Shown here: in pieces, positions 1 through 64,000 of the stretch | How the letters are laid out: each line of letters starts with the position of its first letter | Numbering within the stretch: the stretch's first letter is position 1 | Source of the DNA: an uncultured Acidobacteriaceae bacterium | GTDB lineage: Bacteria > Acidobacteriota > Terriglobia > Terriglobales > Acidobacteriaceae | Reading direction: 5' to 3' | Length of the DNA stretch: 64,000 nt | Assembly: GCA_963846795.1 (NCBI GenBank) | Contig: CAWJXJ010000010.1 | Coordinates: 35,673-99,672 of the forward strand | Translations under genes and position numbers: made by a program | The notes under the pieces: model-generated | Told to the model about the DNA's origin: nothing | Databases searched by the model: none | What the model saw: only the letters and a program-made list of their open reading frames with translations

Positions 1-537
1 GTAGCAGGCCCACTCGCAACGCGCCTGCCCCACGCAGCACGACGGGGTGCGCAGGTCGGAGCCCGAGCCCCCCAGGTCAAAGCCGGCCTGCGCCAGCTCC
101 TGGAAGGTCGGCTCCAGTTGGTCGGTCGTGGTGCCCAGCAGAATGACGTCGCCGGTCGAGCCGTGCATGTTGGTCAAGCCCGAGCCGTGTTTCTCCCAGA
201 TGTCGCAGATGGTGCGCAGCGCCTCGCTGGTATAGAACCAGCCCGCGGGATGGTTGATGCGCATGGTATGGAAGTGCGCGATGTTAGGAAACTGCTCGCC
301 CAGGTCGCTGTAGCGGCCAATGACGCCGCCGCCGTAGCCCAGCACCCCCACCAGGCCGCCATGTTTCCAATGGCCTTTCTTCTCCTGGTAGGAGAGTTCC
401 AGTTGTCCCAACAGGTCCTTGGGAGCATCACTGGTCTGGCAGGCAGACTTGATCTCTTTTACGAAACTGGGCCAGGGGCCCTTCTCCAGCTCGTCCAGCA
501 GCGCCGTCTTGGGCTTGCCGTTGCCTTCTTCCGCCAT
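1..537 (-). CDS. dsrA: Dissimilatory sulfite reductase alpha subunit, second copy. Only the 5' part is present (about 179 codons); the gene runs off the left window edge.
   Basis: nt 1-537 match 12440-12976 of the complete dsrA. The one difference seen is synonymous (231 A vs 12670 G, Tyr TAT/TAC). ATG at 535-537 is preceded by AAGGAGA. Confidence 0.85.
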
Positions 538-885
538 ATCTCACATTCTCCTTGGCTGGCTGGTGGCGCCGACGGTGGACTGGGGATTCGCCATGGCAGC
601 CTGGCCATCGCAGCGCTTGCCGGCGGCTGATCGGCCATGCGGTGGGGCTGCGATGGACTCGCAAATCCACTATGCCTGAGCGGCGACGCACCCTACGGTG
701 ACGTCCGTCACTCTGTTGCGTGAGAGTTAGACGAACCCAGCATGACATGCTTAACTAACTAGAACTGACAATACCTACTTAGTCGAGTGTGTTAGTCGTG
801 TTACTTATCTCACCCCCTGACCCGCTGCTTCTCCCACCCCCCTACCCCTTCCCAATTATCTTCGTAACTACTCTCCACCCTACCC
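1..885. repeat. Copy 1 of an approximately 885-bp direct duplication (dsrA 5' half plus about 350 bp of upstream leader).
   Basis: Offset 12439 to copy 2. Virtually identical up to about 830. A 1-nt indel and scattered substitutions occur at 830-885, then the copies diverge completely. Confidence 0.95.
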
Positions 886-1309
886 GCTATTAATGGAGCT
901 TCACATCTTGTGCTCTATCACGCTATCCGACTTCGATACCGCTGCTGACTATTTCGGCTTACCAATAAATACGAGTTCTACTCATCGCTTTATTTAGGCT
1001 AATTACCTAAGACGCATATATGCACTGCGTCATAGCAACTCTATGCGAGCCGAGGTCGAGCAGTTTCTATCCCAGGTCCGACAATTTCCAAAGGAGCATT
1101 TGAATGGTGAGGGATTTTCAGAATATCGACACCAACGGATTGGGCGCAGATGGCCCGCACTGCAATGGCTGCGGTATCGAGTCACCTTGCTCCCCGGCCG
1201 CGAGCCATAACTGGTCTGCAGCAGGTGGCGCAATTGTACTCGGCAGCTAAGATGAACTATGCGATACTATCTATGGGAAGGAATATATTGAGTACATAGA
1301 GACTACTTA

Positions 1310-1975
1310 ATGCCGCTATTTCCAATTTTTCTAAAACTAGAGAGCCGCCTATGCGTTGTCGTGGGTGCCGGCAAGATTGCAGCCGGCAAGGCTGCCGGAC
1401 TACTCAGCGCCGGCGCTAACGTTGTGGTAATCGCACCCCGCGGAAATGACTGGATTCGGCAGCAGGAACGCGCGGGAAATTTGACCTGGAAGCGGCGCGC
1501 GTTTTCACCGGAAGACGTCTCCGGGGCTACGCTGGTGGTTGCCGCGACTAATTTGAAAGAAACTAACGAAGCTGTGTTTCACGCCTGCGTGCAGCATGGT
1601 GTGCTATGCAACGTCGTCGACGACCCCAATCACTGCGACTTCTTCTATCCCTCGGTGGTACGCCGCGGCGCTCTTCAGATCGCCATTTCAACAGCAGGGA
1701 AAAGCCCCTCCCTGGCCCGCAGGCTGCGTAAAGAATTGGAGCAGCAATTCGGGTCTGAGTACGCGGCCTGGGTGGAGTATCTAGGCAGGATGCGCTCAGA
1801 GGTGCTGCGTCGCAGTGTTACTCCTCAGGAGCGGCAGGCGCTAATAGAGGAACTCTCAAGCGGCGCCGCATTTGAGCAGTTCGTTGCAGCCCAGCCGCGT
1901 GCGCGACGAACGAAGCAGAAAGCGAAAAACCTCGACCATGATGCGGCGATGGACCGCAGATCTTCGAAGCGATGA
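1310..1975 (+). CDS. Precorrin-2 dehydrogenase / sirohydrochlorin ferrochelatase (siroheme synthase N-terminal-domain type, SirC/Met8/CysG-N like).
   Basis: 221 aa. Begins MPLFPIFLKL..CVVVGAGKIAAGKAAGLLSAGANVVVIAP (Rossmann fold), which is typical of this family. Divergent to dsrA copy 1. Confidence 0.75.
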   Translation: MPLFPIFLKLESRLCVVVGAGKIAAGKAAGLLSAGANVVVIAPRGNDWIRQQERAGNLTWKRRAFSPEDVSGATLVVAATNLKETNEAVFHACVQHGVLCNVVDDPNHCDFFYPSVVRRGALQIAISTAGKSPSLARRLRKELEQQFGSEYAAWVEYLGRMRSEVLRRSVTPQERQALIEELSSGAAFEQFVAAQPRARRTKQKAKNLDHDAAMDRRSSKR

Positions 1976-2153
1976 TCGCGCCATCTTCTTGCCCTAATGA
2001 CTCTTCCACGCTGAAACGCCCGCAATCAGGAGATCGGGGAGAGTCCCGGGGGATAAGCTCGCTCCGGCGCGTTGTTCGCCGCCACGATTCGCTTCGTCCG
2101 AATTCCTGTTGGCTGAGGCCGTGACGTTCTGGCCTTGCCTGGAGGAGCAGTCC

Positions 2154-2507
2154 TTAGTACGAATGCGTGCCCAGCACAACCTGAACCTTGTATCGCTTCT
2201 CCAGCCTCATCTTCAGATCATCGAAGTCTATCGGGCATTGGCTGGTCTCCATAGCAGATTTCATGCAGGTGCCGAGGTGGATGACTTCGATGTTACGGTC
2301 AAGGTTATCTGCAGTTTCCGTCAATAACCTGACTCTTGCCAGCGTCAAGCCCGGGCAGTCACCGCAATCCGTCATGGCCACCAAATCGATTTGATCGTGC
2401 CGGGCGAATTCTCCGTTTTTCTCAGCGATCCCCTTGTAGCACTTGGCACATGCAACGCATGAATGGTCTTTGATACGTTTACAGTAGAGAATTGCGATCT
2501 TTGCCAT
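2154..2507 (-). CDS. CGGC-domain-like Cys-rich protein.
   Basis: Start taken at MAKIAILYCKRIKDHSCVACAKC; also has DCGDCPG. GAAAGG lies upstream of the ATG at 2507. Confidence 0.55.
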   Translation of the reverse strand: MAKIAILYCKRIKDHSCVACAKCYKGIAEKNGEFARHDQIDLVAMTDCGDCPGLTLARVRLLTETADNLDRNIEVIHLGTCMKSAMETSQCPIDFDDLKMRLEKRYKVQVVLGTHSY

Positions 2508-2675
2508 GAGCCTTTCCTTTCCGGTGAAGCACTGCCTTAAGTTGTCAGCCAGCGACAAACGTCACTGTGGATGTATAGGCCGCGATGAAAGTCTCCGCGG
2601 AGTCGCGCGAGTGTAGCACCCGGCAGCATCACTCCTCCGCCAGCCACCTTGGCTTAAGCCAATAGTTCGCTCTCT

Positions 2676-3389
2676 CTACTCAAATGCCGACTGTGTCTTC
2701 CATTCCTTCCACACGTTGCCCACGAGGTCGATTCCCGGTTTTAGCGTTGGCTTGCCGGGACGCCAACCCGAGGGCGTTGCTAAAGTACCTTTCGACGCAC
2801 GGACTAACTGGAAGGCCTCAATCTGGCGGATTGACTCCAGAACATTGCGTCCGACGGGCGGCGTCAGAACCTCATAACCCTGAATGACGCCATCCGGATC
2901 GATCAGAAAACGGCCGCGCGTCTCCACCCCGGCGTCTTCGTCGTATACGCCATATACGCTGCCAACATGGCCGCCCGCATCCGACAACATGGGAAAGGGC
3001 ACACCTCCGGTGACCATCTTGCATAATTCTTGGTCGTTCCACATCTTGTGAACGAACATGCTGTCGACGCTCGCCGACAACACTTCCACACCAAGCTTCT
3101 GAAACTCAGGGTATTTCTCGGCGACCGCCGAGAGTTCCGTGCTTCAAATAAAGGTAAAGTCACCCGGATAGAAGCACAGCAGCACCCATTTCCCGAGATA
3201 TTCGGAGAGTTTAAGATTGATGAACTTGCCTTGGTGAAATGCCGGAGCAGTGAAATCCGGTGCCTTCCTTCCGATCAGGATCACTTTGGATATCTCCTTC
3301 CCTGCTTGATGTTCGTTCTCTTTCGGAGCCGTTCCAGACACCGTTCTGCTAACCGGTCGAGCACAACCAGCATTCAACTCTTCAGACAT
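2676..3389 (-). CDS. Peroxiredoxin (AhpC/Prx family) with an in-frame TGA (3144-3146) at the peroxidatic Cys position; candidate selenocysteine peroxiredoxin.
   Basis: ORFs 3144..3389 and 2676..3089 share one frame and are separated only by that TGA. The junction reads [23 protein letters not shown] against the canonical FYPxDFTFVCPTE. Confidence 0.75.
3116..3133 (-). promoter_or_regulatory. SECIS-like hairpin downstream of the Prx TGA.
   Basis: On the sense strand, 10 nt after UGA: UCUCGGC-GGUC-GCCGAGA (7-bp perfect stem, GGUC loop). The loop GU lies 22-23 nt from the U of UGA. Confidence 0.6.
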
Positions 3390-3724
3390 GCTTCCTTGCC
3401 GTAGGGGTAAATACCCGTAATGCCAAATACTAGATGCAAGTTACACCTATAGTATAGTGACACTGTCAAGCTTGCGACCACCTCGCATTCATTTCGCAAT
3501 CACGCAACCCACCGTTATGGTTGGCATGCTGGTCTGGTTCTGGCTTCGGAGGTGTCTCGGGGAGCCGGAGGGGAGAGCCTGATGAATTTCGATAACGGCG
3601 TGGTCGACATCCCTCGCGAACCCCTTGTTACCTCTCTTCTATGTCGGGTCGGATCCACGCGTGAGGGATTTGTTTGACAAACGGAGAGCTAGCGAATCAA
3701 TAGCCAAGCGCCTGCCAGCGAGCT

Positions 3725-4168
3725 TCAGCACCCGGCCTTTACCACCAATACAGGACACGGAGCGTGGCGGATGACTTCTTCTGCAACGCTCCCCAGAAGA
3801 GCCCGTTTGATGCCGCAGCGCCCGTGGCAACCAATAACGATGAAGCTGGCCCCCCACTGCTTGGCGGTGTTGACGATTTCCGCCGCCGATTTTCCCGTTT
3901 GGACGAATTCGAAAGCCTTCAACCCTTCGGGCAGGTGTCCACAGAAGACGGATAGCAGTTTCCTGGCGTCGTCATGCAGGCGAGCCGTCCGCTCCGTGAC
4001 CGAAATGCCGCTCTCCAGAGCGAAATCGCTTTTGGTATCGACGACGTGTACAAACGCCACTTCGGCTCCGAGCTCGCGGGCAAGTTCAATGCCGACGTCG
4101 GCGGCATGAGCCGCAACAGGTTCGCTATCCACGGCGATGAGGACCTTCTGTAAAGGCATAGCTGTCAC
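3725..4168 (-). CDS. Universal stress protein (UspA family).
   Basis: 147 aa. KVLIAVDSEP..., and C-terminal GCHGRCGIKRALLGSVAEEVIRHAPCPVLVV. Confidence 0.85.
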   Translation of the reverse strand: MTAMPLQKVLIAVDSEPVAAHAADVGIELARELGAEVAFVHVVDTKSDFALESGISVTERTARLHDDARKLLSVFCGHLPEGLKAFEFVQTGKSAAEIVNTAKQWGASFIVIGCHGRCGIKRALLGSVAEEVIRHAPCPVLVVKAGC

Positions 4169-4285
4169 ACTCCCAAAATCGCGCGGACGCTTCGTCCGCC
4201 CGGGCCAGTATCCCTGTTTATTTCAGCGCAAGTAGAGCACGGTGCTCTGTAACATACATCACATACGGCTATGACGTAGTAGCCA

Positions 4286-5029
4286 TTACAAGCTACTCAG
4301 CAGGTGTCCCAGCTTCCTCTTCTTTGTGTTGAGATACTTCAACGCAAAGGGATTCGATGGGACCTCGCACGGGATTCGCTCTACAATCTCGATCCCGGCG
4401 TTCCGCATAGCCGCAACCTTATCTGGATTATTAGTGATAAGCCTTACTTTACTGATTCCGAGGTGCCGCAGGATTCCAGCCGGCAGTTGAAATTCACGGT
4501 AGTCGTTCTTAAGGCCGAGCCGCTCGTTGGCTTCGACGGTGTCACACCCACGGTCCTGCAACTCGTAAGCCTCCAACTTAGAGGTCAACCCGATACCTCT
4601 TCCCTCTTTCTCTTCATAGATCAGGATTCCTCTGCCCTCTTCGGCAATCATGGACAGAGCGAGCCGCAATTGCTCGCCGCAGTCGCAGCGTAGCGAACCC
4701 AGAGCATCGCCGGTAACACACTGAGAGTGAATGCGCAATAGCGGCGGCATACTCTTTAAATCGCCCATGATCAGTGCCAACGCCGTCTCGCGCCGGCAGA
4801 CTGCCGAGGCAGGTAGATCCCGTTCAAACCCAATCATGCGGAACTGGCCCCAACGGGTTGGGAAATCAACAGATGCGGTTTGTCGAATAGAATCGGGAAA
4901 TGCCGCAATGGTCATCATTACAATATCTCGAAACTGTGCTGCCGTTATGTCTCGAGGTGATTCTACGGAGTGTACGCTCTGCGGTGCGGCGGTATGGGTC
5001 ACAGACCCTGGTGATTTATGCACATACAC
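4286..5029 (-). CDS. ribA: GTP cyclohydrolase II.
   Basis: RIHSQCVTGDALGSLRCDCGEQL and EGRGIGL motifs. The true start may be an internal Met (MMTIAAF). Confidence 0.85.
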   Translation of the reverse strand: MYVHKSPGSVTHTAAPQSVHSVESPRDITAAQFRDIVMMTIAAFPDSIRQTASVDFPTRWGQFRMIGFERDLPASAVCRRETALALIMGDLKSMPPLLRIHSQCVTGDALGSLRCDCGEQLRLALSMIAEEGRGILIYEEKEGRGIGLTSKLEAYELQDRGCDTVEANERLGLKNDYREFQLPAGILRHLGISKVRLITNNPDKVAAMRNAGIEIVERIPCEVPSNPFALKYLNTKKRKLGHLLSSL

Positions 5030-5702
5030 AACTTTCGCGACACGGTGGTGCAGCTTTGGCTCCTGTGACTCCAGAGCACTGAAATTCAGCTTGAGTCAGG
5101 CTAGCAAGCGCCGGCTGTGTACCGATCTCCCTGTATATGTCGCGCTTCGAGCCTAGGTCAAAATTGCGGCGCCCACATCGGGAGAGTTCCTAGTCGTAGC
5201 TAATTCGTTCTATAAAGACTATCGATTTACATAACTATCTTCCGCCAGTCACGTCCCGCCGTGACACTGGTCACTGAAGAACCATAGTCTTCCCAATAGG
5301 ATGCCACTAGCCTTTGGCCTCAATGCCTATCTTTAGATACTATTCGCCGCGATATGCTTCGATAGGAATCTTATGCCTTTTAGTATGTATCCTATCCCTG
5401 CAGACACGGTTGTATCCATTCGGCCCCCAGAAAGCACCCCTGAGAACTTTCGTCGACTCCGAACTTTGGAAGAGGGGACACAGCACAGAGTTATGCACCT
5501 CAAGCAATAGTAATGTTCTATATGAAACATCCGTGCCTTTTGTCCCTCCATGTCCAGATTCTTCCGTGATGAGATGCGTTCCTGAGAAGCCCGCCGCAGC
5601 CTTCAATGGCTTGGAGTGGGCAGACCGGTTGCAACGACCTCCACCGGGTCGAACGCCAGACGATGCTTTCTGGGGTTTCGCAAGAAATCTCAGGAGGATG
5701 CG

Positions 5703-7224
5703 ATGCGCAGCCTTTACTCCGTAATGGCGGCAGTTTTACTCGTTGTCAGCCACTGTTTTGCAGGGTCCAGCAGTACTCAACCTAGCGATCAACCTTCCGG
5801 CCAGAACACAACACAGGCAGTTGCGTCGGCAGCGCTTGCGTCCAATCTTGAAGTTCGCATGCAGGCAATCGAGCAGAAGCTTGAGCAGCTTGAGGATCGG
5901 CTGAATGCAGTACTTCCGGCAACTCCGTCGGAAGGTCCGGCACCCACTCCCCCTGCCGATCTCGTTGAGCGCATGGACTCGCTCGACGAAAAGCTCCAGT
6001 TGCTTGAACACAATGCGAAGGTGGAGGAAGGCCCGACCGTTACCGCGGGGCGCGACACATTTTCCATCTCCAGCCCGGACAAAGCATATCGTTTGAGGAT
6101 TGGCGGTCACTTGCAGTTGGACGCCAAGTTCTTTCCCGACGACACCGGCGACCTGCTGATCAACTCTTTCAACCTTCGTCGTGCCCGACCGATTTTTGAA
6201 GGCTCGCTCGGACAATATGTGGACTTCCGGTTTATGCCGGACTTCGGCAATGGTCAAACAGCAATTTATGATGCCTACGCCGACGTCAAGGTGTCGCCTT
6301 ACCTAGTTCTGCGTGGTGGTAAATTCAAGACTCCACTTGGCCTGGAACAGCTGGAAAACGACGCTGACCTGACCTTTATCGAGCGCTCCCTGGCGACCGA
6401 CCTGGTGCAGAACCGAGATGAAGGTTTGCAAGTCTACGGAGTTATCAACCAGCGCTTCACCTATCAGTTCGCCGTGGACAATGGCGCTCCCATCGGCGCC
6501 AGTATCACCGTTCCCACGCAGGGCGGAAAGAACATGGTCGAGCGTATCTTTTTTACGCCTTTCGCTCCCACTGACAACAAAGCTTTTGAAAGGGCTTGGA
6601 CTGGGCATTGCCTCATCCCAAGGACACCAGAACCCTGGCGCCACGCTACCTACCTTTCTCAGCACCGGCGGGCAGGCTGTATTCTTTAGCTATACCGGAA
6701 CGGCGTTGGTTAAATCTCCGTTTACAGATGGAAGCCTGACCAATATTTCGCCGCAGGCATACTACTATGCGGGCCCATTTGGTTTAATGGCCGAGTATGT
6801 AAGCTCCTCGCAAGACATTGGCGGAACAACCGTCGACAAAAAGACGATCGTGCGTGCCATCGACAATCATGCCTGGCAGATAGCTGCCTCATGGATACTT
6901 AGCGGCGAACCGAGTTCCTACAAAGCTATAGTGCCGTGCAAATGCCTTGAAAGCGGCCATCAGGTCAGAGGTTGGGGTGCGTGGCAGTTAGCCGCACGTT
7001 ATTCGCAACTGACGGTGGATCCGGATGCGTTTACTGCTGGATTGGCGGACATTACAAAATCGGCCAGGGCTTCGTACGACTGGGCCGTAGGCCTGAACTG
7101 GTACATAAACTTCTTCACCAAGCTACAAACAGATTACGAACAGTCAACGTTTACTCGCGGCGCTGTGAACGGTAATCGGCCAACCGAGCACGCCATCATG
7201 GAGAGGTTACAGATCGCTTTCTGA
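5703..7224 (+). pseudogene. Phosphate-selective porin O/P (OprO/OprP-like) outer-membrane porin, interrupted by a 1-nt frameshift.
   Basis: ORFs 5616..6689 and 6418..7224 join as ...FTPFAPTDNKA / LKGLGLGIASSQG if one T of the T4 run at 6584-6587 is removed. Has a signal peptide (MRSLYSVMAAVLLVVSHCFA), a coiled-coil N-terminus and a C-terminal ...LQIAF. Length 1522 = 3n+1. Confidence 0.7.
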
Positions 7225-7291
7225 AGATGAGCATGGCGTCTGCCCCCCCCGCACCTAAACTCGGCGAGAGCAGCGTTGGCGTCCATAAAGC

Positions 7292-7318
7292 TGGCCACAG
7301 CTTCACGAGCTGTGGCCA
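7292..7318. terminator. Perfect 11-bp hairpin between convergent genes (possible bidirectional terminator).
   Basis: TGGCCACAGCT-TCACG-AGCTGTGGCCA. No clear U-tract. Confidence 0.4.
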
Positions 7319-7399
7319 TTAACGTGGGCTTTGGTGGGCTTCGCTGGCGCGTTCGACTGTGAGTCCGAATTCTTGTTTCTTATCGCCTGTTAAGGTATG

Positions 7400-7883
7400 T
7401 CAGGCTGTTGGAATGAGGTTAGGCCCCTGCTTCGAGCAGATCGCGTCGCTCGGCTGCACCAAGGCTGGGGTATGTGAGCTGGACGGGACAGGAAGCCTGG
7501 CGGCCTGGTCGATAATTCGCCGCACAATCTTCTCGATGTTGCCGGCAATCTGGTCCAAACCGGAATCCGGGCAGAAGGTGGTGAGCGCTGAGGCCCGCAG
7601 CGTGCCAATCCGCGTCTCGCCCGCTTCGGTGTAGACGACGATCGGACACGGCAGCATGAGAGCCACGTTAACGTCTTTCTGCAGCACCTCATTGGCATAG
7701 CGCGCGTTACAAACTTCGACGATCTTCAGGGGACCGTGACTGATTCCATCGGAGCACAGGAGTGGCCGCAACATCGCAGGTATGTATCACCTGGCACCCA
7801 TTTTCCACCACGCTCTTTTCCAACTCATCGACTGCGGCGTCGAACAGCTTCGTGGTGGCTACGGTGTAGAGAAATCTTTTCAG
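7400..7883 (-). pseudogene. DUF302-domain protein, frameshifted.
   Basis: ORF 7400..7774 carries KIVEVCNARYANEVLQKDVNVALMLPCPIVVYTE. The N-terminal part (LKRFLYTVATTKLFDAAVDELEKSVVENGCQVIHTCDVAAT) lies in another frame upstream. The join needs a 1-nt deletion near 7757-7762. Length 484 = 3n+1. No canonical start was found (a CTG follows GGAGG). Confidence 0.5.
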
Positions 7884-8209
7884 CTCGAGCCTCCAGCCCC
7901 GCGTATCCTGACACCCTCAAGGCCCGGCGTCAGATCCTGAAGTTCGCAACCACATGGGTCAGCGTATCAGCGCGATCGCGAGTCGCCAATGCATGACAGT
8001 GGATGTGGCTACTCCTACGTTCTTCGAGATGGGCGCGCCAACTGCGTGAAAACATGCCCGACCGACAGACGCTCCACGCATCTTTCGCGGCGAGCGCTTC
8101 GTGCGAGCAACTAAAGCCAGGTGTCCGGCGAAGCCGCGCCGCCATTCGTTAATGCGAATCTCCCGTTGCGCTCAGCATTGCACGGACTGGGCGCGAGAGG
8201 TCATTGTAC

Positions 8210-8527
8210 CTAGACGCAGCCCGTAGGTTTGGGGAGGCCGGCCAGTTTGCAGGCGCCTTTAGCGGGGCCGGAGGGGAACAGGTCGTAGATCTGCTTGAGG
8301 GTGAAGCCGGTCTCCTTGCACACCTTGCGAACCATGGGCGCGATGCCGAACTGCAGGTAATAATTGCGAATGTAGTTGATCACTTTCCAGTGCGCGTCGG
8401 TCAGTTGGCTGATCGATTCTGTCTCCGCGAAGTCGGTCGCTACCTTCTCGCACCAGCTCTCCGGCTGCTGCAGGAATCCATCCTCATCCACGTCGTAGGT
8501 TGTTCCGTGTACTGCGAATGTCGGCAC
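8210..8527 (-). CDS. dsrC: DsrC (sulfite reductase gamma-like / TusE family) with both conserved C-terminal cysteines.
   Basis: 105 aa ending GACKLAGLPKPTGCV (Cys-x10-Cys-Val). Confidence 0.9.
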   Translation of the reverse strand: MPTFAVHGTTYDVDEDGFLQQPESWCEKVATDFAETESISQLTDAHWKVINYIRNYYLQFGIAPMVRKVCKETGFTLKQIYDLFPSGPAKGACKLAGLPKPTGCV

Positions 8528-8542
8528 AGTCTGACCTCCTGA

Positions 8543-10201
8543 TCAGTTCATTTCGATATAGCCGCAAGGACACGCCTCGGCGCACTTCTTGCAGCCGTTA
8601 CATAACTCCAGTTTCACCTTGTAGTGTTCGCCCTTGGGCAGGCGCACGAAGCAGCTATTGCTGCAGTACATCCAGCAGGTCTCGCAATCCATGCACATGC
8701 CGCAGGACATACAGCGCTTGGCCTCTTCCACCACGTCGGCTTCGGTCAAGCCCAGTTCCACTTCGGTGTCAGGCTCGCGCTCGGCCACTGCCACATGCTG
8801 CCGCTCGTGCCGCGGCGCCGCCTTGTACCACTCCGGATGCACCTTGTCTTTGCCCACCAGCACCGGCACCGCCGGCTTCTGCAGCGGAACCCCGCGCAAG
8901 CGGGCATCGATGGCCTCGGCAGCAAAGCGCCCCTGGGCAATGGCGATGGTCACCAGCCCCAGGTCGGTATCATCCCCGCCGGCATAGACGCCGTCGACCG
9001 GGGTCACCCCGTAGTCGCCGGTCTTGATCCAGTCTTTTCCCGAATGCAACTCGTCGAAGCCCGCAAACTCCGGCTCCTGGCTGATGGCGGCAATGATGGC
9101 CGTCACCGGCAGCTCAAACTCGCTGCCTTCGATCGCCACCGGCCGCCGCCGTCCTGAGGCATCCGGCTCGCCCAGCTTCATGCGCAGCGAGCGCAGCGCG
9201 ACAGCGCGTCCCTCCGCCTGCAGCACCTCGACCGGCGCCGCCAGGAACTCGATCTTCACACCCTCTTCAATCGCGCCTTCAATCTCGGAAGCCGCTGCCG
9301 GCATCTCCGCCCGCGTCCGGCGATAAAGCAGCGTCACATCGGCGCCCAGCCGGTGGCTTACCCGTGCGGCATCGATTGCCGTATCCCCGCCGCCGATCAC
9401 CATCACCTTCTCGCCGATCTCGACCTTCTCGCCGCGATTCACCAGGTTCAGAAACTCCGTCCCGCCGAAGACATTCGGCGCCTCTTCCCCCGGAATCCTC
9501 AGCCGCAAACTCTTCTGCGCCCCGATGCCGACAAACACCGCCTGGTACTGCTGGCGCAGCTCCGCCATGGTCAGCTCGCGCCCGATCATGCAATCGCACT
9601 TCAGCTCCACCCCCAAGTCCAGGATGCGTTGGATCTCCGCATCCAGTACCTCGCGCGGCAGCCGGTAGCGCGGTATGCCGTAGCGCAGCATCCCGCCGGG
9701 CTGGGGAAAGGCTTCAAACACCGTCACCGCATAGCCCCGCCGGGCCAGTTGATAGGCGCACGACAGGCCGGCCGGCCCCGCTCCCACCACCGCCACTTTC
9801 TCCGTATGGGTTCCGTTGCTCAGTTTCGAAAGCTTCAGACCCTGGCTGATGCCAAAGTCCCCGAGGAAGCGCTCGATGGCGTTCACCGCCACTCCGCCAT
9901 CCTTCGCCGTGCGGTTGCAGTTGTCCTCGCAGGGATGCGGACACACCCTCCCGCAGACCGCCGGGAACGGGTTACGTTCCGCCAGCCGCTGCCACACCTG
10001 CTCGAAGGCCTGCTGGTTCGTCTGCCCATAGGCTTCCGCCTGTGCGATGGTGGTCAGCAGCTCGCGTATCTCGTTGCCGTTGGGACAATGTCCGGCGCAA
10101 GGCGGCGACTTGGCGAGGTAGCGCGGACGCAGGGGGCTGATGTCCCCGCCCCCAGTCGCCGTCTTGATTACCGGCTTTTTAACCTCTTTGAACAGCCCCA
10201 T
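8543..10201 (-). CDS. dsrL: DsrL-like NAD(P)H:acceptor oxidoreductase (GltD-like flavoprotein with a C-terminal ferredoxin domain).
   Basis: 552 aa. N-terminal Cys clusters (CAGHCP, CGRVCPHPCEDNC), dinucleotide folds VAVVGAGPAGLSCA and VMVIGGGDTAIDAA, and a C-terminal CMSCGMCMDCETC...CNGCKKCAEACPC. Sits between dsrB and dsrC. Confidence 0.85.
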   Translation of the reverse strand: MGLFKEVKKPVIKTATGGGDISPLRPRYLAKSPPCAGHCPNGNEIRELLTTIAQAEAYGQTNQQAFEQVWQRLAERNPFPAVCGRVCPHPCEDNCNRTAKDGGVAVNAIERFLGDFGISQGLKLSKLSNGTHTEKVAVVGAGPAGLSCAYQLARRGYAVTVFEAFPQPGGMLRYGIPRYRLPREVLDAEIQRILDLGVELKCDCMIGRELTMAELRQQYQAVFVGIGAQKSLRLRIPGEEAPNVFGGTEFLNLVNRGEKVEIGEKVMVIGGGDTAIDAARVSHRLGADVTLLYRRTRAEMPAAASEIEGAIEEGVKIEFLAAPVEVLQAEGRAVALRSLRMKLGEPDASGRRRPVAIEGSEFELPVTAIIAAISQEPEFAGFDELHSGKDWIKTGDYGVTPVDGVYAGGDDTDLGLVTIAIAQGRFAAEAIDARLRGVPLQKPAVPVLVGKDKVHPEWYKAAPRHERQHVAVAEREPDTEVELGLTEADVVEEAKRCMSCGMCMDCETCWMYCSNSCFVRLPKGEHYKVKLELCNGCKKCAEACPCGYIEMN

Positions 10202-10211
10202 GGCCCTTCCC

Positions 10212-10676
10212 TCACGCGTACGGATACAGGTTGCGTTTGAAGTCTTCCAGCTGATTCAGCAGCCGGTCATGCTTCTGCTCGTCCTCGGTCAGGTAGGTCA
10301 GCAGGTGCCGCTGCACGAACAGCCGGCAACTCTTGCGCGCCTTCTCCGCCAGCTCCAGCGTTTCCTTCTCCGCCGCCGCGTGCTGTTCGATCAGGTCCCA
10401 CACCTCGCCCAGCTCTTCCGGGGTCAGGCTGAAGGCCTGCTTCTCCACACTGTCCAGAATCGCCTGCTGCACCCGCTTGTGCATGGCCGAGTCCTGGCGG
10501 ATGATCTCCATCACCAACTGGATCAGCGGATTGTGCGTCTTGCCGATGATGGCCGAGGTCTGCGCGATACTTTCCTGCTCGATCTCCTGCCAGCGCCGCA
10601 AGACGGTCTTCAGTTCGTCCAGGTTGCCGGCCGCCGGCTTCGCAACTGCTTGCTTCGTGATTGTCGACATGCTCAC
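10212..10676 (-). CDS. Uncharacterised all-helical 154-aa protein inside the dsr operon (possible ferritin-like / four-helix-bundle fold).
   Basis: Tightly packed between dsrB (12-nt gap) and dsrL (10-nt gap). Charged helical sequence with ExxH-type spacing (EDEQKH, SAMHKRV). I cannot assign a family. Confidence 0.7.
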   Translation of the reverse strand: MSMSTITKQAVAKPAAGNLDELKTVLRRWQEIEQESIAQTSAIIGKTHNPLIQLVMEIIRQDSAMHKRVQQAILDSVEKQAFSLTPEELGEVWDLIEQHAAAEKETLELAEKARKSCRLFVQRHLLTYLTEDEQKHDRLLNQLEDFKRNLYPYA

Positions 10677-10688
10677 TGTCTCCCCTCC

Positions 10689-11777
10689 TTAGTAGCGGAC
10701 ATGCGCTGAGCGGGCAAAGGTCAGCCCCGCGTGCTTGAAGTCGTCAATGTGGTAGCGGGTGAACTCGAAGCCGGTCAGCTGGAAGAAACGCGGCCAGCCC
10801 ACCCGCTCGATCCACTCGCCCATGCGCTCATACTTGCGGGCATGCTCGGCGTACACCTTGACGATGGTGGTCACCGCGTCCACCACTTCCGGCCAGCGCG
10901 GCGGGTTGTTGGGCAAAAACGGTATCGCCAGCTTGGAGAACTTCGGCGTACTGCGCGCGTTGCTCACCTTGCCCCCGACCCAGATCGAGAGCCCGTCGTT
11001 TTCCGGATCGGCCAGCGGCATGGCCGGGCACACCGTGTAGCAGTTGCCGCAGTACATGCACTGTTCCTCGATCACTTCCACCGAGTTCGTGCCCCCCACC
11101 GTCGCCGGCCGGATCGCCCCGGTCGGGCAGGAAGAGATCAGCGTCGGCACCTCGCATACCCGCGGCAGCAGTTCGTGCTTGATCTGCGGCGGCTTGCGGT
11201 GAACCCCCAGAATGGCGATATCGGAGCAATGCACCGCCCCGCACATGTTCAGGCAGCAGGCCAGCGCGATGCGCAACTTGGCCGGCAGGTCCTCATGCGT
11301 GAAGTGCTCGCACACCGCGTCCATCACCGCCTTCACGATGCCCGAGGCGTCGGTCGCCGCCGAGTGGCAATGCACCCAGCCCTGGGTGTGCACGATGTTG
11401 CTGATCGAGTTGTTGGTCCCGCCCACCGGAAAACCATTCGCCAACAGCTCCTGCTTCAACGGCTCGATCTGGCTCGCGTCCTCCAGCAGAAACTCAACGT
11501 TGTTGCGGCTGGTGAAGCGCAGATAGCCGCCGCAGTACTTGTCCGCCAGCGCGGCGAACAGGCGCAGCGTCTGGATGCTGATCAGCCGTGGCGAGGCGGC
11601 GCGCACCGTATACAGCCGCGCCCCCGACTCGGCTACGTGGCACAGCACTCCCGGCGCCAGGTTCTCGTGATACTTCCATAGCCCGTAGTTCTGCTTCACT
11701 AGCGGCGGCAGGAACTTGTCATAGGACGGCGGCCCTATATCGGTCAGTCTGGGTTGCGCAGTCACGGTCGTGCTCAT
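10689..11777 (-). CDS. dsrB: Dissimilatory sulfite reductase beta subunit.
   Basis: 362 aa. [16 protein letters not shown] and the ferredoxin motif [16 protein letters not shown] overlap with dsrA. Confidence 0.95.
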
Positions 11778-12976
11778 TGCTCACCTCCCTGGACTTTCTG
11801 TTGGAAGTAGATATATGGGTTGTCACGCGGCGCCGACACCATCTCCGGCACCGGATCCAGGCCAATGCCATCCAGAAACGCCGGCATTCCGATGCGCTGA
11901 ATCATCTCCCCCACTCGTTCCCGGTTCTTGCCGTACTCGTCCCAGAACTCCCAGATCCGCCCCACCAGCTCCTTGATCGTCTCTTCCAGCTCCGCGGCGG
12001 GAACGAACGGGATCAGCACCGACGACAGCAGCGCCCCCTGCATGATCGGCGCCTTGGCCCCGATCAAAAGCACCGCTCCCCGCTCTTTGCCCGGCCGCAG
12101 CGCCTTGGGCATCACGTTGATGCAGTGCATGCAATGCACGCATTCATGGTTCTGAATGCTCACCTGCTTGCCGTCCCACTGGAAACTCTTGGCGGGACAC
12201 ATCTCGCAGATCTCCTTCTGGATGTCCATCCCCGCCGCCACATACTTGGCCACTTCCGCCTGGTCCACCTGCATCTCGTCCTTCCAGGTGCCAATCACCG
12301 ACAGGTCGGCGCGCGCCGCCGAAGCCACGCAGTCATTGGGGCAGCCCGCACACTTGATCTTGAACTTGTAGGCGAAGGCCGGCCGGTGCAGCTCGTCCTG
12401 ATAGTTCATGGTCAGGTCGTAGCACAGCTTCATGGTGTCGTAGCAGGCCCACTCGCAACGCGCCTGCCCCACGCAGCACGACGGGGTGCGCAGGTCGGAG
12501 CCCGAGCCCCCCAGGTCAAAGCCGGCCTGCGCCAGCTCCTGGAAGGTCGGCTCCAGTTGGTCGGTCGTGGTGCCCAGCAGAATGACGTCGCCGGTCGAGC
12601 CGTGCATGTTGGTCAAGCCCGAGCCGTGTTTCTCCCAGATGTCGCAGATGGTGCGCAGCGCCTCGCTGGTGTAGAACCAGCCCGCGGGATGGTTGATGCG
12701 CATGGTATGGAAGTGCGCGATGTTAGGAAACTGCTCGCCCAGGTCGCTGTAGCGGCCAATGACGCCGCCGCCGTAGCCCAGCACCCCCACCAGGCCGCCA
12801 TGTTTCCAATGGCCTTTCTTCTCCTGGTAGGAGAGTTCCAGTTGTCCCAACAGGTCCTTGGGAGCATCACTGGTCTGGCAGGCAGACTTGATCTCTTTTA
12901 CGAAACTGGGCCAGGGGCCCTTCTCCAGCTCGTCCAGCAGCGCCGTCTTGGGCTTGCCGTTGCCTTCTTCCGCCAT
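11774..12976 (-). CDS. dsrA: Dissimilatory sulfite reductase alpha subunit.
   Basis: 400 aa. [25 protein letters not shown] and [13 protein letters not shown] motifs. RBS AAGGAGA. Confidence 0.95.
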
Positions 12977-13325
12977 ATCTCACATTCTCCTTGGCTGGCT
13001 GGTGGCGCCGACGGTGGACTGGGGATTCGCCATGGCAGCCTGGCCATCGCAGCGCTTGCCGGCGGCTGATCGGCCATGCGGTGGGGCTGCGATGGACTCG
13101 CAAATCCACTATGCCTGAGCGGCGACGCACCCTACGGTGACGTCCGTCACTCTGTTGCGTGAGAGTTAGACGAACCCAGCATGACATGCTTAACTAACTA
13201 GAACTGACAATACCTACTTAGTCGAGTGTGTTAGTCGTGTTACTTATCTCACCCCCTGACCCGCTGCTTTCCCACCCCCCTACCCCTTCCCAATTATCTT
13301 CATAACTACTTCACACCCTACTCGC
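12440..13325. repeat. Copy 2 of the approximately 885-bp duplication.
   Basis: See copy 1 (1-885). Confidence 0.95.
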
Positions 13326-14114
13326 CGAAAGTAGGTTATCTTAACCAGTGGCCATAAATCGTCTGTATTATGCAGATGTCATCGCCAACTATAGTAATAC
13401 AGGCATAAAAACTGATGATTTGTATTGTCTCGTCAATATAGTCTCGTAGTTACTGTATAGCGTCGAATGGCCATAGAATCGCTGATATATCTTGACTGCT
13501 CGCTATCTAATCGTAAATAGCTGGCCCCATCCAGGCGATATATATGAATGCGACATTGCAGAAGTTACATTTTCGAAATAACTCTATCGAGATGGTAGAC
13601 AATCTATAGTTGCTGGTTCTGCTTGGATAATAGTTCTCTTCTCACGTATGAACGTGACCCCGGTCACCGCAATAGACATCTGCCACAGTGCATAGTCAAC
13701 TAGTTCGATGATTCAGGGCCGCAATTCTGCCCTGCGAACACAGCAAAACATGTTGCGCGACGAGAGTTGTCACGGCGGCGATGAGGATCGGGCTGAGCAG
13801 GTCCGGCGAGACCAGGCGAACAGTGTCCTCCTGGTTTCAACGGATGCACGCGACTGCTTGACCACAGCGTTGCCGGGCAGTTCCCAGCGATCACCGCCTG
13901 ACTGTCACTACTGACGATCACTCCAGATGGATTCCAGACTGCCACGGCAGTCGGCTATTTGCGAAGAAGATGCTTACGATTCACAGTTCGGTTCGGCTTC
14001 ATTCAATGGTTTACCCGAGCAATACCGCAGTTTCTTCGCAGGTGCAGTCCGTCGGGGCCACACATATACCCCTGTTCGAGGCCGCCGGCAAACGCGACGG
14101 CCGGGAGGTGCTTA

Positions 14115-14573
14115 GTGCCGAGTTACGTAATTCCTGATAAATGCGATGGGTGCAAGGCGTTGGACAAAACAGCCTGCCAACACATTTGCCCCAACGATCT
14201 GATGGTGCTCGACAAGGAAAAGATGAAGGCTTACAACCGCGATCCTATGATGTGCTGGGAGTGCTACAACTGCGTGAAGATTTGCCCCACCCAGGCAGTG
14301 CAGGTTCGTGGCTATGCCGACTTCGTTCCCTTGGGAGCATCCGCGGTTCCTCTCCGCTCCACCGACACCATCCTCTGGACTGTCACGTTCAGGGATGGCA
14401 CGCTGAAGCGTTTCAAATTCCCCATCCGTAGCACACCGGAAGGCACAGCGGTACCGAGTGGTGGTTTTGAGACCAAAGCGGATCTCAACAGCACCGCCCT
14501 CTACACCGAGCCGGCCTCACTGGGCTTGCCCGAGGTGGTTGGTTTAAGCAAAACCGGAGGTGCTCATGCCTAA
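14115..14573 (+). CDS. aprB: Adenylylsulfate (APS) reductase beta subunit.
   Basis: GTG start after GGGAGG. (M)PSYVIPDKCDGCKALDKTACQHICPNDLMVLD and CWECYNCVKICP. The long upstream extension of ORF 13959.. is not AprB-like. Confidence 0.9.
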   Translation: MPSYVIPDKCDGCKALDKTACQHICPNDLMVLDKEKMKAYNRDPMMCWECYNCVKICPTQAVQVRGYADFVPLGASAVPLRSTDTILWTVTFRDGTLKRFKFPIRSTPEGTAVPSGGFETKADLNSTALYTEPASLGLPEVVGLSKTGGAHA

Positions 14574-16509
14574 GTTCGAAACTGTTGTAGTAGAAACTGA
14601 TGTCTTGATTCTGGGCGGTGGCATGGCAGCCTGTGGCGCCGCTGTAGAGGCCGCTTATTGGGCCAAGCAGAACGGTCTGAAAGTGGTCTTGGTAGACAAA
14701 GCCGCAGTCGATCGCTCTGGAGCCGTGGCCATGGGTCTGTCGGCCATCAACCAGTACGTTGGGCTGAAGGATGGCACCAACACCCTGAAGGACTATGTTG
14801 ACTACGTCCGCAACGATCTCATGGGCGTCACCCGTGAGGACCTGGTAGCCAACATTGCCCGTCACGTGGACTCTTCCGTCCATCTCTTCGAGAAGTGGGG
14901 TCTGCCCATCTGGAAGGACAAGGACGGCAAGTACGTTCATGAAGGCCGTTGGCAGCTCATGATCAACGGCGAGTCCTATAAGGTGATCGTCGCCGAAGCG
15001 GCCAAGAACGCGTTCCGCGAAACAGGTGTAGGAGAGATTTACGAACGCGTGTTCATCGTTGGTCCGCTGCTGGATGGGGACCGCTGCGCCGGCGCGGTGG
15101 GCTTCTCTATCCGCGAGAACAAGCTGTTCATCTTCCGGGCGAAAGCAACCCTGGATGCAATGGGCGGCGCGGTCCACGTATTCAAACCCCGGAGCAGTGG
15201 CGAAGGTATGGGCCGCGCGTGGTATCCACCGTGGAATTCCGGCTCCTCCGCCTACTTCACTCTCAAGGCCGGGGCGGAAATGACCTGCCAGGAAGTGCGG
15301 TTCATCCCGGTGCGTTTCAAGGATGCCTACGGACCGGTGGGTGCATGGTTCCTTCTGTTCAAGTCGCGTGCCACCAACGCCATGGGCGGCAATTACATGG
15401 TGGAGCGCGCAGCAGAATTGGAGAAGTGGGGACCTTACGGGCGGGTAAAGCCGGTTCCGGCCAACCTGCGCAACTATCTTGGAATGCTCGACGTGCTGGA
15501 TGGAAAAGGGCCGATTTCAATGCGTACGGAAGAAGCCCTGACCAAGATCGCCGATCAGTACAAGGACGACCCCAAGGCCTACCAGAAAAAGATGAAGGAG
15601 TTGGAGTCGGAAGCCTGGGAAGACTTCCTCGACATGACGATTTCGCAAGCTATTCTGTGGGCCGCAACCAATGTGCGACCGGAACAGAAGAGCTCCGAGA
15701 TCGCCGCTGCCGAGCCTTACTTCATTGGCTCCCACTCCGGTGCCTCCGGCGCCTGGGTCAGCGGTCCCGAAGACCTGCAAACCGGTGAAACCAAGTCGCA
15801 ATACTTCTGGGGATATCCCTGCATGTCAACCGTGAAAGGGTTGTTCTGCGCAGGGGATGCTTCCGGCGCATCGAGCCACAAGTTCTCCTCCGGCTCGCAT
15901 GCGGAAGGTCGTATCGCTGCCAAGGCTGCGGTAAAGTACGTGGTCGATAACAACACCCTACCCAAGCTGGATCAGGCTGCCATCGACAAGCTGGCCGCCG
16001 AAATCCTGCAGCCGATGGAGACGTTCGAGAAGAATAAGAACGCCACCACCGACGAAGATGTCAATCCCAACTACATCAAACCGCGCTCGTTCATGTTCCG
16101 TTTGCAGAAGATCATGGACGAATACGCCGGTGGGGTGACTGCCCAGTTCATGACCAACAAGCCCCAGTTAGAGCGGGCCCTCGAACTACTGGCCTTTCTG
16201 AAGGAAGACTCGGATAAGCTGGCCGCTTCGAACCTGCACGAACTGATGCGCTGCTGGGAGAACGTGCACCGTATGTGGCAGGCGGAAGCGCACGTCCGCA
16301 CGGTGCTGTTCCGTGAGGAGACGCGTTGGCCGGGCTACTACTTCCGTTCGGATACACCCAAGCTGGATGAAGACAAGTGGCACGTCTTCGCCAACTGCCG
16401 GTGCGATCCCGCCACTGGAAAGTGGGAGATGCTGACTCGTCCCATTCTCCACGTGTTCGAGACAGTAAAAACCAAAGAGCCGGAGCCGGTAGCGGCAGCG
16501 GCCCGTTAA
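14566..16509 (+). CDS. aprA: Adenylylsulfate (APS) reductase alpha subunit.
   Basis: MPKFETVVVETDVLILGGGMAACGAAVEAA (FAD fold). About 647 aa. 8-nt overlap with aprB. RBS GGAGG. Confidence 0.95.
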   Translation: MPKFETVVVETDVLILGGGMAACGAAVEAAYWAKQNGLKVVLVDKAAVDRSGAVAMGLSAINQYVGLKDGTNTLKDYVDYVRNDLMGVTREDLVANIARHVDSSVHLFEKWGLPIWKDKDGKYVHEGRWQLMINGESYKVIVAEAAKNAFRETGVGEIYERVFIVGPLLDGDRCAGAVGFSIRENKLFIFRAKATLDAMGGAVHVFKPRSSGEGMGRAWYPPWNSGSSAYFTLKAGAEMTCQEVRFIPVRFKDAYGPVGAWFLLFKSRATNAMGGNYMVERAAELEKWGPYGRVKPVPANLRNYLGMLDVLDGKGPISMRTEEALTKIADQYKDDPKAYQKKMKELESEAWEDFLDMTISQAILWAATNVRPEQKSSEIAAAEPYFIGSHSGASGAWVSGPEDLQTGETKSQYFWGYPCMSTVKGLFCAGDASGASSHKFSSGSHAEGRIAAKAAVKYVVDNNTLPKLDQAAIDKLAAEILQPMETFEKNKNATTDEDVNPNYIKPRSFMFRLQKIMDEYAGGVTAQFMTNKPQLERALELLAFLKEDSDKLAASNLHELMRCWENVHRMWQAEAHVRTVLFREETRWPGYYFRSDTPKLDEDKWHVFANCRCDPATGKWEMLTRPILHVFETVKTKEPEPVAAAAR

Positions 16510-16515
16510 CAGGTC

Positions 16516-16544
16516 GCGAGGTCCCGCGATAACCGGGACCTCGC
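16516..16544 (+). terminator. Strong intercistronic hairpin just after the aprA stop (attenuator or mRNA-stabiliser candidate).
   Basis: GCGAGGTCCCG-CGATAAC-CGGGACCTCGC, an 11-bp perfect stem. No U-tract. Confidence 0.45.
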
Positions 16545-16566
16545 ACCCTCATACAAAGGTTGGCCC

Positions 16567-16854
16567 ATGGCCGAGGAATCACAAAAAGTTTGTCCCCATT
16601 GCCACCGACCATTGGTGCGCTGGAAGAATCCCCCGCTGGCCTCTTGGGACGGCGAATACCAGTATGTGTGCTTCAACGATGACTGCGCCTATTTTGTGGG
16701 CGGCTGGGTATGGATGAAGGACCGTTTCAATGTGAATGCTTCCTATCGCTATCGCCTGGAGCCGAACACCGGGGACAGTGGTCCGCTGCCCGTGTGGTCG
16801 CGCGACGCGATGAAGAGCAATATTTTGCCGGACGAGGATGGACGAGATGTCTGA
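16567..16854 (+). CDS. Small Cys-rich (zinc-ribbon-like) protein of unknown function.
   Basis: 95 aa with CPHC...VCFNDDC. Lies between aprA and qmoA and overlaps the next gene. Confidence 0.6.
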
Positions 16855-17680
16855 AAACCAGGTAACACCCGAGCAGATTCTGCAGGAAAGCCCGCGCCTG
16901 AAGCTGGACAGTTGCTTCAACTTCGCCTGCGGACCCGATAAAGACTGTTTCAATTCCTGCTGCCACGACGTGGCAATTCTGCTTTCACCCTACGACGTGC
17001 TGCGGCTTAAGCATGCACTTAAGATGAACTCTTCCGAGTTTCTTGAGAAGTACACGCTCACCACCGCCTCTCACGACAAGCGTGTTCCCGCCGTCCTGCT
17101 CAAGATGGACGAGCAGAGCCTGAAGTGTCCTTTGGTGAGCCAGCAAGGTTGCACCGTCTATGCCAACCGCCCGTGGGCCTGCCGCATGTATCCGCTGGGG
17201 ATGGCTGAGCCCAAAGGTCCACAAGGCGCGGAGCAACGTTTTTATTTCATGGTCGAAGAAAAGCTCTGTCACGGACACGGCACGGGCAAGGAGTGCTCGG
17301 TGCGGGAGTGGATCGAGAACCAGGACATTGAGCCTTTCGACGAAATGCAGACTCCGTTTTTGGAATTCATGTCGCATCCGGGATGGGAGAAGCCGGAGGA
17401 GTTGAGCGCCGATTGTATGGCGATGTACTTCATGGCGCTGTACGACCTGGACCGCTTCCGCCGTTTTGTGTTCGACACCCGCTTCCTGGAACTGTTCGAA
17501 GTGGACGAGGCGCGCCTTCAGGCCCTGGCCGATGATGACGCAGAGTTGCTGGAGTTCGCCATCGACTGGCTGTCGTTCAGTCTGTTTCATGAGAAGCGGA
17601 TGAGGCTGAGAAAGCCCATCGCGTCCGCACCGTTGGCCACCTGCGGCGCAAGCCAAGCTAGCGCGAGTTCACCGGCCTAG
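16838..17680 (+). CDS. YkgJ/UPF0153-like putative Fe-S or Zn-chelating protein (CxxCxxCC family).
   Basis: [17 protein letters not shown] and [23 protein letters not shown]. An alternative start exists at 16847. Confidence 0.7.
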
Positions 17681-17686
17681 AGGATT

Positions 17687-18961
17687 ATGGCAAGCATTGA
17701 TTCAACAAATGGCAGGGGCGGCACCATTCTGGTGGTGGGCGGCGGCATCGCCGGCATCACCACTGCCCTGGAAGCGGCCGAGGCCGGCTGTGACGTGGTG
17801 CTGATAGAGAAGTCGGCGACCCTGGGAGGGCGAGTCGCAGGCTTTAATCAATATTTCCCGAAACTATGTCCTCCCTCCTGCGGCCTCGAAATCAATTTCA
17901 AACGTCTGAATGCCAACCCGAGGGTGACGGTCCTCACCTTGGCGGAATTGGAAAGTCTTAGCGGCTCCCCGGGCAGCTATGAAGCCGTTGTGCGGATTGC
18001 GCCACGCTACGTCACCCAGGACTGCACTCTCTGCGGTGAATGTTCTGCGGTGTGTCCGGTAGAGGTTCGCGACGAGTTCAACTACGGCCTGACCAGCGTC
18101 AAGGCGGCACGGCTGCCACGACGCACAGCTTATCCCGCACAGTATGTTATCGACCGGGCGGCTTGTCCCGCCGACTGCCATGCCTGCGTGGATGCCTGCA
18201 AGTACCGGGCGATTGATCTGGAGCAACCGCCGGTTAAGAAGACGTTCAAGGTCGCATCCGTCGTAATGGCTACCGGATGGACGCCCTACGACGCCACCAG
18301 GATCGAGAACCTGGGCTTTGGCAAGTGCGCCAATGTTCTGACGAACGTCCTTTTCGAGCGGATGGCTGCCGCCGACGGGCCCAGCCAGGGAAAAATTCTC
18401 CGGCCTTCAGACGGCAAAGCGCCGAAGGCGGTTGCGTTTGTACAATGTGCCGGCTCGCGGGATGAGAATCACCTCCCCTACTGCTCGTCCGTCTGCTGCA
18501 CCGCCTCCCTGAAACACGCCACCTATGTTCGCAGCCAATACCCGGAAGCGAAGATCACGATGTTCTACATCGACCTGCGCGCTCCCGGACATTTGCAGGA
18601 GTTTGCCGCAAAGATCGTCGCTGCTAACAACATCGAGCTGATTAAAGGGAAGGTGGGAACGGTGAGGGAACATCCGGGCAGCCGCGATGTTTTGCTAGTT
18701 GCCGAGGACGTGCTCGGGGGACGAAAGATCATGCGGGAATTTGATCTGGTGGTGCTAGCTACCGGAATGGTTCCGCAAAACAAAGGAATAGCCTCGCAAG
18801 TGCAGCTCGATCAATTCGGCTTTGTGATAGACGGCGAACTTGGCATCTACGCCGCCGGTTGCGCCAAACGGCCGGCGGAGGTCTCGGCGTCGGTACGCGA
18901 CGCCACGGGCGCAGCGTTGCAAGCTTGGCAGATGGCCACGGGAGCGGTTCGTCATGGATAA
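17687..18961 (+). CDS. qmoA: Quinone-interacting membrane-bound oxidoreductase subunit A (HdrA-like flavoprotein).
   Basis: ILVVGGGIAGITTALEAAEAG, plus CGLEINFKR and CAGSRDENHLPYCSSVCC. Confidence 0.9.
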   Translation: MASIDSTNGRGGTILVVGGGIAGITTALEAAEAGCDVVLIEKSATLGGRVAGFNQYFPKLCPPSCGLEINFKRLNANPRVTVLTLAELESLSGSPGSYEAVVRIAPRYVTQDCTLCGECSAVCPVEVRDEFNYGLTSVKAARLPRRTAYPAQYVIDRAACPADCHACVDACKYRAIDLEQPPVKKTFKVASVVMATGWTPYDATRIENLGFGKCANVLTNVLFERMAAADGPSQGKILRPSDGKAPKAVAFVQCAGSRDENHLPYCSSVCCTASLKHATYVRSQYPEAKITMFYIDLRAPGHLQEFAAKIVAANNIELIKGKVGTVREHPGSRDVLLVAEDVLGGRKIMREFDLVVLATGMVPQNKGIASQVQLDQFGFVIDGELGIYAAGCAKRPAEVSASVRDATGAALQAWQMATGAVRHG

Positions 18962-21206
18962 GCGACTGGGCGTATATGTTTGCAGCGGCTGCTCCATCGG
19001 CGAATCGGTGGATGTCGATCAGCTCTCGAAGGTCGCTACCAGCGAATATCAGGCGCCGGTCTGCCGGACTCACCCCTTCCTATGTGGCGAAGAGGGCCTG
19101 AAGCTGATCCACGACGATCTGCAACAGGGCAACGTCAATGCCATCGTTGTGGCCGCTTGCTCCCCTCGGGTGAAGACCCGGCAGTTTGCTTTCAACTCCG
19201 GCTCGGTGATGGACCGCGTCAATCTGCGCGAGCAGGTGGCGTGGTGTCATGAAGCCCGGCACGAAGATACCCAGATGCTGGCCGAAGATCTGCTGCGCAT
19301 GGGTATCGTACGCGCGCAGAAGATGGAGCCCTTGGAGCCGCTGGCCGAAGAGATTTCGCGAGACATCCTCATCGTGGGCGGCGGAGTCACAGGCATTACC
19401 GCCGCGTTAGAAGCTGCCGATGCGGGTTTCGACGTTATCCTGGTCGAGACGCAGGCCGAACTGGGCGGCATGGCGCGTTCGATGAAGCGGGATATTCCCT
19501 CCCCCCCTTCTTACACCGAAGCCCAGCCTAACCGTCTGGCCGAGCAGATCAACGCTGTAACTTCGCATCCCCGGATCAAGCTGTATTGCTCGTCGAAAAT
19601 CGTCAAGACAGAGGGGCAGCCGGGACGATTTGACATCACGCTGGAGACCAACGGAGAGGTCACAACCCACCGCGCCGGCTCCATTCTGCTGGCTACCGGC
19701 TGGAAGCCCTACGATGCAACCAAGCTCACTGCGCTTGGCTACGGGTTGACGGATGTTGTCACCAACCTCGAGTTCGAGACTATGGCAGCCGAAGGCCTGA
19801 TCCACCAGCCCTCAACCGGCGAACCGGTGGACAGCGTCTTGTTTGTTCAGTGTGCGGGCTCGCGCGATCCCGATCATCTCCCCTATTGCTCTTCGACCTG
19901 CTGTGTAAACACCCTCAAGCAGACCGAGTACATGCGCGAGCAGAACCCTGAGGCACAGGTCTTCATTGTCTACAAGGACATGATGACCCCCGGAGCTTAC
20001 GAGAAGTACTACCAGAAGCTTCAGCAAGAGCCGCTCAACTTCTTTGTAAAGGGAGTTGTGACTGAAGTTGAACGATGCTCCGACGGAAGGGTCATGGTCG
20101 GGGTGGATCAAACTTTGTTGGGCGTACCGATGCAGATTCCGGTCGACCTGGTGGTGCTGGCTACCGGGATGGCGCCGAACTCAGCCGACGGACCTGCCAT
20201 CCGCACCTTGCATGATGCCGAGGCCAAAGCGCTCAGGAACGAATCCGACACCCAACGCCAGGAAGCGGAGAAGGTGGTCGAGCAGTACAAGCAGCACGCG
20301 GGCACGGAAATCCTGAACCTCACCTATCGCCAGGGCCCTGACCTGCCGGTGTTGCAGGATGGTTTTCCTGATTCGCACTTCGTCTGCTTCCCCTACGAGA
20401 CATTGCGTACCGGCATTTATGCTGCCGGCGCGGTGCGCGCGCCAATGGACTCAACCCTGGCCCGGGAAGACGCCCGCGGCGCGGTGATGAAATCCATTCA
20501 GTGTATACAGATGGCCACGCATGGCGAGGCGGTGCATCCGCGCGCCGGCGACCTCTCATATCCCAGCTTCTTCCTGCAGCGCTGCACCTCGTGCAAGCGG
20601 TGCACCGAGGAGTGTCCGTTTGGCTCCATCGATGAAGACGAGAAAGGCACGCCCAAGTTCAATCCTTACCGCTGCCGTCGTTGCGGTATCTGCATGGGGG
20701 CTTGCCCGGAACGCATTATCTCCTTCAAGAACTACTCGGTCGACATGATCGCCAGCATGGTGAAGGCGATTGAGGTGCCGGACGAAACCGAAGACAAGCC
20801 GCGCATTTTGATCTTTGCTTGCGAAAACGACGCCTATCCGGCGCTGGATATCGCCGGCATGAACCGGGCTTCCTACGACGCCAGCGTGCGTGTCATCCCT
20901 CTGCGCTGCCTGGGGTCGATGAACATTGTCTGGATCGCCGATGCGTTGTCGCGCGGCATTGACGGCGTGCTGCTGCTGGGGTGCAAGTTCGGCGAGGACT
21001 ACCAGTGCCACTTCGTGCATGGCAGCGAGCTGGCCAGCCGTCGGCTGGAAAACGTTAAAGACACATTGACCCGACTGCAGTTGGAGTCCGATCGCGTGCG
21101 GCTGGTACAGGTTCCGATGGACGGGGCGGCACAGTTGCCGAGCATCATCGACGAATTTGCCGAGAAAATTCGCGAACTAGGACCCAATCCTTACAAGGGC
21201 TTTTGA
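18954..21206 (+). CDS. qmoB: Qmo subunit B (HdrA-like flavoprotein with ferredoxin and MvhD-like domains).
   Basis: Start at MDKRLGVYVCSGCSIG (ATGGATAA overlap with qmoA). ILIVGGGVTGITAALEAADAG. Ferredoxin motifs CTSCKRCTEECP and CRRCGICMGACP. Confidence 0.9.
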   Translation: MDKRLGVYVCSGCSIGESVDVDQLSKVATSEYQAPVCRTHPFLCGEEGLKLIHDDLQQGNVNAIVVAACSPRVKTRQFAFNSGSVMDRVNLREQVAWCHEARHEDTQMLAEDLLRMGIVRAQKMEPLEPLAEEISRDILIVGGGVTGITAALEAADAGFDVILVETQAELGGMARSMKRDIPSPPSYTEAQPNRLAEQINAVTSHPRIKLYCSSKIVKTEGQPGRFDITLETNGEVTTHRAGSILLATGWKPYDATKLTALGYGLTDVVTNLEFETMAAEGLIHQPSTGEPVDSVLFVQCAGSRDPDHLPYCSSTCCVNTLKQTEYMREQNPEAQVFIVYKDMMTPGAYEKYYQKLQQEPLNFFVKGVVTEVERCSDGRVMVGVDQTLLGVPMQIPVDLVVLATGMAPNSADGPAIRTLHDAEAKALRNESDTQRQEAEKVVEQYKQHAGTEILNLTYRQGPDLPVLQDGFPDSHFVCFPYETLRTGIYAAGAVRAPMDSTLAREDARGAVMKSIQCIQMATHGEAVHPRAGDLSYPSFFLQRCTSCKRCTEECPFGSIDEDEKGTPKFNPYRCRRCGICMGACPERIISFKNYSVDMIASMVKAIEVPDETEDKPRILIFACENDAYPALDIAGMNRASYDASVRVIPLRCLGSMNIVWIADALSRGIDGVLLLGCKFGEDYQCHFVHGSELASRRLENVKDTLTRLQLESDRVRLVQVPMDGAAQLPSIIDEFAEKIRELGPNPYKGF

Positions 21207-21209
21207 TTT

Positions 21210-22391
21210 ATGGCAGAGAAGCTTGTACTGCAACCAGACGCGAGGTTTATCCAGGAGGCGATTGCCAACGGCGGCGAGTTCAAGCAGTGCATGCAGTGCG
21301 CCACCTGCAGCTCAACCTGCTCGCTCTCGACGGAAGAGAACCCGTTTCCCCGCCGCCCCATGCTGCTGGCGCAGTTGGGCATGGAGCGCGAGCTGCTTCA
21401 GGATCCCTCGCCCTGGCTCTGCTTCTATTGCGGCGATTGCTCCAAGTCGTGCCCTCGTCAGGCCAATCCCGCCGAGAGCATGATGGCGCTCCGCCGCTAC
21501 CTCACCACCCGCTACGATTGGACCGGCGTGTCGCGTTTCATGTACCGGTCGGCCTGGGCCGAACTGGGAGTGCTGGCCCTGGTGGCGGCTTTTATGGTGG
21601 CGCTGTTTACGCTCCCCCAGAGCTTTGGCTTTGGCCTGCTGGCCCGCTCCACCCCGGAAGCGCGCAATGTCGTTATGCTCGACAAGTTCGCGCCGACCAT
21701 GGTGGTACATCACGGCGATGCAATTCTGGCGTCCTTGTTAAGCTTCTTCCTGCTTACTAACGCAGCGCGCATGTTTATTTTCCTGACGCGAGGTAAAAGG
21801 GCGCCTTTGCGCGTCTACCTAGCGCAGCTTCCGGAATTTTTGATTCAGGCTGTGACCCAGATTCGCTGGAAGCAGTGCGAAGACAAAAATGCGATCACCA
21901 ACTGGGTGCGTCATCTGTTTCTTGTAACCGGCTACGGCACGATTTTCACATTGGTAGTTATCTTCCTACCCTGGTTCCAGGTAGAAGACAGTAGTTTCCA
22001 TTGGACCAGCCTGCTTGGTTACTACTCCACCGTCGTCCTCATTGCCGCAACCCTCTGGATTCTCATCGACCGGATGGGCAAGCGCACGGAGATGCATCGC
22101 TTCAGCCATCTTTCCGATTGGCTATTTCCTATTCTGTTGTTCCTTACCGCGGTTACCGGAATCGCAGTGAACATCCTGCGGCTGGAGAATCTGGCCATGC
22201 CCACGTACATCCTGTACACGGTACACATGGCAATCGCGGTGCCAATGCTGATTGTGGAGGTGCCTTTCGGTAAATGGGCCCACCTTCTGTACCGGCCGAT
22301 TGCAATTTATGTGGCGGCGGTGAACAGAAAGGAGTTCGCAGCGTCAGGGCAGCAAGCCGCCATGGCAGCCCAAGCCGTCGATCCGGCGTAG
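21210..22391 (+). CDS. qmoC: Qmo subunit C (HdrC-like Fe-S domain fused to an HdrE/NarI-like membrane domain).
   Basis: CMQCATCSSTC and CFYCGDCSKSCP, followed by multiple hydrophobic helices. Confidence 0.9.
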   Translation: MAEKLVLQPDARFIQEAIANGGEFKQCMQCATCSSTCSLSTEENPFPRRPMLLAQLGMERELLQDPSPWLCFYCGDCSKSCPRQANPAESMMALRRYLTTRYDWTGVSRFMYRSAWAELGVLALVAAFMVALFTLPQSFGFGLLARSTPEARNVVMLDKFAPTMVVHHGDAILASLLSFFLLTNAARMFIFLTRGKRAPLRVYLAQLPEFLIQAVTQIRWKQCEDKNAITNWVRHLFLVTGYGTIFTLVVIFLPWFQVEDSSFHWTSLLGYYSTVVLIAATLWILIDRMGKRTEMHRFSHLSDWLFPILLFLTAVTGIAVNILRLENLAMPTYILYTVHMAIAVPMLIVEVPFGKWAHLLYRPIAIYVAAVNRKEFAASGQQAAMAAQAVDPA

Positions 22392-22517
22392 TGGGCTCGG
22401 TAGCGGCTTCAAATTGAATTGAGTGAAATGCGCAAGTTGGACTTATCGATTTCTGATACGGGAGTAGATAGCAGAATTCAAACTTAACTTCATTGCGAGT
22501 AGTCAAGGAGACATACA

Positions 22518-23783
22518 ATGGCGACGCTAGTTCCGCCCCATGGCAGTCCGGAGCTGAAGGTTCTCCTGCTTGATGGCAAAGCCAAGGCAGAAGAAATAAA
22601 GAAAGCAAATACTCTTAAAAAAATACCTCTCACCAGCCGGGAAACCGGCGACCTGATCATGATGGGCATCGGGGCCTTCACCCCGCTCGATGGCTTCATG
22701 GGCAAGGACGACTGGAAGGGCTGCTGTGACGAGTACAAGCTGCCCAGCAGGAACAACCTGTTCTGGCCGATTCCGATTACGCTCTCCGCCGACGAGGATC
22801 TTGCGAAGTCGATTGCTATCGGCGAGGAAGTGGCCCTCTGGGATGTCGAAACCGACTCGCTTGTGGGCACCATGCAGGTGAACGAGAAGTACACCATCGA
22901 CAAGGAGCACGAGTGCAAGCAGGTCTTCCGCACCACCGACCCGAAGCACCCAGGCGTGCAGAAGGTAATGGAGCAGGCGGCGGTGAACCTTGCCGGTCCG
23001 GTGAAGGTAGTCTCGGAGTCGTATTTCCCCGAGGATTTTCCAGAGATCTATCAGCGGCCGGCCGACGCGCGCAAGCGGTTCGCGGAGCGCGGCTGGACGA
23101 CTGTCGCTGCACTACAGTTGCGCAACCCGATGCACAACTCGCATGCTTATCTGGCATGGATTGCCATCGAAGTCTGCGACGGCGTTTACGTGCATCAATT
23201 GCTGGGCAAACTGAAGCCTGGCGACATCCCGGCCGACGTTCGCGTGAAGGCGATTGATGCGCTGGTAAACAAGTACTTCCGCAAGGAACGCGTGATCCAG
23301 GGTGGCTATCCCATGGAAATGCGGTATGCCGGTCCGCGCGAAGCCCTGTTGCACGCGTTGTTCCGCCAGAACTATGGATGCTCGCACCTCATCGTGGGCC
23401 GCGATCATGCCGGAGTAGGCGACTACTACGGGCCATTCGATGCTCAGAAGATCTTTGCCGAGATACCGGCAGGAGCCATGGCGATCCAGCCGCTGTGCAT
23501 GGACTGGACGTTCTACTGCTACGAGTGCGGCAGCATGGCCTCGATGAAGACCTGCCCACATGAGAGCAAGGCTGTGATCGATGACAGCGGCAACTACAAA
23601 GGCGGGGCTCGCCTACTGTTGTCGGGTACTCTGTTACGCAAGCTGATGAGCGAGGGCAAGCCGGTTCCGGCGGAATTCTCCAAGCCTGAGGTCATCGCCG
23701 TCCTGAAACAGTACTACGACACGCTCGAAGAAAAGGTCGAAGTTGAGCTCCACGGAGCAGCGACCGGAGCGGTCAAGAAATAA
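22518..23783 (+). CDS. sat: Sulfate adenylyltransferase (ATP sulfurylase).
   Basis: 421 aa with the [12 protein letters not shown] and GRDHAGVG motifs. Confidence 0.95.
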
Positions 23784-23893
23784 CCCTGTCGCTGGCACCC
23801 CTTTTTTACCGGGTTGCGAGTGGCAGTGAACTTCAGATGCAGCCTGTACCGGTGACTCTGGCGCAGGCCGCATCTGCTGGTGGAGAGAACGCC

Positions 23894-24703
23894 ATGGCTG
23901 TGATTACGATTTCCAGAGGATCGTTCAGCGGCGGCAAAATTCTGGCGGAATGTCTCGCAAAACAACTCGGTTACCGCTGCATCGACCGCGAGGTTATCGT
24001 CGCGAAAGCGGCAGCTTACGGCGCCTCGGAGCAGGAAATCAACGAGGCCCTGGAGAAGTCGCCGACCTTTCTTGATCGTTTCAACCACAAGCGCTACCTG
24101 TATCTGGCATTGGTACAGGCGGCCCTGACCGAAGAAGTGCGCGACGGACGGGCAGTCTATCACGGGCTGGCGGGACATCTGCTGCTGAAGGGCGGACGAC
24201 CCATTTTGCGCACCCGGATCATTGCACCAATGGAGATGCGCATTGAGATGATCCGCAAGCGGCTCAAGTACGACCGCAATGAAGCCATCGCTTGTATCGA
24301 GAAGGTCGACCAGCAACGAAAACGATGGACCCAATTCCTCTACGGCGTGGACTGGGGCGATCCGTCGCTCTATGACATCGTCATCAATTTGGAATACATC
24401 GATGTGGAACAAGCCTGCCGGATCATCTGTTCAGTTGTCAGCGACCGGCGTTTTGAGTTTACGCCGGAATGCCGGCAACAGATGGATGATTTGGCATTAG
24501 CCAGCCGTGTGCGCGCGGACCTGGCGATTAACCGGGAAACCTTCGGACTGGAATTCGAAGTGTCCGCCGATTGCGGTGTGGTTACGATTCGGGGGAAGGT
24601 TTCCGAACTTTACCAGATGGAGAAGATCCAGCGCGTAGTTTCAGAAGTGCCGGGGGTTAAGCAGCTTAATCTCGATCATCTGGCGCTGCCGGTGCGTGCT
24701 TGA
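23894..24703 (+). CDS. Cytidylate-kinase-like family protein with a C-terminal BON-like domain (paralog 1).
   Basis: MAVITISRGSFSGGKILAECLAKQLGY...; YDIVINLEYI; C-terminal VVTIRGKVSELYQMEKIQRVVSEVPGVKQLNLD. Confidence 0.7.
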   Translation: MAVITISRGSFSGGKILAECLAKQLGYRCIDREVIVAKAAAYGASEQEINEALEKSPTFLDRFNHKRYLYLALVQAALTEEVRDGRAVYHGLAGHLLLKGGRPILRTRIIAPMEMRIEMIRKRLKYDRNEAIACIEKVDQQRKRWTQFLYGVDWGDPSLYDIVINLEYIDVEQACRIICSVVSDRRFEFTPECRQQMDDLALASRVRADLAINRETFGLEFEVSADCGVVTIRGKVSELYQMEKIQRVVSEVPGVKQLNLDHLALPVRA

Positions 24704-24743
24704 CTGTCAGGGAAATGTCTTAGCCGGATAAAGGGTAGAGGCA

Positions 24744-25658
24744 ATGCATATATTTCTTCCAGTTGCAGGGATCAGCATCAATTTGCTCTTGCTCGTTGCA
24801 GTGGGCGCGGTGGTGGGTGTACTCACCGGTCTACTCGGAGTGGGCGGCGGTTTTCTGCTTACGCCAGTGTTGATGATGATTGGAGTGCCCCCTACAGTTG
24901 CTGCCGCATCCAGCACAAATTCGCTGGTGGCTACATCCTCCTCGGGCGTCGCGGCCCATTTTCGACTGGGGAATGTCGACTTAAAGCTGGGCAGCATAAT
25001 GCTGTTGGGAGGACTCGCCGGGGCAGAGGTAGGAGTCCAATTCATCAAATTTTTGCGCAGCACCGGAAATGCAGACTTCGTGATCACCGTCACCTATGTT
25101 GTGGTGCTGGGATCAGTTGGCAGCTTGATGTTCATTGAGAGCTTGTATAGCATGCATCGCGGCGTTATGGTCGCGGGCGGTTCCCGGAAAACGGAACGTA
25201 ACGGTCTGTTGCAACGGCTCCCCTTTCAAATGGATTTTCCCCGTTCCAACGTTCAGCATTCGGTTCTGGTGCCGTTCCTTTTGTGTTCGCTGGTGGCAAT
25301 TTTGGCGGCCATTATGGGAGTAGGTGGTGGTTTTATTATGGTGCCGATGATGGTCTATCTGCTGCGGATGTCAATGCACGTAGCCATAGGCACGGATCTT
25401 TTCCAGATCCTGTTTACCTGCGCCGGACTTACCCTCATGCAAGCGGTGAGTAACCAAACCGTCGACGTGGTGATTGCTCTGCTGTTGGCCGGCGGATCGA
25501 CTATAGGTGCACAGATCGGTGCAAGGCTCGCCCGGGTGCTGCGCGGAGATCAGCTCAAAATTGTGCTCGCCACCCTGGTTTTGCTGGTCACCGTCAAGAT
25601 GGGCTACAGCCTGATGGTCACGCCTTCAAACTTGCTGTCCTATGCTGGAGGGCAGTGA
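24744..25658 (+). CDS. TauE/SafE (TSUP) family anion/sulfite exporter-like permease.
   Basis: Two half-repeats carry GVGGGFLLTPVLM and GVGGGFIMVPMMVY. Polytopic membrane protein. Confidence 0.85.
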   Translation: MHIFLPVAGISINLLLLVAVGAVVGVLTGLLGVGGGFLLTPVLMMIGVPPTVAAASSTNSLVATSSSGVAAHFRLGNVDLKLGSIMLLGGLAGAEVGVQFIKFLRSTGNADFVITVTYVVVLGSVGSLMFIESLYSMHRGVMVAGGSRKTERNGLLQRLPFQMDFPRSNVQHSVLVPFLLCSLVAILAAIMGVGGGFIMVPMMVYLLRMSMHVAIGTDLFQILFTCAGLTLMQAVSNQTVDVVIALLLAGGSTIGAQIGARLARVLRGDQLKIVLATLVLLVTVKMGYSLMVTPSNLLSYAGGQ

Positions 25659-25703
25659 CATGGCAAGGCTTTATGCCTGCAAAGGTCTTAAAGAGAGGTA
25701 AAG

Positions 25704-26525
25704 ATGGCATTGCTGCTGATCTCACGAGGATCGTTTTCCGGCTGCCAGTTGATGAGCCAATGCCTGTCGAAATCGACTGGAATTCGGTGCCTAACCCGCG
25801 AGGATCTGATCGCGGCAGTGAATACCCATGGCGAACTGGCCAACAAAGTCCTAGCCAGTATGGCGAAGGCCGCCCACGATTACGGTCAGTTGAGCGCACT
25901 GCGCCGCCCCTACAAGATCCTGATGCAAAGGGCGCTTCTGGGATATGCGCGAGAGGGCGACATTGCCTACTTCGGTTACTCCGGACACCTGCTGCTGTCT
26001 GGGATTGCTCATGCGATCCGGGCGCGCGTCATCATGCCGGTGCAGCAGCGAGTCGAGCTGTTGAGGAAGAGCGAAGGGGTAACGGAGGCGGAGGCCCGCG
26101 AACGCATTTACCGGGAAGACGAGGAGCGCAGCCGCTGGACCCGCTTCATGTATGGCAAGAACCTAAGTGATCCTGCCCTGTTCGATACCTGTATCAACCT
26201 GAAACATATCTCCTACGGCACCGCCTGCTGCATCCTGCAAGGTCTGATGCAGCAACATGAGTTCCAGCCTACGCCCGAATCGTTGACCGCGATCGAAAAC
26301 AGCTATCTCTCCGCTTGCGTTTTAGCAGCGCTGGTTAGTAATCCCCAAACCGCCGAGCTTGCGATGGGAGCAACCGCCGAAGACGGCTGCGTAACACTCG
26401 AGGGTCCATATCTGCCTGAGGCAGAGCGCGCCGTGGTCCTCGACCTCGCCCATGCCGTTCCGGATATCGTGCAGGTGCGATACACCGAAGGGTACGCTCC
26501 GCCGTTTGACTTGGCTGCTTCATAA
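25704..26525 (+). CDS. Cytidylate-kinase-like family protein with a C-terminal BON-like region (paralog 2).
   Basis: MALLLISRGSFSGCQLMSQCLSKSTGI... Same architecture as 23894..24703 (RSRWTRFMYGKNLSDPALFDTCINL). Confidence 0.7.
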   Translation: MALLLISRGSFSGCQLMSQCLSKSTGIRCLTREDLIAAVNTHGELANKVLASMAKAAHDYGQLSALRRPYKILMQRALLGYAREGDIAYFGYSGHLLLSGIAHAIRARVIMPVQQRVELLRKSEGVTEAEARERIYREDEERSRWTRFMYGKNLSDPALFDTCINLKHISYGTACCILQGLMQQHEFQPTPESLTAIENSYLSACVLAALVSNPQTAELAMGATAEDGCVTLEGPYLPEAERAVVLDLAHAVPDIVQVRYTEGYAPPFDLAAS

Positions 26526-26536
26526 GGAGAACGGAA

Positions 26537-27316
26537 ATGGTTAGCGTCCCCCTCGAACCACAAGCTGCGGACGTCATCACCGACATCAAAGGTCTGCTCG
26601 CCAAGGGCGTCGACTGCGAAGAGAAGCAGATCGAGCTGATTGAAGAGCAGAACGAAATGGCGAAGCAGCGGACAGATGCCACAGCGAACCTGCTGCAGTA
26701 CTCCTCAACCACAGCCAGGCTCACCGAAGATCAGACAGCCATGGCGCGGGAAAGGACGTCGCTCACGCGGGCGCAGACCAATCTGTCGACGCGTAGCACA
26801 GAGCTGGCGTATATCCGCACCGACCTGGGTCGGGAACGCACTACCATGGCAGAACAGCGGACCGAGCTGGCGCTGCATCGCAATGAGCTCGCACGACAAC
26901 GTACAGGCCTTGCGTTTACAAGAACGCAACTGGCCAAAGACCGAAACCAGCTCGCTGACCAGCGCACCGTCCTCTCCCAACGACGGACCGATCTGGCGCA
27001 AGAGAGAAACGACTTTGCCGCCAGGCGAACCATGTGGGCGGTTACCCGCACCCGGCTGTCCGTGCAGAGAACCGAATTGGCCAGGGGCAGGACCTTTTTG
27101 GCGGTTATGCGAACCGGATTGGCCTTCCTGGTTCTCGGGCTAACGCTCTTCCGTTACTTTGGGATTTCCAAGTGGACGTTTTTTGATGCCGCCCTTGTGG
27201 CTTGCAGTTTGTTCCTGATTACGTGGGGTGCCAGGGGCTATCATCTGGCGTACAAGAATGATCGCCGGATTGAGGAGCGGCTCACTACCGATCCCGGGCT
27301 GAGGGCTTCCGTCTGA
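26537..27316 (+). CDS. DUF202/YidH-like membrane protein with an expanded heptad-repeat N-terminal domain.
   Basis: About 20 consecutive x-L-A-x-x-R-T heptads, then two hydrophobic helices (GLAFLVLGLTLFRYF, FFDAALVACSLFLITWG). Confidence 0.75.
   Translation: MVSVPLEPQAADVITDIKGLLAKGVDCEEKQIELIEEQNEMAKQRTDATANLLQYSSTTARLTEDQTAMARERTSLTRAQTNLSTRSTELAYIRTDLGRERTTMAEQRTELALHRNELARQRTGLAFTRTQLAKDRNQLADQRTVLSQRRTDLAQERNDFAARRTMWAVTRTRLSVQRTELARGRTFLAVMRTGLAFLVLGLTLFRYFGISKWTFFDAALVACSLFLITWGARGYHLAYKNDRRIEERLTTDPGLRASV
26654..27115 (+). repeat. Intragenic 21-nt-period (heptad) tandem repeat.
   Basis: EMAKQRT...AMARERT SLTRAQT NLSTRST ELAYIRT DLGRERT TMAEQRT ELALHRN ELARQRT GLAFTRT QLAKDRN QLADQRT VLSQRRT DLAQERN DFAARRT MWAVTRT RLSVQRT ELARGRT FLAVMRT, with no register break. 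Confidence 0.85.
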
Positions 27317-27341
27317 ACCTAGCACGGCGCGCAACGGGAGG

Positions 27342-29930
27342 TTGGCGTCCGCTCGTGTGTGCAACGTTACAGCGATGAACATTTGGTGGCGAAAGCGGAC
27401 GGCGGGCGAGGCTCCGGAATCGGCTGAGCAAAGCATCCGCAATAAGTACATCAGTTTTCGCGAATTGCTCTCGCTTAACAATGAATGCCTGGAATTGCTA
27501 GCCTCGGTGCAGGAAGACCTGCAATATGCCCTGCCCTGCAACGATGTCTTAGCCCACCGGACCGCTGCACTTTTCGCTCGGGCACAAAGCGTAGTGGAAA
27601 ATCTGGAGCGTCTTACCGGACGCAAGTATGAAAAGCTAACTCAAGCTGTCCGCCAGCAACATCAAGAAGTCGAGCGCCATATTGCCGCGTCCGAAGAGAT
27701 GATATCGCCCCGGCTCTCCGCCGGCCTCTCCGAAGTCAGCTTGAGCGATGCTGCGGAAATAGGCGGGAAGGCCGCGGCGTTGGCTGAGATCAAGAATAAG
27801 CTCGGATTGCCGGTCCCCGAAGGATATGTCCTTACCGCCGAAGCCTACCGCCAGTTTTGCGAGAAACCTCTGTGGACGCACATTCGCGATGCCACGCGAA
27901 ACGTGGACCTGAACGATCTTGATGCGTTGCACGTCACCTCCCTAAAGCTGATCGACGAAGTGCTGGCGAATTCGCTGCCTAGAGCGATTGAGGTTGCTCT
28001 GGCCGACCGGGCCATGCGACTGGCGAAAGATGGTCTGGGCCTGGCTGTGCGTTCCAGCGCCGTGGGGGAAGGCGGGGAGTGGAGCTTCGCGGGACAGTTC
28101 GTAAGCCTGATCAACGTTCTGCCGGAAAATCTGCTGGGGGCCTACAAGCAGGTGATTGCGGCACGATTCAGCGACAGAGCATTGTTCTACCGATTGTCGG
28201 CAGGTCTGACAGAAGTTGACACTCCACTGGCGGTGCTGTGTCTCCAGGTGGTTCGTGCGAGAGCTTCGGGGATCATGTACACGCGCGATCCCAATGACGC
28301 GGCCAGCGAGGCCCTGTGGATCACTGCGACCCATGGTCTTGGTATTGACATCGCCAATGGCGCCTCTCCCGCTGACTTGTTCTTGATGGCGCGCCGGCAT
28401 CCCTATCGTGTTTTGGAGCAGAAGATTGCTACCAAGCCCCAAAAGGTTGTTCCGGCAGAGTGCGGAGGGCTGCTGCGAATAGACGTCCCCCCCGAGGAGG
28501 CAGGCGCGCCCAGCCTCACGGAGAAGGAATTGGCGCTGCTCGCGGATTGGGGCATGCAGATCGAGAAGTACTTTGGAGCGGCACAGGACGTGGAGTGGGC
28601 CTTGGACGAGGACGGGCAATTGTGGATTCTTCAGTCCCGCCCACTGCTGACGGCGGATTCCGCCCGCATACGCGTCAGATCGAAAGTAAAACAGGCTGCG
28701 TTACTGGAGGGAGGTTACACGATTTTTCCGGGACTGGTCTCCGGCCCCGCCTACCTCGTGACAGAACGCTCAGCCTTGGCGAAAACGCCCCACGGGGCAG
28801 TGCTGTTCCTGCGACGGCCGTCACCGGAGATGGTAGAGGTCTTTCCCCGCATCGCCGGTCTAGTCGCGGAGTGGGGTAACGTGGCCGGGCATGGAGCGGC
28901 ACTATTGCGGGAGTTCAGGGTCCCGTCCGTCTTTCAGCTATCCGGAGCCTTCGAGCAGCTTCAAAATGGAGATCCGGTGAGTCTGGATGCGGTGCAACCA
29001 AGAATTTACACTGGTGCGCTCTGGCCCTCACCGGGGCCAAAATCGCCGCAGCACTTGCAGGTGCGGCGTGATGATGATCCTATCCGACGGTACATGCTCG
29101 AACTCAACCTGCTAGATCCTAACTCTATGAAATTCCGCCCTTCAGGCTGCAAGTCCGCTCACGACGTGCTGCGGTTTTGCCATGAAAAGGCGGTCGAAGC
29201 GATGTTCGAGATAGACGATAGAGAATTCGCCCGTCAAGCGCATTGTTCTAAGAAGTTGCTGGCAGCGGTTCCTATCAACCTTTGTGTGCTCGACTTGGGC
29301 GGCGGTCTGGTCGCTTCCGCTTCTTCATCATCGGAGGTGACGCCGGAGGAGATTGTCTCCCGTCCCTTTCAGGCGCTCTGGCAGGGCGTGACCCATCCTG
29401 GCGTGGCTTGGACTCGGACCATGCCGGCGAGCTTTACCGATATTGCCTTGGTAATGGCGACTTCTCTCTCCGCGCAAACCGGAGCGACCCGTGCGTTGGG
29501 CGAAAGAAGCTACTTGCTGATTGCAGACGAGTATATGAATCTCAATTCCAGACTGGCCTATCACTTCACTCTGGTTGATGCCTGCATGTCTGACGTTGCA
29601 GGCAATAACTACATTGCCTTCCGCTTTGCCGGAGGAGGCGCAACGCGACAAAGGCGCAATCTGCGGGCCTGCTTCATCGAAGCCTGTCTGGCGGACTATG
29701 GCTTCGTGGTCGACCGGCGTAACGATCTGGTAAATGCCTGGTTCAAGAAAGCGCCGGCCCGCGAAACCGGGGCCCATCTTGACATTCTCGGACGGCTGAT
29801 GGCCTGCACCAGTCAACTTGACATGTACATGACCAGCGACGAAGTGATGAGGTGGTATGTGCAACAATTCCTGGCCGGAAATTATAGTTTTCAGCTGGAA
29901 GAACATACGAAATCAACCACCCCTATCTAG
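27342..29930 (+). CDS. PEP-utilising enzyme family protein (pyruvate,water dikinase-like: PPDK_N ATP-grasp, swivelling His domain, unassigned approximately 300-aa C-terminal domain).
   Basis: GGKAAALAEIKNKLGLPVPEGYVLT (PEP/pyruvate-binding domain). AGLVAEWGNVAGHGAALLREFRVPSV (mobile His domain). An alternative start exists at 27375. Confidence 0.8.
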   Translation: MASARVCNVTAMNIWWRKRTAGEAPESAEQSIRNKYISFRELLSLNNECLELLASVQEDLQYALPCNDVLAHRTAALFARAQSVVENLERLTGRKYEKLTQAVRQQHQEVERHIAASEEMISPRLSAGLSEVSLSDAAEIGGKAAALAEIKNKLGLPVPEGYVLTAEAYRQFCEKPLWTHIRDATRNVDLNDLDALHVTSLKLIDEVLANSLPRAIEVALADRAMRLAKDGLGLAVRSSAVGEGGEWSFAGQFVSLINVLPENLLGAYKQVIAARFSDRALFYRLSAGLTEVDTPLAVLCLQVVRARASGIMYTRDPNDAASEALWITATHGLGIDIANGASPADLFLMARRHPYRVLEQKIATKPQKVVPAECGGLLRIDVPPEEAGAPSLTEKELALLADWGMQIEKYFGAAQDVEWALDEDGQLWILQSRPLLTADSARIRVRSKVKQAALLEGGYTIFPGLVSGPAYLVTERSALAKTPHGAVLFLRRPSPEMVEVFPRIAGLVAEWGNVAGHGAALLREFRVPSVFQLSGAFEQLQNGDPVSLDAVQPRIYTGALWPSPGPKSPQHLQVRRDDDPIRRYMLELNLLDPNSMKFRPSGCKSAHDVLRFCHEKAVEAMFEIDDREFARQAHCSKKLLAAVPINLCVLDLGGGLVASASSSSEVTPEEIVSRPFQALWQGVTHPGVAWTRTMPASFTDIALVMATSLSAQTGATRALGERSYLLIADEYMNLNSRLAYHFTLVDACMSDVAGNNYIAFRFAGGGATRQRRNLRACFIEACLADYGFVVDRRNDLVNAWFKKAPARETGAHLDILGRLMACTSQLDMYMTSDEVMRWYVQQFLAGNYSFQLEEHTKSTTPI

Positions 29931-30090
29931 TCGATAGTGTTGCTTTACTTGTGAGCTCACACCTGATCGTGTCGTGAATCACTGCAGTCTTTGGTGAGCT
30001 GTGTTTTGCTTCATTGCAGAGATCGGCGAACCGCAGTCGAGCGTGAGACACAGAAAGATGTACAGTTTTTACGCCGGTGATAGCAAACAC

Positions 30091-31047
30091 ATGAAATACC
30101 GTTGCACATCTCGAGCTCTTATTCATCTTTGCTCTGAATTGTTGCTGCTATGTATAGGTTGGAGCTGTCTGTCGCAGGCTGAAACTGTATCTATAAGCCT
30201 CTCACCCGACACTATCCAAATGGGCGCTTTCTATGATGGTTCAGCCATCAAGATTCAGGGTAGCGTTCCGCCTGATAGCGGCATAATTGTTGTGATTCGG
30301 GGCGATAAAAAAGATGAATTTTTCAATAAGAAGGGGCGTGTCGGCCCCATCTGGATTAATACCGACAAAGTCCATGTCGCAGCGGTGCCCGCGCTATTCC
30401 TGAGCTTCGCCAGCAGTGATATCAGCTCGCTCCTGAACCGGGAAAGTATCGACACTTATGAACTGGACGACGCTTCCATCGCCTCCCACCTGGTGTGCCG
30501 TATTCACTGCAAATGCTCCAGTCAGCAGTCCGCGAAGGCATCGGTGGATAGTTGTAAAGGCGTCGCCCCCGACCCGGCATATCAAGCTCTCATTCGAAAA
30601 AACTTCATCGCCCTCAAATCCAGCAGCGGAAGCTATCGCTCGTATCCAAACACGGTGCGACTCGCCCAAACAGGTGAGAGCCGCTACAATCTCACATTTG
30701 ACTGGATGAGGAATGCTCCGCCCGGTTCGTATCGTGTCGAGGTGTATGCCTGTCGAAATCGGGTCGTGATCGCCCGGGCTGACGCTTTGCTTCGTGTGGC
30801 CGAGGCTGGTTTCCCCGTGCAGATGGCTGCACAGGCCAAGAACCACCCCTTTGGCTACGGTGTATTCGCTGTTCTGACTGCCGTCATCGCCGGATTCGCC
30901 ATCGACGCTATAATCTCGCGGCTGCGTTTCAAGGGCCCGCGCCGGCCCCAAGCGGCGGAGCCAAGTTTGCCCGACCCCGAGCTGACAGCTCACGCTGAGT
31001 CACATTCTTCGGAGGTTCAACAGGAAGATACTGTGCATCACGTTTAA
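30091..31047 (+). CDS. Signal-peptide / C-terminal-TM protein resembling the TIGR02186 (Alph_Pro_TM) family.
   Basis: GIIVVIRGDKKDEFFNKKGRVGPIWINTDKV resembles the family core as I recall it. Has a C-terminal helix FGYGVFAVLTAVIAGFAIDAII. Confidence 0.5.
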   Translation: MKYRCTSRALIHLCSELLLLCIGWSCLSQAETVSISLSPDTIQMGAFYDGSAIKIQGSVPPDSGIIVVIRGDKKDEFFNKKGRVGPIWINTDKVHVAAVPALFLSFASSDISSLLNRESIDTYELDDASIASHLVCRIHCKCSSQQSAKASVDSCKGVAPDPAYQALIRKNFIALKSSSGSYRSYPNTVRLAQTGESRYNLTFDWMRNAPPGSYRVEVYACRNRVVIARADALLRVAEAGFPVQMAAQAKNHPFGYGVFAVLTAVIAGFAIDAIISRLRFKGPRRPQAAEPSLPDPELTAHAESHSSEVQQEDTVHHV

Positions 31048-31251
31048 ACAACTGCGCTTCAAAGACATCGCCGCTGGTTGAGGAGTGAATTCCTGGGCGC
31101 CGGCGTGCGCGCAATCACATCCCGATGTGACAAACAGCACTGAGAGTATCCATCCAGATAGGGATACTCAGCGTGGACGCTGTGCTCATCGCCGGACGTG
31201 CTCCTCTGAGCACCTTTGTCGAACTTCCTGCCCTCTGTCCAAAAGGACATC

Positions 31252-31767
31252 ATGAAGATCTCCCAAAAAGGGCTCTATGCGCTTGAGGCAATGACTATGC
31301 TCGCCCGTCACTATTGTGAGGGGCCGGTTAAGATCCACGACATTGCCGTCGAAGAGAACCTTCCGGAAAAGTTCCTGGAGATCATCCTTATTGAGCTGAA
31401 GAATGCACGCTTGGTCGAGAGTACACGGGGCGCGAGAGGTGGGTACCATCTGCGGCGGCCTCCTTCCGAAATCCGGGTCAGTGAGATTGTCCGCGTCATT
31501 GACGGACCAATCGCTCCCTTTGGCGATGTTGAGCAGCTACATACTTTTCTGCGGGAAGACGCTGCGCACGGCCCTCTCTACAGGTTGTTCCTGGACATCC
31601 GCGAGGCGGTCGCAAATATCCTGGACAACACCACGGTAGCTGACATCGCCGCTTTGGCGGCCCCAGTCGCTCCTGTGCCGGCGCGCAAAACGAGTCTCGG
31701 CGAGGAATCTGCAATCCCTCGAACCGGGCCGGTGGAGAACACGCCGAAGCGAACTCGCGTGTGTTGA
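31252..31767 (+). CDS. Rrf2-family transcriptional regulator (no Cys triad visible).
   Basis: MKISQKGLYALEAMTMLARH...IHDIAVEENLPEKFLEIILIELKNARLVESTRGARGGYHL. Confidence 0.85.
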   Translation: MKISQKGLYALEAMTMLARHYCEGPVKIHDIAVEENLPEKFLEIILIELKNARLVESTRGARGGYHLRRPPSEIRVSEIVRVIDGPIAPFGDVEQLHTFLREDAAHGPLYRLFLDIREAVANILDNTTVADIAALAAPVAPVPARKTSLGEESAIPRTGPVENTPKRTRVC

Positions 31768-32183
31768 GTTTTCGTAGGCGGTAATTCCCTGCGTCGAGAA
31801 TTCACCAAAGAACCCTTCGCGTAGAGCTGTAAAGCTGCACCACAGAAGCTCTGGCAAATAGGATTCGGCCTATTTCTAAGCGCCGGTCACCTTTGCAGCG
31901 AGCAGGCGTCGAAGTCATTCCATTTATCTTTTGACTTCTCAATTCCTTCCTCGTAACATCTAGCGCCAAGCAGCAGGAACGGCATCCAAAAGCGCCAGTG
32001 GCAATACAACTTGGCGCGACCCGGTTGCGCCGCATGCCTGTTCAGAGTTAAACGTGGGGTTTCAACCAAAAAGCAATCGCCTCCTTCGTCGGAGTCAATC
32101 GAGGGGCACGCGACAATAATTTCCCACGAGACGCCCGTCGCCTGATTCGTGTGAGTTCGATACATCTGTTAGTGGGGTTCACG

Positions 32184-33119
32184 ATGAACAGAACTCTTTG
32201 GTGGCTTCTCCTCTTGTTGCTAGTGAATGCCTCCGCCTCGCGAGGCTTCGCCGGTCCCAGGCAAGCGGGCAGCGCCCCTCCGCACACATCTCCCGCGCTT
32301 CCCGGCTCGGCCAGCGGGCAGTATGCAGAAAATGATATCTGTAAGACCTGCCATCAGGACCTCTGGGAGAAGCACTTCGCAGGCACGCCGCATGCGGCAT
32401 TGCTGAAGGGCGATCAGCATGGGTGCCAGTCCTGTCATGGTCCGGGACAGGCGCACGTCGACGGCGGAGGCGACGTTACCAAAATCATTCGGTTCGAAAC
32501 TCTAAGTCCCGCTCAGACCGCGGCGATTTGCATCGGCTGTCATCAGTCCAGCCTGGAGACCCAGAACTTTTCCAAGTCCGAGCATCTTGCTAACGGCGTG
32601 ACCTGCACTAGCTGCCACAACCCGCATAAATCCGCCGACGTGAATTTTATGCTCGTGAAGTCGCAGACTGAGCTTTGCTTTGGCTGCCACGCGGCGCAGA
32701 AGGCGCAATTCGCCCGGCCGTATCGCCATCGTGTGGAAGTTGGACTGATTCAATGCAGTGATTGCCACAACCCGCATGGAACCGAAGCCGGTCAGCAGGT
32801 CCGCACGGCCGCCGGACAGTTTGCCATTTGCACCAAGTGCCACACCGATACCATGGGGCCATTCGTCTTTGAGCATGCTCCGGTCAAGACTGATGAGGGA
32901 TGCCTCTCCTGCCACACGCCTCATGGCTCGACCAACCCGCGGTTGCTGCAGGTGAATAACGTGAATTTTCTCTGCCTGCGATGCCACACGCCCAACATGA
33001 ACGGGGCGGCTGGCAGGCCGGTAGGGCCCAACCACGATCAGTCAGCGAAGTACCAGGCGTGTACAACGTGCCACACCCAGATTCACGGTTCTAACTTTAG
33101 TCCGGTGTTCTTCCGCTAA
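32184..33119 (+). CDS. Periplasmic decaheme c-type cytochrome (MtrA/DmsE/PioA-like).
   Basis: Signal peptide plus ten CxxCH motifs: CKTCH, CQSCH, CIGCH, CTSCH, CFGCH, CSDCH, CTKCH, CLSCH, CLRCH, CTTCH. About 311 aa. Confidence 0.9.
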   Translation: MNRTLWWLLLLLLVNASASRGFAGPRQAGSAPPHTSPALPGSASGQYAENDICKTCHQDLWEKHFAGTPHAALLKGDQHGCQSCHGPGQAHVDGGGDVTKIIRFETLSPAQTAAICIGCHQSSLETQNFSKSEHLANGVTCTSCHNPHKSADVNFMLVKSQTELCFGCHAAQKAQFARPYRHRVEVGLIQCSDCHNPHGTEAGQQVRTAAGQFAICTKCHTDTMGPFVFEHAPVKTDEGCLSCHTPHGSTNPRLLQVNNVNFLCLRCHTPNMNGAAGRPVGPNHDQSAKYQACTTCHTQIHGSNFSPVFFR

Positions 33120-33128
33120 GAGGACGCT

Positions 33129-35483
33129 ATGCGATTCCCAACGATTTACCGATCGCATCAATGGCTCGGACTCGTGGTGGGCGGGCTTGTATTGACCACC
33201 CTAAGCTTCGCGCAGGCTCCATCGGCTTCTTCATCATCGTCGGCTACATCGGACGATGCGCAGGAAGGTAAAGACATTGGTGGCTTCCACGTGACGCAGT
33301 ATGTCGATTTTGGCGGGCGCATCAACGAGACCACGGGCAGCACGCCGATGTATGACACCTTGGTGAATTATCAAAGTGGTGCACGCATCCTCGATCAGTC
33401 GCTGACCATGCAGGCCAAGGACCAGCAAGAAATCTTCGACACACTTACGCTGTCGAGTTTTGGATGGGGCGGCGATCCCGAACAGGCGGCTCGGCTGCGG
33501 ATCGCGAAATATCACTGGTACAACTTCTCCGGCAGCTACCAGCACATGCAGAACTACTTCGACTACGACCTGTTGGCGAACCCTCTGAACCCGGCCCCAC
33601 CCGCAGGCAGTCCTTCGGCCCCGGTTCTGTTTTCACCGCACAGCTACTTCGACCGGCAGAATCTCTACAATTTCGATCTCGTCGTGCTGCCTATGCACAA
33701 GCTGTCTTTTCGAGCCGGCTACAACCGCAACCGCATCATCGGGCCCGCTTTCAGCAGCCTCCATGAGGGAACGGAAGCTCTGCTTGATCAAAACTGGAAC
33801 AACCAGTTAAACGGATTTCGCTTTGGCGCCGACTGGCGTGCGAACGAGAAAACGACAATCAGCTACACGCAGCTTTTGCAGTACTACACCGGCGGCACAA
33901 CCGATTCCCTTAGCCCGTATAACACCTGGCCCCTGTCGAATTCGACCTTGGTCAGCTTAGGACTGCCATGGTTCAACAGCGGCAGTCCGTGCTCGGCGCC
34001 CTTGAAGAACGGTATTGCCAATCCGTCTTGCAACGGCTTTCTGGACTATAGCCTTTATCAGCACGAGCACACATTTATGCCTACCGAGCAGCTCAACATG
34101 CGCTCGTCGTCGTTGAAGTGGCTCGACTTTAACGGGCAATGGGAGTACAGCCACGCGCAGATGAACACGCCGCTGACCGCAATCTTCAGCGGCTTGAGCA
34201 GTCGAACGGGTGAATTGGGTTACAACACCGCCGGCAGCAGCTCTAGTGCCAAGTGGAATTCTTCATCAGCAGATGTCTCTGCCACGATACATGTCAACGA
34301 TCGTCTGAGATTCGTCGATTCCTTCCGCTTCCGCAACTTCAGTGTCTCGGGCGATTTTCTCGACTATGAAAATAGTCTTTTCCCTGCTGCGCCGACCACG
34401 GCCTCGCTGCTGACGCCGCCGGCGTACTTCCCGGGAAATATCCTGACCCACGCGTCGGGTTCGCCGGCCGACGTTATCAACGACCTGTACGCCAGCCTGC
34501 TCGGGCAGTCATCCTACTCGAACGATTTCCAGGCGCAATACGACATCACGCGCAGCTTCGGTGTGCGCGCCGGATTTAACTGGACGCAGCTCAGCATTCA
34601 GCCCGGCGACAGCTACGAAGCGGCGCTCGGCGATATCTACTATCCCAACAATCCCAGCCGCGGTGAATGCGCAGGACAGCCCCTGAATGCAAATGGCAGT
34701 TGCACTTTTGCTGGTGTGCTCACCCCGTGGGCTGATCCGCTGAGCGGAACAACGCAACTCAACCGTTACACCGGCGTGCTTGGCGCCTGGTATCGCAAGG
34801 GAGCTTTGCACGCCGACGTCGACGCGGAATACGGCGCGGCCGATAACTGGATCTACCGCACCGACCCGCTGAACTTCCTCAACTTTCGGGGAAACGTCTC
34901 GTATGCTCCGCGTCCCTGGCTGATGCTGGGAGGCAATTTCACCTATCAAAAGGCGAGCAACAACACCCCCGGCATCAACCTCAGCCAGCACAATTACAGC
35001 ACCATGGTGAATGCCACCATCATGCCTAACAAGAAGTGGGGAATCGACCTGGCCTACAACTTCGACGCTATCCAGCAGAACCTCTTCCTCTGCTTCCAGG
35101 ACAGCACGCCCCCGGCCGGCTCGACGGCTTGCGCCGGCGACAGCACACTGCAGCAGACCTACGGCCTGTACCAGACGCACACGCAATATGGATATGTAGC
35201 GCTAACTTTGTCTCCATTGGACCGTGTCAGCATGCGCATGGGATACAGTATCGTGGATAACCAGGGCAACACGACAGACTTCAACGCCTTGCTTCCGCTC
35301 GGCCCGCTCGCCTCGACCTATCAGACTCCGCTGGCCACGGTAGAGGTGAAGCTGTACAAGGGCGTCGCCTTCAAGGGCGGCTGGAATTACTACCAGTACG
35401 GTGAAGGCTCATTCGTGGGTCCAACCGCGCCGCGGTATTTTCACGCCAACAACACCACCCTCGCGCTGCGCTACGCCTTTTAA
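33129..35483 (+). CDS. Large outer-membrane beta-barrel protein, MtrB/PioB-like partner of the decaheme cytochrome.
   Basis: 784 aa. Signal peptide, alternating aromatic/polar beta-strand pattern, terminal ...TLALRYAF. Starts 9 nt after the cytochrome gene. Confidence 0.7.
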   Translation: MRFPTIYRSHQWLGLVVGGLVLTTLSFAQAPSASSSSSATSDDAQEGKDIGGFHVTQYVDFGGRINETTGSTPMYDTLVNYQSGARILDQSLTMQAKDQQEIFDTLTLSSFGWGGDPEQAARLRIAKYHWYNFSGSYQHMQNYFDYDLLANPLNPAPPAGSPSAPVLFSPHSYFDRQNLYNFDLVVLPMHKLSFRAGYNRNRIIGPAFSSLHEGTEALLDQNWNNQLNGFRFGADWRANEKTTISYTQLLQYYTGGTTDSLSPYNTWPLSNSTLVSLGLPWFNSGSPCSAPLKNGIANPSCNGFLDYSLYQHEHTFMPTEQLNMRSSSLKWLDFNGQWEYSHAQMNTPLTAIFSGLSSRTGELGYNTAGSSSSAKWNSSSADVSATIHVNDRLRFVDSFRFRNFSVSGDFLDYENSLFPAAPTTASLLTPPAYFPGNILTHASGSPADVINDLYASLLGQSSYSNDFQAQYDITRSFGVRAGFNWTQLSIQPGDSYEAALGDIYYPNNPSRGECAGQPLNANGSCTFAGVLTPWADPLSGTTQLNRYTGVLGAWYRKGALHADVDAEYGAADNWIYRTDPLNFLNFRGNVSYAPRPWLMLGGNFTYQKASNNTPGINLSQHNYSTMVNATIMPNKKWGIDLAYNFDAIQQNLFLCFQDSTPPAGSTACAGDSTLQQTYGLYQTHTQYGYVALTLSPLDRVSMRMGYSIVDNQGNTTDFNALLPLGPLASTYQTPLATVEVKLYKGVAFKGGWNYYQYGEGSFVGPTAPRYFHANNTTLALRYAF

Positions 35484-35614
35484 ACATGCTTTAGCCTCGA
35501 CCGCTAAATCGTGAAGGCCGCGACTTCCGCACCATCAATGAGCGCTGAGCATACTCTCGACGAAGCGTTCCACGTGCTTGTGATGGGAGTCGGCCGCAGC
35601 AGCGCGAACAGCTG

Positions 35615-35670
35615 GAGCCCGGAGGGCGTGCCATGACAGCCCAGGATGGAGCGCAGCGGAATCCTGGGTA
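35615..35670 (-). repeat. REP-like element (inverted partner of 35925..35980).
   Basis: Its reverse complement TACCCAGGATTCCGCTGCGCTCCATCCTGGGCTGTCATGGCACGCCCTCCGGGCTC aligns with the 35925 copy and with the REPs flanking rayT. Confidence 0.7.
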
Positions 35671-35924
35671 ATCGGGTGAGAGATTAATGGCAGTCCCTCG
35701 GGGACGACACATGTTCCGGATGGAGCACTGCTTGAGCGATGCAGGGGAGTGCCAAGTTGACGGGCGGCTTCAGCCGCCGAGGGAATTCCCAAGCAATTAC
35801 CTCAGCGGCTGAAGCCGTCCCAGAGAAGGCGCTGGTTTCAATTGCACTCCTGAAGACGTGCTCCACCCTTTACGAAAGGACCCTGTCGCTGGCTGAAGCC
35901 GGCTCGTATTTTAATGGGCCAGCG

Positions 35925-35980
35925 TACCCAGCGTTCCGCTGCGCTTCACGCTGGGCTGTCATCGCACGCCCTTCGGGCTC
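35925..35980 (+). repeat. REP-like element.
   Basis: TACCCAGCGTTCCGCTGCGCTTCACGCTGGGCTGTCATCGCACGCCCTTCGGGCTC. Confidence 0.7.
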
Positions 35981-36288
35981 TAATTTTCCGCCTGGTAACC
36001 CAAACCGTCACTTGTGGCGGAAGAGGTGGGGAAGCAAGATTTAGAGACTCAGGGAGGTGGTGCGTTGATCGAAATCGGGGATCAGGTAAAAGAGATTGGA
36101 TCGGGCCGGCTTCTTACCGTCGTGGGGTACAGCAGTGCTACGAAGCAGTTTCAAGTTCAGCTGGGGAATAATTCAATCCCAATCAGGTTCGTGGACGAAG
36201 ATCGCCTTGAGCTTGTCACAAAGCGTGCCAATCATGACCAAGCTTGGCCGGGGTTGATACCCGAACATTGGATATTGCGATAAGCGGG

Positions 36289-36654
36289 ATGGCAAATACA
36301 CGCAGGATCATCGTGCTTCTCGCTCTCTTTCTGGCGGAAGGAATAGCGATCCAGGCCGACGTTAAGCCAGTGAAGGTCGCCCTCACCGCTGAAACACCTT
36401 CCTCCGTTCCTGCCATCCCGACAGCCGACATCGCTGGAGAATTCTCAAAACAATGCGCCAACGTGACTGTAACGCGAAACTCTGAAGCGGCGGATTATTC
36501 GCTCGAGGCGATAGGTGGTGACAGAACAAATCCGCACGGCCAGCGGCTCTACAAGTTCACCTTGTTTGACCATAGCGGAAACGTCGCGTTTACGACTGAG
36601 ACTCGTCAGCTTCACAATGCAATAAAGGACGTTTGTCACTTCATCAATAACTAG
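36289..36654 (+). CDS. Hypothetical secreted protein.
   Basis: MANTRRIIVLLALFLAEGIAIQA signal-like N-terminus. No family recognised. Confidence 0.45.
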   Translation: MANTRRIIVLLALFLAEGIAIQADVKPVKVALTAETPSSVPAIPTADIAGEFSKQCANVTVTRNSEAADYSLEAIGGDRTNPHGQRLYKFTLFDHSGNVAFTTETRQLHNAIKDVCHFINN

Positions 36655-36739
36655 CGCTCAACCGGGCCCTTTCGGCGCGTTATAATGCACACCCGGCCTC
36701 AGGATATTCACCGTTAACAAGCACGTAGAGAGTCTAAGC

Positions 36740-37099
36740 GTGGTCGTTGATAAACAACGGGCTTTAGAAAAATTATCGGAGCTGCAGATAAGGGAATCGC
36801 CGGTATTGATCTCTCTTGCAGTACGTGGGCCTTACGCTGTGATGTCGGGACACGACACAGTGACCGAAGTCTCAGAGGAAGGATTCACCATTATCGGCCG
36901 TTCCTCCAGACTGGTGTTTACGTTCGACAAGTCAATCGTGTTTGATCTGAGTGGTCACTACCCTCTCGGGGAGGTTAGACGGGACCTAGTCACCGAATCG
37001 GATCCATACTTCAGGCGCCTGAATCGCGTCCGCTCACTCTCAATCCGTTCCGAGCATGGCGAAGCAAATGTGGTATTCGGGGTAGGCAAAGAGACCTGA
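36740..37099 (+). CDS. Hypothetical protein.
   Basis: 119-aa ORF with no opposing-strand gene. No family recognised. Confidence 0.35.
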   Translation: MVVDKQRALEKLSELQIRESPVLISLAVRGPYAVMSGHDTVTEVSEEGFTIIGRSSRLVFTFDKSIVFDLSGHYPLGEVRRDLVTESDPYFRRLNRVRSLSIRSEHGEANVVFGVGKET

Positions 37100-37120
37100 T
37101 TTCGCAGGAGAAGCCGAGTC

Positions 37121-40100
37121 TCACGCCACAAAATACTTCGCTGCGGGATGGTGTACCACAATGGCGGACGTGCTTTGCTCGGGATCGAGCAGGTACCCCG
37201 TTGTCAGATGTACACCGATCGCCTCATCCGGATGGAGCAGCGCGAAAAGCTTCGTCTGGTCTTCGAGACTCGGGCACGCGGGATAACCGAATGAATAGCG
37301 CGAGCCGCGATACTTCTGGTGGAACAAATCGCGGATATGCGACGAATCGTCGCCAGCGATGCCGAGTTCTTCCCGCACCCGCTTGTGGTTCAGCTCGGCC
37401 AGCGCCTCGGCAGTCTCGACGCTCAGCCCGTGCAGGTAGAGATACTTCGTATACTCGCCGCCTTCGAAGAGTTTCTGCGTTTCATGCGAAGCCTGCGCAC
37501 CGATGGTGACGCAGGTCATGCCCAGCACGTCCATCTGGCCGCTGGATTTCTTGAGGAAGAAGTCGGAGATGCACAGGCCTCTTCCCTCTCGCTGGCGTGG
37601 GAAGGTGAAGCGCAGTGCCTCTGCCGGAGCAGCGTCGCCCTGCTTCCAGCCTTCTGGCAGGTTGTAGACGATGACGTCGTTGCCTTCGCCCTGCGCGCCG
37701 AAGTAGCCGTTCACGACTTTCGGCTCGAACCAGCCAGCGACGATGACTTCTTCTTCCAGCTCTTTCAGGATCGGCCGGTACTTCTCCGCGATCAGGCGCG
37801 CGTAGTCTTCCTGCGACGCGGTCTTGAGCTGCCACTGGTTCTTGAACAGCGCGGTCTCGTTGATGTACTGGAAGACTTCGTGCAAATCGAAGTCCTTCAC
37901 CACGCGTGTTCCCCAGAACGGCGGGTGCGGAATATTCGGCGCCGCTGGAATTTCGATGTTGGGACTTGTTCCGCCACCACCATCGCCCGCTCCGGCGACA
38001 GCCGCGCGAGCGAATTCTTTGACCTGCTTGCCTTCGGCGATGCGCTTCTCGCGCGCGCCATTCGGCGACGCAAGGTCTTCCATGATGTGCAGACCCGCGA
38101 AGGCATCATCGGCGTAAAAGATTCCGCCGGTGTATTCGCGGCGAAGGTCGTCTTCCACATACTTACGCGTGAGCGCCGCACCGCCGCAGATGACCGGGAA
38201 CTCAAGCTTCTGATGATGCAGGTCCTGCACCACGTACTTCATCTCGAGCGTGGACTTCACCAGCAGTCCGCTCAGTCCGATGGCGTCGGCCTTGTGCTCG
38301 ATGGCGGCGTTTATGATGGTGTCGGACGGCTGCTTGATGCCGAGGTTCACCACGCGATAGCCATTGTTGGTAAGGATGATGTCCACCAGGTTCTTGCCAA
38401 TGTCGTGGACGTCGCCCTTCACCGTGGCCAGCACGATGGTGGCTTTCTGGCTGCCCTCTTTCTTCTCCATCTTCGGCTCGAGATACGCGACCGCGGCCTT
38501 CATCACGCCGGCCGAGTCGAGTACCGAAGGAAGCTGCATCTTGCGCGCGCCAAACAGGTCGCCGACCGTGCGCATGCCGTCGAGCAGGACGTTGTTAATA
38601 ATGTCGAGCGGCGTGTAGGTCTCGAGCGCGGTCTCCAGCAGTTGGTCGAGCGTCTGCTTGTGCTCGCCGTCGCCAATCTGCTTTTCGCCGTTGATGATGA
38701 CCCACTTCAGCTTGTCTTCAATCGACAGCGTATCGACATGCGCGGTGGTCTTCTCTTCTTTACCCGTGGTGCCGGCAAAATACTTCATGTAGAACTGCAG
38801 TGGATCCCCGTTCGAGCGGTCCTGGAAGATGAGCTTGCGCGCCACATCGACTTCGGCCTCGGGAATCTTGTACAGCGGATAAATCTTGCTGTAGTTCACG
38901 ATGGCCATGTCGAGCCCGTTCTCGACCGCCTCGTGCAAGAAGACGCTGTTCAGCACCCGCCGCGCATAGGTGTTCAGACCGAAGGAAATGTTGCTGACGC
39001 CCAGCACAGTCTTCGCCAGCGGCATCTCCTGCTTGATCGCCTTCACCGCCTTCAGCGTTTCCATGCCGGCGGTGCGATAGTCTTCCTGTCCGGTCGAGAT
39101 CGGCAGCGTCAGCGCGTCGAAGATGAGATCGACAGGGCGAATGCCATACTTGTTCACCGCGAGATCGTAGATGCGTTTGGCAATGGCCAGCTTCTTCTCC
39201 GCCGTGAGCGCCATGCCGTCTTCGTCGATGGTCAGCGCGATTACGGCGGCCCCATAACGCTTCGCCATCGGCAGAACTTTCGAGGTGCGCTTCTCGCCGT
39301 CTTCCAGATTGATCGAGTTGATAATCGCCTTGCCGGGAATACGCTTCAGCGCTTCTTCGACTACGTCGGCCTCGGTCGAGTCGACCAGGATCGGCGCGGG
39401 CACGCGCGTGGCAATCTTCTCCAGGATGGCGCTGATGTAACCCTTCTCGTCCTCGCCCACGATGGCGCAGCATAGGTCGAGCATGTGCGAGCCTTCGTTC
39501 ACCAGCTTCTTGGCCAGCGTCAGGATCGCGTCGTAGTTCTGGGTGCGCACCATGTTCTTGAAGTGCTCGACGCGCGTGGTGGTATTCATCTCCTCGGCGA
39601 TCACCAGCGGCTTGGGATCGAGCTCAAGCGGAACCATCGAATACGCGCTCGCCGCCGCTCCGATGATCTTCGGATCACGTGCCTCAGGTTCGAGATTCGC
39701 GCAGGCATCGACGACAGCCTTCAGGTGCTCGGGCCGTGTGCCGCAGCAGCCGCCGACGACGCGCACGCCGTACTCGGTGATGAACTGCTTGTGATAGTGC
39801 GCCAGATCTTCTGGCGTGAGCTTGTACATCGCAACGCCGCCAACGTTCTCTGGCAGGCCCGCGTTCGGCAGAACCGACACCGGCTTGGGCGAATTCAGCC
39901 CCAGGTAGCGGACGCCGTCGTTCATCTCCTTGGGCCCGGTAGCGCAATTCATGCCGATAACGGCCACGTCAAACATCTCCAGCGTGGTGAGCGCCGCACC
40001 GATTTCGGTGCCCAGCAGCATTGTCCCCGTGGCCTCAAGTGTTACTTGAACTTGTACCGGGATCTGCTTCCCTGCCTGCTTCAACGCGTCGAAGATGCCG

Positions 40101-40609
40101 ACCAGCCCGGCCTTGGCCTGAAGAATGTCCTGGCAGGTCTCAAGCAGCAGAACATCCACGTCGCCTTCGATCAACGCGAGCGCCTGCTCGGTGTAGGCCG
40201 AGACCATATCGTCCCACTTGATGTGGCCTAGCGAGGGCAGCTTGGTGGTCGGACCCATCGATCCCGCGACAAAACGCTTCCGGCCATTCACCGAGAAACT
40301 GGAGGCGACTTCGCGCGCGAGCTTCGCAGCGGCCAAATTTACCTCGTGGACATCGTCTTCCATCTGATACTCGGCCATCACGATCCGCGTGGAGTTGAAA
40401 GTATTCGTCTCCACCACGTCGCAGCCGACCTTGAAAAACGCCGAATGAATGTCGGCGATCAGGTCAGGCCGGCTCAGTACAAGGATGTCGTTGTAGCCTT
40501 CTTTGCCGCGGAAATCGTCAATCGACGGGTTGCGAAGCTGGATGTTCGTGCCCATCGCACCGTCAAAGATGACGACGCGCTCTTGAATCGCTTTGAGATA
40601 TTCGCTCAT
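37121..40609 (-). CDS. metH: Cobalamin-dependent methionine synthase.
   Basis: 1162 aa. Hcy-binding, pterin-binding, B12-binding (GDVHDIGKNLV) and AdoMet-activation regions are all recognisable. Confidence 0.95.
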   Translation of the reverse strand: MSEYLKAIQERVVIFDGAMGTNIQLRNPSIDDFRGKEGYNDILVLSRPDLIADIHSAFFKVGCDVVETNTFNSTRIVMAEYQMEDDVHEVNLAAAKLAREVASSFSVNGRKRFVAGSMGPTTKLPSLGHIKWDDMVSAYTEQALALIEGDVDVLLLETCQDILQAKAGLVGIFDALKQAGKQIPVQVQVTLEATGTMLLGTEIGAALTTLEMFDVAVIGMNCATGPKEMNDGVRYLGLNSPKPVSVLPNAGLPENVGGVAMYKLTPEDLAHYHKQFITEYGVRVVGGCCGTRPEHLKAVVDACANLEPEARDPKIIGAAASAYSMVPLELDPKPLVIAEEMNTTTRVEHFKNMVRTQNYDAILTLAKKLVNEGSHMLDLCCAIVGEDEKGYISAILEKIATRVPAPILVDSTEADVVEEALKRIPGKAIINSINLEDGEKRTSKVLPMAKRYGAAVIALTIDEDGMALTAEKKLAIAKRIYDLAVNKYGIRPVDLIFDALTLPISTGQEDYRTAGMETLKAVKAIKQEMPLAKTVLGVSNISFGLNTYARRVLNSVFLHEAVENGLDMAIVNYSKIYPLYKIPEAEVDVARKLIFQDRSNGDPLQFYMKYFAGTTGKEEKTTAHVDTLSIEDKLKWVIINGEKQIGDGEHKQTLDQLLETALETYTPLDIINNVLLDGMRTVGDLFGARKMQLPSVLDSAGVMKAAVAYLEPKMEKKEGSQKATIVLATVKGDVHDIGKNLVDIILTNNGYRVVNLGIKQPSDTIINAAIEHKADAIGLSGLLVKSTLEMKYVVQDLHHQKLEFPVICGGAALTRKYVEDDLRREYTGGIFYADDAFAGLHIMEDLASPNGAREKRIAEGKQVKEFARAAVAGAGDGGGGTSPNIEIPAAPNIPHPPFWGTRVVKDFDLHEVFQYINETALFKNQWQLKTASQEDYARLIAEKYRPILKELEEEVIVAGWFEPKVVNGYFGAQGEGNDVIVYNLPEGWKQGDAAPAEALRFTFPRQREGRGLCISDFFLKKSSGQMDVLGMTCVTIGAQASHETQKLFEGGEYTKYLYLHGLSVETAEALAELNHKRVREELGIAGDDSSHIRDLFHQKYRGSRYSFGYPACPSLEDQTKLFALLHPDEAIGVHLTTGYLLDPEQSTSAIVVHHPAAKYFVA

Positions 40610-40941
40610 GCAGGTTCACTTAGTATGGCAGATTCAGCGCCTTACAACGAGTCGCGAAGGGCATGCTCCATTCGATGTTTATACGTCACTCTTCGCACTT
40701 CGCTCTTCGCCTTTCGCTGTTCACTTCCAGAGGTACTGCGCGAAGACGCAGAGCGCCAATTCCCAAAATGGCACTCGCTGTATGAATTTCGAAGCCTTGA
40801 GCGCGCTTTCTGCTTTTTCCCATAGCTGGTGCGGAATAAGCTTGGCTCGTACGGCTTGGTTCCCTTCCTTAAAGCAGCTTTTTTCCGCGCCCTTTGTATT
40901 TCACTGGCTGCTCGCCCGGGCAGTCATCGAAGGAGAAAATC

Positions 40942-41700
40942 ATGAAAGGGTTAATCTTTGCACTTCTACTGGTTCTTGCTACCACGGCGCTGTGGGCTGA
41001 CTGCCCCACCTGCTACTTCTATAGCGGCGACTTCGGCTACGTGGCTTCTCCGACAGCCCGCGGGTATCTGAACCCTGATGGCTTGGCGAATGAGAACGAT
41101 GCCATAGTCGGCGGCGACCCTTACGGAGCCGCCACTTATCAAAACTTTGTCGTGAACGGAGGTATTACTGTCACCGGGCTATTCACCAACAACCTAAGCG
41201 GCCTCAATCCATCCACCGGTTACTGGGAAATTCGCTCCGGCGTGTCGGAGGGCAATGGAGGCACCTTGATCGCTTCCGGCACCGGCGCGATGATGCAGAC
41301 TCCTACTGGGCGCAGCGCCTATGGCTACACCGAATATCAAGACCTCGTGTCGGGCTTGAGCGTCAATCTCACTCCCGACACCTACTGGTTCTCAGTAGTG
41401 CCCAACGACGTCAACAACGCCAACCGCTCGTTCAACAGCAATACGACCGGATGGAATTCGGTCGGCACCGAAATCACTAATGAGCAGTACTTCAACTCCG
41501 CGTTCTTTGGAGCGGACTTCACTAATGCTCTTAACGAGGGGCCGGACTATCCGAGGTTTTCCAGCGGGGTATTCGCCGGGAGCGATCAGTCCGCCGGACA
41601 GACTGTGCCTGCCGTTCCTGAGCCCGCCAGCCTCGTGCTGCTTGGCTCGGGTCTGATGGGCGCTGCGGTCGCGATGCGGCGGCGCTTGACTCGGCAATAA
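40942..41700 (+). CDS. PEP-CTERM sorting-domain secreted protein.
   Basis: Signal peptide MKGLIFALLLVLATTALWA. C-terminal VPEPASLVLLGSGLMGAAVAMRRR. Confidence 0.85.
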   Translation: MKGLIFALLLVLATTALWADCPTCYFYSGDFGYVASPTARGYLNPDGLANENDAIVGGDPYGAATYQNFVVNGGITVTGLFTNNLSGLNPSTGYWEIRSGVSEGNGGTLIASGTGAMMQTPTGRSAYGYTEYQDLVSGLSVNLTPDTYWFSVVPNDVNNANRSFNSNTTGWNSVGTEITNEQYFNSAFFGADFTNALNEGPDYPRFSSGVFAGSDQSAGQTVPAVPEPASLVLLGSGLMGAAVAMRRRLTRQ

Positions 41701-41751
41701 ACAGTCGCTCAAAGCGTTGCCGAAGCGGTGGCACTACAATCGGGAGGTCGA

Positions 41752-42060
41752 TCAACCTATTACCACTACCTTGTAAATCAGCAGCACAATGATCGTGGCC
41801 GCAGCAGTGAGCGCCGCGACGCGTGGCTTGCGCCAGAACAGCAGAACCACCGTTATGAGGCACAGCACCGTATTGATGAGCAGTCCTCCAATATATGGCT
41901 CATAACGGACGAGCGCCTCGGTCGCCCCGTAATAGTGCCGCAAACGGTAGAACTCGGCGATGGTGCGGATCAGGATGGCGAGCTGCACGATCACCCCTAC
42001 CCGTGCCCAATGTTCGGGAGTAAGGCCCCGCCAGGTCGAGGATGTCTTGTTATCGATCAC
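41752..42060 (-). CDS. Small membrane protein (hypothetical).
   Basis: 102 aa with three hydrophobic segments. Confidence 0.4.
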   Translation of the reverse strand: MIDNKTSSTWRGLTPEHWARVGVIVQLAILIRTIAEFYRLRHYYGATEALVRYEPYIGGLLINTVLCLITVVLLFWRKPRVAALTAAATIIVLLIYKVVVIG

Positions 42061-42252
42061 AAGAGGTCCCAGAATGCCGCGCGTCGCAGCGGAACTGCAG
42101 GTCCTTCGACTGCGCTCTTAGCCTTTGGCGAATCGCTTGGCTCACACTCATACAGGTTCATCCTCCATGTACTCTGTGTCTCCGTGGTGAACTCTTCCTT
42201 CGCAAACGAAAAGGCACAGCCGCAGCCGTGCCCGAAAACATCTCCAAACCGA

Positions 42253-42786
42253 TTAGTGTTTCGGAACCGATCGGCCCGTGGGATCTCCCTGACCCGCGCC
42301 TTCAATGTTGAACACCGCATTGGCGCCGATATGCGCGGGCACGCCGGCGAGCAATTGCTCTTTGCGATACACCAGACTGCTGGCATTGAACGTAGCCAAC
42401 TCGAAGCCGTGTCCGTGAGTGATGGCGTCGGTGGGGCAGGCCTCGACGCAGTAGCCGCAGAAGATGCAGCGGTTGTAATCGATGTTGTAGACCTTGGCGT
42501 AACGCTCGGCGCCGCTCACGCGATGGGTCGCAGTATTCTCGGCCGCTTCGATGTAAATGCAATTCGAAGGGCAGGCCGCAGCGCACAGGAAGCACGCAAC
42601 GCATTTCTCCAATCCGTTCTCATCGCGCTGCAACACGTGCATGCCGCGAAAACGCTCCTGAAACACTGCCCCGCGTAAAGGGCCGGGGCCATCGGGATAG
42701 TTCTCCACAATCGTCGGCCGGAACATCTCGCGGAAGGTGATGCTCATGCCCTTGGCGATGGCTGCGATGTTCTTGACAATGCCCAT
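42253..42786 (-). CDS. nuoI: NADH-quinone oxidoreductase subunit I (2x[4Fe-4S]).
   Basis: CVACFLCAAACP and CIFCGYCVEACP. N-terminal MGIVKNIAAIAKGMSITFREMF. No other nuo genes are adjacent. Confidence 0.85.
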   Translation of the reverse strand: MGIVKNIAAIAKGMSITFREMFRPTIVENYPDGPGPLRGAVFQERFRGMHVLQRDENGLEKCVACFLCAAACPSNCIYIEAAENTATHRVSGAERYAKVYNIDYNRCIFCGYCVEACPTDAITHGHGFELATFNASSLVYRKEQLLAGVPAHIGANAVFNIEGAGQGDPTGRSVPKH

Positions 42787-42979
42787 TTCTTAGTCAGTAT
42801 AACAAGGCCGTCAGTATAACAAGGCCACTCTAAATCAGAGTCGCCGGTTGACCAGGTTTTCGGAACCAAGTCATAGCGCCCTGCGTACCACGCTGCGACG
42901 GCGCCCAGGGCAGGCTGTCCCTTCGCAGGATCGCAGGGGCCTTGATGTCCAGAACACATAACAATCGCCGAGGAGGCCA

Positions 42980-43729
42980 ATGATGCCAGACCGAAGCGTT
43001 GAAGCATCGCCGCAAATATACGCGCGAATTGGCGGGTTCCTTTACCTACTGATCATCATGATTGGTTTGTGGGGCGAAGCTTTCGTCCGCGGCAAGCTGA
43101 TCGTCTCCGGCGACGCCATTCGGACTGCCGCTAACATTCTGGCGCATGAATCGTTGTGGCGCGCTCACATTGCCGGTGAACTGGTACTGCTGATCTGCGG
43201 CGTCGGCCTGTTGATGAGCGAGTACCTGATATTGCGGCCAGTCAGCCGCGAAATTGCTCTCCTGATGGCGTTTTTCGGAATGATGTCGATCACCACCGAG
43301 GCCGCAATCACCATGTATCTCATTCAGCCGTTGTTTCCGCTGGGCAACGATGCTTATCTAAAGGCTTTCACCCCCGAGCAGCTTGCAACACTCGCCAGAA
43401 TATCGTTGCGTGCGCATGGTTATGGCTTCGGCCTCAGCCTGGTCTTTTTTGGCTGTTTCTGCATCGTGATCGGATATCTCATTTTTCGCTCGGGATATCT
43501 ACCAAAGCTGATCGGCACGCTCATGGCGATTGCGGGCATTTGCTACCTGATCAACAGCTTCGCACTCATTCTGTCGCCAAGCGTGGCCGACCGGCTGTAT
43601 CCCACGATCCTCATTCCATCGTTCCTCGGCGAGCTGTCATTCTGCCTGTGGCTTCTGATCATGGGCGTCAATGTCCGCAGGTGGAAAGAACGCCTCGCGG
43701 GCGGACGGCTCGCCCTGGCCGCCCACTAG
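42980..43729 (+). CDS. DUF4386-like polytopic membrane protein.
   Basis: IYARIGGFLYLLIIMIGLWGEAFVRGKLIV... pattern, assigned from memory of the family. Confidence 0.55.
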   Translation: MMPDRSVEASPQIYARIGGFLYLLIIMIGLWGEAFVRGKLIVSGDAIRTAANILAHESLWRAHIAGELVLLICGVGLLMSEYLILRPVSREIALLMAFFGMMSITTEAAITMYLIQPLFPLGNDAYLKAFTPEQLATLARISLRAHGYGFGLSLVFFGCFCIVIGYLIFRSGYLPKLIGTLMAIAGICYLINSFALILSPSVADRLYPTILIPSFLGELSFCLWLLIMGVNVRRWKERLAGGRLALAAH

Positions 43730-43748
43730 CTCTGGGAGGGATGCTCAC

Positions 43749-44705
43749 ATGCGGACACGGTTATGGCTGGGCACTCTGGTACTGATGATGGTGGCTGCGA
43801 TCGCCACCGCCCAGCCACAAATCAGCGTATACGTGAATCTCGTCAATGTTGGTTTCTCGGCGCGCGATGCCCGGGGAAAGCTCGTGCAGAGCCTGACACG
43901 GGATGACATTGAGCTGTTGGAAGATGCCGTTCCGCAGAAAATCGAGTTCTTCGCCCGGGGCACCGACCTGCCCCTGACGCTTGGCCTGATCATCGATGAT
44001 AGCGGCAGCCAGGATCATTTCGGCAAACAACATAAGAAGGACCTGGAGATCTTCCTCAGACAAGTTTTGCGCCCGCAGGACCGCGTGTTCCTGCTCTGCT
44101 TCGGAAACCATCTGCGGCTGGTGAGCGACTACACCAATTCGCCGGACCAGATCCTCGAAAGCTACACGCGCTACGAGAAAAGCTCGAAAGGCTTTCCCGA
44201 GATAGGACCGCATGAAGACAGGGATCTCGGCACGGCATTTTATGACTCCCTCTACTACAGCGTGAGCGAAAAGCTGGCGCAGGCCGAGGGACGCAAGGCC
44301 ATCCTCATGTTCAGCGACGGCGAAGACAATTCCAGCGCGCACGATATGATGACGACGATCGAAACTGCGCAGGCCGCGAACGTTCCCGTTTACGCGATTC
44401 GCTATACGGAGACCAAACACGGGAAGCTCACGGCGCGCAACAAATACGGCATCAGCGTGATGGACCGCATCGCGAAGGAGACTGGCGGACTGCACATCAA
44501 CGCCGAACGTACGGCCCCGGACGAATACTTCCAGCAGATCGCAGAAGAGTTGCGCTCGTCTTACGATGTGGGATACTACTCGACCAACAAAGTAAAGGAC
44601 GATACCTTTCGCAAGATCGCCATCCGGACGAAATTGGAAGGCGTGACCATTCGGTCGAAGACGGGCTATTTCGCAAGTGCGCCGGCGAGTGCGGAGCAGC
44701 GCTGA
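43749..44705 (+). CDS. VWA-domain protein (acidobacterial TIGR03436-like).
   Basis: Signal peptide; VYVNLVNVGFSARD; MIDAS-like LIIDDSGSQ. Confidence 0.8.
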   Translation: MRTRLWLGTLVLMMVAAIATAQPQISVYVNLVNVGFSARDARGKLVQSLTRDDIELLEDAVPQKIEFFARGTDLPLTLGLIIDDSGSQDHFGKQHKKDLEIFLRQVLRPQDRVFLLCFGNHLRLVSDYTNSPDQILESYTRYEKSSKGFPEIGPHEDRDLGTAFYDSLYYSVSEKLAQAEGRKAILMFSDGEDNSSAHDMMTTIETAQAANVPVYAIRYTETKHGKLTARNKYGISVMDRIAKETGGLHINAERTAPDEYFQQIAEELRSSYDVGYYSTNKVKDDTFRKIAIRTKLEGVTIRSKTGYFASAPASAEQR

Positions 44706-44751
44706 TCCGTGAACGCTTGTCCTTCCACTCTCCACTGAAATTGGGTTCCAT

Positions 44752-45285
44752 TTAAGCGGTGTGAATCTGCGAGTGCTTGCTCTTCTTCTGGCACCCTTCG
44801 CAAATACCATAGATCTGAAACGTGTGCCGTGTGGTGGCGTAATGATTGGCGCGGCCGATCTCCTGCTCCACGCGTTCAATTTCAGGTGAAAAGAATTCTA
44901 CCGAGCGGCCGCACTCGGTACACACCATGTGATGGTGATTGCGCCGGTTGTATACCGCTTCGTAGCGCGTGATGCCATCGTTGAATGCGACCTCGCTGGC
45001 CAGCCCACATTCAGCCAGCAACTTCAGGGTGCGATATACCGTAGTGAAACCAATCGTGTCGTCTTTCTTCTTGACCAGCCGGTAAAGTTCATCGGTCGAG
45101 AGGTGCTCGCGTGTATCAAGAAAGGCGCGCACGATGATGTCTCGCTGGGCAGTCCGCTTCAGGCCGACGCGACGCAAATGGTTCTGAAATATGGATTGCG
45201 CCTCGCGAGCCTTCTCGCGCGAGATAGCTGGGTGATCGTCCACCCTGCTCTGTAACGCAGACTTGCTGGTCCGTTTGCCCGGCAT
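44752..45285 (-). CDS. fur: Fur-family metal-responsive regulator.
   Basis: KRTAQRDIIVRAFLDTREHLSTDELY, HHHMVCTECG, ICEGC. Start taken at MPGKRT. Confidence 0.8.
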   Translation of the reverse strand: MPGKRTSKSALQSRVDDHPAISREKAREAQSIFQNHLRRVGLKRTAQRDIIVRAFLDTREHLSTDELYRLVKKKDDTIGFTTVYRTLKLLAECGLASEVAFNDGITRYEAVYNRRNHHHMVCTECGRSVEFFSPEIERVEQEIGRANHYATTRHTFQIYGICEGCQKKSKHSQIHTA

Positions 45286-45484
45286 AAATTTACGACGCGG
45301 AGAAGACGCCAACAGCATAGCACCGCAAGAGGCTGGCTTGATCCGGATTACGAATGTACTCAGTGCAGCAGCGGGGGTTGTGCATTCCGGCGGAGCGGAG
45401 TCATCCAAATACGGAACGACCCGCGCCGCCACGCATCCGCTGGCGCGAGGGCCTAGCCATTCCCAACCTCCACAGGCCCCGTAG

Positions 45485-46180
45485 GGCCGACTCAGCTTAG
45501 CCCAGTGCGCAGCGAAGCGGAGCGCTGGGTAGGGGCAGGATGACCATCGGAGCCCCAGCGGGGCTCCAAGGATTTACAGAACTCACCCAAATACGAATCG
45601 CGGATCGTATTCGAGTCCAGACTTCTTCAACAGCGTTAGAAACTCCTGCTCGAAGCTCCACGTCTTATGATGTTCCGCTTGTCCATCGATGTAATCGATA
45701 ACTACCTGGCGTTGCGATTGCGAAACGCTAAAGGCACCATAGCCCTCCTGCCATGAGAATCTGCATCCATGTTCGCCGATCCAGCGGGAACTGTGCGCCT
45801 TCAGGTCGCGCAATCCTGTCGAAAGGCACATGGCTGGAGAAATTCCGAGAAGAAGATGTACGTGATTCGTTGTACCGCCCGCAGCCATCAACAGTAGCTT
45901 CTTATCTCGAGCAACAACCCCCAAGTAGCGCCAGAGGGCCTCGGGATCCGGAATGTTGTCAGTCCGCCCCTTCGTGCTAAAGACGCAATGGACCAACATG
46001 GAGGAATAGGTGTGGGACATGCTTGCAGGGTACGGGAAGCGCCCATTGCGTTCGGTGATATCTGGCACAGTCCGGTGCTCAGCAAATCGCTCAGCGTAAG
46101 AGCCCCTACCGGGGCTCTGATTCATTGGCTACCTTACCCAGCGCTCCGCTTCGCTACGCGCTGGGCTAAGCTAAGTCGCC
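45485..46180. mobile_element. RayT (REP-associated tyrosine transposase) unit flanked by inverted REPs.
   Basis: Left REP 45485-45531 is the reverse complement of right REP 46135-46180 (TACCCAGCGCTCCGCTTCGCT.CGC.CTGGGCTAAGCT.AGTCG). Inner GC hairpins lie at 45549-45567 and 46099-46118. Confidence 0.8.
45583..46020 (-). CDS. rayT: IS200/IS605-like Y1 transposase of the REP-associated (RayT) type.
   Basis: MSHTYSSMLVHCVFSTKGR...NHVHLLLGI...SSRWI...WQEGYGAFSVS (HUH and Tyr regions). Confidence 0.85.
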   Translation of the reverse strand: MSHTYSSMLVHCVFSTKGRTDNIPDPEALWRYLGVVARDKKLLLMAAGGTTNHVHLLLGISPAMCLSTGLRDLKAHSSRWIGEHGCRFSWQEGYGAFSVSQSQRQVVIDYIDGQAEHHKTWSFEQEFLTLLKKSGLEYDPRFVFG

Positions 46181-46279
46181 CCTTCGGGGCTGTCGTAATC
46201 AAGCCCGTAACGCGATCCTTGCAGGCCGACAAGATGTTCTACCCAGGTTCTGCGCCAGCGTGGTGTCGCTTGGGATAAT

Positions 46280-47536
46280 CTACTCCGATCCGGGCGCCCG
46301 CTTCAGCGTCGGGCGATCCGGGTCGTCGCTGGTTTGGCTGGACGAGGAGTCGCTCCCCGGATTCGGCTGTGTGCTGCTAGTCTCGGTGCGCTTGAGCAAT
46401 ACCGGCCGGTGGCTGTCGGCGCCGCCGAGTTGCTGCTTCATTTCGAGTCCCAGCAGCCGCGCCTTCACCTGATCGAACTCGCTGGTATCCACAATGTAGC
46501 TTTCGCGATCGGGAAGGTACTGACGAATCTCATTCTGCGCCGCCGTCACCCGATCGGCGTTCATCGGATGCGTGGAGAACATTTTTGCCAGCTTGTTGTG
46601 TTTGGTCTTTTCCTCTACGTTCAGCTTTTCAAAAAATTGTACGAATGCTTGTGGATCGTAACCGGCGGCATAGTCGTACTCGAGTCCCAGCAGGTCGGCT
46701 TCACGCTCGGCATCGCGCGAGAATTTCAGGAATGTCATGGGCACGGCAATGCTGGCAATTTCAGCGATGGCGTATCCCGCGGGGCCACCGACAAACATCA
46801 AGGGAATCGAAGCCAGATTCCATATATCCGACTTGGTCATGTTCTTGGTGGCGTGTCGCGCCGCCACATGCGCGATCTCATGCGCCATCACGGCAGCCAG
46901 CTCGGCTTCGTTGTCGGCAGCCAGGATAAGCCCGCTGTCAACGTAGAAGAAGCCGCCGGGCAGCGCGAAGGCGTTGACCTCTTCGTTGTCGAGCACCTTG
47001 ATGGTGAAGGGCACCCGCGCGTCGGAGTTGCGCACCAGGTTCTGACCGATGCGATTGACGTATTCGGTGACGACGGGATCGCTGACTAGTTTCGAGGTGG
47101 CTTCAACTTGTTTGGAAAGATCGCGTCCCAGCGCTACCTCGCGATCCAGTGAATAGAAGTTCAAGCCCCCGGCGACTTCGCGTTGTCCGATGAGGCGAAC
47201 ATCGTACTTCGGCTTCAGCGGCTCAGCCGGGGCGACGCTCGGGCTGGGCACCATCGACTTCGCCGCAGTGGGCGGCGGGGCTGGCACGGGCTCGTCGGCA
47301 ACGCTAGTGGGTATTATCGTCTGCGGAGCATCGGGTGGCAGCGCAGTATCGGGCGGCAGAGAAACGGTCTGCAGCTTCAGGGCGCCCACCTGTTGAGCAA
47401 TCGAATCACCAGCTGTCGCGGCAGGTATGCGCTGCGCTAATAGTGCGGCCGGTAATAGCAGCGCAAAGAAGCAGACACAAGAGAACCATCTGGAGCCGTG
47501 GGGATTCATGGACCGAGCGCTGTGGAGGAGCTGCAC
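46280..47536 (-). CDS. M48-family Zn metalloprotease, secreted.
   Basis: VMAHEIAHVAARH, a signal peptide and a Pro-rich linker. Confidence 0.85.
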   Translation of the reverse strand: MQLLHSARSMNPHGSRWFSCVCFFALLLPAALLAQRIPAATAGDSIAQQVGALKLQTVSLPPDTALPPDAPQTIIPTSVADEPVPAPPPTAAKSMVPSPSVAPAEPLKPKYDVRLIGQREVAGGLNFYSLDREVALGRDLSKQVEATSKLVSDPVVTEYVNRIGQNLVRNSDARVPFTIKVLDNEEVNAFALPGGFFYVDSGLILAADNEAELAAVMAHEIAHVAARHATKNMTKSDIWNLASIPLMFVGGPAGYAIAEIASIAVPMTFLKFSRDAEREADLLGLEYDYAAGYDPQAFVQFFEKLNVEEKTKHNKLAKMFSTHPMNADRVTAAQNEIRQYLPDRESYIVDTSEFDQVKARLLGLEMKQQLGGADSHRPVLLKRTETSSTQPNPGSDSSSSQTSDDPDRPTLKRAPGSE

Positions 47537-47860
47537 AGTGGCACCCTTGATGTAGTGCTGTAATTATCCTGCGAAACCACCGAGTCGAAAAGTAAAAGTT
47601 TTGCTTGCCCCGAACTTGGCTTATCGGCCTGCCAACGCTTCCGTATCGCTGCGTCTGGGGAACATAGATGCCGCAGGAGTACAAGTGGCGGTCTGAAGCT
47701 GGGTGTCAGGTGTCAGGTGGAGGCGGCTAGCCGCCAGCCGCCAGCTTCCCGCCTAGGACAGGTTGTGCCTACTTCGAATGCTCCCGGCTGCGCGACGCTC
47801 CCCATCACTTCGAAGCGTCAGCGCTTTCGACTCGCACATCGTGCAACCAGGGATTGGGTT

Positions 47861-47937
47861 TAGCTGGTGGCTGGTGGCTGGTAGCTGGTGGCTGGTAGCT
47901 GGTGGCTGGTAGCTGGTAGCTGGCCGCTGATGGCTCG
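47861..47937. repeat. Heptanucleotide tandem array (about 11 units TRGCTGG).
   Basis: TAGCTGG TGGCTGG TGGCTGG TAGCTGG TGGCTGG TAGCTGG TGGCTGG TAGCTGG TAGCTGG CCGCTGA TGGCTCG. Further 7-mers occur at 47702-47720 (GGTGTCA x2) and 47948-47967 (GATACCY). Confidence 0.9.
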
Positions 47938-48005
47938 ACATCTGAGACCTGATACCCGATACCTGACGCCCCTTCCCTTGACAACCGCCCTATCAACCTT
48001 TATGA

Positions 48006-48032
48006 TTAGCACTCGTTGGGAGTGAGTGCTAA
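48006..48032 (+). promoter_or_regulatory. CIRCE operator (HrcA binding site).
   Basis: TTAGCACTC-GTTGGGAGT-GAGTGCTAA, a perfect match to the consensus TTAGCACTC-N9-GAGTGCTAA, 148 nt upstream of groES. Confidence 0.95.
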
Positions 48033-48179
48033 CACTCTGGCCAGCCGGCCGTCCAACAAGGGACTGCCCTAAGTTTTCATGGGAATTACCGGTCAAGCGC
48101 AACTTCATATATAGCGCCCAAATCGGTGATTCCTCAGCCCAAATAAATAGACCTAAGAGCATTGAAAGGAGTATCACGA

Positions 48180-48503
48180 ATGGCTACCAAGCTGACTCCC
48201 CTGCACGATCGGATCGTAATTCGTCGTGTGGAAGAGGCTGAAACCACCCGTGGCGGCATCATCATTCCTGACTCGGCGAAAGACAAGCCGCAGGAAGGTG
48301 AAGTGATTTCTGTCGGCCGCGGCAAGACCAACGACAAAGGCGAAACCTTCCCCCTCGATGTTAAAGCGGGCGATCGCGTCCTGTTCGGCAAGTATGCCGG
48401 CACCGAAATCAAAATCGACGGCGAAGACTTCCTGATCATGCGCGAGGAAGAAGTGCTCGGCATCCTGGAAGGCGCCAGCAAGCCCGCAATGGCCCACAAG
48501 TAA
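48180..48503 (+). CDS. groES: Co-chaperonin GroES.
   Basis: [42 protein letters not shown]... RBS AAGGAG. Confidence 0.95.
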
Positions 48504-48513
48504 TTTGTGAAAG

Positions 48514-48567
48514 GGCACGACTTTAGTCGTGCCGAAAAGGCCAAACAAAGTTCGGGGCTTTAGCCCC
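48514..48567 (+). other. Two GC hairpins with TTTA loops in the groES-groEL spacer.
   Basis: GGCACGAC-TTTA-GTCGTGCC (48514-48533) and GGGGC-TTTA-GCCCC (48554-48567). Confidence 0.6.
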
Positions 48568-48577
48568 TGAGAATTCA

Positions 48578-50285
<1,708 letters not shown>

Positions 50286-50289
50286 AGAC

Positions 50290-50314
50290 AGTGGCTAGTG
50301 ACTAGTGGCTAGTC
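50290..50314. repeat. Heptanucleotide tandem repeat.
   Basis: AGTGGCT AGTGACT AGTGGCT AGTC, starting 5 nt after the groEL stop. Confidence 0.8.
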
Positions 50315-50321
50315 AAAAGTT

Positions 50322-50350
50322 GGGCCTCGTGGAAACGCGGGGCCCTTTTT
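50322..50350 (+). terminator. Probable Rho-independent terminator of groESL.
   Basis: GGGCC...GGCCC imperfect stem followed by TTTTTCTT. Confidence 0.5.
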
Positions 50351-50360
50351 CTTGCGTTCA

Positions 50361-50390
50361 CCGACAACCGACAACTGGCCACCGACAACT
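50361..50390. repeat. Heptanucleotide tandem repeat (CCGACAA type).
   Basis: CCGACAA CCGACAA CTGGCCA CCGACAA CT. Confidence 0.8.
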
Positions 50391-50538
50391 CATATTGGGT
50401 GCCCCACTCCGGCTTCGTTTGCCGGGGTGAGGTTTTTTTCTTGCGCTGATTCTGAGTGCAGCCGTCGAGCCGAGTGGGTGTCCGGCTCCGGCTGTAAAAT
50501 TCTGTCGCGCTCAGCCTATGACCAGATGCTGGGCGTTC

Positions 50539-51549
50539 TCAAAAGCTGCCGGCCGACCCACCAGGCTCGTTGTTTCTCGGTGTCCGCCCCGGCGTCCCAG
50601 CCGAGCCTTGGGAAAGTTTCTCCAGATCAACCCAGTTCGATGAATTCACATCGCAATTGTTGTCCGCAGCCATGCACACCTGGAACATCGTCACCGGATG
50701 TAGTTCCCAAACAGTAGCGCGCCAACAGTTGCTGGTTGCTCCTGTCACGCCGCAGTCATCCTTCGTATCGTTGTGATCGTTGTCGACCATGAGTTGCCCA
50801 ACGACTTTGACCTTTCGGCCGCGCACCGACTTGACCACTTCAGAAGTCCAGTTCGGCTGAAAGGCGGCGCGATAGTGGGGCGTCATCTCGACCACAATAC
50901 TCTTTGCCTTGTCTGCCAGCTTGGCGCTGTTCGGACTGGTAAGAATTTCCGCTGCCCGGTTGGAATCGAAGCCAATGAAGATATGAAAATCCACGTCCGA
51001 TTCGGACTGGGTCAGCTTGCAGTTGCTGGTTTCACCGGTTCCGCCCGTCTCCGGAGTTATGGCATACAGATAACCGAGAGCTCCCTGCAACGATCCTTCG
51101 CCCAGATTTTTCAAAGGTTCGGCAAAGCTGTTGTGATTGCCCGTACCTAACTTAACCCCTTGCTTTTGTTCCAGGGCCTGTAATTGTTGCTCTTTCGCCT
51201 GAAACTGTTCGAGAGTGTTCCAGAAGCTGGCCGGCTGCGCTGCTCCCGAAAAATCGATCGTGTTCTTGACGTAATTCAGGTACGTATCGTAACTCTGACT
51301 CGAGTTGTTGCATCCCGAGCGGTACTTAGCATGGCACTCCGCAGAGTCCTGCACATCCTCGCATTGTTCCACCTGCAGATCGCCAGCCTTCACACCAGCG
51401 ACCGTGGCTGAGGGCGAACTGACGGCAGTAACCGTGGACGATGGTCCACCGGGGGATGCAGCCCCCACGGCCAATGCGAGCGCCAGCGGCGCAAATGGCG
51501 CAACACGCCGCGAAAACGTAGACGAAGAACGACTCTTAGTGGCTGCCAT
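50539..51549 (-). CDS. Secreted Cys-containing protein of unknown function.
   Basis: 336 aa. N-terminal FSRRVAPFAPLALALAVGA (possibly Tat-like). No family recognised. Confidence 0.6.
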   Translation of the reverse strand: MAATKSRSSSTFSRRVAPFAPLALALAVGAASPGGPSSTVTAVSSPSATVAGVKAGDLQVEQCEDVQDSAECHAKYRSGCNNSSQSYDTYLNYVKNTIDFSGAAQPASFWNTLEQFQAKEQQLQALEQKQGVKLGTGNHNSFAEPLKNLGEGSLQGALGYLYAITPETGGTGETSNCKLTQSESDVDFHIFIGFDSNRAAEILTSPNSAKLADKAKSIVVEMTPHYRAAFQPNWTSEVVKSVRGRKVKVVGQLMVDNDHNDTKDDCGVTGATSNCWRATVWELHPVTMFQVCMAADNNCDVNSSNWVDLEKLSQGSAGTPGRTPRNNEPGGSAGSF

Positions 51550-51569
51550 AGGTTCCTCGTTTCTCTAGC

Positions 51570-52127
51570 TCAGGCATTCGGCGGTGGAGTTACAACGGTG
51601 GTGTGAGTCACGGCGCCACCTGTTTCTGGCGGAGCTACTACCGTCGTATGGGTTACAACCCCTGCCGGAGGCGTAGACCCATCCCCACCGTCACCATCGC
51701 CGGCGCCATCGCTGCCCACCTGGATTCCCTTGCTAACCGCGTAAGTCGTCGCACTGATACCCAGCAAAGCCAGTACGCCAGTGGGTATCGCTTTAGGGAA
51801 GTCATGAACATCGACGACGATCAGGAGAAGACTGATCGCCACGACAAAAGTGAATATCAATAGTTGGAAACGGGACATACTAGCCCCGCCGCCCGGTGAG
51901 CCCTTCTCCTCGAGGAGCTGTGAGATATCGATTTTGCCACTGGCGATTGCCGCCAGGACCATGAAGCCAAACAGGAAAGTAATGACCAATGCGCCATACT
52001 CTATGGCGTAGACAACCTTCTCGTCAGGCTTGCCAGGAACCCAGATTGCGATGATGAACGCTACCACGATAGCTAGCGCCAGGCTTGCCCAAAATTCAAT
52101 GGTTGACGAATGGGCGTCGGTTTTCAT
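51570..52127 (-). CDS. Membrane protein of unknown function with a Gly/Asp- and Thr/Pro-rich tail.
   Basis: 185 aa, about 4 hydrophobic helices. The tail carries the duplicated GAVTHTTVV(A/T)PP. Confidence 0.55.
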   Translation of the reverse strand: MKTDAHSSTIEFWASLALAIVVAFIIAIWVPGKPDEKVVYAIEYGALVITFLFGFMVLAAIASGKIDISQLLEEKGSPGGGASMSRFQLLIFTFVVAISLLLIVVDVHDFPKAIPTGVLALLGISATTYAVSKGIQVGSDGAGDGDGGDGSTPPAGVVTHTTVVAPPETGGAVTHTTVVTPPPNA

Positions 52128-52507
52128 GGTGTTCTCCTATTGAGCAAAGCGATTAGATCCCGTGCTCGTCCCAGATACAAGGATTGCGCCTTCCCGCCCA
52201 GATAAACTGCGTGACTTCCGGCCAGCACTGCGAGCAAACCATCCGGCACATCAGGAAAATGGGTTGGATCCTGTATAACTTGCAGCAGATAGTATCCGGC
52301 GAAGCTTACGCTCATCATCAGCATTTGCGCACGGCCGGGGCTGAAGAAGACTGAAGGGCCCGCACCCCGCCGGACGCGCCTCGCATCTCCATAGAGCAGA
52401 TAATCAAGGCTGATGCCGCCCGTTATCAGCTTCCAGAGGACGACGCCAATGAACCCAAACAGCAGTATGACGCCTTCCCATATCGCTAGTTCGGCGGCGT
52501 TTGGCAT
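52124..52507 (-). CDS. Small membrane protein of unknown function.
   Basis: 127 aa. ATGA overlap with the downstream 185-aa gene. Confidence 0.5.
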   Translation of the reverse strand: MPNAAELAIWEGVILLFGFIGVVLWKLITGGISLDYLLYGDARRVRRGAGPSVFFSPGRAQMLMMSVSFAGYYLLQVIQDPTHFPDVPDGLLAVLAGSHAVYLGGKAQSLYLGRARDLIALLNRRTP

Positions 52508-52638
52508 GGCTTATCAGCCTATCTGCGGAGAAAATTGCGATTATCGTACACCCAGTGTCAAGTAGCAGCAATGATTGCTTTCGTCCGCCAAGCTATCGGA
52601 GTGGTCAGAAGCTTTCCTTGCCGATCGCTAGTAATTGT

Positions 52639-54054
52639 TTATCTCACCGGAGGCATATAAGCCATATAGCGCGCAAAAAGCCAGCACAGACAAAACACTA
52701 TAGGAATATGGATAAACATCTGTAAGACGGTGTAGCCCACCAAGTCTCGCGCCTTAAGCTTCAATATTCCAAGCAGCGGAAGCATCCAGAATGGATTGAT
52801 TAAATTCGGCAGCGCCTCTGCAGCATTATAGATTTGCACCACCCAACCTAGATGCACCTGATGAAGGTTTGCCGCCTGCAAAACATAAGGCGCTTCGATA
52901 ATCCACTTACTGCCGCCGGAAGGCACGAAGGTTCCCAGTATTGCCGAGTACAGCGCAACCAGCAGCGGATAGGTTCCGTGAGTAGTCACGCGCGCGAAGA
53001 GAGCGGCCAGCCAGGTTGAAATCCCAGTGCCGACGATCATCCCGAAGATCACCGCATAGAAGGGAAACTGGATGAGCACTCCGCCAGTTGCGGGCACTGC
53101 GTCTGCGACGGAGCGAACAAAGTTGCGTGGCTTCCAGTGCAACAATAACCCAACGGTGATGAAGATCAGGTTATAGGTATTCAGGTCGAGCGCAGCCAGC
53201 GCGCCTTGCGGCGAGCTGCGGAAGAAGTCGATGAGATACCAAACCATCAGTGCGCCGACGAAGATTGTCAGCAGCGGACTGTATTCCAGCCACTCGCCCG
53301 GCTTGGTGCGCTTTTCCGCGGCCAGGGGCCTGACGTCGTCTGTAATCCCAAACTGCTCCGCCGTTCGCGCGTTCTCCGGCGACGGCGCCGAGAGGTACGC
53401 GATCACCACCGAGACCACGACCAGCACCGCTGCCATGGTCATGCTTTGCCACAGAAACAATGTCTGACGCAGTGGGATAAGCCCGGACACAGCGAAGAGC
53501 GCTGGCGGAATCGAACTCTTCGTGGCCATCAGCATGGCGGCCGATGACGAAAGCCCGAGCGCCCACGTCGCTCCCAGTCCCAGGTAAGCTGCCGCTCCCG
53601 CTGCGCGGTAGTCCATGCCCTTCACACGGCGCGCCATCTCGCGTGCCAGCAGGCCGCTGAAGATCAGGCTCAGTCCCCACGAGATCAGCGACGTCAACAT
53701 CGAGAAGAGCGCTATCAGCGCGATCGCGCCACGCCCGGTTTTCGGCACGCGCGCCAGCGCCACGATGAGCCGGTTCACCAGCGGAGTGGTGGCAACCACG
53801 TAGCCGCCGATGATGATCATCACCATCTGCATGGTGAAGGGCACCAGCGTCCAGAAGTTCTTTACCCCCTGCACCGCGAGCTTTGAGGCGGATTCGTGCA
53901 GGCACAGGCCGATAAGAAACACGAGCACAATACCAAGCAGCGCGAAGACCAGCGGATCGGGGAACCAACGTTCGCTCCAATTAGCCAGGCCGAGCCCAAA
54001 ACGCGCCAGTCCGGATTCGGTATTTCTGTTGCCCACCTTCGATTGAGCCGCCAT
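52639..54054 (-). CDS. atoE: Short-chain fatty acid transporter (AtoE family).
   Basis: GLANWSERWFPDPLVFALLGIV... Polytopic, about 471 aa. Start taken at MAAQSKV. Confidence 0.8.
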   Translation of the reverse strand: MAAQSKVGNRNTESGLARFGLGLANWSERWFPDPLVFALLGIVLVFLIGLCLHESASKLAVQGVKNFWTLVPFTMQMVMIIIGGYVVATTPLVNRLIVALARVPKTGRGAIALIALFSMLTSLISWGLSLIFSGLLAREMARRVKGMDYRAAGAAAYLGLGATWALGLSSSAAMLMATKSSIPPALFAVSGLIPLRQTLFLWQSMTMAAVLVVVSVVIAYLSAPSPENARTAEQFGITDDVRPLAAEKRTKPGEWLEYSPLLTIFVGALMVWYLIDFFRSSPQGALAALDLNTYNLIFITVGLLLHWKPRNFVRSVADAVPATGGVLIQFPFYAVIFGMIVGTGISTWLAALFARVTTHGTYPLLVALYSAILGTFVPSGGSKWIIEAPYVLQAANLHQVHLGWVVQIYNAAEALPNLINPFWMLPLLGILKLKARDLVGYTVLQMFIHIPIVFCLCWLFARYMAYMPPVR

Positions 54055-54369
54055 GCCGATTCCCTTCTCCACTTGAAAAATTTCGTGGTGTGTTAAATGC
54101 CGCAAAGTCTAGCACAGACGGCAAGTGGGCGATTTCCTGATTGCATGAGCATCCGACACCAGGCAGACGCTCTGCTTCAGCGCGGCAAGGTCGCTGGCTT
54201 TGCTGAACCCAGCTCGCATTCTTTGACATGGCAAAAGTCCGGGTGGGGACTGCGGCCATACAACCGCGAGAGTGCTTTTGCCACTCCAATTGTTGAGGAG
54301 GAACTCTCGATCCGCGCCGCGACCACATGGTTGCCATATGCGGAGCGAGCAGCCACCTCAAGGAGAAGA

Positions 54370-54588
54370 ATGCGACCTCTAGCTCTCATCGGACTCGTCG
54401 TTTTGGTGCTCGGCATTCTGGCTTTCTTTGTGCCCTTCCCCAGCAGCAATACTCACGAAGCCAAAGTTGGAGACGCTTCGATCGGCATCACCACTCATCA
54501 CGATCAAAAGCTTTCACCGGCAGTCGGCGGCGTGCTTTGCGCTGTAGGCGCTGTCATGCTGATAGCCGGCTCTCGCAAGCCGGCATAG
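54370..54588 (+). CDS. Small two-helix membrane protein.
   Basis: MRPLALIGLVVLVLGILAFFVP...GGVLCAVGAVMLIAGSRK. RBS AGGAGAAG. Confidence 0.5.
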   Translation: MRPLALIGLVVLVLGILAFFVPFPSSNTHEAKVGDASIGITTHHDQKLSPAVGGVLCAVGAVMLIAGSRKPA

Positions 54589-54591
54589 CTC

Positions 54592-55029
54592 ATGCGCAAG
54601 GTGGCGAATGGCTCGTCCTCAAAACGGCAGGCGGTGAAGAAGCCTGCATCGGACTGGTTCGGCCAATTTTCATCGACGTGCTCTTCGTACCTGGGATCGC
54701 GATGGGCGTTCGCCGGAGCCGTCTCAGTCATCGTCGTCTGGGCGATGCTGGGTCCCATCTATCACTACTCCGACACCTGGCAACTCATCATCAACACCGG
54801 CACAACCATCGTCACCTTTCTCATGGTGTTCTTGATTCAAAACACACAGAACCGCGACGCCCGAGCCATCAATTTAAAGCTAAACGAACTGATACACGCC
54901 ATCAGCACCGCCCAGGACCAAATGATGGATATCGAGAACCTCTCCGACGACGAACTGGCTGTGCTCTCGCACCGCTACGAAAAGCTTCGCAAGGAATGCC
55001 TGCGCCGCCAGAAGGTGAAGTCGGCGTAA
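54592..55029 (+). CDS. Low-affinity iron permease family protein.
   Basis: WQLIINTGTTIVTFLMVFLIQNTQNRDARAINLKLNELI. Confidence 0.75.
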   Translation: MRKVANGSSSKRQAVKKPASDWFGQFSSTCSSYLGSRWAFAGAVSVIVVWAMLGPIYHYSDTWQLIINTGTTIVTFLMVFLIQNTQNRDARAINLKLNELIHAISTAQDQMMDIENLSDDELAVLSHRYEKLRKECLRRQKVKSA

Positions 55030-55041
55030 CCCTAACCCTGG

Positions 55042-55083
55042 CTATCAGCCGTCAGCCATCAGTTGTCAGCCGTCGGCTTTCAG
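55042..55083. repeat. Heptanucleotide tandem repeat (YRTCAGC type).
   Basis: TATCAGC CGTCAGC CATCAGT TGTCAGC CGTCGGC TTTCAGT, starting 13 nt after the stop at 55029. Confidence 0.8.
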
Positions 55084-55644
55084 TGGGACCACGACAATTG
55101 GTAACCTCCGACGGCATCTGCCGTGATTTGTTGAGGATTAGCGGCAATCAGAAATCCATCTGAGAGTTATCTCCCAGACATTGCATCGCAAGCCGACCTG
55201 CCGCATTGTTTGCCACACTTGGCACAATTGGATGCTTTCCCCGTAGGCCGCCAGATGGATGAAGGAGGTCGCGTATGAAACACCTGGTCGAAACCCAGCT
55301 TTCTCCAGCGCCGAAGCGAATTGGTCTCGGTTTATGCGACGGGGCAGGTGGATGGATTTTGCTCCGTGTTCTTGTCTCCCCTGCCGCATTTCAGTCCGTT
55401 CATCTCAGGCGTAAGCTTCGTCACGCCAGCGGGTCCTTACCAGTTGGCACATTCAACGCCCGATCTTAGTCCGCAGCCGTTAGAGGCTTTTGCTCCCGGG
55501 TCTAGAGCAGGGGCAAGTGAGTCCTTCGAGCTAGACGCTAAATTCGGGCCGGCATCGTACCTCGTCCCATGAGTAACGCTAAGCTAGCGCTCCTCATTGT
55601 GGGTAGTAGGCAGACAAACTACTACCCACACCTAGTCACGCCCG

Positions 55645-55968
55645 CTACTTTTGGTTCAGCGCGTCGATCTGATCCACCAGGGTCTCAATTTCCGAAGGCG
55701 TGAGTTTGCGGGTGTACTTCGGCATGAGGCCTTTGCCATTGTTAATAATATGATTCACATCGTTCTTGTTGGCCGCAGCAAGCTTTTCTGAAATGAGCGA
55801 TGATCCTAAGAAGTGCCGGCCCTTGGCATCCCGTCCGTGACATTTCGCGCATTGTTTCTGGTAAATCGGGTTGTCCGTCAGCTTTGCTTCCGGGCTTGAA
55901 TCCTGGGCAGTCGTCGCGATGGAAGCGGAGAAACAGAGGCAGGCTGCAATGAGTTGCGAAAGCTTCAA
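55645..55968 (-). CDS. Monoheme class I c-type cytochrome.
   Basis: CAKCHG motif. Signal peptide (M)KLSQLIAACLCFSASIATTAQ from a putative TTG start. Confidence 0.65.
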   Translation of the reverse strand: MKLSQLIAACLCFSASIATTAQDSSPEAKLTDNPIYQKQCAKCHGRDAKGRHFLGSSLISEKLAAANKNDVNHIINNGKGLMPKYTRKLTPSEIETLVDQIDALNQK

Positions 55969-56114
55969 GTTGACCTCGGACAACCTAAACCCAAACGGCC
56001 GGGCGTTGCCCAATATGATACCAGCGGGTACTCGTCGTTTGGCTGGCGATGAGAGCCGGGTCCTGCAGACGAAGCGTACACTGCTTTGCGTGTCGCCGGC
56101 TAAACCGGCTTCCA

Positions 56115-59100
56115 CTACAGCTTCACCCTTCGCAACCTCAACGCATTGGTAATTACCGACACGCTGCTGAAGCTCATAGCTGCGGCAGCGATGATGGGCG
56201 ACAAGAGCAGGCCGAACTTGGGATAGAGGATTCCGGCGGCGATGGGAACTCCGACCGAGTTGTAGACGAACGCGAAGAACAAATTCTGCTTGATGTTACG
56301 CATGACAGCGTGGCTCAGGTGACGGGCACGCACCAGCGCGCGCAGGTCTCCTTTGAGCAGCGTGATGCCGGCGCTCTCCATGGCAACGTCGGAGCCGGTC
56401 GCCATGGCGACGCCCACGTTGGCTTGCGCCAGCGCCGGAGCGTCGTTGATGCCGTCGCCCGCCATCGCCACCGTGCTCCCCTGCTGTTGCAGCCTCTTGA
56501 TGACGTCGGCTTTGTGATCGGGCAGCACACCGGCCTCGAAATCGCGGATGCCCAGCTTGCGCGCAACTGCTTGCGCGGTGGTCTGGTTGTCGCCGGTGAG
56601 CATGACGACGCGCAATCCCGCGCGCTGCAGATCGCGAACCGCTTCGGGCGCTTCGGGCTTGATGGGATCGGCAATGCCCAGCAGTCCTGAGGGTCGTCCG
56701 TCGATGACGGCGTAGACCACGGTCTGTCCATCGCGACGGAGTGCGTCGGCCTTTTCTCTTATGGAAGCGACGTCGAGACGCGACCGTTCGTCGTCCCAGG
56801 CTAGCCCAGAAGATGGGCGAACCTGGGGCACCTGGCGTTCCTCCAAGATCGCTGGCTCGATGATAGGGGTCCTTGGACTCCGTTCGGCTGCGCCTCATTG
56901 CGCTCAGGATGACGAGATTGATTTTTGTGCGTCTCGGCGGTTTGCTCCAGGAAAATTCCCAGTTCTTCCAATAGTCTGTCATTCCCCGCCGCGACTTCGT
57001 GTCCCCCAACCACACCGATGACGCCTTTGCCGGTGAGCGAACGGAAGCCATCGGGCGGAATCAGTCGCATGCCGTTGGCGAGCGCCGCGTCAACAATTGC
57101 CGCGCCCAGCGGATGCTCACTGCCACGCTCCAGGCTGGCCACCAGTTTGACGATGCTCTCTTCGGTCTCGCCGCTGAAGGCGACGACCTCTTGCAGTTCG
57201 GGCTTGCCCTGGGTGAGTGTGCCAGTTTTGTCGAGCACGATGGTCGTGACTTTGTCGAAGGTCTCAAGCGCTTCGGCGTTCTTGATGAGGATTCCGGCGC
57301 GCGCGGCGCGGCCAGTGCCGACCATAATCGCCATCGGCGTGGCGAGGCCAAGTGCGCAGGGACACGCGATGATGAGCACGGCTACGGCGTTCACGACAGC
57401 GTTAGCCAGTCGCGGCTCAGGCCCACGCAGCAACCACACAAAGAACGTGATGACGGAGATCGTCAGCACGGTGGGAACGAAGAATGCGGCGACACGATCG
57501 GCGAGGCGTTGAATGGGCGCGCGGCTGCGTTGCGCGGCACTCACCATCTGCACAATTTGCGCCAGCATGGTGTCGCTACCCACGCGTTCGGCGCGCATCA
57601 GCAGCCATCCCGTAGCGTTCACGGTTGCGCCGATCACTTTGTCGCCCATACGCTTCTCGACCGGCATGGGCTCGCCGGTAATCATCGATTCATCGACCGC
57701 GCTAAGGCCGTCGATCACGGTGCCGTCAGTCGGAATCTTTTCGCCGGGCCGCACCCGCAACTTGTCGCCGACCTTCACCTGATCGAGTGGGACGTCGTAT
57801 TCGCTGCCGTCGTCGCGCATGATGCGCGCCAGCTTGGGCGAGAGATCAAGCAGCGCGCGAATGGCTGAGCCGGTGCGACTGCGCGCTTTGAGTTCCAAGA
57901 CCTGGCCGAGCAGCACCAGCGCGATGATCGCGGCTGCGGCTTCGAAGTAGACCTCCGGCTGGCCGCCGTGCGTGCGCATGGTGTCGGGAAAAATCTGCGG
58001 CAGCAGCGTCGCCACCGCGCTATAGATGTACGCCACGCCGACGCCCAGCGCGATGAGCGTGAACATGTTCGGGCTGCGATGCTTCACCGAGGCCCATCCG
58101 CGCTGGAAGAACGGCCATCCTGCCCATAAGACAACGGGCGTCGCGAGCAGAAACTCGATCCACGTCGCTGCGCGCGGCGAGACAACGTGCATGAGCGGTC
58201 CCATGCGAAGCATTGCAAGAGCCACCAGCGGCACGCCGAGAATGATGCTCCACCAGAAGCGGCGCGTCATGTCGCGCAGCTCGGGATTCTCTTCCTCGGC
58301 TGCGGCCACCGTGCGCGGCTCCAGCGCCATGCCGCAGATGGGACAGAAGCCCGGCTGCGAGCGCACGATTTCGGGATGCATGGGGCAGGTCCACTCGGTG
58401 CGAGTGGCGGGCGCGAGTGGAGTCTCGGGTTCCAACGCCATGCCGCACTTGGGACAGGGTACGGGCTTGGTCTCGCGCACCTCCGGACACATGGGGCAGA
58501 CCCAGACGGTCCCCGCCGCTGACGGAGGAGCGGGAGGGGCAGCTGCTTTCGTGCCTGCCGGAGCGAGATACTTTTCGGGGCTCGCCCCTGAACTTCTCTG
58601 CACAGCCGCGGCAGCAGAAGTAGTAGGTCGTGCCTTTGTGGGCAAACGTTGCGGCCGCTTTCGCCGGATCGACATTCATGCCGCAGACCGGATCGCGCTG
58701 CGGCTTGGGAGCTGTCATCGGCTGCCCGAATCCGCCGATGCTCACCATCTGAGGCTTGTGCGACATGCCTCCGGGGCTGTAGCTCGGGGCCAGATATTTC
58801 TGCGGATCGGACTTGAATTTCTCGGCGCAGCCCTTGCAGCAGAAGTGATAGAGCTTGTGTTCGTACTCAACGCTCGCCGCGGCATTCGCGGGATCGACGT
58901 TCATGCCGCAGACTGGATCGCGATCGATCTTGCAGCTGGCGCCGATCTGGACGGTGGCTTCGCTGGACATGCCTCCGGGCTTGTATGAGGCCGATAAGTA
59001 TTTCCCGGGATCGGAGACGAATTTGTGCATGCATCCCGGCGAACAGAAGTAATAGGATTCGCCCTGGTGCTGCGCCCGCCCGCGCGCCTGCGCCGGATCG

Positions 59101-59174
59101 ACGCTCATACCGCAGACGGGGTCGTGGATTGCTGAGGGCGCGGGAACCTGCTGATTTGTTTCGGTGTCGCTCAT
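56115..59174 (-). pseudogene. copA: Copper-translocating P1B-type ATPase with an extended metal-binding N-terminus, disrupted twice.
   Basis: Fragments 58020..59174, 56801..58675 and 56115..56846 together give 3x YHS/TRASH (DPVCGM..YYFC..GC..KF), 2x CPM.PE...CP.CGMALE, CPC ([13 protein letters not shown]), DKTGTLT and [10 protein letters not shown]. The lesions are an extra G in the G4 run at 58577-58580 and a 128-bp insertion at 56788-56915. Confidence 0.8.
56788..56915 (-). mobile_element. 128-bp MITE-like insertion inside copA.
   Basis: Sense-strand ends are TCGTCATCCTGAGCG...CTGGGACGACGA (imperfect TIR). Deleting exactly these 128 nt restores one frame: ...THKNQS|[24 protein letters not shown]. 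Confidence 0.65.
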
Positions 59175-59230
59175 GCGCTCCTGATAAGCTGCTCTTTACC
59201 TCATTCTTACACCTTTATTCGGGGGTTGTG

Positions 59231-59458
59231 ATGACGAGTGTGGAAGTGATGTTCCGCTATGGCTTGCCGCCGGGTGAGACCGAAATGACCGCCATGGGCC
59301 AATTCAACGATGTTTACGGAATCCGGCGAGTGCGGATGAACGAAAAAGAGAAGACCATTCTTATCGAGTACGACGCAACGCGCCTGACGGAGACAGCTGT
59401 CGAGAAGTTGCTGCGGAGCGCTGGAATCGACATCCGCGAAAAGCTGGCGCTGGCTTAG
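59231..59458 (+). CDS. Small hypothetical protein divergent from copA (HMA-like tail, no CxxC).
   Basis: 75 aa: MTSVEVMFRYGLPPGE...KTILIEYDATRLTETAVEKLLRSAGIDI. Confidence 0.45.
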   Translation: MTSVEVMFRYGLPPGETEMTAMGQFNDVYGIRRVRMNEKEKTILIEYDATRLTETAVEKLLRSAGIDIREKLALA

Positions 59459-59854
59459 GAGTCGGCGCTACAGGTGGTTGACCAGAGAGGCTGCCTTGGA
59501 AGTTTGGCAGGCACTAAAAAGGGCCACCTGTGTGAGAGCTCTGGCCGATACTCCCAATCAGGTGGCCCTTATGCGCCACTTCGTCTGTTCGTATTATATG
59601 CATGAAGCGGGCCAAAAGTTCCGCGCCGCAAATAAAAGAGTTACGAGCCACCCGGTTGCCACGACCCAGCAAGTTTTTCCTACCGCAAAGCACTTTTTAC
59701 GTCTGGCGCGAAGGTGGGGGCTCTTGGAGCCTCACACTGATAAAGGAGCCATCGCCGACGTCATCGAGCAGGCTGTGGAAAACTCGGGAAGAAACACGTG
59801 TCGCGGGCTGAAAACCGGCACAGAAATTTCTTGTCACCGGCACCCTGCACTAGA

Positions 59855-59980
59855 TTGTCATCACGAGCGGAGCGAGGGATCTGTTCTCTGGTCGATAGTT
59901 GCAGGATTGTCGCGCTGGGAAGTCTTGCATGCAACAAACAAGAGCAGATCCCTCACGCCAAGAGGCGCTCGTGATGACAA
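59855..59980. mobile_element. 126-bp MITE-like palindromic element.
   Basis: Perfect 15-bp termini (TTGTCATCACGAGCG / CGCTCGTGATGACAA) plus an inner 10-bp inverted repeat (GAGGGATCTG / CAGATCCCTC). Confidence 0.7.
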
Positions 59981-60000
59981 ATCATCGGCGATCCTAGGCT

Positions 60001-60031
60001 CTGACAACCGACAACTGACAACCGACAACTG
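60001..60031. repeat. Heptanucleotide tandem repeat (CYGACAA type).
   Basis: CTGACAA CCGACAA CTGACAA CCGACAA CTG, ending 5 nt beyond the stop of the minus-strand M28 gene. Confidence 0.85.
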
Positions 60032-60035
60032 TTCC

Positions 60036-61712
60036 TCACTTCCCTGCCGCAAACCGTTCGAAGAAGCTGCCGCTGTTCCACGCCGGAGGCTTGGGAGCAT
60101 CGGCCACTCGCAAAGCGATGTCGGCCATGATGTCTTCAAACTTGCCGGCCGCCGCCAGATCGACCGGTTGGTTCAGGTCGTCGGAGGGAGCGTGGTAGCG
60201 ATCGTGCAGCCACTTCTTCGCCGTCGCTTCTTCCGGACTCCCCTTGGTGTAACCCACCTTCATCGCCAGCGATGGCACTCCCTGCTTGATAAAGCTGTAC
60301 TGATCGCTGCGTATAAAGATGTTGCGCAGCGGCTCGGGATCGGGCTGCACCTCGACATCGTTCTTCTGCGCTGCCCAACGTGCGTCATCGCCAAGTGTCG
60401 ACTCGTCAAGGCCGTACACGGTCACGATCTTCATCGGGAAAATCGGCAGAAACATGTCGGTGTTCAAGTCGGCGACGATGTCCCTCTTAGGCACTGTGGG
60501 TTTGCTGGCAAAGTAGCGTGAGCCAAGCAGTCCCTTTTCTTCCGCCGTCAGAAAGAGGAACAGCAGCGAGCGTTTCGGCTTGATACCTGCGGCATGCAAC
60601 TGGTCGGCTATATCGAGCACCAAGGCTGAGCCCGAAGCGTTATCCATCGCGCCGTTATAAATTTTGTCGCCATTGATTGGCTCGCCGATGCCGAGGTGGT
60701 CAAGGTGCGCCGAGAGCACTACATACTGCGAAGCCAGTTGCCGATCGGAGCCCGGCAGTTTGGCGACGATGTTCGCCGACTCCACCTGTTTGGTGATCTG
60801 CTTCGCCTTCGCCCTGATGCTCATGGTCAGCGGAAAGTGCGGTAATGGTTTGCGGTCTTTCCCCAGGGCAGCGATCTCAGCAAAGGTATGGCCTGAGCCT
60901 TCGAAAAGCTCTTCCGCCAATTCCGGATTCCACACAGCGGCCAATCCGATTCCCTTCCAGTCGTTGAACATTGGGTCGGCGAGCGACATACTTGGCCGCT
61001 TGCGGGCCAGCGTCATGCGGCTCCACGGAATGTCCATGGCCGCGGGATTGGGGATGATGATGTAGCCAATGGCTCCTGCTTTGCGCAACTCTTTGGCACG
61101 CTCTGTCGAAGACTGATAGTGCGAAGCCAGCGCCGCCGGCATGTCCTCGGGCGAACCACTGAAGATGACTGCGACCTTGCCTTTCACATTCACCCCGGCA
61201 TAGTCGTCATATTTCTTCTCCGGCACGTTCAGCCCGTAGCCGACAAAGACCAGCGGCGCTTCGGTTTGGGGAGCCAGGTCCACGCGCGTGCTGAACATCG
61301 CGTCTTCGCCAAGTTTGACGAACTGAGTGTTGCCGTCGCGTATCAGCTCCATGCTTGAGCCGTTCTCGTCAATCTCGCGGCTGACCAGCTTCACCGGCTG
61401 GTAGTAGCCTTTGTTACCCGCGGGCTGCAATCCATCCTTCTTCAACTGATCGACGACATACGCCGACGCGCGTTGCAGTCCCGGGCTACCGGTTTCGCGG
61501 CCCTCCATGTTGTCGTCAGCGAGGACCTTGACGTACTCCCACCAGCGCTTGCCATCGAACGTGGGCGCCGACTGGGCGAATGACAAATGTGAAACAGAGA
61601 CACAAGCGGAGAGGACAACCAGCGGCAGAAGCTGCAACGCCCGACGAGTTAGCAAGACAAAACTCCAGAGAGAGAATGCGGCTATTGTCGCGCACGGCGC
61701 TGATAGACACAA
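60036..61712 (-). CDS. M28-family aminopeptidase with a PA domain, secreted.
   Basis: 558 aa. Signal peptide. GRETGSPGLQRASAYV, GAMDNASGSA, FLFLTAEEKGLLGS. Confidence 0.85.
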   Translation of the reverse strand: MCLSAPCATIAAFSLWSFVLLTRRALQLLPLVVLSACVSVSHLSFAQSAPTFDGKRWWEYVKVLADDNMEGRETGSPGLQRASAYVVDQLKKDGLQPAGNKGYYQPVKLVSREIDENGSSMELIRDGNTQFVKLGEDAMFSTRVDLAPQTEAPLVFVGYGLNVPEKKYDDYAGVNVKGKVAVIFSGSPEDMPAALASHYQSSTERAKELRKAGAIGYIIIPNPAAMDIPWSRMTLARKRPSMSLADPMFNDWKGIGLAAVWNPELAEELFEGSGHTFAEIAALGKDRKPLPHFPLTMSIRAKAKQITKQVESANIVAKLPGSDRQLASQYVVLSAHLDHLGIGEPINGDKIYNGAMDNASGSALVLDIADQLHAAGIKPKRSLLFLFLTAEEKGLLGSRYFASKPTVPKRDIVADLNTDMFLPIFPMKIVTVYGLDESTLGDDARWAAQKNDVEVQPDPEPLRNIFIRSDQYSFIKQGVPSLAMKVGYTKGSPEEATAKKWLHDRYHAPSDDLNQPVDLAAAGKFEDIMADIALRVADAPKPPAWNSGSFFERFAAGK

Positions 61713-61810
61713 ATTGCGGCTGATCGCCTGAAAGTTGGTGGCTGATTCTCGCTGCCGTAGCTACCCGGAACGATCCGTAGAGCAACCACACGTCTGGATG
61801 ACGCCGGCTG

Positions 61811-62776
61811 CTAGGGTACGATCACCAGTCGACGCCCTGGCTGGTCGCGCTGCCAGGCGTTCTCGATATCGGCGAGAGGTACCCTTTCCGTATCCAGATG
61901 AAGCTCGCCCTTCGCGGCGTGCGTCATCACCTGCTGAAAAGCTTCCGCCAGAACGTCGCGAGGTGGAATCCCCGCGGTTCCCATAATTGTTAATGCCGAA
62001 CTTCGCAGCACGGCTGCTGGAAGCGTGATGGTCGGCGCAGCGCTCTCCCCAACTTGAACAAAGCGGGTTTCAGTTTGGATAGCCGCAAATTCTGCTCTTG
62101 TCATCGCGGCAAAAAATGCCTCCGCAGGCGCTCCCCAGACGTAATCGATGACAACTTGAAATCCGGACTGGCCGGCTTCCCGCAGAAATGCCTCGCTCAG
62201 TTCGGGGGTCGGTAGTGCGAGAGAAATGGTGGTGTCGGCGCCCATATCGCGTAGCGCATTCAGCGCCTGTTGGTTGCGTCCGGCCGCAACCACTCGAGCG
62301 GCGCCAAGCAGCTTGGCTATTTGTACAGCCAGCTTACCGGTCACTCCGGTCGCGCCCAGGATGAGGGCGTTTTCACCTGGCTGCAACTTCGCACGGTAAG
62401 CAAGTGTAAGCCACGCTGAGATACCGGGATTCGGCAAAGCAGCGGCAGTGTCGTCATTCACATTGTCAGGGACTGGAAAGGTGAATGCGCGCGGCACGAC
62501 CGTACGCTGCGCCATGGCGCCGTGAGGTGGTCGAGGCCCACCGAAGAAGACCCGTTGCCCATCGTCCAGATGCCCGACTCCATCCGTGCCGGGAACGCGG
62601 GGTAATGCGCCGCCGCTTGCATAATGCGCCCCGCTGGCCATTTGCTTGTCAACCGGTTTCAGCGATGCGGCGTGAACATGTACCATCACCTCACGGTCTT
62701 TGTCGCCGATGACCGGCTCCGGGAATTCTTCGTATCGAGGCACGCTCCCTATCGTGCGCAGGACGGCTGCTTGCAT
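61811..62776 (-). CDS. Zn-dependent alcohol dehydrogenase / quinone oxidoreductase (MDR superfamily).
   Basis: MQAAVLRTIG...; NALILGATGVTGKLAVQIAKLLGA. Confidence 0.85.
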   Translation of the reverse strand: MQAAVLRTIGSVPRYEEFPEPVIGDKDREVMVHVHAASLKPVDKQMASGAHYASGGALPRVPGTDGVGHLDDGQRVFFGGPRPPHGAMAQRTVVPRAFTFPVPDNVNDDTAAALPNPGISAWLTLAYRAKLQPGENALILGATGVTGKLAVQIAKLLGAARVVAAGRNQQALNALRDMGADTTISLALPTPELSEAFLREAGQSGFQVVIDYVWGAPAEAFFAAMTRAEFAAIQTETRFVQVGESAAPTITLPAAVLRSSALTIMGTAGIPPRDVLAEAFQQVMTHAAKGELHLDTERVPLADIENAWQRDQPGRRLVIVP

Positions 62777-63106
62777 GCGAGTTCCCCTTTCGACCTCAGA
62801 TTCTAGCGGCAGGTAAGCCACCCCGCAATCAGCGTAGGATGGGCAATCCGGAAACCAAGCCCCCAAATGCGGGCAAGACCGCTAACGAGAGATTTACGAA
62901 ACGCGATATAAATGTCAGCCGGAGTGCGAGTCTGCCCCAAGCGGACTCAAACCGCGTTGCCCTGACGCCCAGCATTCATGATCGGGTGACCCAGGTGTTG
63001 TTGCAATGTTCGTTACCGGGCGCGTATACCGTCCAAATTCGCCCATGTAGCGTGCTATCCTGATTTTTCCCGGACATCACAGCTTGTACTGTTGAAGTTC
63101 CTACAG

Positions 63107-64000
63107 ATGGCATCAAAAATTCCCGTCGGAATCCTGGGCGCAACCGGAGTTGTCGGTCAGCGCTTTATCCAACTGCTTGAGGCCCATCCCTGGTTTGAAG
63201 TCGCATGGCTGGCGGCTTCCGATCGCTCAGAGGGCAAGCCTTACGGCGAAGCTACGCGCTGGCGTCTAAAGACGCCAATGCCTGCTCAAGTGCGCGACAT
63301 GATGGTCTCGCCGGCATCGCCTGATGGCGCGCCCCAGGTTATCTTCGCTGCGCTCGATGCCGGCATCGCTCGCGAGTTGGAGCCGCCGTTTGCCGCCGCC
63401 GGGTGCGCGGTGGTCAGCAACTCCAGCGCATTTCGCATGGACCCTACCGTGCCGCTGGTGATCCCGGAAGTTAACGGCGATCATCTGCCGCTTCTCGAAC
63501 GCCAGAGCTGGCGCAAGCAATCCGGTGGATATATCGTCACTAATCCGAACTGCTCGGTAATAGGGCTGGTGTTAGCGCTTGCACCCCTGCAGCGCCAATT
63601 CGGCATTGAAACCATCTTCGTCACCACCATGCAGGCGGTCAGCGGGGCGGGATATCCCGGCGTGGCTTCGCTCGACATCCTTGGCAACGTGATTCCCTAC
63701 ATCGCCAAAGAAGAAGAGAAGATGGAGGAAGAGGCGCGCAAGCTGCTGGGCAAGCTGAATGGCGCAGGGGTGGAAGATGCCGGGTTTCGCATGACCGCGC
63801 ACTGCAATCGCGTGGCAGTCGAAGACGGGCACACCGAATCAGTTTCGATAAAGCTAAACCAAACGGTAGAGGCAGACGCCGTCATTGCCGCGCTCGAAGG
63901 CTTCCAATCGGCGCCCCATGAGATGGGCTGTCCCTCGGCCCCGCGTCAGCCGATTGCCTACGACAATGCGCCCGATCGCCCCCAGCCGCGCTTCGATATC
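63107..64000 (+). CDS. asd: Aspartate-semialdehyde dehydrogenase (partial; runs off the right window edge).
   Basis: My own translation: MASKIPVGILGATGVVGQRFIQLL...IVTNPNCSVIGL...MQAVSGAGY. The frame stays open to nt 64000. Confidence 0.9.
   Translation, partial: MASKIPVGILGATGVVGQRFIQLLEAHPWFEVAWLAASDRSEGKPYGEATRWRLKTPMPAQVRDMMVSPASPDGAPQVIFAALDAGIARELEPPFAAAGCAVVSNSSAFRMDPTVPLVIPEVNGDHLPLLERQSWRKQSGGYIVTNPNCSVIGLVLALAPLQRQFGIETIFVTTMQAVSGAGYPGVASLDILGNVIPYIAKEEEKMEEEARKLLGKLNGAGVEDAGFRMTAHCNRVAVEDGHTESVSIKLNQTVEADAVIAALEGFQSAPHEMGCPSAPRQPIAYDNAPDRPQPRFDI

Follow-up and report, generated by a model that had tools for sequence, protein, structure and literature searches.

The gene at positions 26537..27316 (+ strand, stop codon included; delimited from the ORF list and the sequence) of the analyzed window, a 64,000-nucleotide stretch of DNA from an uncultured Acidobacteriaceae bacterium, encodes a 259-residue protein with a single DUF202 module in which the N-terminal heptad array is amplified. 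The unit x-L-A-x-x-R-T fills 22 consecutive slots in one phase, the same phase is kept across orthologues from a broad set of uncultured soil bacteria, and a cytidylate-kinase-like gene always lies immediately upstream. We regard the protein as an undescribed variant of the known DUF202 family, whose function is not established. Of the roles considered below, we tentatively favor a parallel, supercoiled oligomeric stalk that would prolong the pore-lining face of a channel-like DUF202 membrane anchor.

The heptad array and its DUF202 module

Membership in DUF202, proposed in the original prediction from the DNA alone, is borne out by Pfam, in which PF02656 matches residues 178-236 above the gathering score (E=1.8e-5, 25.6 bits versus a cut-off of 23.4) and over model positions 1-63 of 68. 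The match opens with the last two to three heptads and TM1, and the family signature is found in its expected order, with RTELARGRTFLAVMRT leading into TM1 (GLAFLVLGLTLF), then a loop of 5 residues and TM2. As had been foreseen, the array leads straight into this first transmembrane helix: TM1 (27116..27172, +; approximately residues 194-212, from the Pfam match and from the AF2 helix, at a pLDDT of about 95) is unbroken from the heptad helix. Beyond the loop lie TM2 (27176..27238, +; approximately residues 214-234, within an AF2 helix spanning 214-250) and a basic C-terminal tail (27239..27313, +), in which AF2 prolongs the helix to residue 250. Residues W213, F216, D217, G231 and Y235 are invariant in the homologue alignment, as are R185, T186, R192 and T193 in 47 homologues. 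NCBIfam holds no family for the heptad-DUF202 protein, its weak SMC and HmpF matches being compositional. Queried by sequence, with the protein itself or with a profile of 47 sequences, the PDB returned only non-significant coiled-coil noise (e.g., BRE1), and a RAD23 UBL match over the first 48 residues was likewise non-significant (E=0.065). Literature searches for amplified DUF202 heptads or "arginine ladder" coiled coils found nothing.

The array itself, recognized by lag-7 identity and motif count, occupies 26654..27115 (+), which corresponds exactly to residues 40-193 and leaves the predicted boundaries unchanged. Seventeen of the 22 slots conform fully to the four-position motif x-[LMFW]-[ASGT]-x-x-R-[TN], three match at three positions (RLTEDQT, SLTRAQT and NLSTRST), and two (residues 47-60) do not match, with the phase kept. 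The array had been described as about 20 uninterrupted heptads, from a list of 18; the count is sound, whereas continuity holds only for the 19 units (residues 61-193) that abut TM1. Identity at a lag of 7 reaches 51/147, compared with 15.0 ± 3.5 in 20,000 shuffles (z = 10), which excludes chance, and equal peaks occur at lags of 14 and 21 and at no other lags. The repeat also proves to be the DUF202 N-terminal signature iterated, as originally proposed, since the Pfam model starts with R-T and two heptads and since K24 and R31 of Vtc1, a subunit of the eukaryotic VTC complex, are seven residues apart.

Charge is unevenly distributed along the chain. Residues 68-193 carry a net charge of +13 and 17 in-phase arginines, their 126 positions comprising one Lys, 25 Arg and 13 Asp plus Glu, while residues 1-67, that is, the N-terminal head together with the two non-matching slots, have a net charge of -7. 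The head (26537..26653, +; delimited by charge, AF2 and alignment) is helical from residue 10 and is moderately conserved, with the consensus L-x-x-I-x-x-L-L-x-R-S... in the alignment. The atypical units SLTRAQT and NLSTRST (26759..26800, +; residues 75-88, from homologue alignments) place Arg at heptad position 4 or 5 and Gln or Ser at position 6. They are nearly invariant and, the membrane-proximal end apart, no part of the family is better conserved: L76, R86, S87 and E89 are invariant in 47 sequences, and R78, Q80, T81, L83 and S84 are additionally invariant in 12 sequences.

Distribution and gene neighborhood of the subfamily

Close homologues numbered 62 in the sequence searches, and a search of 1.84 billion sequences yielded 367 representatives at E<=1e-3. 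A profile scan of genomes, based on a 12-sequence alignment, placed the heptad-DUF202 subfamily in approximately 139 species-level genomes; the statistics on arrays and neighbors given here cover 80 species-level orthologues and their loci out of these matches, with surrounding genes called from known-gene seeds and a GC3 filter suited to high-GC genomes. The hosts are abundant, uncultured Acidobacteriota and Gemmatimonadota of soil and peat, including some lineages with dissimilatory sulfur metabolism. Four giant proteins with 24-69 apparent "heptads" (P0110, P0165, P0190 and P0195) were rejected as loose-motif matches, their repeats (AIGENKS, IVAKPET, DISGQRV and PLTLQRD) being unrelated.

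The survey of repeat number that had been suggested for homologues revealed length polymorphism, with arrays of 13-30 heptads across the 80 orthologues. Indels between aligned orthologues are always multiples of 7 residues, and arrays lengthen in their central part, through tandem blocks of 14 residues, with both ends conserved. The 1488 heptads of these orthologues contain no Pro and retain Arg at 88%, Thr at 87%, Leu at 75% and Ala at 69% of the respective positions; Thr at position 7 is replaced by Asn in 9% and by Ser in 4%, and the outer positions 1, 4 and 5 are occupied by E, D, R or Q. The constant register that had been claimed for the single sequence extends to the subfamily, in which 1256 perfect units keep phase with TM1 and 4 do not, and in which RT or RN dipeptides number 1317 in phase versus 54 out.

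The constant partner of the array gene is the cytidylate-kinase-like gene directly upstream, which the original prediction did not mention, not the TauE or PEP-enzyme gene. It encodes 273 residues (25704..26525, +; PF13189 by Pfam) with a weakly BON-like C-terminus, and it precedes the array gene on the same strand in 80/80 loci as listed, or in 76/80 if a strict distance rule is applied, as well as in L001-L005 and L007. The ATG of the array gene lies 11 nt past the partner's stop, and its Shine-Dalgarno sequence (AAGGAG, 26524..26529, +, read directly from the sequence 7 nt 5' of the ATG) overlaps the partner's TAA, so that the two genes are tightly coupled. The Walker-A region of the partner reads SRGSFSGCQ and lacks the Lys of an intact GxxxxGK[ST], a residue that is replaced by Q, V, S, E or A in most of the 80 partner orthologues. 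The partner has no NCBIfam match and no PDB relative, and a search of the literature on PF13189 function returned nothing. A paralogue with 35% identity (23837..24703, +; cytidylate-kinase-like plus BON by Pfam) keeps its Walker-A as GSFSGGK, and genes of this type occur in 39/80 loci.

A conserved partnership with the neighboring TauE and PEP-enzyme genes had been anticipated and was not upheld, as both are recurrent rather than constant. The TauE/SafE-family (TSUP) permease gene (24744..25658, +; Pfam) has counterparts within 10 kb in 43/80 loci. The PEP-synthase-like dikinase gene (27342..29930, +; Pfam) combines a PPDK_N ATP-grasp domain with a swivelling His domain (GNVAGHGAA), its N-terminal 130 and C-terminal ~310 residues being without a Pfam match; such a dikinase lies within 10 kb in 34/80 loci and is present in Actinomycetota relatives too. 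The Alph_Pro_TM / TIGR02186 membrane protein (30001..31047, +; Pfam/NCBIfam match), on which literature searches found nothing, is encoded in 34/80 loci, usually in the order TauE-Alph_Pro_TM-dikinase. A HAMP histidine kinase is a frequent accessory neighbor, ATP sulfurylase recurs near heptad-DUF202 loci, and the window itself is a dsrAB/aprBA/qmo/sat island. As read from the predicted gene products, the gene context is one of anion and phosphoryl handling; the accessory genes are present in only ~40-55% of loci, so that no single pathway is tied to the heptad protein. Such arrays do not occur in this window alone but mark out a subfamily present in ~139 species-level genomes.

Distant relatives in Actinomycetota MAGs (L006, L088 and L089) carry a three-module heptad-DUF202 gene directly upstream of a two-module gene, the two overlapping in L006 and L089. 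These relatives resemble the subfamily in having x-L-A-x-x-R-T units in phase with each TM1 and share its TauE, Alph_Pro_TM, HAMP histidine kinase and PEP-synthase-like dikinase neighbors; in the AF2 model of a three-module relative, the arm and TM1 are continuous helices too. They differ in that their arms have 5-6 heptads, that three and two modules are fused per chain instead of one, and that their nucleotide-binding accessories are MshEN (on the two-module gene) and Usp rather than cytidylate-kinase-like/BON. The sum of three and two modules per gene pair may hint at a five-fold assembly, a hint that is drawn from distant relatives with 5-6 heptads, outside the subfamily of the window.

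Predicted helix and relationship to VTC

The AF2 model, built with 47 sequences, predicts one continuous helix from residue 10 to residue 208 (mean pLDDT 89.7, with 93-98 over the blocks spanning residues 61-200). A very long helix of about 140 residues had been guessed originally; the predicted one is longer still and would measure about 30 nm overall, of which about 27 nm would lie outside the membrane. Foldseek comparison of this model and of the three-module relative with the PDB gave nothing below E=0.02, the matches being generic long helices or ABC-exporter TMDs with TM-scores of ~0.2.

At 3.5 residues per turn, the conserved residues form a stripe in the order L (0 degrees), R (51), A (103) and T (154), spanning 154 degrees with Arg and Ala central. 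The original expectation that these residues line one face is correct in that Leu, Ala, Arg and Thr share a face, but the stripe has Arg at its center, which is not the hydrophobic core of a canonical coiled coil. On a straight helix of 3.6 residues per turn, the stripe would turn by -20 degrees per heptad, completing 360 degrees after 18 heptads. With a period of exactly 7 that stays in phase with TM1 in all orthologues, the stripe remains one-sided only if the helix supercoils; because supercoiling around partners would be needed, we read the array as a supercoiled stalk or barrel of parallel, identical chains. It has the stutter-free heptad periodicity of canonical coiled coils (lags 7, 14 and 21; 1256 versus 4 units), but not hydrophobic residues at both a and d, the residue 3-4 positions from Leu being polar or variable. 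Nor is it a single alpha-helix (SAH), as it lacks the E/K/R-rich pattern and has Leu (75%) and Ala (69%) at fixed positions.

To our knowledge, the VTC complex (Vtc1/3/4; PDB 7YTJ, 8I6V) provides the only DUF202 structure. For bacterial YidH, the literature search found only an unconfirmed candidacy in a D-alanine export screen and no established function. In the VTC pentamer, five TM1 helices line the pore, basic residues form rings at K24/K698/K622 and, one heptad on, at R31/R705/R629, phosphate ions are bound, and mutation of the ring residues abolishes the vacuolar polyP store (PMC9911596; 10.1101/2023.01.27.525886). The VTC TM1 helices splay outward toward the cytoplasm and are not bundled, and the inter-subunit ionic lock is E30-R83 (10.1101/2023.01.27.525886).

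The heptad protein shares with DUF202/VTC the signature E-R-T-x-L-A-W-x-R-T running into TM1, followed by a TM hairpin. Position 1 of PF02656 aligns both with Vtc1 K24 and with R178 of the heptad protein, and hhalign pairs R185 with Vtc1 R31; the ladder arginines are accordingly in sequence register with K24 and R31, the basic residues that Vtc1 has one heptad apart on TM1. On its own the hhalign probability of 2.5% is weak, and the two proteins are linked through their shared match to PF02656. The differences are considerable. The heptad protein has 19-22 heptads compared with 2-3 in DUF202/VTC and, in the AF2 model, two TM helices compared with three per VTC subunit; the position of the ionic-lock residue E30 is occupied by the near-invariant G184, in a column with a Gly consensus. 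VTC also possesses TTM polymerase and SPX domains, neither of which was found by Pfam in the scanned window genes or the recurrent neighbors, and it is eukaryotic, whereas the heptad protein is bacterial and paired with a cytidylate-kinase-like gene.

Two other kinds of known assembly offer partial parallels. CorA is a pentamer of two-TM subunits in which the pore helix, TM1, reaches far into the cytoplasm and forms part of an axial funnel, and it resembles the architecture proposed here from sequence and a monomer model. It differs in having no relation in sequence or fold to the heptad protein, not being retrieved by Foldseek, and in its stalk of ~10 nm, which is non-repetitive and packed on a globular domain, compared with a predicted stalk of ~27 nm and no globular domain. 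Exact heptads and polar core positions able to coordinate anions are shared by coiled coils with polar or ion-binding cores and by alpha-helical barrels, such as the N@d layers in trimeric autotransporter adhesins and designed 5-7-helix barrels, and the array is also like wide-interface assemblies, for which four conserved positions (g, a, d and e) are typical. We know of no polar-core coiled coil with a central Arg in every heptad over ~20 units. Adhesin fragments in the PDB search were non-significant (E = 7.7-9.8) and covered profile positions 12-71, upstream of the Arg/Thr ladder.

Possible roles of the arginine ladder

We consider a parallel supercoiled oligomeric stalk to be the leading candidate, while holding it with less than even confidence. 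The protein would be an N-in, two-TM protein whose pore-lining TM1 is prolonged into the cytoplasm as an unbroken helix of ~200 residues, the prolongation being built by iteration of the DUF202 signature x-L-A-x-x-R-T. Arg and Ala would line up toward the axis, Leu and Thr would pack on neighboring helices, and every heptad would contribute a further basic ring like those of K24 and R31 at the entrance to the channel of the VTC pentamer. Such a stalk could act as an extended, positively lined conduit or track that carries an oxyanion or polyanion and ends in a membrane pore; docking or latching may fall to the acidic head and the invariant distal units, and the co-translated, Walker-A-degenerate kinase-like partner would be a likely regulator or adaptor at that distal end. 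Against this, canonical coiled coils avoid core Arg, and the electrostatic cost of Arg rings extending over 20 nm would be high if no counter-ions filled the axis. The outward splay of TM1 in VTC and the lack of the VTC-specific features in the heptad protein count against it as well.

A more specific form of this model, which we regard as improbable and put forward as speculation, is a five-fold ring in which ~20 Arg rings, with Thr as hydrogen-bond donors, would form a tube of ~20 nm continuing the pore and serving as a polyanion or oxyanion pipe or ratchet track. Its cargo might be polyphosphate, or sulfate, sulfite or phosphate, moving to or from the membrane; gating could be provided distally by the nucleotide-binding pseudo-kinase together with the acidic head, and the track could be fed by the PEP-synthase-like dikinase and the TauE permease. 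If true, this would be the first function for a bacterial DUF202 protein and a new channel architecture in which repeat number sets length.

The most serious competitor, although somewhat unlikely in our judgment, is a passive stalk or ruler, that is, a dimeric to tetrameric coiled-coil spacer that holds the head and the kinase-like partner ~15-30 nm from the anchor and uses Arg and Thr for pairing specificity and solubility. Length variation of 13-30 by whole heptads, with a growing middle and conserved ends, is as expected of a spacer, the partner gene is always there (80/80 loci), and E, D, R or Q at outer positions 1, 4 and 5 would fit i to i+3/4 salt bridges. A spacer, however, needs neither 88% Arg and 87% Thr over 1488 heptads nor the pore-lining signature of the family, and spacer coiled coils usually have hydrophobic a and d positions and tolerate stutters, whereas here Arg is central and stutters are absent.

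It is also conceivable, with a rather low probability, that the array is a surface-binding amphipathic monomer lying on the anionic inner membrane, a polyphosphate granule or nucleic acid, with Arg and Thr contacting phosphates and Leu and Ala the apolar layer. The net charge of +13 over residues 68-193, the sharing of one face by L, A, R and T, and the BON domains in paralogous neighbors, which are reported to bind phospholipids (PMC7806268), are in keeping with this. Helices on flat surfaces, however, use periods of 3.6 or 11/3, and an exact 3.5 stripe rotates fully over 18 heptads; moreover, the hydrophobic part of the face consists of Leu and Ala only, and the predicted direct continuation into TM1 would point the helix away from the membrane plane.

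Far less credible is a multi-site phospho-acceptor, in which ~17 R-T dipeptides would be phosphorylated by the neighboring kinase-like or dikinase proteins as a graded switch. Genes for a P-loop kinase-like protein and a His-swivel dikinase do adjoin, and Thr next to Arg is 87% conserved, but Asn (9%) is commoner than Ser (4%) at position 7, which fits a structural or hydrogen-bonding role rather than a phospho-acceptor and led us to rank the idea low. It is further weakened by the constant partner, which mostly lacks the Walker-A Lys, by the fact that cytidylate-kinase-type folds are nucleotide rather than protein kinases, and by conservation of the same-motif Thr in ordinary DUF202 proteins without such neighbors.

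An artefact, in which the repeat number is misassembled or a different frame holds the real gene, has a negligible probability, even though assemblies can collapse or expand repeats and the region is overlapped by three shadow ORFs. The latter are present as first reported (26640..27143, +; 26705..27001, -; and 26731..27051, -), and no coding evidence was found for any of the three; the Pfam match, a good Shine-Dalgarno sequence, confident AF2 helices and 139 species-level homologues pertain to the 26537..27316 frame only. Tandem Repeats Finder detected no DNA tandem repeat in the array, whose direct repeats amount to two short imperfect pairs (15-20 nt, 80% identity); the 21-nt units average 48% identity, and all six Arg codons are used. 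Two independent MAGs with 87-88% protein identity and four further MAGs with 60-71% identity encode proteins of 256-259 residues that align gaplessly or nearly so. Slippage and misassembly are therefore rejected on the grounds that the DNA units are only 48% identical and that orthologues from independent MAGs align gap-free, in agreement with the original view that recent slippage did not produce the array.

DUF202/YidH is a large bacterial family of no established function, for which the eukaryotic VTC channel is the sole structural and mechanistic anchor. The subfamily described here repeats the two-ring basic vestibule of VTC 13-30 times in strict phase, a pattern difficult to account for if the Arg/Thr face is not itself the functional surface. 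The pairing with the kinase-like partner and the recurrent neighbors (TauE, Alph_Pro_TM, dikinase and HAMP kinase, here together with dsr/apr/sat) make up a compact, testable gene set. If the stalk is indeed an Arg-lined oligomer, it would represent unusual coiled-coil chemistry, in which Arg occupies the center of each heptad, and a natural, length-tunable conduit or ruler.

The DUF202 gene and its heptad array

The DUF202 ORF (26537..27316, plus strand; 259 aa in the ORF listing) has a Shine-Dalgarno sequence (AAGGAG) 7 nt ahead of its start and a gap of only 11 nt from the stop of the preceding gene, and residues 178-236 of its product match Pfam DUF202 (PF02656) above the curated cut-off. 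When the protein is written in sevens from the first RT, the in-phase printout gives 22 slots in one register, spanning exactly aa 40-193 (26654..27115, plus strand). The motif x-[LMFW]-[ASGT]-x-x-R-[TN] is matched at all four positions in 17/22 slots and at three positions in 3/22, and the two remaining slots (aa 47-60) do not match yet keep the phase. Shuffled sequences give a lag-7 residue identity of 15.0 +/- 3.5, whereas the protein scores 51/147 (z = 10); peaks of equal height occur only at lags 14 and 21. Nineteen units (aa 61-193) lead without a break into the start of TM1, GLAFLVLGLTLF. The original observation of an iterated DUF202 signature that directly abuts the first transmembrane helix therefore holds almost to the letter.

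The idea that the repeat is an artefact is excluded, since no tandem repeat is reported for the array DNA by Tandem Repeats Finder, the 21-nt units have a mean identity of only 48%, and orthologues of 256-259 aa in independent MAGs, at protein identities of 87-88% and 60-71%, align to the window protein heptad by heptad with no gaps or nearly none. DNA repeats within the gene amount to two pairs, short and imperfect, all six Arg codons occur among the ladder arginines, and single heptads keep their own conserved identities between species. The array is old and individualised, which bears out the earlier view that it is no recent slippage product. The overlapping shadow ORFs pointed out at the same time are present, but support of any kind was not found for them.

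Two further features of the cytoplasmic arm deserve mention. The atypical units SLTRAQT and NLSTRST (26759..26800, aa 75-88) are nearly invariant and interrupt the Arg ladder, with Arg occupying position 4 or 5 of the heptad instead and Gln or Ser taking its place at position 6; they are the best conserved stretch of the arm and could be a docking site or bundle end. The N-terminal head (26543..26680, aa 3-48) shows a weak likeness to the RAD23 ubiquitin-like domain in a PDB search (E = 0.065-0.095), most likely a chance match, given its short span of about 45 residues and the helix that AlphaFold2 predicts there.

Family distribution and growth of the array

A word-indexed search yielded 62 homologues, an exhaustive search 367 cluster representatives (E<=1e-3) among 1.84 billion, and a scan covering a single genome for each species gave matches in 139 species, from which 80 loci, all of them in MAGs (80/80), were retained for orthologue counts. 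The majority belong to Acidobacteriota (Acidobacteriaceae, Terriglobia, Bryobacterales, and Thermoanaerobaculia), and the closest matches to the window protein (87-88%) are Acidobacteriaceae bins; the others are Gemmatimonadota, plus a few bins that carry the labels delta-proteobacteria, Binatia, and Acidithiobacillales.

The survey of repeat number proposed originally revealed length polymorphism: the in-phase run next to TM1 is 13-30 heptads long in the 80 orthologues, with a median of 19, the number in the window. Their 1488 heptads have L (75%) or M (14%) at position 2, A (69%) or S (21%) at position 3, R (88%) at position 6, and T (87%), N (9%) or S (4%) at position 7; positions 1, 4, and 5 are rich in E/D/R/Q, proline is absent, and the net charge per heptad is +0.65. 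Perfect units are in phase with TM1 in 1256 cases and out of phase in 4, and indels between orthologues are whole heptads. Longer arrays have grown mid-array through tandem duplication of 14-residue (two-heptad) blocks, with the distal and membrane-proximal units staying conserved. For example, the 30-heptad array of orthologue L083 (9980-11011 of its locus) contains GLARQRT-ELAEGRT six times, and those of L038 and L024 are similar. Mid-array growth in these orthologues is recent. The blocks are near-identical and could be prone to assembly error, unlike the window array.

More distant single-module relatives carry shorter arrays of 7-13 units, and chains that combine two or three DUF202 modules have 5-6 units in each module. 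The Pfam DUF202 model itself opens with RT and two heptads, and K24 and R31 of yeast Vtc1 are spaced seven residues. It is well supported that the stalk arose by iteration of the DUF202 pore-helix signature, and equally that it is kept in strict phase with TM1.

Partner gene and neighbourhood

All ORFs of the 80 loci were searched by phmmer with the window's own proteins. The next gene upstream of the DUF202 gene, in the same orientation (25704..26525), which encodes a cytidylate-kinase-like protein (PF13189) with a weak BON-like C-terminus, was found in 80/80 loci (76/80 under a strict distance rule) and in six further loci reached by protein look-ups. The Walker-A of this partner, which shares an operon with the DUF202 gene, reads S-R-G-S/T-F/M-S-G-G-Q/x; another residue stands in for the lysine in the window protein and most of its orthologues. 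The paralogue encoded two genes further upstream (23837..24703), with which it shares 35% identity, retains GGK along with a clear BON domain. For neither protein is there an NCBIfam model or a relative in the PDB. The partnership first suggested, with the TauE and PEP-enzyme genes, stands only in part: TauE (43/80) and the PEP-synthase-like dikinase (34/80) recur within 10 kb but are not constant, whereas the kinase-like upstream gene is. Within the same distance lie the kinase-like BON paralogue (39/80), Alph_Pro_TM (34/80), ATP sulfurylase (13/80), and TauE, Alph_Pro_TM and dikinase together (30/80). A HAMP-HisKA histidine kinase is also recurrent (36 loci at E<1e-20, most >300 bits) and is absent from the window.

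The window's PEP-synthase-like protein (27342..29930) combines an ATP-grasp domain with a swivelling His domain, in which the catalytic His motif GNVAGHGAA is present. It has no recognisable PEP/pyruvate-binding domain, and its N-terminal (130-aa) and C-terminal (~310-aa) regions are without a Pfam match. Further downstream, an Rrf2 regulator (31216..31767) is followed at 32151..35483 by a 322-aa multihaem cytochrome c with CXXCH motifs in pairs and a 784-aa ORF without a Pfam match. The DUF202 gene stands at the end of a dissimilatory sulfur island (8543..23783), whose genes lie just upstream of it: two dsrAB-like NIR_SIR genes (10689..12976, minus strand), aprB (13959..14573), an aprA-like gene (14560..16509), three genes for Fe-S flavoproteins of HdrA/Qmo-like type (17687..22391), of which one carries an FlpD domain, and ATP sulfurylase, sat (22518..23783).

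Three Actinomycetota loci from MAGs (Geothermincolia and Thermoleophilia) encode a three-module heptad-DUF202 gene followed by a gene for MshEN, a c-di-GMP receptor domain, plus two modules (L006:4767-7101; L088:3872-6154; L089:3471-5865). The two genes are adjacent in 3/3 loci and overlap in L006 and L089. A dikinase of the same type lies downstream together with HAMP kinase and response regulator genes; upstream, in 2/3 loci, are TauE, Alph_Pro_TM, and two Usp genes. Hence the association with TauE, Alph_Pro_TM, dikinase, and HAMP kinase crosses phyla. The sum of 3 + 2 modules equals five, the DUF202 domain number of the VTC ring; this is the sole evidence in the data bearing on stoichiometry, and only a hint.

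Helix geometry and the VTC comparison

AlphaFold2, with a 47-sequence alignment, predicts one helix for residues 10-208 and, beyond a turn of 5 residues, another for residues 214-250 (mean pLDDT 89.7; pTM low at 0.43, as expected of a rod). In this model, which answers the structure-prediction check proposed for the array, repeat and TM1 form one continuous helix of ~200 residues, with ~27 nm outside the membrane. The model of a three-module relative likewise joins arm and TM1 in continuous helices, though with less confidence. Neither Foldseek against the PDB nor searches of PDB chain sequences gave anything informative. Both termini are probably cytoplasmic by the positive-inside rule, because the array charge is +13, there is no signal peptide, and the C-tail is basic.

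At 3.5 residues per turn the stripe places L at 0, R at 51, A at 103, and T at 154 degrees, and therefore Arg and Ala at mid-face with Leu and Thr on the flanks. On a straight 3.6-residue helix it would drift by 20 degrees with each heptad and come full circle after 18 of them; an exact period over 13-30 units therefore points to a left-handed supercoil around partners, and fits neither a free single helix nor one on a flat surface. A stripe four positions wide would suit assemblies in which each helix contacts two neighbours, and an interface using the conserved Leu and Ala would necessarily centre Arg, unlike a canonical coiled-coil core. The likeliest arrangement, which we put forward tentatively, is a parallel supercoiled homo-oligomer with Arg and Ala lining the axis and Leu and Thr packed between helices.

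VTC provides the only known DUF202 structure. By cryo-EM it is a pentameric channel whose inner ring consists of five TM1 helices. One basic ring, made by K24/K698/K622, sits in the cytoplasmic vestibule, and a heptad further in comes the next, made by R31/R705/R629; these rings bind phosphate ions, and in mutants the vacuolar polyP store is abolished (PMC9911596; 10.1101/2023.01.27.525886). With the Vtc1 sequence checked against PDB 8I6V/7YTJ, position 1 of the PF02656 model corresponds to Vtc1 K24 and window R178, both proteins matching from there, and hhalign pairs window R185-T186 with Vtc1 R31-T32. By this alignment the ladder arginines thus occupy the position of the VTC pore-lining basic residues, continued for ~17 further repeats towards the cytoplasm. 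However, the window protein lacks the third TM helix and the E30-R83 ionic lock (E30 is Gly184, the column consensus being Gly), and neither TTM nor SPX domains lie near the gene; it thus belongs to DUF202 without being a VTC-type complex.

Among rival readings, a passive, length-setting stalk is favoured by array length varying mid-array, although the extreme conservation of Arg and Thr speaks against it. An amphipathic helix binding a surface is disfavoured by the period of exactly 3.5 residues, and a multi-Thr phospho-acceptor is at odds with Asn outnumbering Ser at position 7 and with the partner's degenerate P-loop.

The DUF202 family is already known, but the amplified-heptad architecture and partner gene are not described: the literature searched holds no mention of amplified DUF202 heptads and no established function for bacterial YidH. 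A real, conserved, cytoplasm-facing helical stalk of ~27 nm, whose gene forms an obligate pair with that of a degenerate P-loop protein, is well supported. An Arg-ring conduit is a further reading that we consider improbable. In the homo-oligomer put forward above as likeliest, the array would prolong the basic rings of a DUF202 pore into a long anion-facing track, the far end of which would be the site of action of the acidic head, the partner, and the invariant distal units.

Follow-up and report, generated by a model that had tools for sequence, protein, structure and literature searches.

In a soil or peat acidobacterium, we describe a pair of adjacent genes that encode a decahaem c-type cytochrome and an outer-membrane beta-barrel and whose products most likely move electrons across the outer membrane. 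We consider it probable that the pair constitutes a two-component porin-cytochrome conduit of the MtrAB/PioAB/MtoAB type, with outward electron flow the more likely direction. The system is of a known kind, with an unannotated, predicted remote homologue of MtrB as its barrel. An initial annotation of this DNA had proposed a trans-outer-membrane conduit of the MtrAB/PioAB/DmsEF type, and this reading is supported by a TIGR03508 match, alignment of the cytochrome with MtrA, a structural model of the barrel and profile-profile alignment (hhalign).

Organization of the locus

The genes lie in a 64-kb stretch of DNA, referred to here as the window, and the features considered are as follows.

31252..31767, + strand: Rrf2-family regulator, 171 aa (Pfam and NCBIfam models)
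32184..33119, + strand: predicted MtrA/DmsE-family periplasmic decahaem c-type cytochrome, 311 aa (TIGR03508, CxxCH count, 6r2q_A match)
33120..33128, + strand: intergenic spacer, 9 nt, with a GAGGA Shine-Dalgarno-like site of the barrel gene (read from the sequence)
33129..35483, + strand: predicted outer-membrane beta-barrel, 784 aa, putative remote MtrB homologue of an unannotated acidobacterial family (model, Foldseek, hhalign)

The sequence features initially listed for the pair, a protein of about 311 aa with ten CxxCH motifs followed after 9 nt by a 784-aa reading frame ending in LRYAF, are all present. The cytochrome stop codon occupies 33117-33119 and the barrel ATG lies at 33129, with GAGGA placed 5 nt before it and no terminator-like sites between the two genes. 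The 9-nt spacing suggests co-transcription of the pair, possibly with coupled translation. Among six-frame ORFs of at least 60 aa across the whole 64 kb, just four others contain CxxCH, one copy each, so the ten-motif ORF is not a chance occurrence. The same scan finds no MtrC-like or other surface cytochrome, no other multihaem ORF, no inner-membrane quinol oxidase and no periplasmic shuttle cytochrome. The reported lack of an MtrC-like outer decahaem therefore extends to the entire window and, because no further multihaem ORF is found there, the suggestion of a two-component PioAB/MtoAB-like variant holds for this locus.

A decahaem cytochrome of the DmsE/MtrA family

The cytochrome gene was taken to start at the ATG at 32184. 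An alternative GTG at 32151 would yield 322 aa; in a near-identical contig from the same strain (L002) the gene is called at the same position with an identical length of 311 aa. The N-terminus carries a hydrophobic signal-like segment, MNRTLWWLLLLLLVNASA. There are exactly ten CxxCH motifs, which contain all 20 cysteines, and neither CxxxCH nor CxxCK occurs. The search against TIGR03508 that had been proposed returns 252.2 bits (cut-off 192.2) over profile positions 3-256 of 258, and Pfam Paired_CXXCH_1 matches three times. The second-best curated family, GSU2203, scores 212 bits, far below its cut-off of 325.

The best match among PDB sequences is MtrA (6r2q_A, E 1.7e-35, residues 24-306), with all ten CxxCH motifs aligned. 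In our reading of this alignment, nine further histidines coincide with MtrA histidines and are candidate distal ligands. Identity to a Shewanella MtrA is 33% over 280 aa. A soluble reductase of the NrfB/OTR type, which had been raised as the competing assignment, was rejected: the NrfB models score 55-67 bits, far under their cut-offs, and NrfB is matched in the PDB search at E 1.5e-8, as against 1.7e-35 for MtrA. Judged by these profile and sequence matches, the protein is a DmsE/MtrA-family decahaem.

The barrel as a remote MtrB homologue

The barrel sequence begins with a signal peptide and a disordered linker to about residue 45 and ends in ...TLALRYAF, with LALRYAF as the beta-signal. 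Sequence models say little about what lies between. Pfam gives nothing at E<=1, no PDB sequence is matched even with profiles, and the search with TIGR03509 that had been proposed failed, as neither this model nor PF11854 (MtrB_PioB) recognises the protein. Its only NCBIfam match is to the GSU2204 family, at 27 bits, far below the curated cut-off of 350. The same family is weakly matched by 28 of 47 diverse members of the barrel family (best E 2e-9), and PF11854 weakly by just two of the 47. This barrel family is extensive, with 1268 clusters at 90% identity and 1390 clusters at 50%, and some of its distant members are named Bryobacteraceae. As noted initially, the N-terminal CxxC that is invariant in our MtrB alignment (Shewanella, Marinobacter, Ferrimonas) is not present. 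The six cysteines instead lie as three pairs, 288/301, 514/525 and 655/668, in long outward loops; the first and third pairs are kept throughout the family, whereas C514/C525 is invariant in close relatives only.

The AlphaFold2 model, built from 72 sequences, is confident (pLDDT 89.1, pTM 0.81). By our parse of its DSSP string, about 26 strands make up a barrel that lacks a plug, with turns that are short on the periplasmic side and loops that are long on the outer side. This supplies the strand prediction that had been called for. The top Foldseek match is MtrB (6r2q_B, E 6.1e-17, TM 0.58/0.69), and all later matches are TonB-dependent receptors or RagA (query-normalised TM 0.29-0.39). MtrB thus leads by six orders of magnitude in E and has about twice the TM-score of the 22-strand TonB receptors. 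The possibility of an unrelated porin or TonB-type barrel, named at the outset as a risk to the conduit reading, was rejected on the missing plug, the strand number and the low TM-scores to TonB-type proteins. When compared with the MtrB alignment by hhalign, the barrel reaches 95% probability (E 3.5e-8), with 561 colinear columns extending to both C-termini; reversed and block-shuffled controls give a probability of at most 1.4% and scores of at most 28, against 76 for the real alignment. Taken with the predicted fold, this profile match identifies the barrel as a very divergent, unannotated remote homologue of MtrB.

Conservation of the pair and its neighbours

In all 81 acidobacterial loci compared, down to 41% barrel identity, the gene immediately upstream of that for the barrel encodes a homologue of the decahaem. 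Across these loci there is no synteny outside the pair, except for inner-membrane cytochromes in a minority: CbcL-like genes (11 CxxCH plus an FdnI/HydC-type cytochrome b domain) in 25 and ImcH-like genes (NapC/NrfH domain, 6 CxxCH) in 27, both classes being assigned by domain architecture rather than by comparison with the Geobacter proteins. ImcH homologues have already been reported in Acidobacteria (PMC6295460), as have homologues of MtrA/PioA (PMC3669403, PMC10654088), and transcription of Mtr-like Acidobacteriota clusters has been reported from deep peat (bioRxiv 10.64898/2026.05.27.727921).

The gene upstream of the pair encodes, as initially described, an Rrf2 regulator on the same strand (Pfam Rrf2 E 2.6e-31; TIGR00738 105.9 bits, cut-off 73.3). 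It is closest to CymR (111.7 bits, below the model's cut-off of 195), has C22 and C171 as its sole cysteines and therefore lacks the three-cysteine Fe-S cluster motif. The conduit had also been described as adjacent to dsr, apr and sat. Genes for AprB, AprA and Sat are indeed in the window above curated cut-offs, together with QmoB-like and QmoC-like genes and a gene for a DsrL/GltD-like flavoprotein, but dsrAB is not visible in the 64 kb, and sat is separated from the cytochrome gene by 8.4 kb and seven genes.

These neighbours raise the possibility that the pair is tied to the sulfur genes, as an Rrf2-regulated outer-membrane electron route to or from S0, polysulfide or metal sulfides. The position of the pair on one strand with aprBA, the qmo-like genes and sat and within 8.4 kb of them, the CymR-like regulator directly upstream and the occurrence of the pair in Candidatus Sulfotelmatobacter MAGs (L069, L080) are all compatible with such a role. 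However, sat, aprA or Rrf2 lies within 8 kb of the pair at none of the 79 other loci, and the apr, qmo, sat and Rrf2 neighbours recur only in the contig from the same strain. Relatives at 86-91% barrel identity have CbcL-like and ImcH-like genes in their place, and the 416-nt gap between the Rrf2 and cytochrome genes and the cluster-less, CymR-like type of the Rrf2 protein fit control of cysteine or sulfur assimilation better than control of a cytochrome operon. The functional coupling implied initially is not supported by this comparison and rests on co-occurrence in one genome only, and we regard a sulfur-specific role as highly improbable. The Rrf2 gene is a neighbour and not a conserved part of the module; the sulfur link appears coincidental in gene order, yet is physiologically suggestive.

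[quoted passage not shown]

By analogy with MtrAB, we infer that the exported 311-aa decahaem would thread from the periplasm into the lumen of the 26-strand barrel, where ten bis-His haems would span the outer membrane as an insulated wire about 8 nm long. Since the vicinity contains no gene for an MtrC-like surface cytochrome, electrons would pass directly between the outermost haem, at the barrel mouth, and extracellular redox species that are soluble or colloidal. Candidate partners, including the putative natural acceptor, are chelated Fe(III), humic or quinone moieties of organic matter, and shuttles.

Conduits of the MtrAB/PioAB type are reversible in principle. Outward flow, which would amount to respiration of extracellular acceptors, is the more likely direction because in about 30% of related genomes the pair adjoins CbcL-like and ImcH-like inner-membrane multihaem cytochromes; in Geobacter, CbcL and ImcH pass quinol electrons to the periplasm. 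The direction is weakly constrained, because the CbcL family is also represented in Fe(II) oxidisers, by MtoC (PMC6295460).

The same structure could operate inward, as a PioAB/MtoAB-like uptake module that takes electrons from extracellular Fe(II), from reduced humics or from a syntrophic partner and passes them to the quinone pool, supporting, for example, sulfate, APS or oxygen reduction. The MtrC-less layout is that of PioAB and MtoAB, PioA/MtoA homologues are reported in Acidobacteriia (PMC10654088), and the AprBA, Qmo-like and Sat proteins of this organism need a source of reductant. We nevertheless consider uptake unlikely: nothing in the sequence fixes a direction, no HiPIP/PioC-like or MtoD-like gene was noticed adjoining the pair, and the ImcH of Geobacter, whose counterparts accompany a third of the loci, serves outward flow to high-potential acceptors. 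The cytochrome also appears to lack the long N-terminal extension of PioA.

Shewanella DmsEF serves DmsAB, and the pair might similarly feed a terminal reductase that is extracellular, contains no haem and is encoded elsewhere in the genome, without being a terminal reductase itself. The DmsE family is the best curated match of the cytochrome, and molybdopterin oxidoreductase genes come after the homologous pair in Ferrimonas (L085), which shows that decahaem-barrel modules can work with enzymes of this kind. In the window, however, no gene for a molybdopterin or other extracellular reductase adjoins the pair, and the 81 acidobacterial loci share only the pair itself, with the inner-membrane cytochromes in a minority. 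A delivery role of this kind therefore seems very unlikely, and we favour a conduit that itself discharges electrons outward.

Comparison with known systems

The closest structural reference is the Shewanella MtrA-MtrB complex (6R2Q, S. baltica MtrCAB). The decahaems are homologous over their full length, both barrels are plug-less with about 26 strands, and gene order (cytochrome, then barrel) and tight spacing agree, as seen in loci L083-L085. In contrast to MtrCAB, the window pair has no MtrC/OmcA-type surface decahaem. Its barrel exceeds the retrieved MtrB-family proteins in length by about 85-130 aa, has only about 11-14% identity, and differs from Shewanella MtrB in escaping PF11854/TIGR03509 and in having three cysteine pairs in outward loops rather than an N-terminal CxxC. 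The inner-membrane partners found in relatives resemble Geobacter CbcL and ImcH, not CymA.

PioAB (Rhodopseudomonas palustris) and MtoAB (Sideroxydans, Gallionella) likewise combine a barrel and a decahaem of the DmsE/MtrA/PioA family without a surface cytochrome. PioB and MtoB belong to the MtrB_PioB family, whereas the window barrel is unmatched by that family's model, a comparison made through the model and not the PioB or MtoB sequences. Both systems draw electrons from Fe(II) and have partners of the PioC or MtoD/CymA type, none of which is seen at the window locus.

In Geobacter sulfurreducens, the decahaem GSU2203 (OmcK) similarly adjoins GSU2204, a barrel labelled as MtrB/PioB family (PMC13188914) and up-regulated with hematite and magnetite (PMC4070692). 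GSU2204-family proteins contain a CXXCH motif, sometimes with selenocysteine; the window barrel has no CxxCH.

Within the same phylum, the Bryobacterales MtrCAB clusters (Group 5, Baker et al. 2022, PMC8805035; 'EET2', Fiorito et al. 2026, bioRxiv 10.64898/2026.05.27.727921) also combine a DmsE-family decahaem with a barrel lacking a recognised domain. The Foldseek match of that barrel to 6r2q_B (TM 0.68, E 1.5e-16, 11.9% identity; supplement, bioRxiv 10.64898/2026.05.27.727921) almost equals that of the window barrel. The Bryobacterales clusters, however, have four genes, including those for a surface decahaem resembling MtrC and for a tetrahaem of the periplasm, whereas the window-type pair stands by itself and is from genomes of Terriglobales type (Acidobacteriaceae, Korobacteraceae). 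The Terriglobales EET1 system (porin-NHL-cytochrome; bioRxiv 10.64898/2026.05.27.727921) has an architecture unlike that of the pair.

Finally, Geobacter porin-cytochrome (Pcc) complexes such as OmbB-OmaB-OmcB follow the same principle of a periplasmic multihaem cytochrome within an outer-membrane barrel, and the CbcL-like and ImcH-like genes that adjoin the pair in relatives recall Geobacter pathways. The components of Pcc differ, however: its cytochromes are an octahaem and a dodecahaem lipoprotein, and its porin is smaller and has no sequence relationship to MtrB (PMC4245776), whereas the window pair combines an MtrA-type decahaem with a barrel predicted to be MtrB-like.

Organization of the gene pair

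The decahaem cytochrome and barrel genes follow an Rrf2-family gene on the same strand, and when the sequence was re-read, the coordinates and features that the initial annotation had given for all three genes proved correct.

Genes of the pair and the upstream regulator (window positions)
31252-31767, plus strand: Rrf2-family gene, 416 nt 5' of the cytochrome gene
32184-33119, plus strand: cytochrome ORF of 311 aa, from an ATG to a TAA stop; an alternative GTG at 32151 would add 11 residues
33129-35483, plus strand: barrel ORF of 784 aa, with GAGGA before its start and a C-terminus of TLALRYAF

Nine nucleotides separate the cytochrome stop from the barrel start, and the last residues of the barrel protein show the alternating hydrophobic and aromatic pattern typical of outer-membrane barrels. 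Among six-frame ORFs of at least 60 aa in the whole 64 kb, CxxCH occurs in only four others, one copy each, so the cluster of ten in the cytochrome is not a chance occurrence. Between the Rrf2 and cytochrome genes, a scan of 30900-36300 found no terminator-like or convincing promoter-like site; its numbers were at chance level, with one promoter-like site (31931-31959) against 1.7 expected. Rfam models likewise had no match, riboswitch or otherwise, around the pair, including the interval between those two genes. The only Rfam match in the window is an Acido-Lenti-1 sRNA at 46137-46191 (plus strand; 50.5 bits against a gathering score of 37), which fits an acidobacterial origin.

Two further features of the window are recorded here. 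Just 3' of the barrel gene lie nested inverted repeats, the outer one pairing 35604-35670 with 35925-35991 (67 nt, 82% complementary) and the inner one 35762-35787 with 35795-35820 (26 nt, 88%). Small ORFs at 35491-35712 (minus strand) and 35739-36044 (plus strand) lie on the repeat arms and encode similar peptides, and are therefore probably not genes; for the region 35604-35991, a MITE-like element and a structured terminator region are both conceivable. Farther downstream, a heavy-metal P-type ATPase appears to be split within the region 55645-58675 (minus strand), with HMBD and E1-E2 ATPase domains at 56801-58675 and the hydrolase part at 56115-56846, followed by a monohaem cytochrome c ORF at 55645-56115 (minus strand). 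The split may reflect a frameshift or an assembly error.

An MtrA-type decahaem cytochrome

The model for DmsE-family decahaem cytochromes, TIGR03508, matches the cytochrome with 252.2 bits against a curated cut-off of 192.2 and is covered almost completely (profile positions 3-256 of 258). The protein has exactly ten CxxCH motifs, which contain all 20 of its cysteines, and in a single HMMER alignment all ten are in register with those of MtrA in the MtrCAB structure from S. baltica (6r2q_A). Thirteen histidines lie beyond those of the motifs, enough for bis-His ligation, and nine of them align with MtrA histidines as read from the 6r2q_A alignment. The N-terminus, MNRTLWWLLLLLLVNASASRG, reads by eye like a Sec signal.

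The initial annotation had taken this protein to be MtrA-like, and the alternative to be weighed is a soluble cytochrome of the NrfB or OTR type. NrfB is the next-best sequence match in the PDB, with an E-value of 1.5e-8; the best is 6r2q_A, at 1.7e-35 over residues 24-306. The NrfB and NrfH models score only 51-67 bits, far under their cut-offs, and we therefore reject the alternative. Over 280 aa, the cytochrome and a Shewanella MtrA share 33% identity, and the model for the GSU2203 family (NF041028) gives 211.9 bits, below its cut-off of 325. On sequence grounds, then, we assign the protein to the MtrA/DmsE/PioA-type decahaem cytochromes and not to the soluble reductase subunits.

The barrel is a remote homologue of MtrB

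The barrel protein is far less readily placed by family models. TIGR03509, the MtrB/PioB model to which the initial annotation had pointed, does not match it at E≤1, nor any of 47 relatives at E≤0.01, and PF11854 matches two of those 47 weakly (best E 0.0056). No Pfam model matches the barrel itself at E≤1, including Plug, TonB_dep_Rec and porin, and PDB sequence searches with the barrel alone and with two family profiles found neither MtrB (6r2q_B) nor any other true relative. The N-terminal CxxC of Shewanella-type MtrB (C46 and C49, invariant in the MtrB alignment) is missing, as had been noticed before, the first cysteine of the barrel being C288.

The sole NCBIfam match is to the GSU2204 family (NF041027), at 27 bits against a cut-off of 350 over residues 585-655. 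In Geobacter, GSU2204 is the barrel that partners the decahaem GSU2203/OmcK, and it has been described as MtrB/PioB-type (PMC13188914). The match lies in the C-terminal part of the family. With both scores under the cut-offs and no CxxCH in the barrel, the genes are not a GSU2203/GSU2204 pair as such; weak matches to the same family nevertheless recur in 28 of 47 diverse members of the barrel family. In one of these 47, a monohaem cytochrome c domain is fused to the barrel (Cytochrome_CBB3, E 2e-11), recalling the CXXCH-bearing GSU2204 family. The barrel family itself is large, comprising 1268 clusters at 90% identity in one database and 1390 clusters at 50% identity (E≤1e-3) in another. Its members are called 'hypothetical protein' wherever the source names them and, where a taxon is given, belong mostly to Terriglobales, Korobacteraceae, Acidoferrales and Bryobacteraceae.

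AlphaFold modelling with 29 close homologues (64-100% identity) reached a pLDDT of 43, and a usable model was obtained only with 72 diverse family representatives (pLDDT 89.1, pTM 0.81). The latter has a signal helix and disorder to about residue 45, and is all-beta thereafter. Reading short turns as periplasmic and long loops as outward, and merging 477-491 with 495-504, we find 26 strands, both termini periplasmic and no plug; the strands were read from the DSSP string, not counted on coordinates. Cysteine pairs 288/301, 514/525 and 655/668 fall on long outward loops, and the first and last of these are kept across the diverse family. In a Foldseek search of the PDB, the top match is MtrB (6r2q_B; E 6.1e-17), with a TM-score of 0.58 normalised to the query and 0.69 normalised to MtrB. 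All later matches are 22-strand TonB-dependent receptors or RagA, with E-values of 1e-10 or worse and query-normalised TM-scores of 0.29-0.39. A TonB-type transporter or generic porin would account for an outer-membrane barrel and for these later matches, and is rejected on the weakness of their TM-scores, the missing Pfam Plug, receptor and porin matches, and a model that is plug-less and has more strands than the 22 of such receptors or the 16-18 of a porin. With about 26 predicted strands, unlike a TonB-type barrel or an ordinary porin, the modelled barrel would be wide enough to sheath a decahaem cytochrome.

Fold resemblance and homology were distinguished by profile-profile alignment with hhalign. 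A comparison with only three MtrB-family sequences gave a probability of 38%, and we therefore built a deeper MtrB alignment from bona fide PF11854 barrels, taken from Shewanella, Marinobacter and Ferrimonas loci (located through MtrA) and from a profile search. The 72 family members aligned to 23 of these PF11854 proteins at a probability of 95.0% and an E-value of 3.5e-8; the 561 aligned columns are colinear and extend to both C-termini. Ten controls (two reversed, eight block-shuffled) gave at most 1.4% probability, E-values of at least 0.037 and scores of at most 28, against 76 for the real alignment. Because this alignment and its clean controls agree with the weak GSU2204 matches and with the Foldseek ranking, we conclude that the barrel is a remote MtrB homologue beyond the reach of current family models, which bears out the MtrB-like barrel first proposed from the sequence.

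Conservation of the pair

We confirmed at least 569 stretches bearing the pair in species-representative genomes, Candidatus Sulfotelmatobacter among them. The best 80 of these at least 569 stretches all belong to Acidobacteriota, mostly long-read soil MAGs labelled Acidobacteriaceae or Korobacteraceae, with some assigned to Candidatus Sulfotelmatobacter. In a set of 81 loci, which includes two from look-ups, a decahaem homologue lies directly upstream of the barrel gene on the same strand in every locus with upstream DNA (81/81), down to 41% barrel identity. The same cytochrome-next-to-barrel layout is found in the Shewanella, Marinobacter and Ferrimonas loci. The initial annotation saw no MtrC-like outer decahaem, and this holds more widely: no MtrC/OmcA-type surface decahaem occurs in the 64 kb, where the cytochrome is the sole ORF with more than one CxxCH, and no MtrC-like ORF adjoins the pair in the 81 loci.

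Other multihaem genes do recur beside it. In 25 of the 81 loci a neighbour of the pair encodes a protein, roughly 660 aa long, in which 11 CxxCH motifs are fused to an FdnI/HydC-type cytochrome b domain, and in 27 a neighbour encodes a membrane cytochrome, roughly 510 aa long, that combines a NapC/NrfH domain with six CxxCH motifs. We take these to be the architectures of the Geobacter inner-membrane proteins CbcL and ImcH, and use the names for architecture alone. Homologues of both have been reported in Acidobacteria (PMC6295460). In nine of the 13 closest loci (86-91% barrel identity), CbcL-like and ImcH-like genes take the place that Rrf2 and the sulfur genes occupy in the window. The pair is present twice, on different contigs, in five MAGs (L006/L007, L046/L061, L018/L023, L050/L052 and L032/L074), and the copy in the window may therefore be a second, relocated one. 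In the L006/L007 genome, CbcL-like and ImcH-like neighbours are present at one copy and absent at the other.

Two other neighbours were seen. A radical-SAM/SPASM gene, whose product may be a maturase, accompanies the CbcL-like and ImcH-like genes in 16 loci (L001, 3627-4889, minus strand, and 15 others). One close relative has a 689-aa ORF with 19 CxxCH motifs near the pair (L011, 4338-6407, minus strand), the only large extra multihaem in the 81 loci.

Sulfur genes and the Rrf2 regulator

The initial annotation placed the pair next to a dsr/apr/sat island. The window does contain aprB, aprA and sat, all above curated cut-offs, with QmoB-like and QmoC-like proteins encoded between them; no dsrAB and no separate qmoA-sized ORF were seen in the 64 kb.

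Sulfur-related features (window positions)
8543-10201, minus strand: GltD/DsrL-like NAD(P)-binding Fe-S flavoprotein of 552 aa (NF009410, 588 bits) with a C-terminal ferredoxin domain
13959-23783, plus strand: cluster of aprB, aprA, a CxxCxxCC-domain protein gene, QmoB-like and QmoC-like genes, and sat
16838-17680, plus strand: the CxxCxxCC-domain protein gene within this cluster

The QmoB-like protein (788 aa) is of the HdrA/MvhD type, and the QmoC-like protein scores 206 bits, under the cut-off of 300. The flavoprotein may correspond to the DsrL described from dsr-bearing Acidobacteria (PMC6018796); its gene lies in a stretch (8000-12000) with a GC content of 63%, against about 57% elsewhere.

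Between the end of sat and the cytochrome gene lie 8.4 kb and seven genes. A sulfur-linked or Rrf2-regulated operon would be suggested by this nearness and by the Rrf2 gene upstream, which is indeed on the same strand; we reject it, since no synteny extends past the two genes in 79 other loci. The genes for sat, TauE, the PPDK-like protein, Alph_Pro_TM, Rrf2 and metH and the small downstream ORFs recur beside the pair only in L002, a near-identical contig whose barrel protein is 100% identical and which comes from the same or a very closely related strain. The proximity of the pair to the sulfur genes is thus not conserved, and no operonic link is to be read from it. Compared with 23800-40700 of the window, two genes of L002, metH and the PPDK-like one, are each in two pieces, and there are extra TauE fragments, which suggests long-read assembly errors or strain differences.

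Rrf2 members of the IscR/NsrR type have a three-cysteine cluster site. The Rrf2 protein here has two cysteines only (C22 and C171) and so lacks this site; its best score is to the CymR model, though under the cut-off. These features point to control of cysteine or sulfur assimilation more than to control of a cytochrome operon.

A model for electron transfer

Family, fold, remote homology and gene pairing support the original structural interpretation of the two genes as a porin-cytochrome conduit. By analogy with characterised systems, the best-supported reading is a two-component conduit of the MtrAB/PioAB/MtoAB type; a PioAB/MtoAB-like variant had been guessed from the outset, and the 64 kb without an MtrC-like ORF fit it. 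The decahaem would sit inside the barrel, wiring the periplasm to the cell surface. Since neither the window nor the vicinity of the pair in relatives holds a surface cytochrome, the outermost haem would itself meet its redox partners, which would be soluble or colloidal: chelated Fe(III), humic quinones or shuttles, for example.

We favour outward electron flow because ImcH-like and CbcL-like genes accompany the pair in relatives. Flow may instead be inward, as in PioAB/MtoAB, because the CbcL family also includes MtoC of iron oxidisers (PMC6295460). The genome that carries this complete MtrAB-type module also has genes for AprBA, Qmo-like proteins and Sat, and this co-occurrence is worth noting despite the unconserved gene order.

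A broader reading, which we consider unlikely, is that soil and peat Terriglobia conduct electrons across the outer membrane chiefly through a stand-alone decahaem with a divergent MtrB-like barrel, operating without a surface cytochrome and, in sulfur-cycling lineages, coupling Apr/Qmo/Sat (and Dsr) to extracellular Fe(III) or humic acceptors or donors. The bare label 'hypothetical' on the barrel would explain why such a conduit has been overlooked so far. Hausmann et al. (2018), who first described dissimilatory sulfur metabolism in peat Acidobacteria, reported that these organisms lack known genes for metal reduction (PMC6018796); if true, this reading would supply the 'missing' metal or organic-matter reductase of those dsr-bearing organisms.

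Implications and comparison with known systems

Acidobacteria are dominant in many soils and peats, and their anaerobic respiration is poorly understood. Neither Pfam nor NCBIfam names the barrel family, so annotation pipelines and programs that seek MtrB/PioB will undercount the potential of the phylum for extracellular electron transfer, an error that a profile based on the family would correct. A large barrel family outside every curated model is thus of practical value for annotation and for estimates of this potential in soil.

The pair is very divergent; the conduit principle itself is not new, since MtrA/PioA homologues and Mtr-like clusters of Acidobacteria have already been published. 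Acidobacterial MtrA homologues were found in peat metagenomes in 2013 (PMC3669403), PioA/MtoA homologues were noted in Acidobacteriia in 2023 (PMC10654088), and true MtrCAB was recovered from no groups other than Bryobacterales and unclassified Acidobacteriia (PMC8805035). Four Mtr-like architectures with expression in deep peat are the subject of a 2026 preprint (bioRxiv 10.64898/2026.05.27.727921). The search in that study was seeded on extracellular multihaems, and a stand-alone decahaem-barrel pair would therefore escape it. The pair is not the Terriglobales system of that work, EET1, which is a porin-NHL-cytochrome cluster. The Bryobacterales system, EET2, comprises MtrC, DmsE, a barrel without a recognised domain and a tetrahaem (bioRxiv 10.64898/2026.05.27.727921), and the Foldseek statistics of its barrel against 6r2q_B almost equal those of the barrel described here.

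Follow-up and report, generated by a model that had tools for sequence, protein, structure and literature searches.

Tandem arrays of heptanucleotides have been known since 1990 and have no established function or origin. In many prokaryotes, no other long SSR is as common as the heptanucleotide type according to Mrazek et al. (2007), as that study is cited in PMC4679880, and published examples of the class include GGGAATC in Xanthomonas, GGGGAYT in Nostoc, TAACTGA in Beggiatoaceae and the STRR of Calothrix (PMC4692102, PMC4679880). The Xanthomonas repeats prefer about four units and lie close to stop codons on the coding strand; convergent inverted pairs are frequent and the arrays are mostly transcribed (Rehm et al. 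2015, PMC4692102). The same study showed that Xanthomonas and Nostoc heptamers form G-quadruplex (G4) structures in vitro, and starts and stops of Xanthomonas transcripts are more frequent at G4-forming repeats than at control repeats (PMC4692102). In a Beggiatoaceae genome, most TAACTGA arrays are located directly upstream of start codons, where they overlap the ribosome-binding site (RBS; PMC4679880). Heptamer arrays were not described in Acidobacteriota in the literature searched.

The window, meaning the whole 64-kb stretch of DNA from a soil acidobacterium analysed here, contains eight period-7 arrays at a criterion of 15 self-matches in 21 positions, whereas dinucleotide-preserving shuffles of the window averaged 0.44 and never exceeded 2 in 200 runs. 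Among the remaining periods not divisible by three, none yielded more than one array. Tandem Repeats Finder (TRF) reported 2.4 to 10.4 copies per array (Table 1), and the coordinates that an earlier note on this DNA had given for the strict-period arrays and some short runs all hold to within a few bases. That note had also judged the arrays to be neither coding repeats nor CRISPR, and this is borne out: none of the eight lies in a called gene, and the units abut directly without spacers, which rules out CRISPR. Genes were called with a purpose-made, crude caller based on ORFs and GC3, several of whose calls are wrong, and gaps were annotated only from 46 kb onward. An Rfam search matched no known RNA family to any array.

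Table 1. Coordinates of the heptamer arrays and associated features in the window (TRF, bounds reported by Tandem Repeats Finder).
Feature	Position	Strand	Repeat unit or remark
RAYT-like Y1_Tnp gene	45583-46125		
Composite nested palindrome	47697-47975		four heptamer arrays; between divergent M48 peptidase gene and groESL promoter
Outer left arm	47702-47722 (TRF 47702-47719)	+	(CAGGTGT) x2.6; TRF unit GGTGTCA
Inner left arm	47727-47747 (TRF 47729-47745)	+	(CAGCCGC) x2.4; TRF unit AGCCGCC
Inner right arm	47861-47937 (TRF 47863-47935)	-	(CAGCYAC) x10-11; GCTGGTR on plus
Outer right arm	47944-47971 (short run 47948-47967)	-	(CRGGTAT) x3
groESL promoter	47978 to 48006		TTGACA (47978) / TATGAT (ends 48006)
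groES-groEL spacer array	48578-48607	-	CTGACAG x4.3 in mRNA sense; CAGCTGT on minus
groEL 3ʹ-UTR array	50287-50316 (TRF 50290-50313)	+	(TAGTGRC) x3.4; AGTGGCT/AGTGACT
First groEL terminator	50322-50355		stem 50322-50345, then T run; 3ʹ of TAGTGRC array
Inter-terminator array after groEL	50357-50392 (TRF 50360-50389)	-	CGGTTGT; CCGACAA x4.3 on plus
Second groEL terminator	50405-50440		
Iron-permease 3ʹ array	55040-55084 (TRF 55045-55074, TCAGCCG x4.3)	+	(CAGCCGT/CAGCCAT/CAGTTGT) x6
M28 peptidase 3ʹ array	59999-60033 (TRF 60001-60031)	-	(CAGTTGT/CGGTTGT) x4.4; CTGACAA/CCGACAA on plus

Despite their varied units, the window arrays are one family, built of Y-R-G plus four bases and mostly of the form (G-Y-N-N-T-C-R)n. 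Seven of the nine arrays have the register CAG-NNNN when read on one strand (p = 6e-4, with a rough expectation of 14/64 for each array), and five carry TCRG in phase, in agreement with the GTCRG/CYGAC core that the earlier note had given for many of them. The iron-permease array has six in-phase TCRG cores across 55044-55083, and the GCTGGTR array (inner right arm), with 10.4 copies at an 84-89% match in TRF, is the longest of the window.

The arrays very probably belong to the known class of heptanucleotide long SSR or STRR-like repeats: they consist of spacer-free 7-nt units beyond chance, favor non-coding DNA and change in unit number. They represent a further lineage and unit family of a class that is known and functionally unexplained; that the class had already been described, and that its arrays have a fixed polarity, goes beyond the earlier note. 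As summarized in PMC4692102 and PMC4679880, the STRR of heterocystous cyanobacteria and heptanucleotide long SSRs in general (Mazel 1990; Mrazek, Guo and Shah 2007) are likewise intergenic tandem heptamers; a genome has only a few families of units, their occurrence among lineages is sporadic, and they are attributed to slippage. The Xanthomonas and Nostoc repeats share with the arrays here strict 7-nt units with about four preferred, depletion in coding DNA and in divergent spacers, stop-proximal placement on the coding strand, convergent inverted pairs, upstream arrays on the non-coding strand, groES among the associated genes, and the lack of an established function. However, the window units (GTTGTCR, GCTGTCA, GGTGTCA, TAGTGRC, CAGCYAC) have no GGG, the host phylum is different, and several unit variants share the CAG/TCRG anchor where Xanthomonas has one dominant unit. 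G-quadruplex formation, at the center of Rehm et al. (2015), thus does not apply here.

The TAACTGA repeats of Beggiatoaceae (MacGregor 2015, PMC4679880) are close in sequence. Their reverse complement, GTTATCA, is one base from the window unit GTTGTCA, although the exact TAACTGA unit is absent: the window has CTGACAA, CCGACAA and CTGACAG, one base from CTGATAA. In other genomes, GTTATCA and GTTGTCA are mixed within single arrays. Both groups of repeats are phylogenetically patchy, TAACTGA occurring in Beggiatoaceae, cyanobacteria and Bacteroidetes, and (GTTGTCR)n in at least 10 phyla, among them cyanobacteria (Calothrix, Nostoc, Tolypothrix and Microcoleus). The latter unit also occurs in viral contigs (93 stretches), where arrays have a median of 4.1 units (n=108). 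The groES-groEL array (CTGACAG x4, ending 2 nt before the AAGGAG ribosome-binding site) is placed forward and start-proximal as in TAACTGA. In contrast, most single arrays here come after a stop codon and point the other way, as the other window arrays do.

The placement of the arrays was quantified in about 2 Mb of related loci chosen around groEL, the M28 peptidase and the iron permease. In 1.5 Mb of related Acidobacteriota, period-7 arrays occur at 22.9 per 100 kb of intergenic versus 1.3 per 100 kb of coding DNA (18x); all other repeat periods stay at or below 5.3 per 100 kb. A positional test against stop codons, which the earlier note had called for, was run on 160 related loci and the window. 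Of the 67 arrays flanked on one or both sides by a stop codon, 23 (34%) start within 6 nt of a stop, compared with 4.9% under random placement in the same spacer, and with orthologous sites counted once the figure is 13 of 56 (p = 2e-6). Start codons showed no enrichment of arrays in the same set. Proximity to stop codons is a real bias, and the arrays are not random microsatellites. Density is highest between convergent genes (46 per 100 kb), followed by tandem (30) and divergent (7.6) spacers. It is also a clade trait, with 12.4-12.5 per 100 kb for the window as well as for its close clade, and 0.7-3 for other Acidobacteriaceae.

Within the window itself, the original statement that arrays lie mostly near stop codons was too strong: three adjoin stops, four form the palindrome, one adjoins the groEL RBS and one sits between the groEL terminators. 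The groEL stop ends at 50285 and its array begins at 50287-50290; the iron-permease stop ends at 55029 and its array begins 11-15 nt later (55041-55045); and on the minus strand, the M28 peptidase stop lies at 60036-60038, with the array end at 60031, 4 nt after the stop.

Array orientation is fixed. The CAG/TCRG strand reads away from an adjacent stop, its complement points towards a start codon that follows, and array pairs are always convergent. In the direction of the gene upstream, stop-adjacent arrays of the unit family are G-Y-N-N-T-C-R, and those of the TCRG family in relatives all have GTCAG in gene sense (8/8 loci taken as independent). In a set of 128 (GTTGTCR)n arrays sampled across many phyla, an upstream long ORF ended no more than 20 nt away on the same strand in 42 cases and on the other in 19; for viral contigs, the corresponding numbers of upstream ORF ends were 43 and 24. 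The iron permease (+) and M28 peptidase (-) genes are 5 kb apart on opposite strands, each with an array at its 3ʹ side, so that polarity tracks transcription and not replication. The Xanthomonas placement rules of stop adjacency, polarity, convergent pairs and about four units therefore hold in another phylum and with units unable to form G-quadruplexes. Since these units lack G-runs yet obey the same rules, quadruplex formation cannot explain the placement and cannot be the general explanation for such arrays.

The units also decay unevenly. Within arrays, N2, N3 and R deviate from the majority base in 22-28% of units, C5 in 9% and G7 in 3% (chi-square p = 4e-7), and thus a C-R-G core at 7-nt spacing is conserved while spacer positions drift. 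A conserved anchor with drifting spacer positions is the pattern that protein recognition would leave. Moreover, eight of the ten relatives with 82-92% protein identity retain a degenerate, still in-phase M28 array at the same position (L081, L082, L083, L084, L086, L087, L128 and L147); judged by eye and not by alignment, the sequence farther downstream differs, except for a MITE shared by some loci. The closest homologues of the iron permease, at most 71% identical, carry no array.

Unit number changes by slipped-strand mispairing. This is evident by an allele of the groEL 3ʹ-UTR array one 7-nt unit shorter at 50295, which occurs in two soil samples (X2 and X5) and which in X5 lies on a contig otherwise identical over 365 nt. 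Of the suggested slippage-prone contingency locus, the slippage stands. Contingency does not: no array lies in a -35/-10 spacer or a reading frame, so that gaining or losing units would not turn a gene on or off. That the arrays are phase-variation switches or G-quadruplex elements, a reading prompted by their variable copy number and by the in vitro quadruplexes of the published Xanthomonas and Nostoc heptamers (PMC4692102), is for this reason extremely improbable; moreover, the neighbors are housekeeping genes (groESL, peptidase, permease), and units such as GTTGTCA and GCTGTCA lack any GGG.

Slippage drift alone is distinctly unlikely to account for the arrays. As neutral microsatellites, they would arise and drift by replication slippage, 7-base loops would escape mismatch repair, and the arrays would be tolerated outside genes. 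The one-unit length allele between otherwise identical strains, the sporadic occurrence across lineages and the rank of heptanucleotides as the commonest long SSR in many prokaryotes (as cited in PMC4679880) are in keeping with this. However, tolerance predicts no peak within 6 nt of stops, no polarity, no position-specific decay and no orthologous retention. Additionally, in the spanning contigs of three soil samples (X1-X3), neither the groES-groEL array (no indels) nor the iron-permease array varied in length.

The largest element of the window lies upstream of groESL. The composite palindrome ends 3 nt short of the -35 hexamer of the groESL promoter, and its promoter-proximal array ends 6 nt upstream of the same hexamer. 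RNA of the plus strand folds at -146.2 kcal/mol (z = -4.35) and that of the minus strand at -123.1, with the inner left arm pairing with the long array through G-U pairs on plus-strand RNA. A related locus (L001) has the same palindrome layout upstream of groES with GGCGTCA arms, and its fold is more stable on the opposite strand. A read from run X10 joins the inner arms by a loop of only 5 nt (AGCAA), so that the window version resembles a hairpin whose loop has taken up 116 nt of extra sequence.

Downstream, groEL has two ordinary intrinsic terminators, and the arrays flank these but do not replace them. The CCGACAA array sits between the tandem terminators, about 150 nt downstream of a convergent minus-strand gene; the terminators are separate from the arrays, which are not themselves intrinsic terminators. 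These observations bear on the reading of paired arrays as bidirectional hairpins that end transcripts or protect them as 3ʹ-end stabilizers. E. coli REP elements near stop codons reportedly stall terminating ribosomes, a result attributed to Liang, Rudd and Deutscher (2015), and hairpins no more than about 15 nt after a stop could act likewise. The density maximum between convergent genes, the many inverted pairs in the fetched related loci (17-413 nt spacers), their strong folding, and the excess of Xanthomonas transcripts that start or stop at G4-forming repeats (PMC4692102) point in this direction. Nevertheless, a terminating or stabilizing function is very unlikely, because the three stop-adjacent window arrays each lack a complementary inverted partner and two are unstructured alone (iron permease, z = -0.62; M28, z = +0.3), groEL has its own canonical terminators beside the arrays, and the one large palindrome is upstream of a promoter in a divergent spacer. 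The earlier proposal of a transcript 3ʹ-end structure is hence compatible with the inverted pairs but not with these single arrays. Between same-direction genes, the sense-strand RNA of inverted pairs is the more stable fold in 8 of 9 cases, which could reflect G+T richness alone. In four soil metatranscriptome runs, the only sequences present were fragments of conserved groEL, about 50 nt long and derived from other organisms.

The best explanation overall, at about even chances, is that heptamer arrays of the known class are kept as strand-specific cis-elements at gene boundaries. More tentatively, at somewhat less than even, they are proposed to work at the level of the transcript, as a binding platform or as a hairpin arm. 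An array of about four units would be a periodic platform to which a factor with several subunits or repeated domains could bind, reading a core of about 4 nt every 7 nt on single-stranded nucleic acid, most plausibly in the 3ʹ or 5ʹ untranslated region of a transcript, and facing arrays would form the two arms of a long hairpin. A binding platform had been among the functions first suggested; strand polarity and position-specific unit conservation are consistent with such a putative platform. Several findings run against strand-specific cis-elements acting in transcripts. The palindrome at 47697-47975 is upstream of both divergent genes and may not be transcribed, a location that fits a DNA-level or selfish role better; its L001 counterpart favors the opposite strand; and the groES-groEL array, which forms a small self-hairpin through CAGCTG palindromes, lies in the complementary orientation relative to the mRNA.

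Several candidate mechanisms were rejected. A three-frame stop barrier, an idea drawn from 7 mod 3 = 1 and a TGA contained in the unit, fails, as stop-adjacent arrays of the TCRG family have no sense stops, unlike the groEL TAGTGRC array, which has stop codons in gene sense; in addition, the TGA-making position (R/Y) toggles in 22% of units and the best-kept base, G7, is outside TGA. The RNA polymerase pause consensus (G-10, Y-1, G+1) would place G-10 at the most variable position of the unit. A Rho utilization site does not match a G/U-rich, C-poor sense strand, and the G-quadruplex was discarded for want of G-tracts in the units.

A selfish or factor-driven origin must also be considered. 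REPs are single imperfect palindromes with a unit of 20-40 nt that are recognized by a Y1 (RAYT) transposase. Like the heptamer arrays, REP/BIME sequences are short intergenic repeats, often in inverted pairs at gene ends and in hundreds per genome, with possible effects on mRNA stability and termination. The arrays here are instead tandem heptamers and do not flank the Y1 transposase of the window, whose RAYT-like gene has Rfam Acido-Lenti-1-type inverted repeats on its sides. By analogy with RAYT and REP, the arrays could be the arms of small palindromes written, copied or maintained by a lineage-specific protein acting in trans, single arrays being half-elements. In sample X1, contig depth rises to 59-76 over the long GCTGGTR array and to 92 over the M28 array (60001-60031), against about 20, with smaller excesses over the GCTGGTR array in X2-X4, and contigs at the M28 array continue on both sides into several different sequences. 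These observations, the X10 read with its 5-nt loop, the clade-specific density, the spread of GTTGTCR over phyla and viral contigs and the invariably convergent pairs would suit mobile hairpins. On the other hand, the differing continuations argue against conserved sequence beside the arrays, a Pfam scan of 30 window ORFs matched none to the four-helix-bundle family PF05635, no ORF of at least 100 aa lies between adjacent inverted pairs in the fetched loci, and orthologous arrays differ by point changes and not by replacement. With the Acido-Lenti-1 motifs in place of heptamers at the Y1 gene, these points make selfish hairpin elements rather unlikely.

A rather doubtful extension is that the arrays are the footprint of an undescribed, horizontally moving trans-acting system, a RAYT-like partner for STRR-type repeats as RAYT is for REP. 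Its protein would be an oligomeric single-strand nucleic-acid binder recognizing the C-R-G core every 7 nt over about four units, and would create, home to or maintain arrays at gene boundaries. If true, such a system would jointly explain the density jumps, the core conservation and the occurrence of a GTTRTCA unit with the same polarity in Acidobacteriota, cyanobacteria, Bacteroidota, Planctomycetota, Beggiatoaceae and phage contigs. The density gap between sister clades is roughly 4- to 20-fold, and a comparison of gene content could name the partner protein.

The arrays also have practical consequences. They break short-read assemblies, as contigs end inside both the GCTGGTR array and the 60001-60031 array, and they serve as length-polymorphic markers between otherwise near-identical strains. 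As no Chi sequence of Acidobacteria is known to us, the presence of four copies of the E. coli Chi octamer GCTGGTGG inside the long GCTGGTR array is treated as a probable coincidence.

At each position where the earlier note had named a heptamer array, period-7 repeats are present, either by Tandem Repeats Finder or, for the short run at 47948-67, on reading of the sequence. With arrays scored uniformly, as stretches in which 15 of 21 positions match the base 7 nt further on, the window contains 8 period-7 arrays, against a mean of 0.44 and a maximum of 2 in 200 dinucleotide-preserving shuffles; periods 5, 8, 10 and 11 yield 0-1 arrays each. All arrays lie outside genes on a crude gene map made with our own ORF/GC3 caller plus Pfam, the calls of which are imperfect. 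Read on one strand, the nine arrays share the register YRG-NNNN (units CAGGTGT, CAGCCGC, CAGCYAC, CRGGTAT, CAGCTGT, TAGTGRC, CGGTTGT, CAGCCGT and CAGTTGT), with a CAG anchor in seven (p = 6e-4 against a rough chance estimate of 14/64 per array). In addition to the genes tabulated, their neighbors include groES and genes for an SCFA transporter, a cytochrome c and a P-type ATPase. By its GroEL and M28 peptidase, the host belongs to Acidobacteriota, Terriglobia, and sits near uncultured "Acidobacteriaceae" MAGs.

Coordinates of heptamer arrays and neighboring features in the window
Feature	Position	Strand	Remark
Y1 flank repeat, left	45489-45537		
IS200-like Y1 transposase gene	45583-46125	minus	PF01797, E = 3e-16
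Y1 flank repeat, right	46132-46191		Matches Rfam Acido-Lenti-1 RNA (RF01687, 50.5 bits)
M48 peptidase gene	46280-47536	minus	
Nested convergent palindrome	47697-47975		Built from four arrays
Array	47702-19		
Array	47729-45		
Array	47863-47935		10.4 units
Short run	47948-67		
groESL promoter	47978-48033 region		TTGACA at 47978, 17 nt spacer, TATGAT ending at 48006; near-consensus sigma-70-type; CIRCE inverted repeat directly behind
Array	48578-607		groES-groEL spacer
groEL	48624-50285		
Array	50290-313		
Two tandem terminators after groEL	50322-50440		Stems 50322-45 and 50405-29, T run behind each
Array	50360-89		
Iron permease gene	54592-55029		
Array	55045-74		
Split in P-type ATPase gene	56801-56846		Copper-type; apparent frameshift
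Short-read length difference	56836-56858		
MITE-like palindromic element	59855-59980		126 bp
Array	60001-31		
M28 peptidase gene	60036-61712	minus	

The earlier note had also placed the arrays mostly within a few nucleotides of stop codons. Within the window this description fits only three of nine arrays, which begin 1-4 nt past groEL, 11-15 nt past the iron permease gene and 4 nt past the M28 gene, but as a statistical bias it stands in related loci. A positional enrichment test, as the note had proposed, was run on 160 loci, 2.1 Mb in all, that surround homologues of groEL and of the M28 peptidase and are a non-random sample of genomes. Within their 1.5-Mb Acidobacteriota subset, period-7 arrays reach 22.9 per 100 kb in intergenic DNA versus 1.3 in coding DNA, with an intergenic density of at most 5.3 for any other period. 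Among 67 arrays with at least one stop-side flank, 23 start within 6 nt of a stop codon, whereas random placement in the same spacers gives 4.9%; with orthologous groEL, M28 and hfq sites each counted once, 13 of 56 remain (p = 2e-6). Start codons show no array enrichment in these loci, and spacers between convergent genes are the richest in arrays (46 per 100 kb), followed by tandem (30) and divergent (7.6) spacers.

The arrays are also oriented with respect to genes. The CAG strand is the sense strand of the gene at all three stop-following arrays of the window, and since the same polarity is seen at two opposite-strand genes 5 kb apart, orientation tracks the gene and not the replication fork. 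In relatives, stop-adjacent arrays of the TCRG family read GTCAG along the sense strand of the upstream gene at 8 of 8 loci taken as independent. An independent search for the exact pattern (GTTGTCR)3G, with one genome per species, returned at least 120 stretches, the matches listed including Acidobacteriota, Planctomycetota, Bacteroidota, Cyanobacteria, Calditrichia, Lysobacterales, Latescibacterota, Poribacteria, Chloroflexota and others. Among the matches listed, the 20 nt upstream of the array contain the end of a long open frame on the GTTGTCR strand in 42 cases versus 19 on the opposite strand (p = 0.004), and in 11 of those 19 the TGA comes from the array itself. In 93 stretches from viral contigs, the split is 43 versus 24 and the median array length is 4.1 units. 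One 42.6-kb viral contig, IMGVR_UViG_3300043379_000009 (stretches L367, L381, L395, L407 and L428), has 11 or more (GTTGTCR)n arrays, most of which comprise about 4 units; heptamer arrays thus populate phage or prophage DNA as well.

Placement, polarity and the C-R-G core are under constraint, and slippage alters unit number. For arrays found by self-similarity alone, phased on TCRG afterwards and scored against their own majority base, per-unit deviation is 23% at N2, 28% at N3, 22% at R, 14% at T4, 10% at N1, 9% at C5 and 3% at G7 (chi-square p = 4e-7 for non-uniformity). The M28 3ʹ array is retained, degenerate yet in phase, in 8 of 10 relatives (protein 82-92% identical); farther downstream, their sequence differs by eye, without alignment, the exception being a MITE that some of the loci share. 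In the related locus L001, a palindrome of different units (GGCGTCA) again lies directly upstream of the groESL promoter. Copy number, which the earlier note had suggested comparing, differs at one site: the groEL 3ʹ array is shorter by exactly one 7-nt unit in contigs of two soil samples, the contig from sample X5 being otherwise identical across 365 nt, so slippage is active. In contigs from three samples, the 48578 and 55045 arrays keep a constant length; the two most repetitive arrays of the window are beyond the resolution of metagenome contigs.

Inverted array pairs are common, and convergent in every case examined within the window and among its close relatives. As RNA, the palindrome, which ends 3 nt short of the groESL -35 hexamer, has a folding energy of -146 kcal/mol for the plus strand (z = -4.35) and -123 kcal/mol for the minus strand. 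Across the first of the two terminators, both of which are canonical and intrinsic, the groEL 3ʹ array and the 50357-92 array face each other. The groES-groEL spacer array lies in complementary orientation 2 nt ahead of an AAGGAG site. The groESL promoter, CIRCE and the terminators are ordinary features that fix array positions relative to the transcript. Single arrays past the iron permease and M28 stops lack structure (z = -0.6 and +0.3). In close relatives L082 (5817-5844) and L086 (5945-5976), a (GTTGTCR) array begins on the stop codon of an hfq-like gene, with an inverted partner about 410 nt away; the interval contains no ORF of at least 100 aa and no Rfam match.

These features suggest that the arrays may be strand-specific cis-elements, each displaying a core of about 4 nt every 7 nt to a putative multi-subunit or repeat-domain factor, and that paired arrays could form long hairpins. 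Gene-linked polarity points towards the transcript, and so does folding: in 8 of 9 same-direction inverted pairs, the sense strand gives the more stable structure; moreover, the groEL 3ʹ array should be part of the mRNA because it sits between stop codon and terminator. The location of the largest element upstream of both divergent promoters counts against a transcript-level role. In the leading alternative, the arrays would be hairpin elements that are selfish or maintained by a factor. This reading is favored by metagenome contig depth several times baseline over some arrays, contigs that run from arrays into several different sequences, inner palindrome arms linked by only a 5-nt loop in a sequence of run X10, the presence of arrays in phage contigs, and a density that is patchy from clade to clade. 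No PF05635 gene turned up among the 30 window ORFs scanned or between the arrays of adjacent pairs. Array density is a clade property: per 100 kb, the window has 12.5 arrays and the ten closest loci 12.4, compared with 3.0 for the next Acidobacteriaceae MAGs, 2.2 for other Acidobacteriota and 0.7 for a set including cultured Granulicella, Tunturiibacter and Terracidiphilus.

Among long SSRs, heptanucleotides form the most common class in many genomes, according to the summary of Mrazek 2007 in PMC4679880. The Xanthomonas GGGAATC and Nostoc GGGGAYT repeats (Rehm et al. 2015; PMC4692102) clearly prefer four units, lie near stop codons on the coding strand, are under-represented in coding DNA and between divergent ORFs, form 70-75 convergent pairs per genome and are mostly transcribed. 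Their placement rules are those of the window arrays and their relatives. They are G-rich, whereas the units here lack G-tracts, so the common rules cannot rest on G-quadruplexes. The TAACTGA repeats of Beggiatoaceae, cyanobacteria and Bacteroidetes (MacGregor 2015; PMC4679880) have the reverse complement GTTATCA, one base off the GTTGTCA found here, and the two units are mixed within arrays among the matches listed in the (GTTGTCR)3G search. Geobacter metallireducens has five-unit MTYCTGA sites (PMC2700814). Our literature search found no published description of heptamer arrays in Acidobacteriota; the window arrays thus add a new host lineage and a new unit family to a known repeat class.

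Of the six array-bearing loci, five fall within the final 16.5 kb of the window (47500-64000), which holds about a quarter of its non-genic DNA (p = 0.006). The array-poor part (1-47500), with dsr/apr/sat sulfur genes, an Ogr/Delta zinc-finger gene and the Y1 transposase gene, may be more recently acquired DNA. Tandem GCTGGTG units in the 47863-47935 array create four copies of the E. coli Chi octamer GCTGGTGG within 42 nt, probably by coincidence; 12 other copies occur elsewhere in the window, on both strands. The repeats flanking the Y1 transposase gene are inverted and self-hairpinning, and because it flanks this gene, the Acido-Lenti-1 "sRNA" motif has the appearance of a REP-type partner for a RAYT-like transposase. 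The MITE-like element has TTGTCATCACGAGCG ends and is separated from the M28 array by about 20 nt; at the ends of the element, metagenome contig depth is 92 versus 20, with many alternative continuations. Related copies follow the M28 gene in loci L082, L086 and L088; locus L001 has one in its groES-groEL spacer. At the ATPase gene, short-read contigs of three samples are shorter than the window by 14 nt in total, and a strain difference or a misassembly of the window may account for the apparent frameshift.

Follow-up and report, generated by a model that had tools for sequence, protein, structure and literature searches.

The copA locus and its neighbourhood

The window, which is the whole 64,000-nucleotide stretch of DNA analysed, contains on its minus strand at positions 56115 to 59174 a gene for a CopA-like Cu(I) P1B-type ATPase, identified from ORFs, Pfam matches, and motifs and spread as assembled over three frames (ORFs at 58020-59174, 56801-58675, and 56115-56846). 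Deletion of one base in 58577-58580 (GGGG on the plus strand, CCCC on the coding strand) together with the 128 nt at 56788-56915 reconstructs one open frame of 976 residues. This frame matched the Pfam families E1-E2_ATPase (PF00122, 8e-59) and Hydrolase (PF00702, 2.5e-35), together with three YHS and two HMBD domains (HMBD at 2.5e-21 in two stretches). The first-pass annotation was thus right in assigning the three ORF pieces to one P1B ATPase and in its count of three YHS/TRASH and two HMBD domains, and its arithmetic that 3060 nt is a multiple of three is also correct.

The motifs TGEP, CPC, DKTGT, SEHPL, GDGIND, YN, and MSFSS were all located in the reconstructed protein, and CPCALG, YNSVG, and MSFSS are invariant among homologs. 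An E1-E2 actuator domain with TGE is joined to a HAD-type P-domain with DKTGT and GDGxND, and the transmembrane metal site of the P1B-1 type has CPC in TM4, YN in TM5, and MxxSS in TM6. The CPC/YN/MxxSS signature is a mark of Cu(I) specificity in the P1B-1 family. When compared with CopA of Legionella pneumophila (LpCopA, 3RFU), the reconstructed protein matched over the N and P domains with an E value of 4.7e-44, and the P1B-1 core with CPC, YN, MxxSS, DKTGT, and SEHPL is common to this protein and to CopA of L. pneumophila and Archaeoglobus fulgidus (2B8E, 3A1C).

In contrast, the N-terminus is made of YHS/TRASH and HMBD domains, while CopA of Legionella and Archaeoglobus has ferredoxin-like HMA domains. 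The YHS/TRASH domains lie on the minus strand at 58995-59123, 58791-58919, and 58565-58694, the first and third placed by Pfam and motif coordinates and the second by Pfam and by a direct repeat family (D2, 225/204-nt spacing). The two HMBD metal-binding domains (CPMxPE...CPxCGM), placed by Pfam and motif coordinates, follow at 58322-58498 on the same strand. Although this arm had been described as unusual, 52 of the 120 best homologs have three YHS and two HMBD domains and 54 have two of each, and the 3xYHS plus 2xHMBD N-terminus is, judged from the homolog sequences, common and ordinary in the clade.

Downstream, a cytochrome c gene with a Cytochrome_CBB3 domain (55645-56115, minus strand, from the ORF and its domain match) abuts the copA stop codon, and the same arrangement is found in the sibling assembly L001 and the long-read assembly L002. 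On the other side, a divergent ORF of 75 residues (59231-59458, plus strand) adjoins copA and is conserved at the same position in L001 to L005; its match to HMA_2 is weak, with an E value of 0.0024 that falls below the curated cutoff. We propose that this locus of a Korobacteraceae-like soil acidobacterium encodes a normal, presumably active P1B ATPase of the CopA type that exports Cu(I).

Two multi-allelic indel sites in copA

The first frame break, found by contig and sibling comparison, is the 7-nt GAGCCCC of the coding strand at 58577-58583 (minus strand) within the third YHS domain. Two in-frame 6-nt alleles exist at this site, GAGCCC (read as ..RGEPEK..) and GGCCCC (read as ..RGGPEK..), and the GAGCCCC of the window is a mix of the two. 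The evidence comes from Illumina-type (Logan) contigs of seven soil runs and from sibling assembly L001; Logan contigs lose rare variants and show presence, not absence. Relative to the window, contigs of X3 and X10 omit one base at 58577, those of X1, X2, X4, and X5 omit 58582, and L001 is in frame with one C fewer (CCC), while L002 has the same GAGCCCC as the window. The 7-nt form was absent from the contigs of all seven soil runs compared, and a run search with a 63-nt stretch around the site listed no match. Placing the extra base in an AAAA run would also give an open frame (GAGCCCCGAAAG), but the observed alleles differ in GAG/CCCC instead.

The second break falls in an allele-variable spacer (56832-56865, minus strand, delimited by allele comparison and translations) within the 128-nt insert. 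Here again two in-frame alleles were found. Allele A has an insert of 114 nt (38 residues) and is present in L001, L002, X1, X2, and X4. Allele B has an insert of 126 nt (42 residues), is present in X10, X11, X12, and X5, and equals the window sequence without 56860-56861 and with G>C at 56875. Both lengths are multiples of three, and both inserts are translated straight through. The insert of the window follows allele A on its 5' side (CTATCATC, with G at 56875) and allele B on its 3' side (GAGCCAGCGATCTTGGAGGAACGCCAG), which makes 128 nt and is out of frame. Neither break was seen in any short-read contig covering the sites.

Because both breaks in the window hold a mixture of two in-frame alleles, they are most likely consensus errors, and the two-site mosaic of the window is most likely an artefact. 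In a long-read metagenome assembly made over co-existing strains, consensus building or polishing may have merged two haplotypes that differ by compensating indels. An artefact is further supported by the scarcity of other indels: compared with L001 over 7.5 kb and with L002 over 11.7 kb, the window has indels only at the two lesion sites and at 61717. The sibling contig names (contig_NNNN, _np1212) and the titles of the MFD MAGs indicate Flye/nanopore assemblies; the X12 contigs carry Nextera adapter ends, and Illumina data are therefore included in study P1. Overall, we find it probable that the breaks are consensus or polishing errors at multi-allelic indel sites and that the insert is a tolerated, translated loop in a normal CopA. 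The first-pass annotation had considered copA inactivated and had named read-level verification of the G-run and the insertion as the check. The short-read contigs show in-frame forms at both places (114 or 126 nt at the insert) across the seven runs, as does L001 at the run site, and the claim of inactivation is not upheld.

A possible, if unlikely, alternative is that the strain of the MAG truly has one or both of the breaks. Its copA would then be a recently formed pseudogene, possibly with a paralog as a substitute, and sister strains would keep the gene intact. Both the window and L002, which are long-read contigs from separate assemblies, have the 7-nt form, and it could be a real allele. 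Apart from the lesion sites, hardly any indels separate the window from its siblings, which does not suggest a generally error-ridden assembly, and a minor frameshifted strain would be compatible with contig data from which rare variants are dropped. However, recombination or mutation would seldom yield even one precise mixture of two in-frame alleles within a few nt, and still less two such mixtures in the same gene. The near-identical strain in the X1 contigs (depth about 20) reads in frame at both places; over 2.4 kb, one SNP and the two lesion sites are all that separates it from the window. The catalytic motifs of the reconstructed copA are all intact, with no further stops.

In a bolder reading, selection across soil Acidobacteria would maintain the disordered loop in the CopA nucleotide-binding domain as a landing site for translated palindromic repeats; length or frame variation there and at the third YHS domain might tune or switch copper export, and the out-of-frame mosaic would be a real and recurrent state of the population. 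We regard this reading as quite improbable. We give almost no credence to an on/off switch operated by indel slippage, allele exchange, or ribosomal frameshifting: length polymorphism does occur in the population at both sites and the first lies in a short C/G run, but the runs are merely 4 nt, all the natural alleles observed at both sites are in frame, a switch would require two shifts together (+1 and +2), and neither a slippery site nor a stimulatory structure was evident.

The two apparently pseudogenising lesions of this long-read MAG coincide with multi-allelic indel sites, which calls for caution in annotation. Since the lesions vanish in short-read data, haplotype-level checks are needed for pseudogene calls in such genomes.

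The repeat-derived insert as a probable translated loop

Two repeat units, both of them dispersed, make up the copA insert: the 48-nt GTCATCCTGAGCG unit on the left and the GTGCCCCA hairpin on the right. The left unit, delimited by contig matches (GTCATCCTGAGCG..GAGGCGCAGCCGAACGGAGTCCAAGGACCCC, 56866-56913, minus strand), is translated as (R) plus a 15-residue peptide. The right unit, delimited by inverted repeat I1 and by folds (GTGCCCCAGGTTCGCCCA-TCTTC-TGGGCTAGCCTGGGA, 56794-56831, minus strand), is translated as a 12-residue peptide. Between the 48-nt 'GTCATCCTGAGCG...GAAGGACCCC' unit and the 38-nt hairpin unit, which has the form 'GTGCCCCA-stem-loop-stem-TGGGA', lies a short, allele-variable spacer.

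The 21-nt core of the left unit was found in 43 metagenome contigs that represent 37 distinct contexts. About 33 of these 37 also have the flanking unit and the rest have the core alone; by an open-frame criterion, which is not a gene call, an open frame of at least 450 nt across the unit is lacking in about half. Contigs of X11 and X5 match the window over 56881-56913 and diverge at 56913. The right unit, which coincides with I1, forms a stem-loop in every fold. Its exact 25-mer occurs in frame in a DUF1015-like ORF (L006, L008), in an intergenic stretch (L009), and in a copA ortholog (L007), and a contig scan with this 25-mer led to four other MFD MAGs but not to the genome of the window itself. 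In X10, word depth rises over the hairpin; taking this as proof of multiple copies in the genome was considered and set aside, as orthologous copA loops of related species explain it equally well.

The insert sits in the nucleotide-binding domain between a strand/short helix and the following helix, and in the natural population it would be read in frame as a disordered loop of 38 residues (114-nt allele) or 42 residues (126-nt allele). An intact homolog (P0001, 1014 residues) carries the insert. In the AlphaFold (AF2) model, residues 745-789 are coil with pLDDT below 50, while the flanks are near 90. The insert stretch stands in place of 2 residues of LpCopA 3RFU, residues 517-518 being replaced here by a 57-residue stretch. 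An insert in this surface loop is predicted to be compatible with the fold, and the loop-bearing copper pump is presumably active. P0001 and about 20 orthologs read through the insert, and about 20 of the 30 closest orthologs have in-frame HPERSE and/or VPxVxPS modules in the same loop, in up to three tandem copies. In a separate clade (P0102, P0115, P0119), inserts were gained independently. From these comparisons, we conclude that the copA insert is in all likelihood a translated loop, differing from lineage to lineage, and not a recent, cleanly excisable MITE.

The first-pass annotation had proposed that a MITE of 128 bp, bounded by terminal inverted repeats, had recently transposed into an intact copA and could be excised precisely at 56788 and 56915. 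Its origin in dispersed repeat DNA stands, both halves of the insert being members of dispersed repeat families; deletion of exactly 128 nt does restore the frame, and the ends of the insert (TCGTC...GACGA) do pair. Nevertheless, a recent and cleanly excisable MITE seems to us extremely unlikely. Only these approximately 5 terminal bp pair, the terminal inverted repeats described were not confirmed, and there is no target-site duplication in the form of a direct repeat flanking the insert. The fold of the whole insert is no better than that of shuffled sequences (z of -0.8 to -1.0), and folding also ruled out a single palindrome spanning the entire insert. No second copy of the 128-nt unit turned up when the insert was compared by BLAST with the 64-kb window, and siblings carry the insert in frame as 114 or 126 nt. 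Furthermore, the right half is shared in frame by orthologs with 83-87% identity (L003, L004) and is therefore old. Clean excision at 56788-56915 is contradicted by the insert-free orthologs, which have other boundaries: they join ...GIL|(D/E)LD..., so that the flanking 13-residue stretch and RSRLDV are also missing, and no precise empty site was found among them.

Bacterial MITEs (Correia, ERIC, QMITE; PMC10969869) are likewise non-coding repeats of less than 300 nt capable of in-frame fusions. Unlike them, the copA insert has neither convincing terminal inverted repeats nor a target duplication, and it is a half-element plus a hairpin rather than a complete MITE. A true palindromic relative with perfect 14-nt ends lies 700 nt upstream of copA at 59857-59980, with a fold z of -4.26 as compared with about -0.9 for the copA insert.

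Likeness to known palindromic repeats

Rickettsia palindromic elements (RPEs) are about 100-150 nt long (Ogata et al. 2000, as summarised in PMC10969869 and PMC3733652). As outlined in these sources, RPEs are short, dispersed, hairpin-capable units found both between genes and within unrelated genes, and their copies in genes preserve the reading frame and lengthen a surface loop by a peptide while the fold is kept. By analogy, the behaviour of the copA insert resembles that of RPEs: the hairpin unit occurs alike in copA, a DUF1015-like gene, and a spacer, the left-unit core has its 37 distinct contexts, and the host frame is preserved in intact genes. The units in copA have no sequence similarity to RPEs. 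They also differ from RPEs, as far as these are described there, in their host (a free-living soil acidobacterium and not an obligate intracellular alphaproteobacterium), in their size and modular combination (38 and 48 nt), and in the repeated colonisation of a single loop in a single protein family, where copies occur in tandem and alleles differ in length.

The copA case reveals no new kind of system. It would provide a new and clear example of dispersed hairpin repeats translated within an essential-type enzyme of a free-living bacterium, and would extend the picture of selfish DNA in coding genes drawn from Rickettsia, with the same CopA loop reused in many lineages, in tandem as well as in allelic forms. 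The loop variants form a natural series that may serve as material for studies of insertion tolerance in P-type ATPases.

The insert units also share features with REP/REPIN and with the CGTC/GTAG-tagged palindromic repeats (Di Nocera et al. 2013, PMC3733652), which are small GC-rich stem-loops with conserved unpaired ends, dispersed and occasionally intragenic, in families with differing stems. Unlike REP/REPIN, the copA hairpin has no clear GTAG or CGTC tag; it starts with GTGCCCCA and ends with TGGGA. Elsewhere in the window, 59-nt inverted repeats, whose sequence is unlike either copA insert unit, flank a Y1_Tnp (IS200-like) transposase gene at 45583-46125.

Reading frame and strain variants of copA

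Three minus-strand ORFs (58020-59174, 56801-58675 and 56115-56846 of the window) tile a P-type ATPase. As the first-pass annotation had stated, the frame is restored by removing 1 base of the run at 58577-58580 (lesion 1; CCCC on the copA coding strand) and the 128 nt at 56788-56915 (lesion 2), and the result is one uninterrupted 976-aa reading frame. This frame contains three YHS/TRASH domains, two HMBD, an E1-E2 ATPase and a HAD hydrolase domain (Pfam), has every one of the motifs TGEP, CPC, DKTGT, SEHPL, GDGIND, YN and MSFSS, and matches the Legionella pneumophila CopA structure (3RFU) in the N and P domains with E 4.7e-44.

Two public contigs match the window at 99.4-99.5% identity across 7.5 and 11.7 kb: L001, which comes from an NCBI MAG, and L002, which belongs to an ENA assembly whose contig names follow the Flye style. 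Over these lengths their indels against the window fall only at the two lesion sites and at 61717. L001 encodes an intact protein of 1014 aa (P0001). We also compared soil metagenome runs containing the copA stretch (X1-X5 and X10-X12), as Logan contigs. At lesion 1, L001, which has one C less than the window, shares the form GAGCCC (without 58577; RGEPEK, in frame) with X3 and X10, X1, X2, X4 and X5 have GGCCCC (without 58582; RGGPEK, in frame), and the 7-nt GAGCCCC, out of frame, is found in the window and L002. At lesion 2, L001, L002, X1, X2 and X4 carry an in-frame insert of 114 nt (allele A, 38 aa), X10, X11, X12 and X5 carry one of 126 nt (allele B, 42 aa, in frame), and the out-of-frame 128-nt insert occurs in the window only. 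With L001 and the run contigs in frame at these sites, the proposed inactivation of copA is not supported.

The 7-nt form of lesion 1 combines the A of one allele with the fourth C of the other. Removal of 56860-56861 and a G>C change at 56875 would turn the window sequence into allele B, and the 128 nt of the window correspond to the 5' part of allele A (G at 56875, CTATCATC) followed by the 3' part of allele B (GAGCCAGCGATCTTGGAGGAACGCCAG). Both breaks are thus few-nucleotide-wide mosaics of two in-frame haplotypes, the pattern that column-wise consensus or polishing across mixed strains gives. Across 2.4 kb of X1 contigs (depth about 20), the only departures from the window are one SNP and the two lesion sites. 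Two genuine crossovers or mutations would generate such mosaics very rarely. The artefact reading is qualified by the 7-nt lesion-1 form common to the window and L002, and by the dropping of rare variants from Logan contigs. Contigs of X12, a run of study P1, have Nextera adapter ends, so that this study includes Illumina data. We consider it quite likely that the frame breaks are an artefact, and the window copy of copA probably carries two consensus errors.

The N-domain loop

In the alignment with 3RFU, 57 residues (IFLEQ... to ...SRLD) stand in place of residues 517-518 of the Legionella N-domain. The AlphaFold model of P0001 has residues 745-789 as coil with pLDDT below 50, between flanks of about 90. 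About 20 of the 30 closest orthologs have HPERSE-type and/or VPxVxPSxG(L/K)xW-type modules in frame in the same loop; the others have a loop of 7 or 11 residues. In the loop of P0009 (residues ~700-790), a 29-aa unit (RVPHPFPSVGKGWDDEPSxQNVTSVKDEA) is repeated in frame as three tandem copies, those of P0013 and P0024 contain two different hairpin types, and that of P0027 has a hairpin, two HPERSE units and a second hairpin. P0102, P0115 and P0119, which form a separate clade at about 70% identity, have inserts of their own. In a tree built without loop residues, long loops are basal and short ones are interspersed among them. The right unit of the insert (56831-56794) is also present, with conserved ends, in the DNA of two related loci, L003 and L004, and the stems differ yet pair (CCCATCCTTTCCC/GGGAAAGGGTGGG vs CCCAGGTTCGCCCA/TGGGCTAGCCTGGG). 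This loop is thus permissive, having been repeatedly colonised, remodelled and trimmed. From sequence comparison, the window locus appears to encode a copper pump of the ordinary kind, with a repeat-derived loop that is translated and varies between strains.

Composition of the insert

The insert had been described as a cleanly excisable MITE. Unlike a MITE, it has no convincing terminal inverted repeats, no target duplication and no precise empty site, and no natural empty site matches the proposed excision boundaries. The 114-, 126- and 128-nt forms fold with z between -0.8 and -1.0, against -4.26 for the palindromic element at 59857-59980, so that a palindrome spanning the whole insert was ruled out. 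Instead, the insert is modular. Its left unit (56913-56866) is a copy of a 48-nt repeat, (T)GTCATCCTGAGCGnAGnGAGGCGCAGCCGAACGGAGTCGAAGGACCCC, and its right unit is a hairpin, GTGCCCCA-stem-loop-stem-TGGGA. The 21-nt core of the left unit was found in 43 metagenome contigs, in 37 distinct contexts; the flanking unit is present in about 33 of the 37, and the core stands alone in the rest. About half of these contexts have no open frame of at least 450 nt across the unit, as judged from ORFs rather than gene calls. The left unit forms a full palindrome once (L010), and is followed by a GTGCCC hairpin, as in copA, once (L021).

An exact 25-mer of the right unit is read in frame within a DUF1015-like ORF in each of two other MAGs; it also occurs in an intergenic region of a third and in a copA ortholog. 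The DUF1015-like ORFs with the in-frame hairpin unit are at ~400-470 of L006 and ~1840-1910 of L008, both from MFD acidobacterial MAGs. The copA insert behaves like Rickettsia palindromic elements and other intragenic REP/MITE cases, which are hairpin repeats scattered through genomes and which persist inside genes only where they keep the frame and fall in loops (PMC10969869, PMC3733652).

N-terminal domains and neighboring elements

The best 120 of at least 8000 candidate homologs are about 900-1060 aa long, almost all have the same Pfam set, and many are, by name, proteins of Korobacteraceae MAGs. Three YHS and two HMBD domains occur in 52 of these 120, and two of each in 54; the N-terminus is therefore not unusual, contrary to what had been claimed. 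One homolog among the 120 has four YHS motifs. At window 58660-58760, the X11 and X5 contigs return to a point 101 nt earlier after 124 nt of other sequence, a pattern that fits strains with one additional 225-nt YHS repeat.

Divergent from copA, a 75-aa ORF (59231-59458, plus strand) is conserved in position across five related loci (L001-L005). Its sole domain match is a weak HMA_2-like one (E 0.0024), it lacks a CxxC motif, and it may serve as a small regulator or partner linked to copper. Between this ORF and a peptidase M28 gene, 700 nt upstream of copA, is a 124-nt intergenic palindromic element (59857-59980; fold z -4.26) with perfect 14-nt ends (TGTCATCACGAGCG / CGCTCGTGATGACA) that are similar to the copA left unit.

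At 45583-46125 on the minus strand, a Y1 transposase gene of IS200-like type (180 aa; PF01797, E 3e-16) is bordered by 59-nt inverted repeats, 90% complementary (45476-46190), similar to the TIR-flanked tyrosine transposases reported from Acidobacteria (PMC3733652); its ends are unlike either unit of the copA insert. Window positions 1-300 and 12440-12739, 12.4 kb apart, form a 100% identical direct repeat, and short runs of GACAACC/GACAACT heptamers lie near gene ends at 50363-50390 and 60003-60030.
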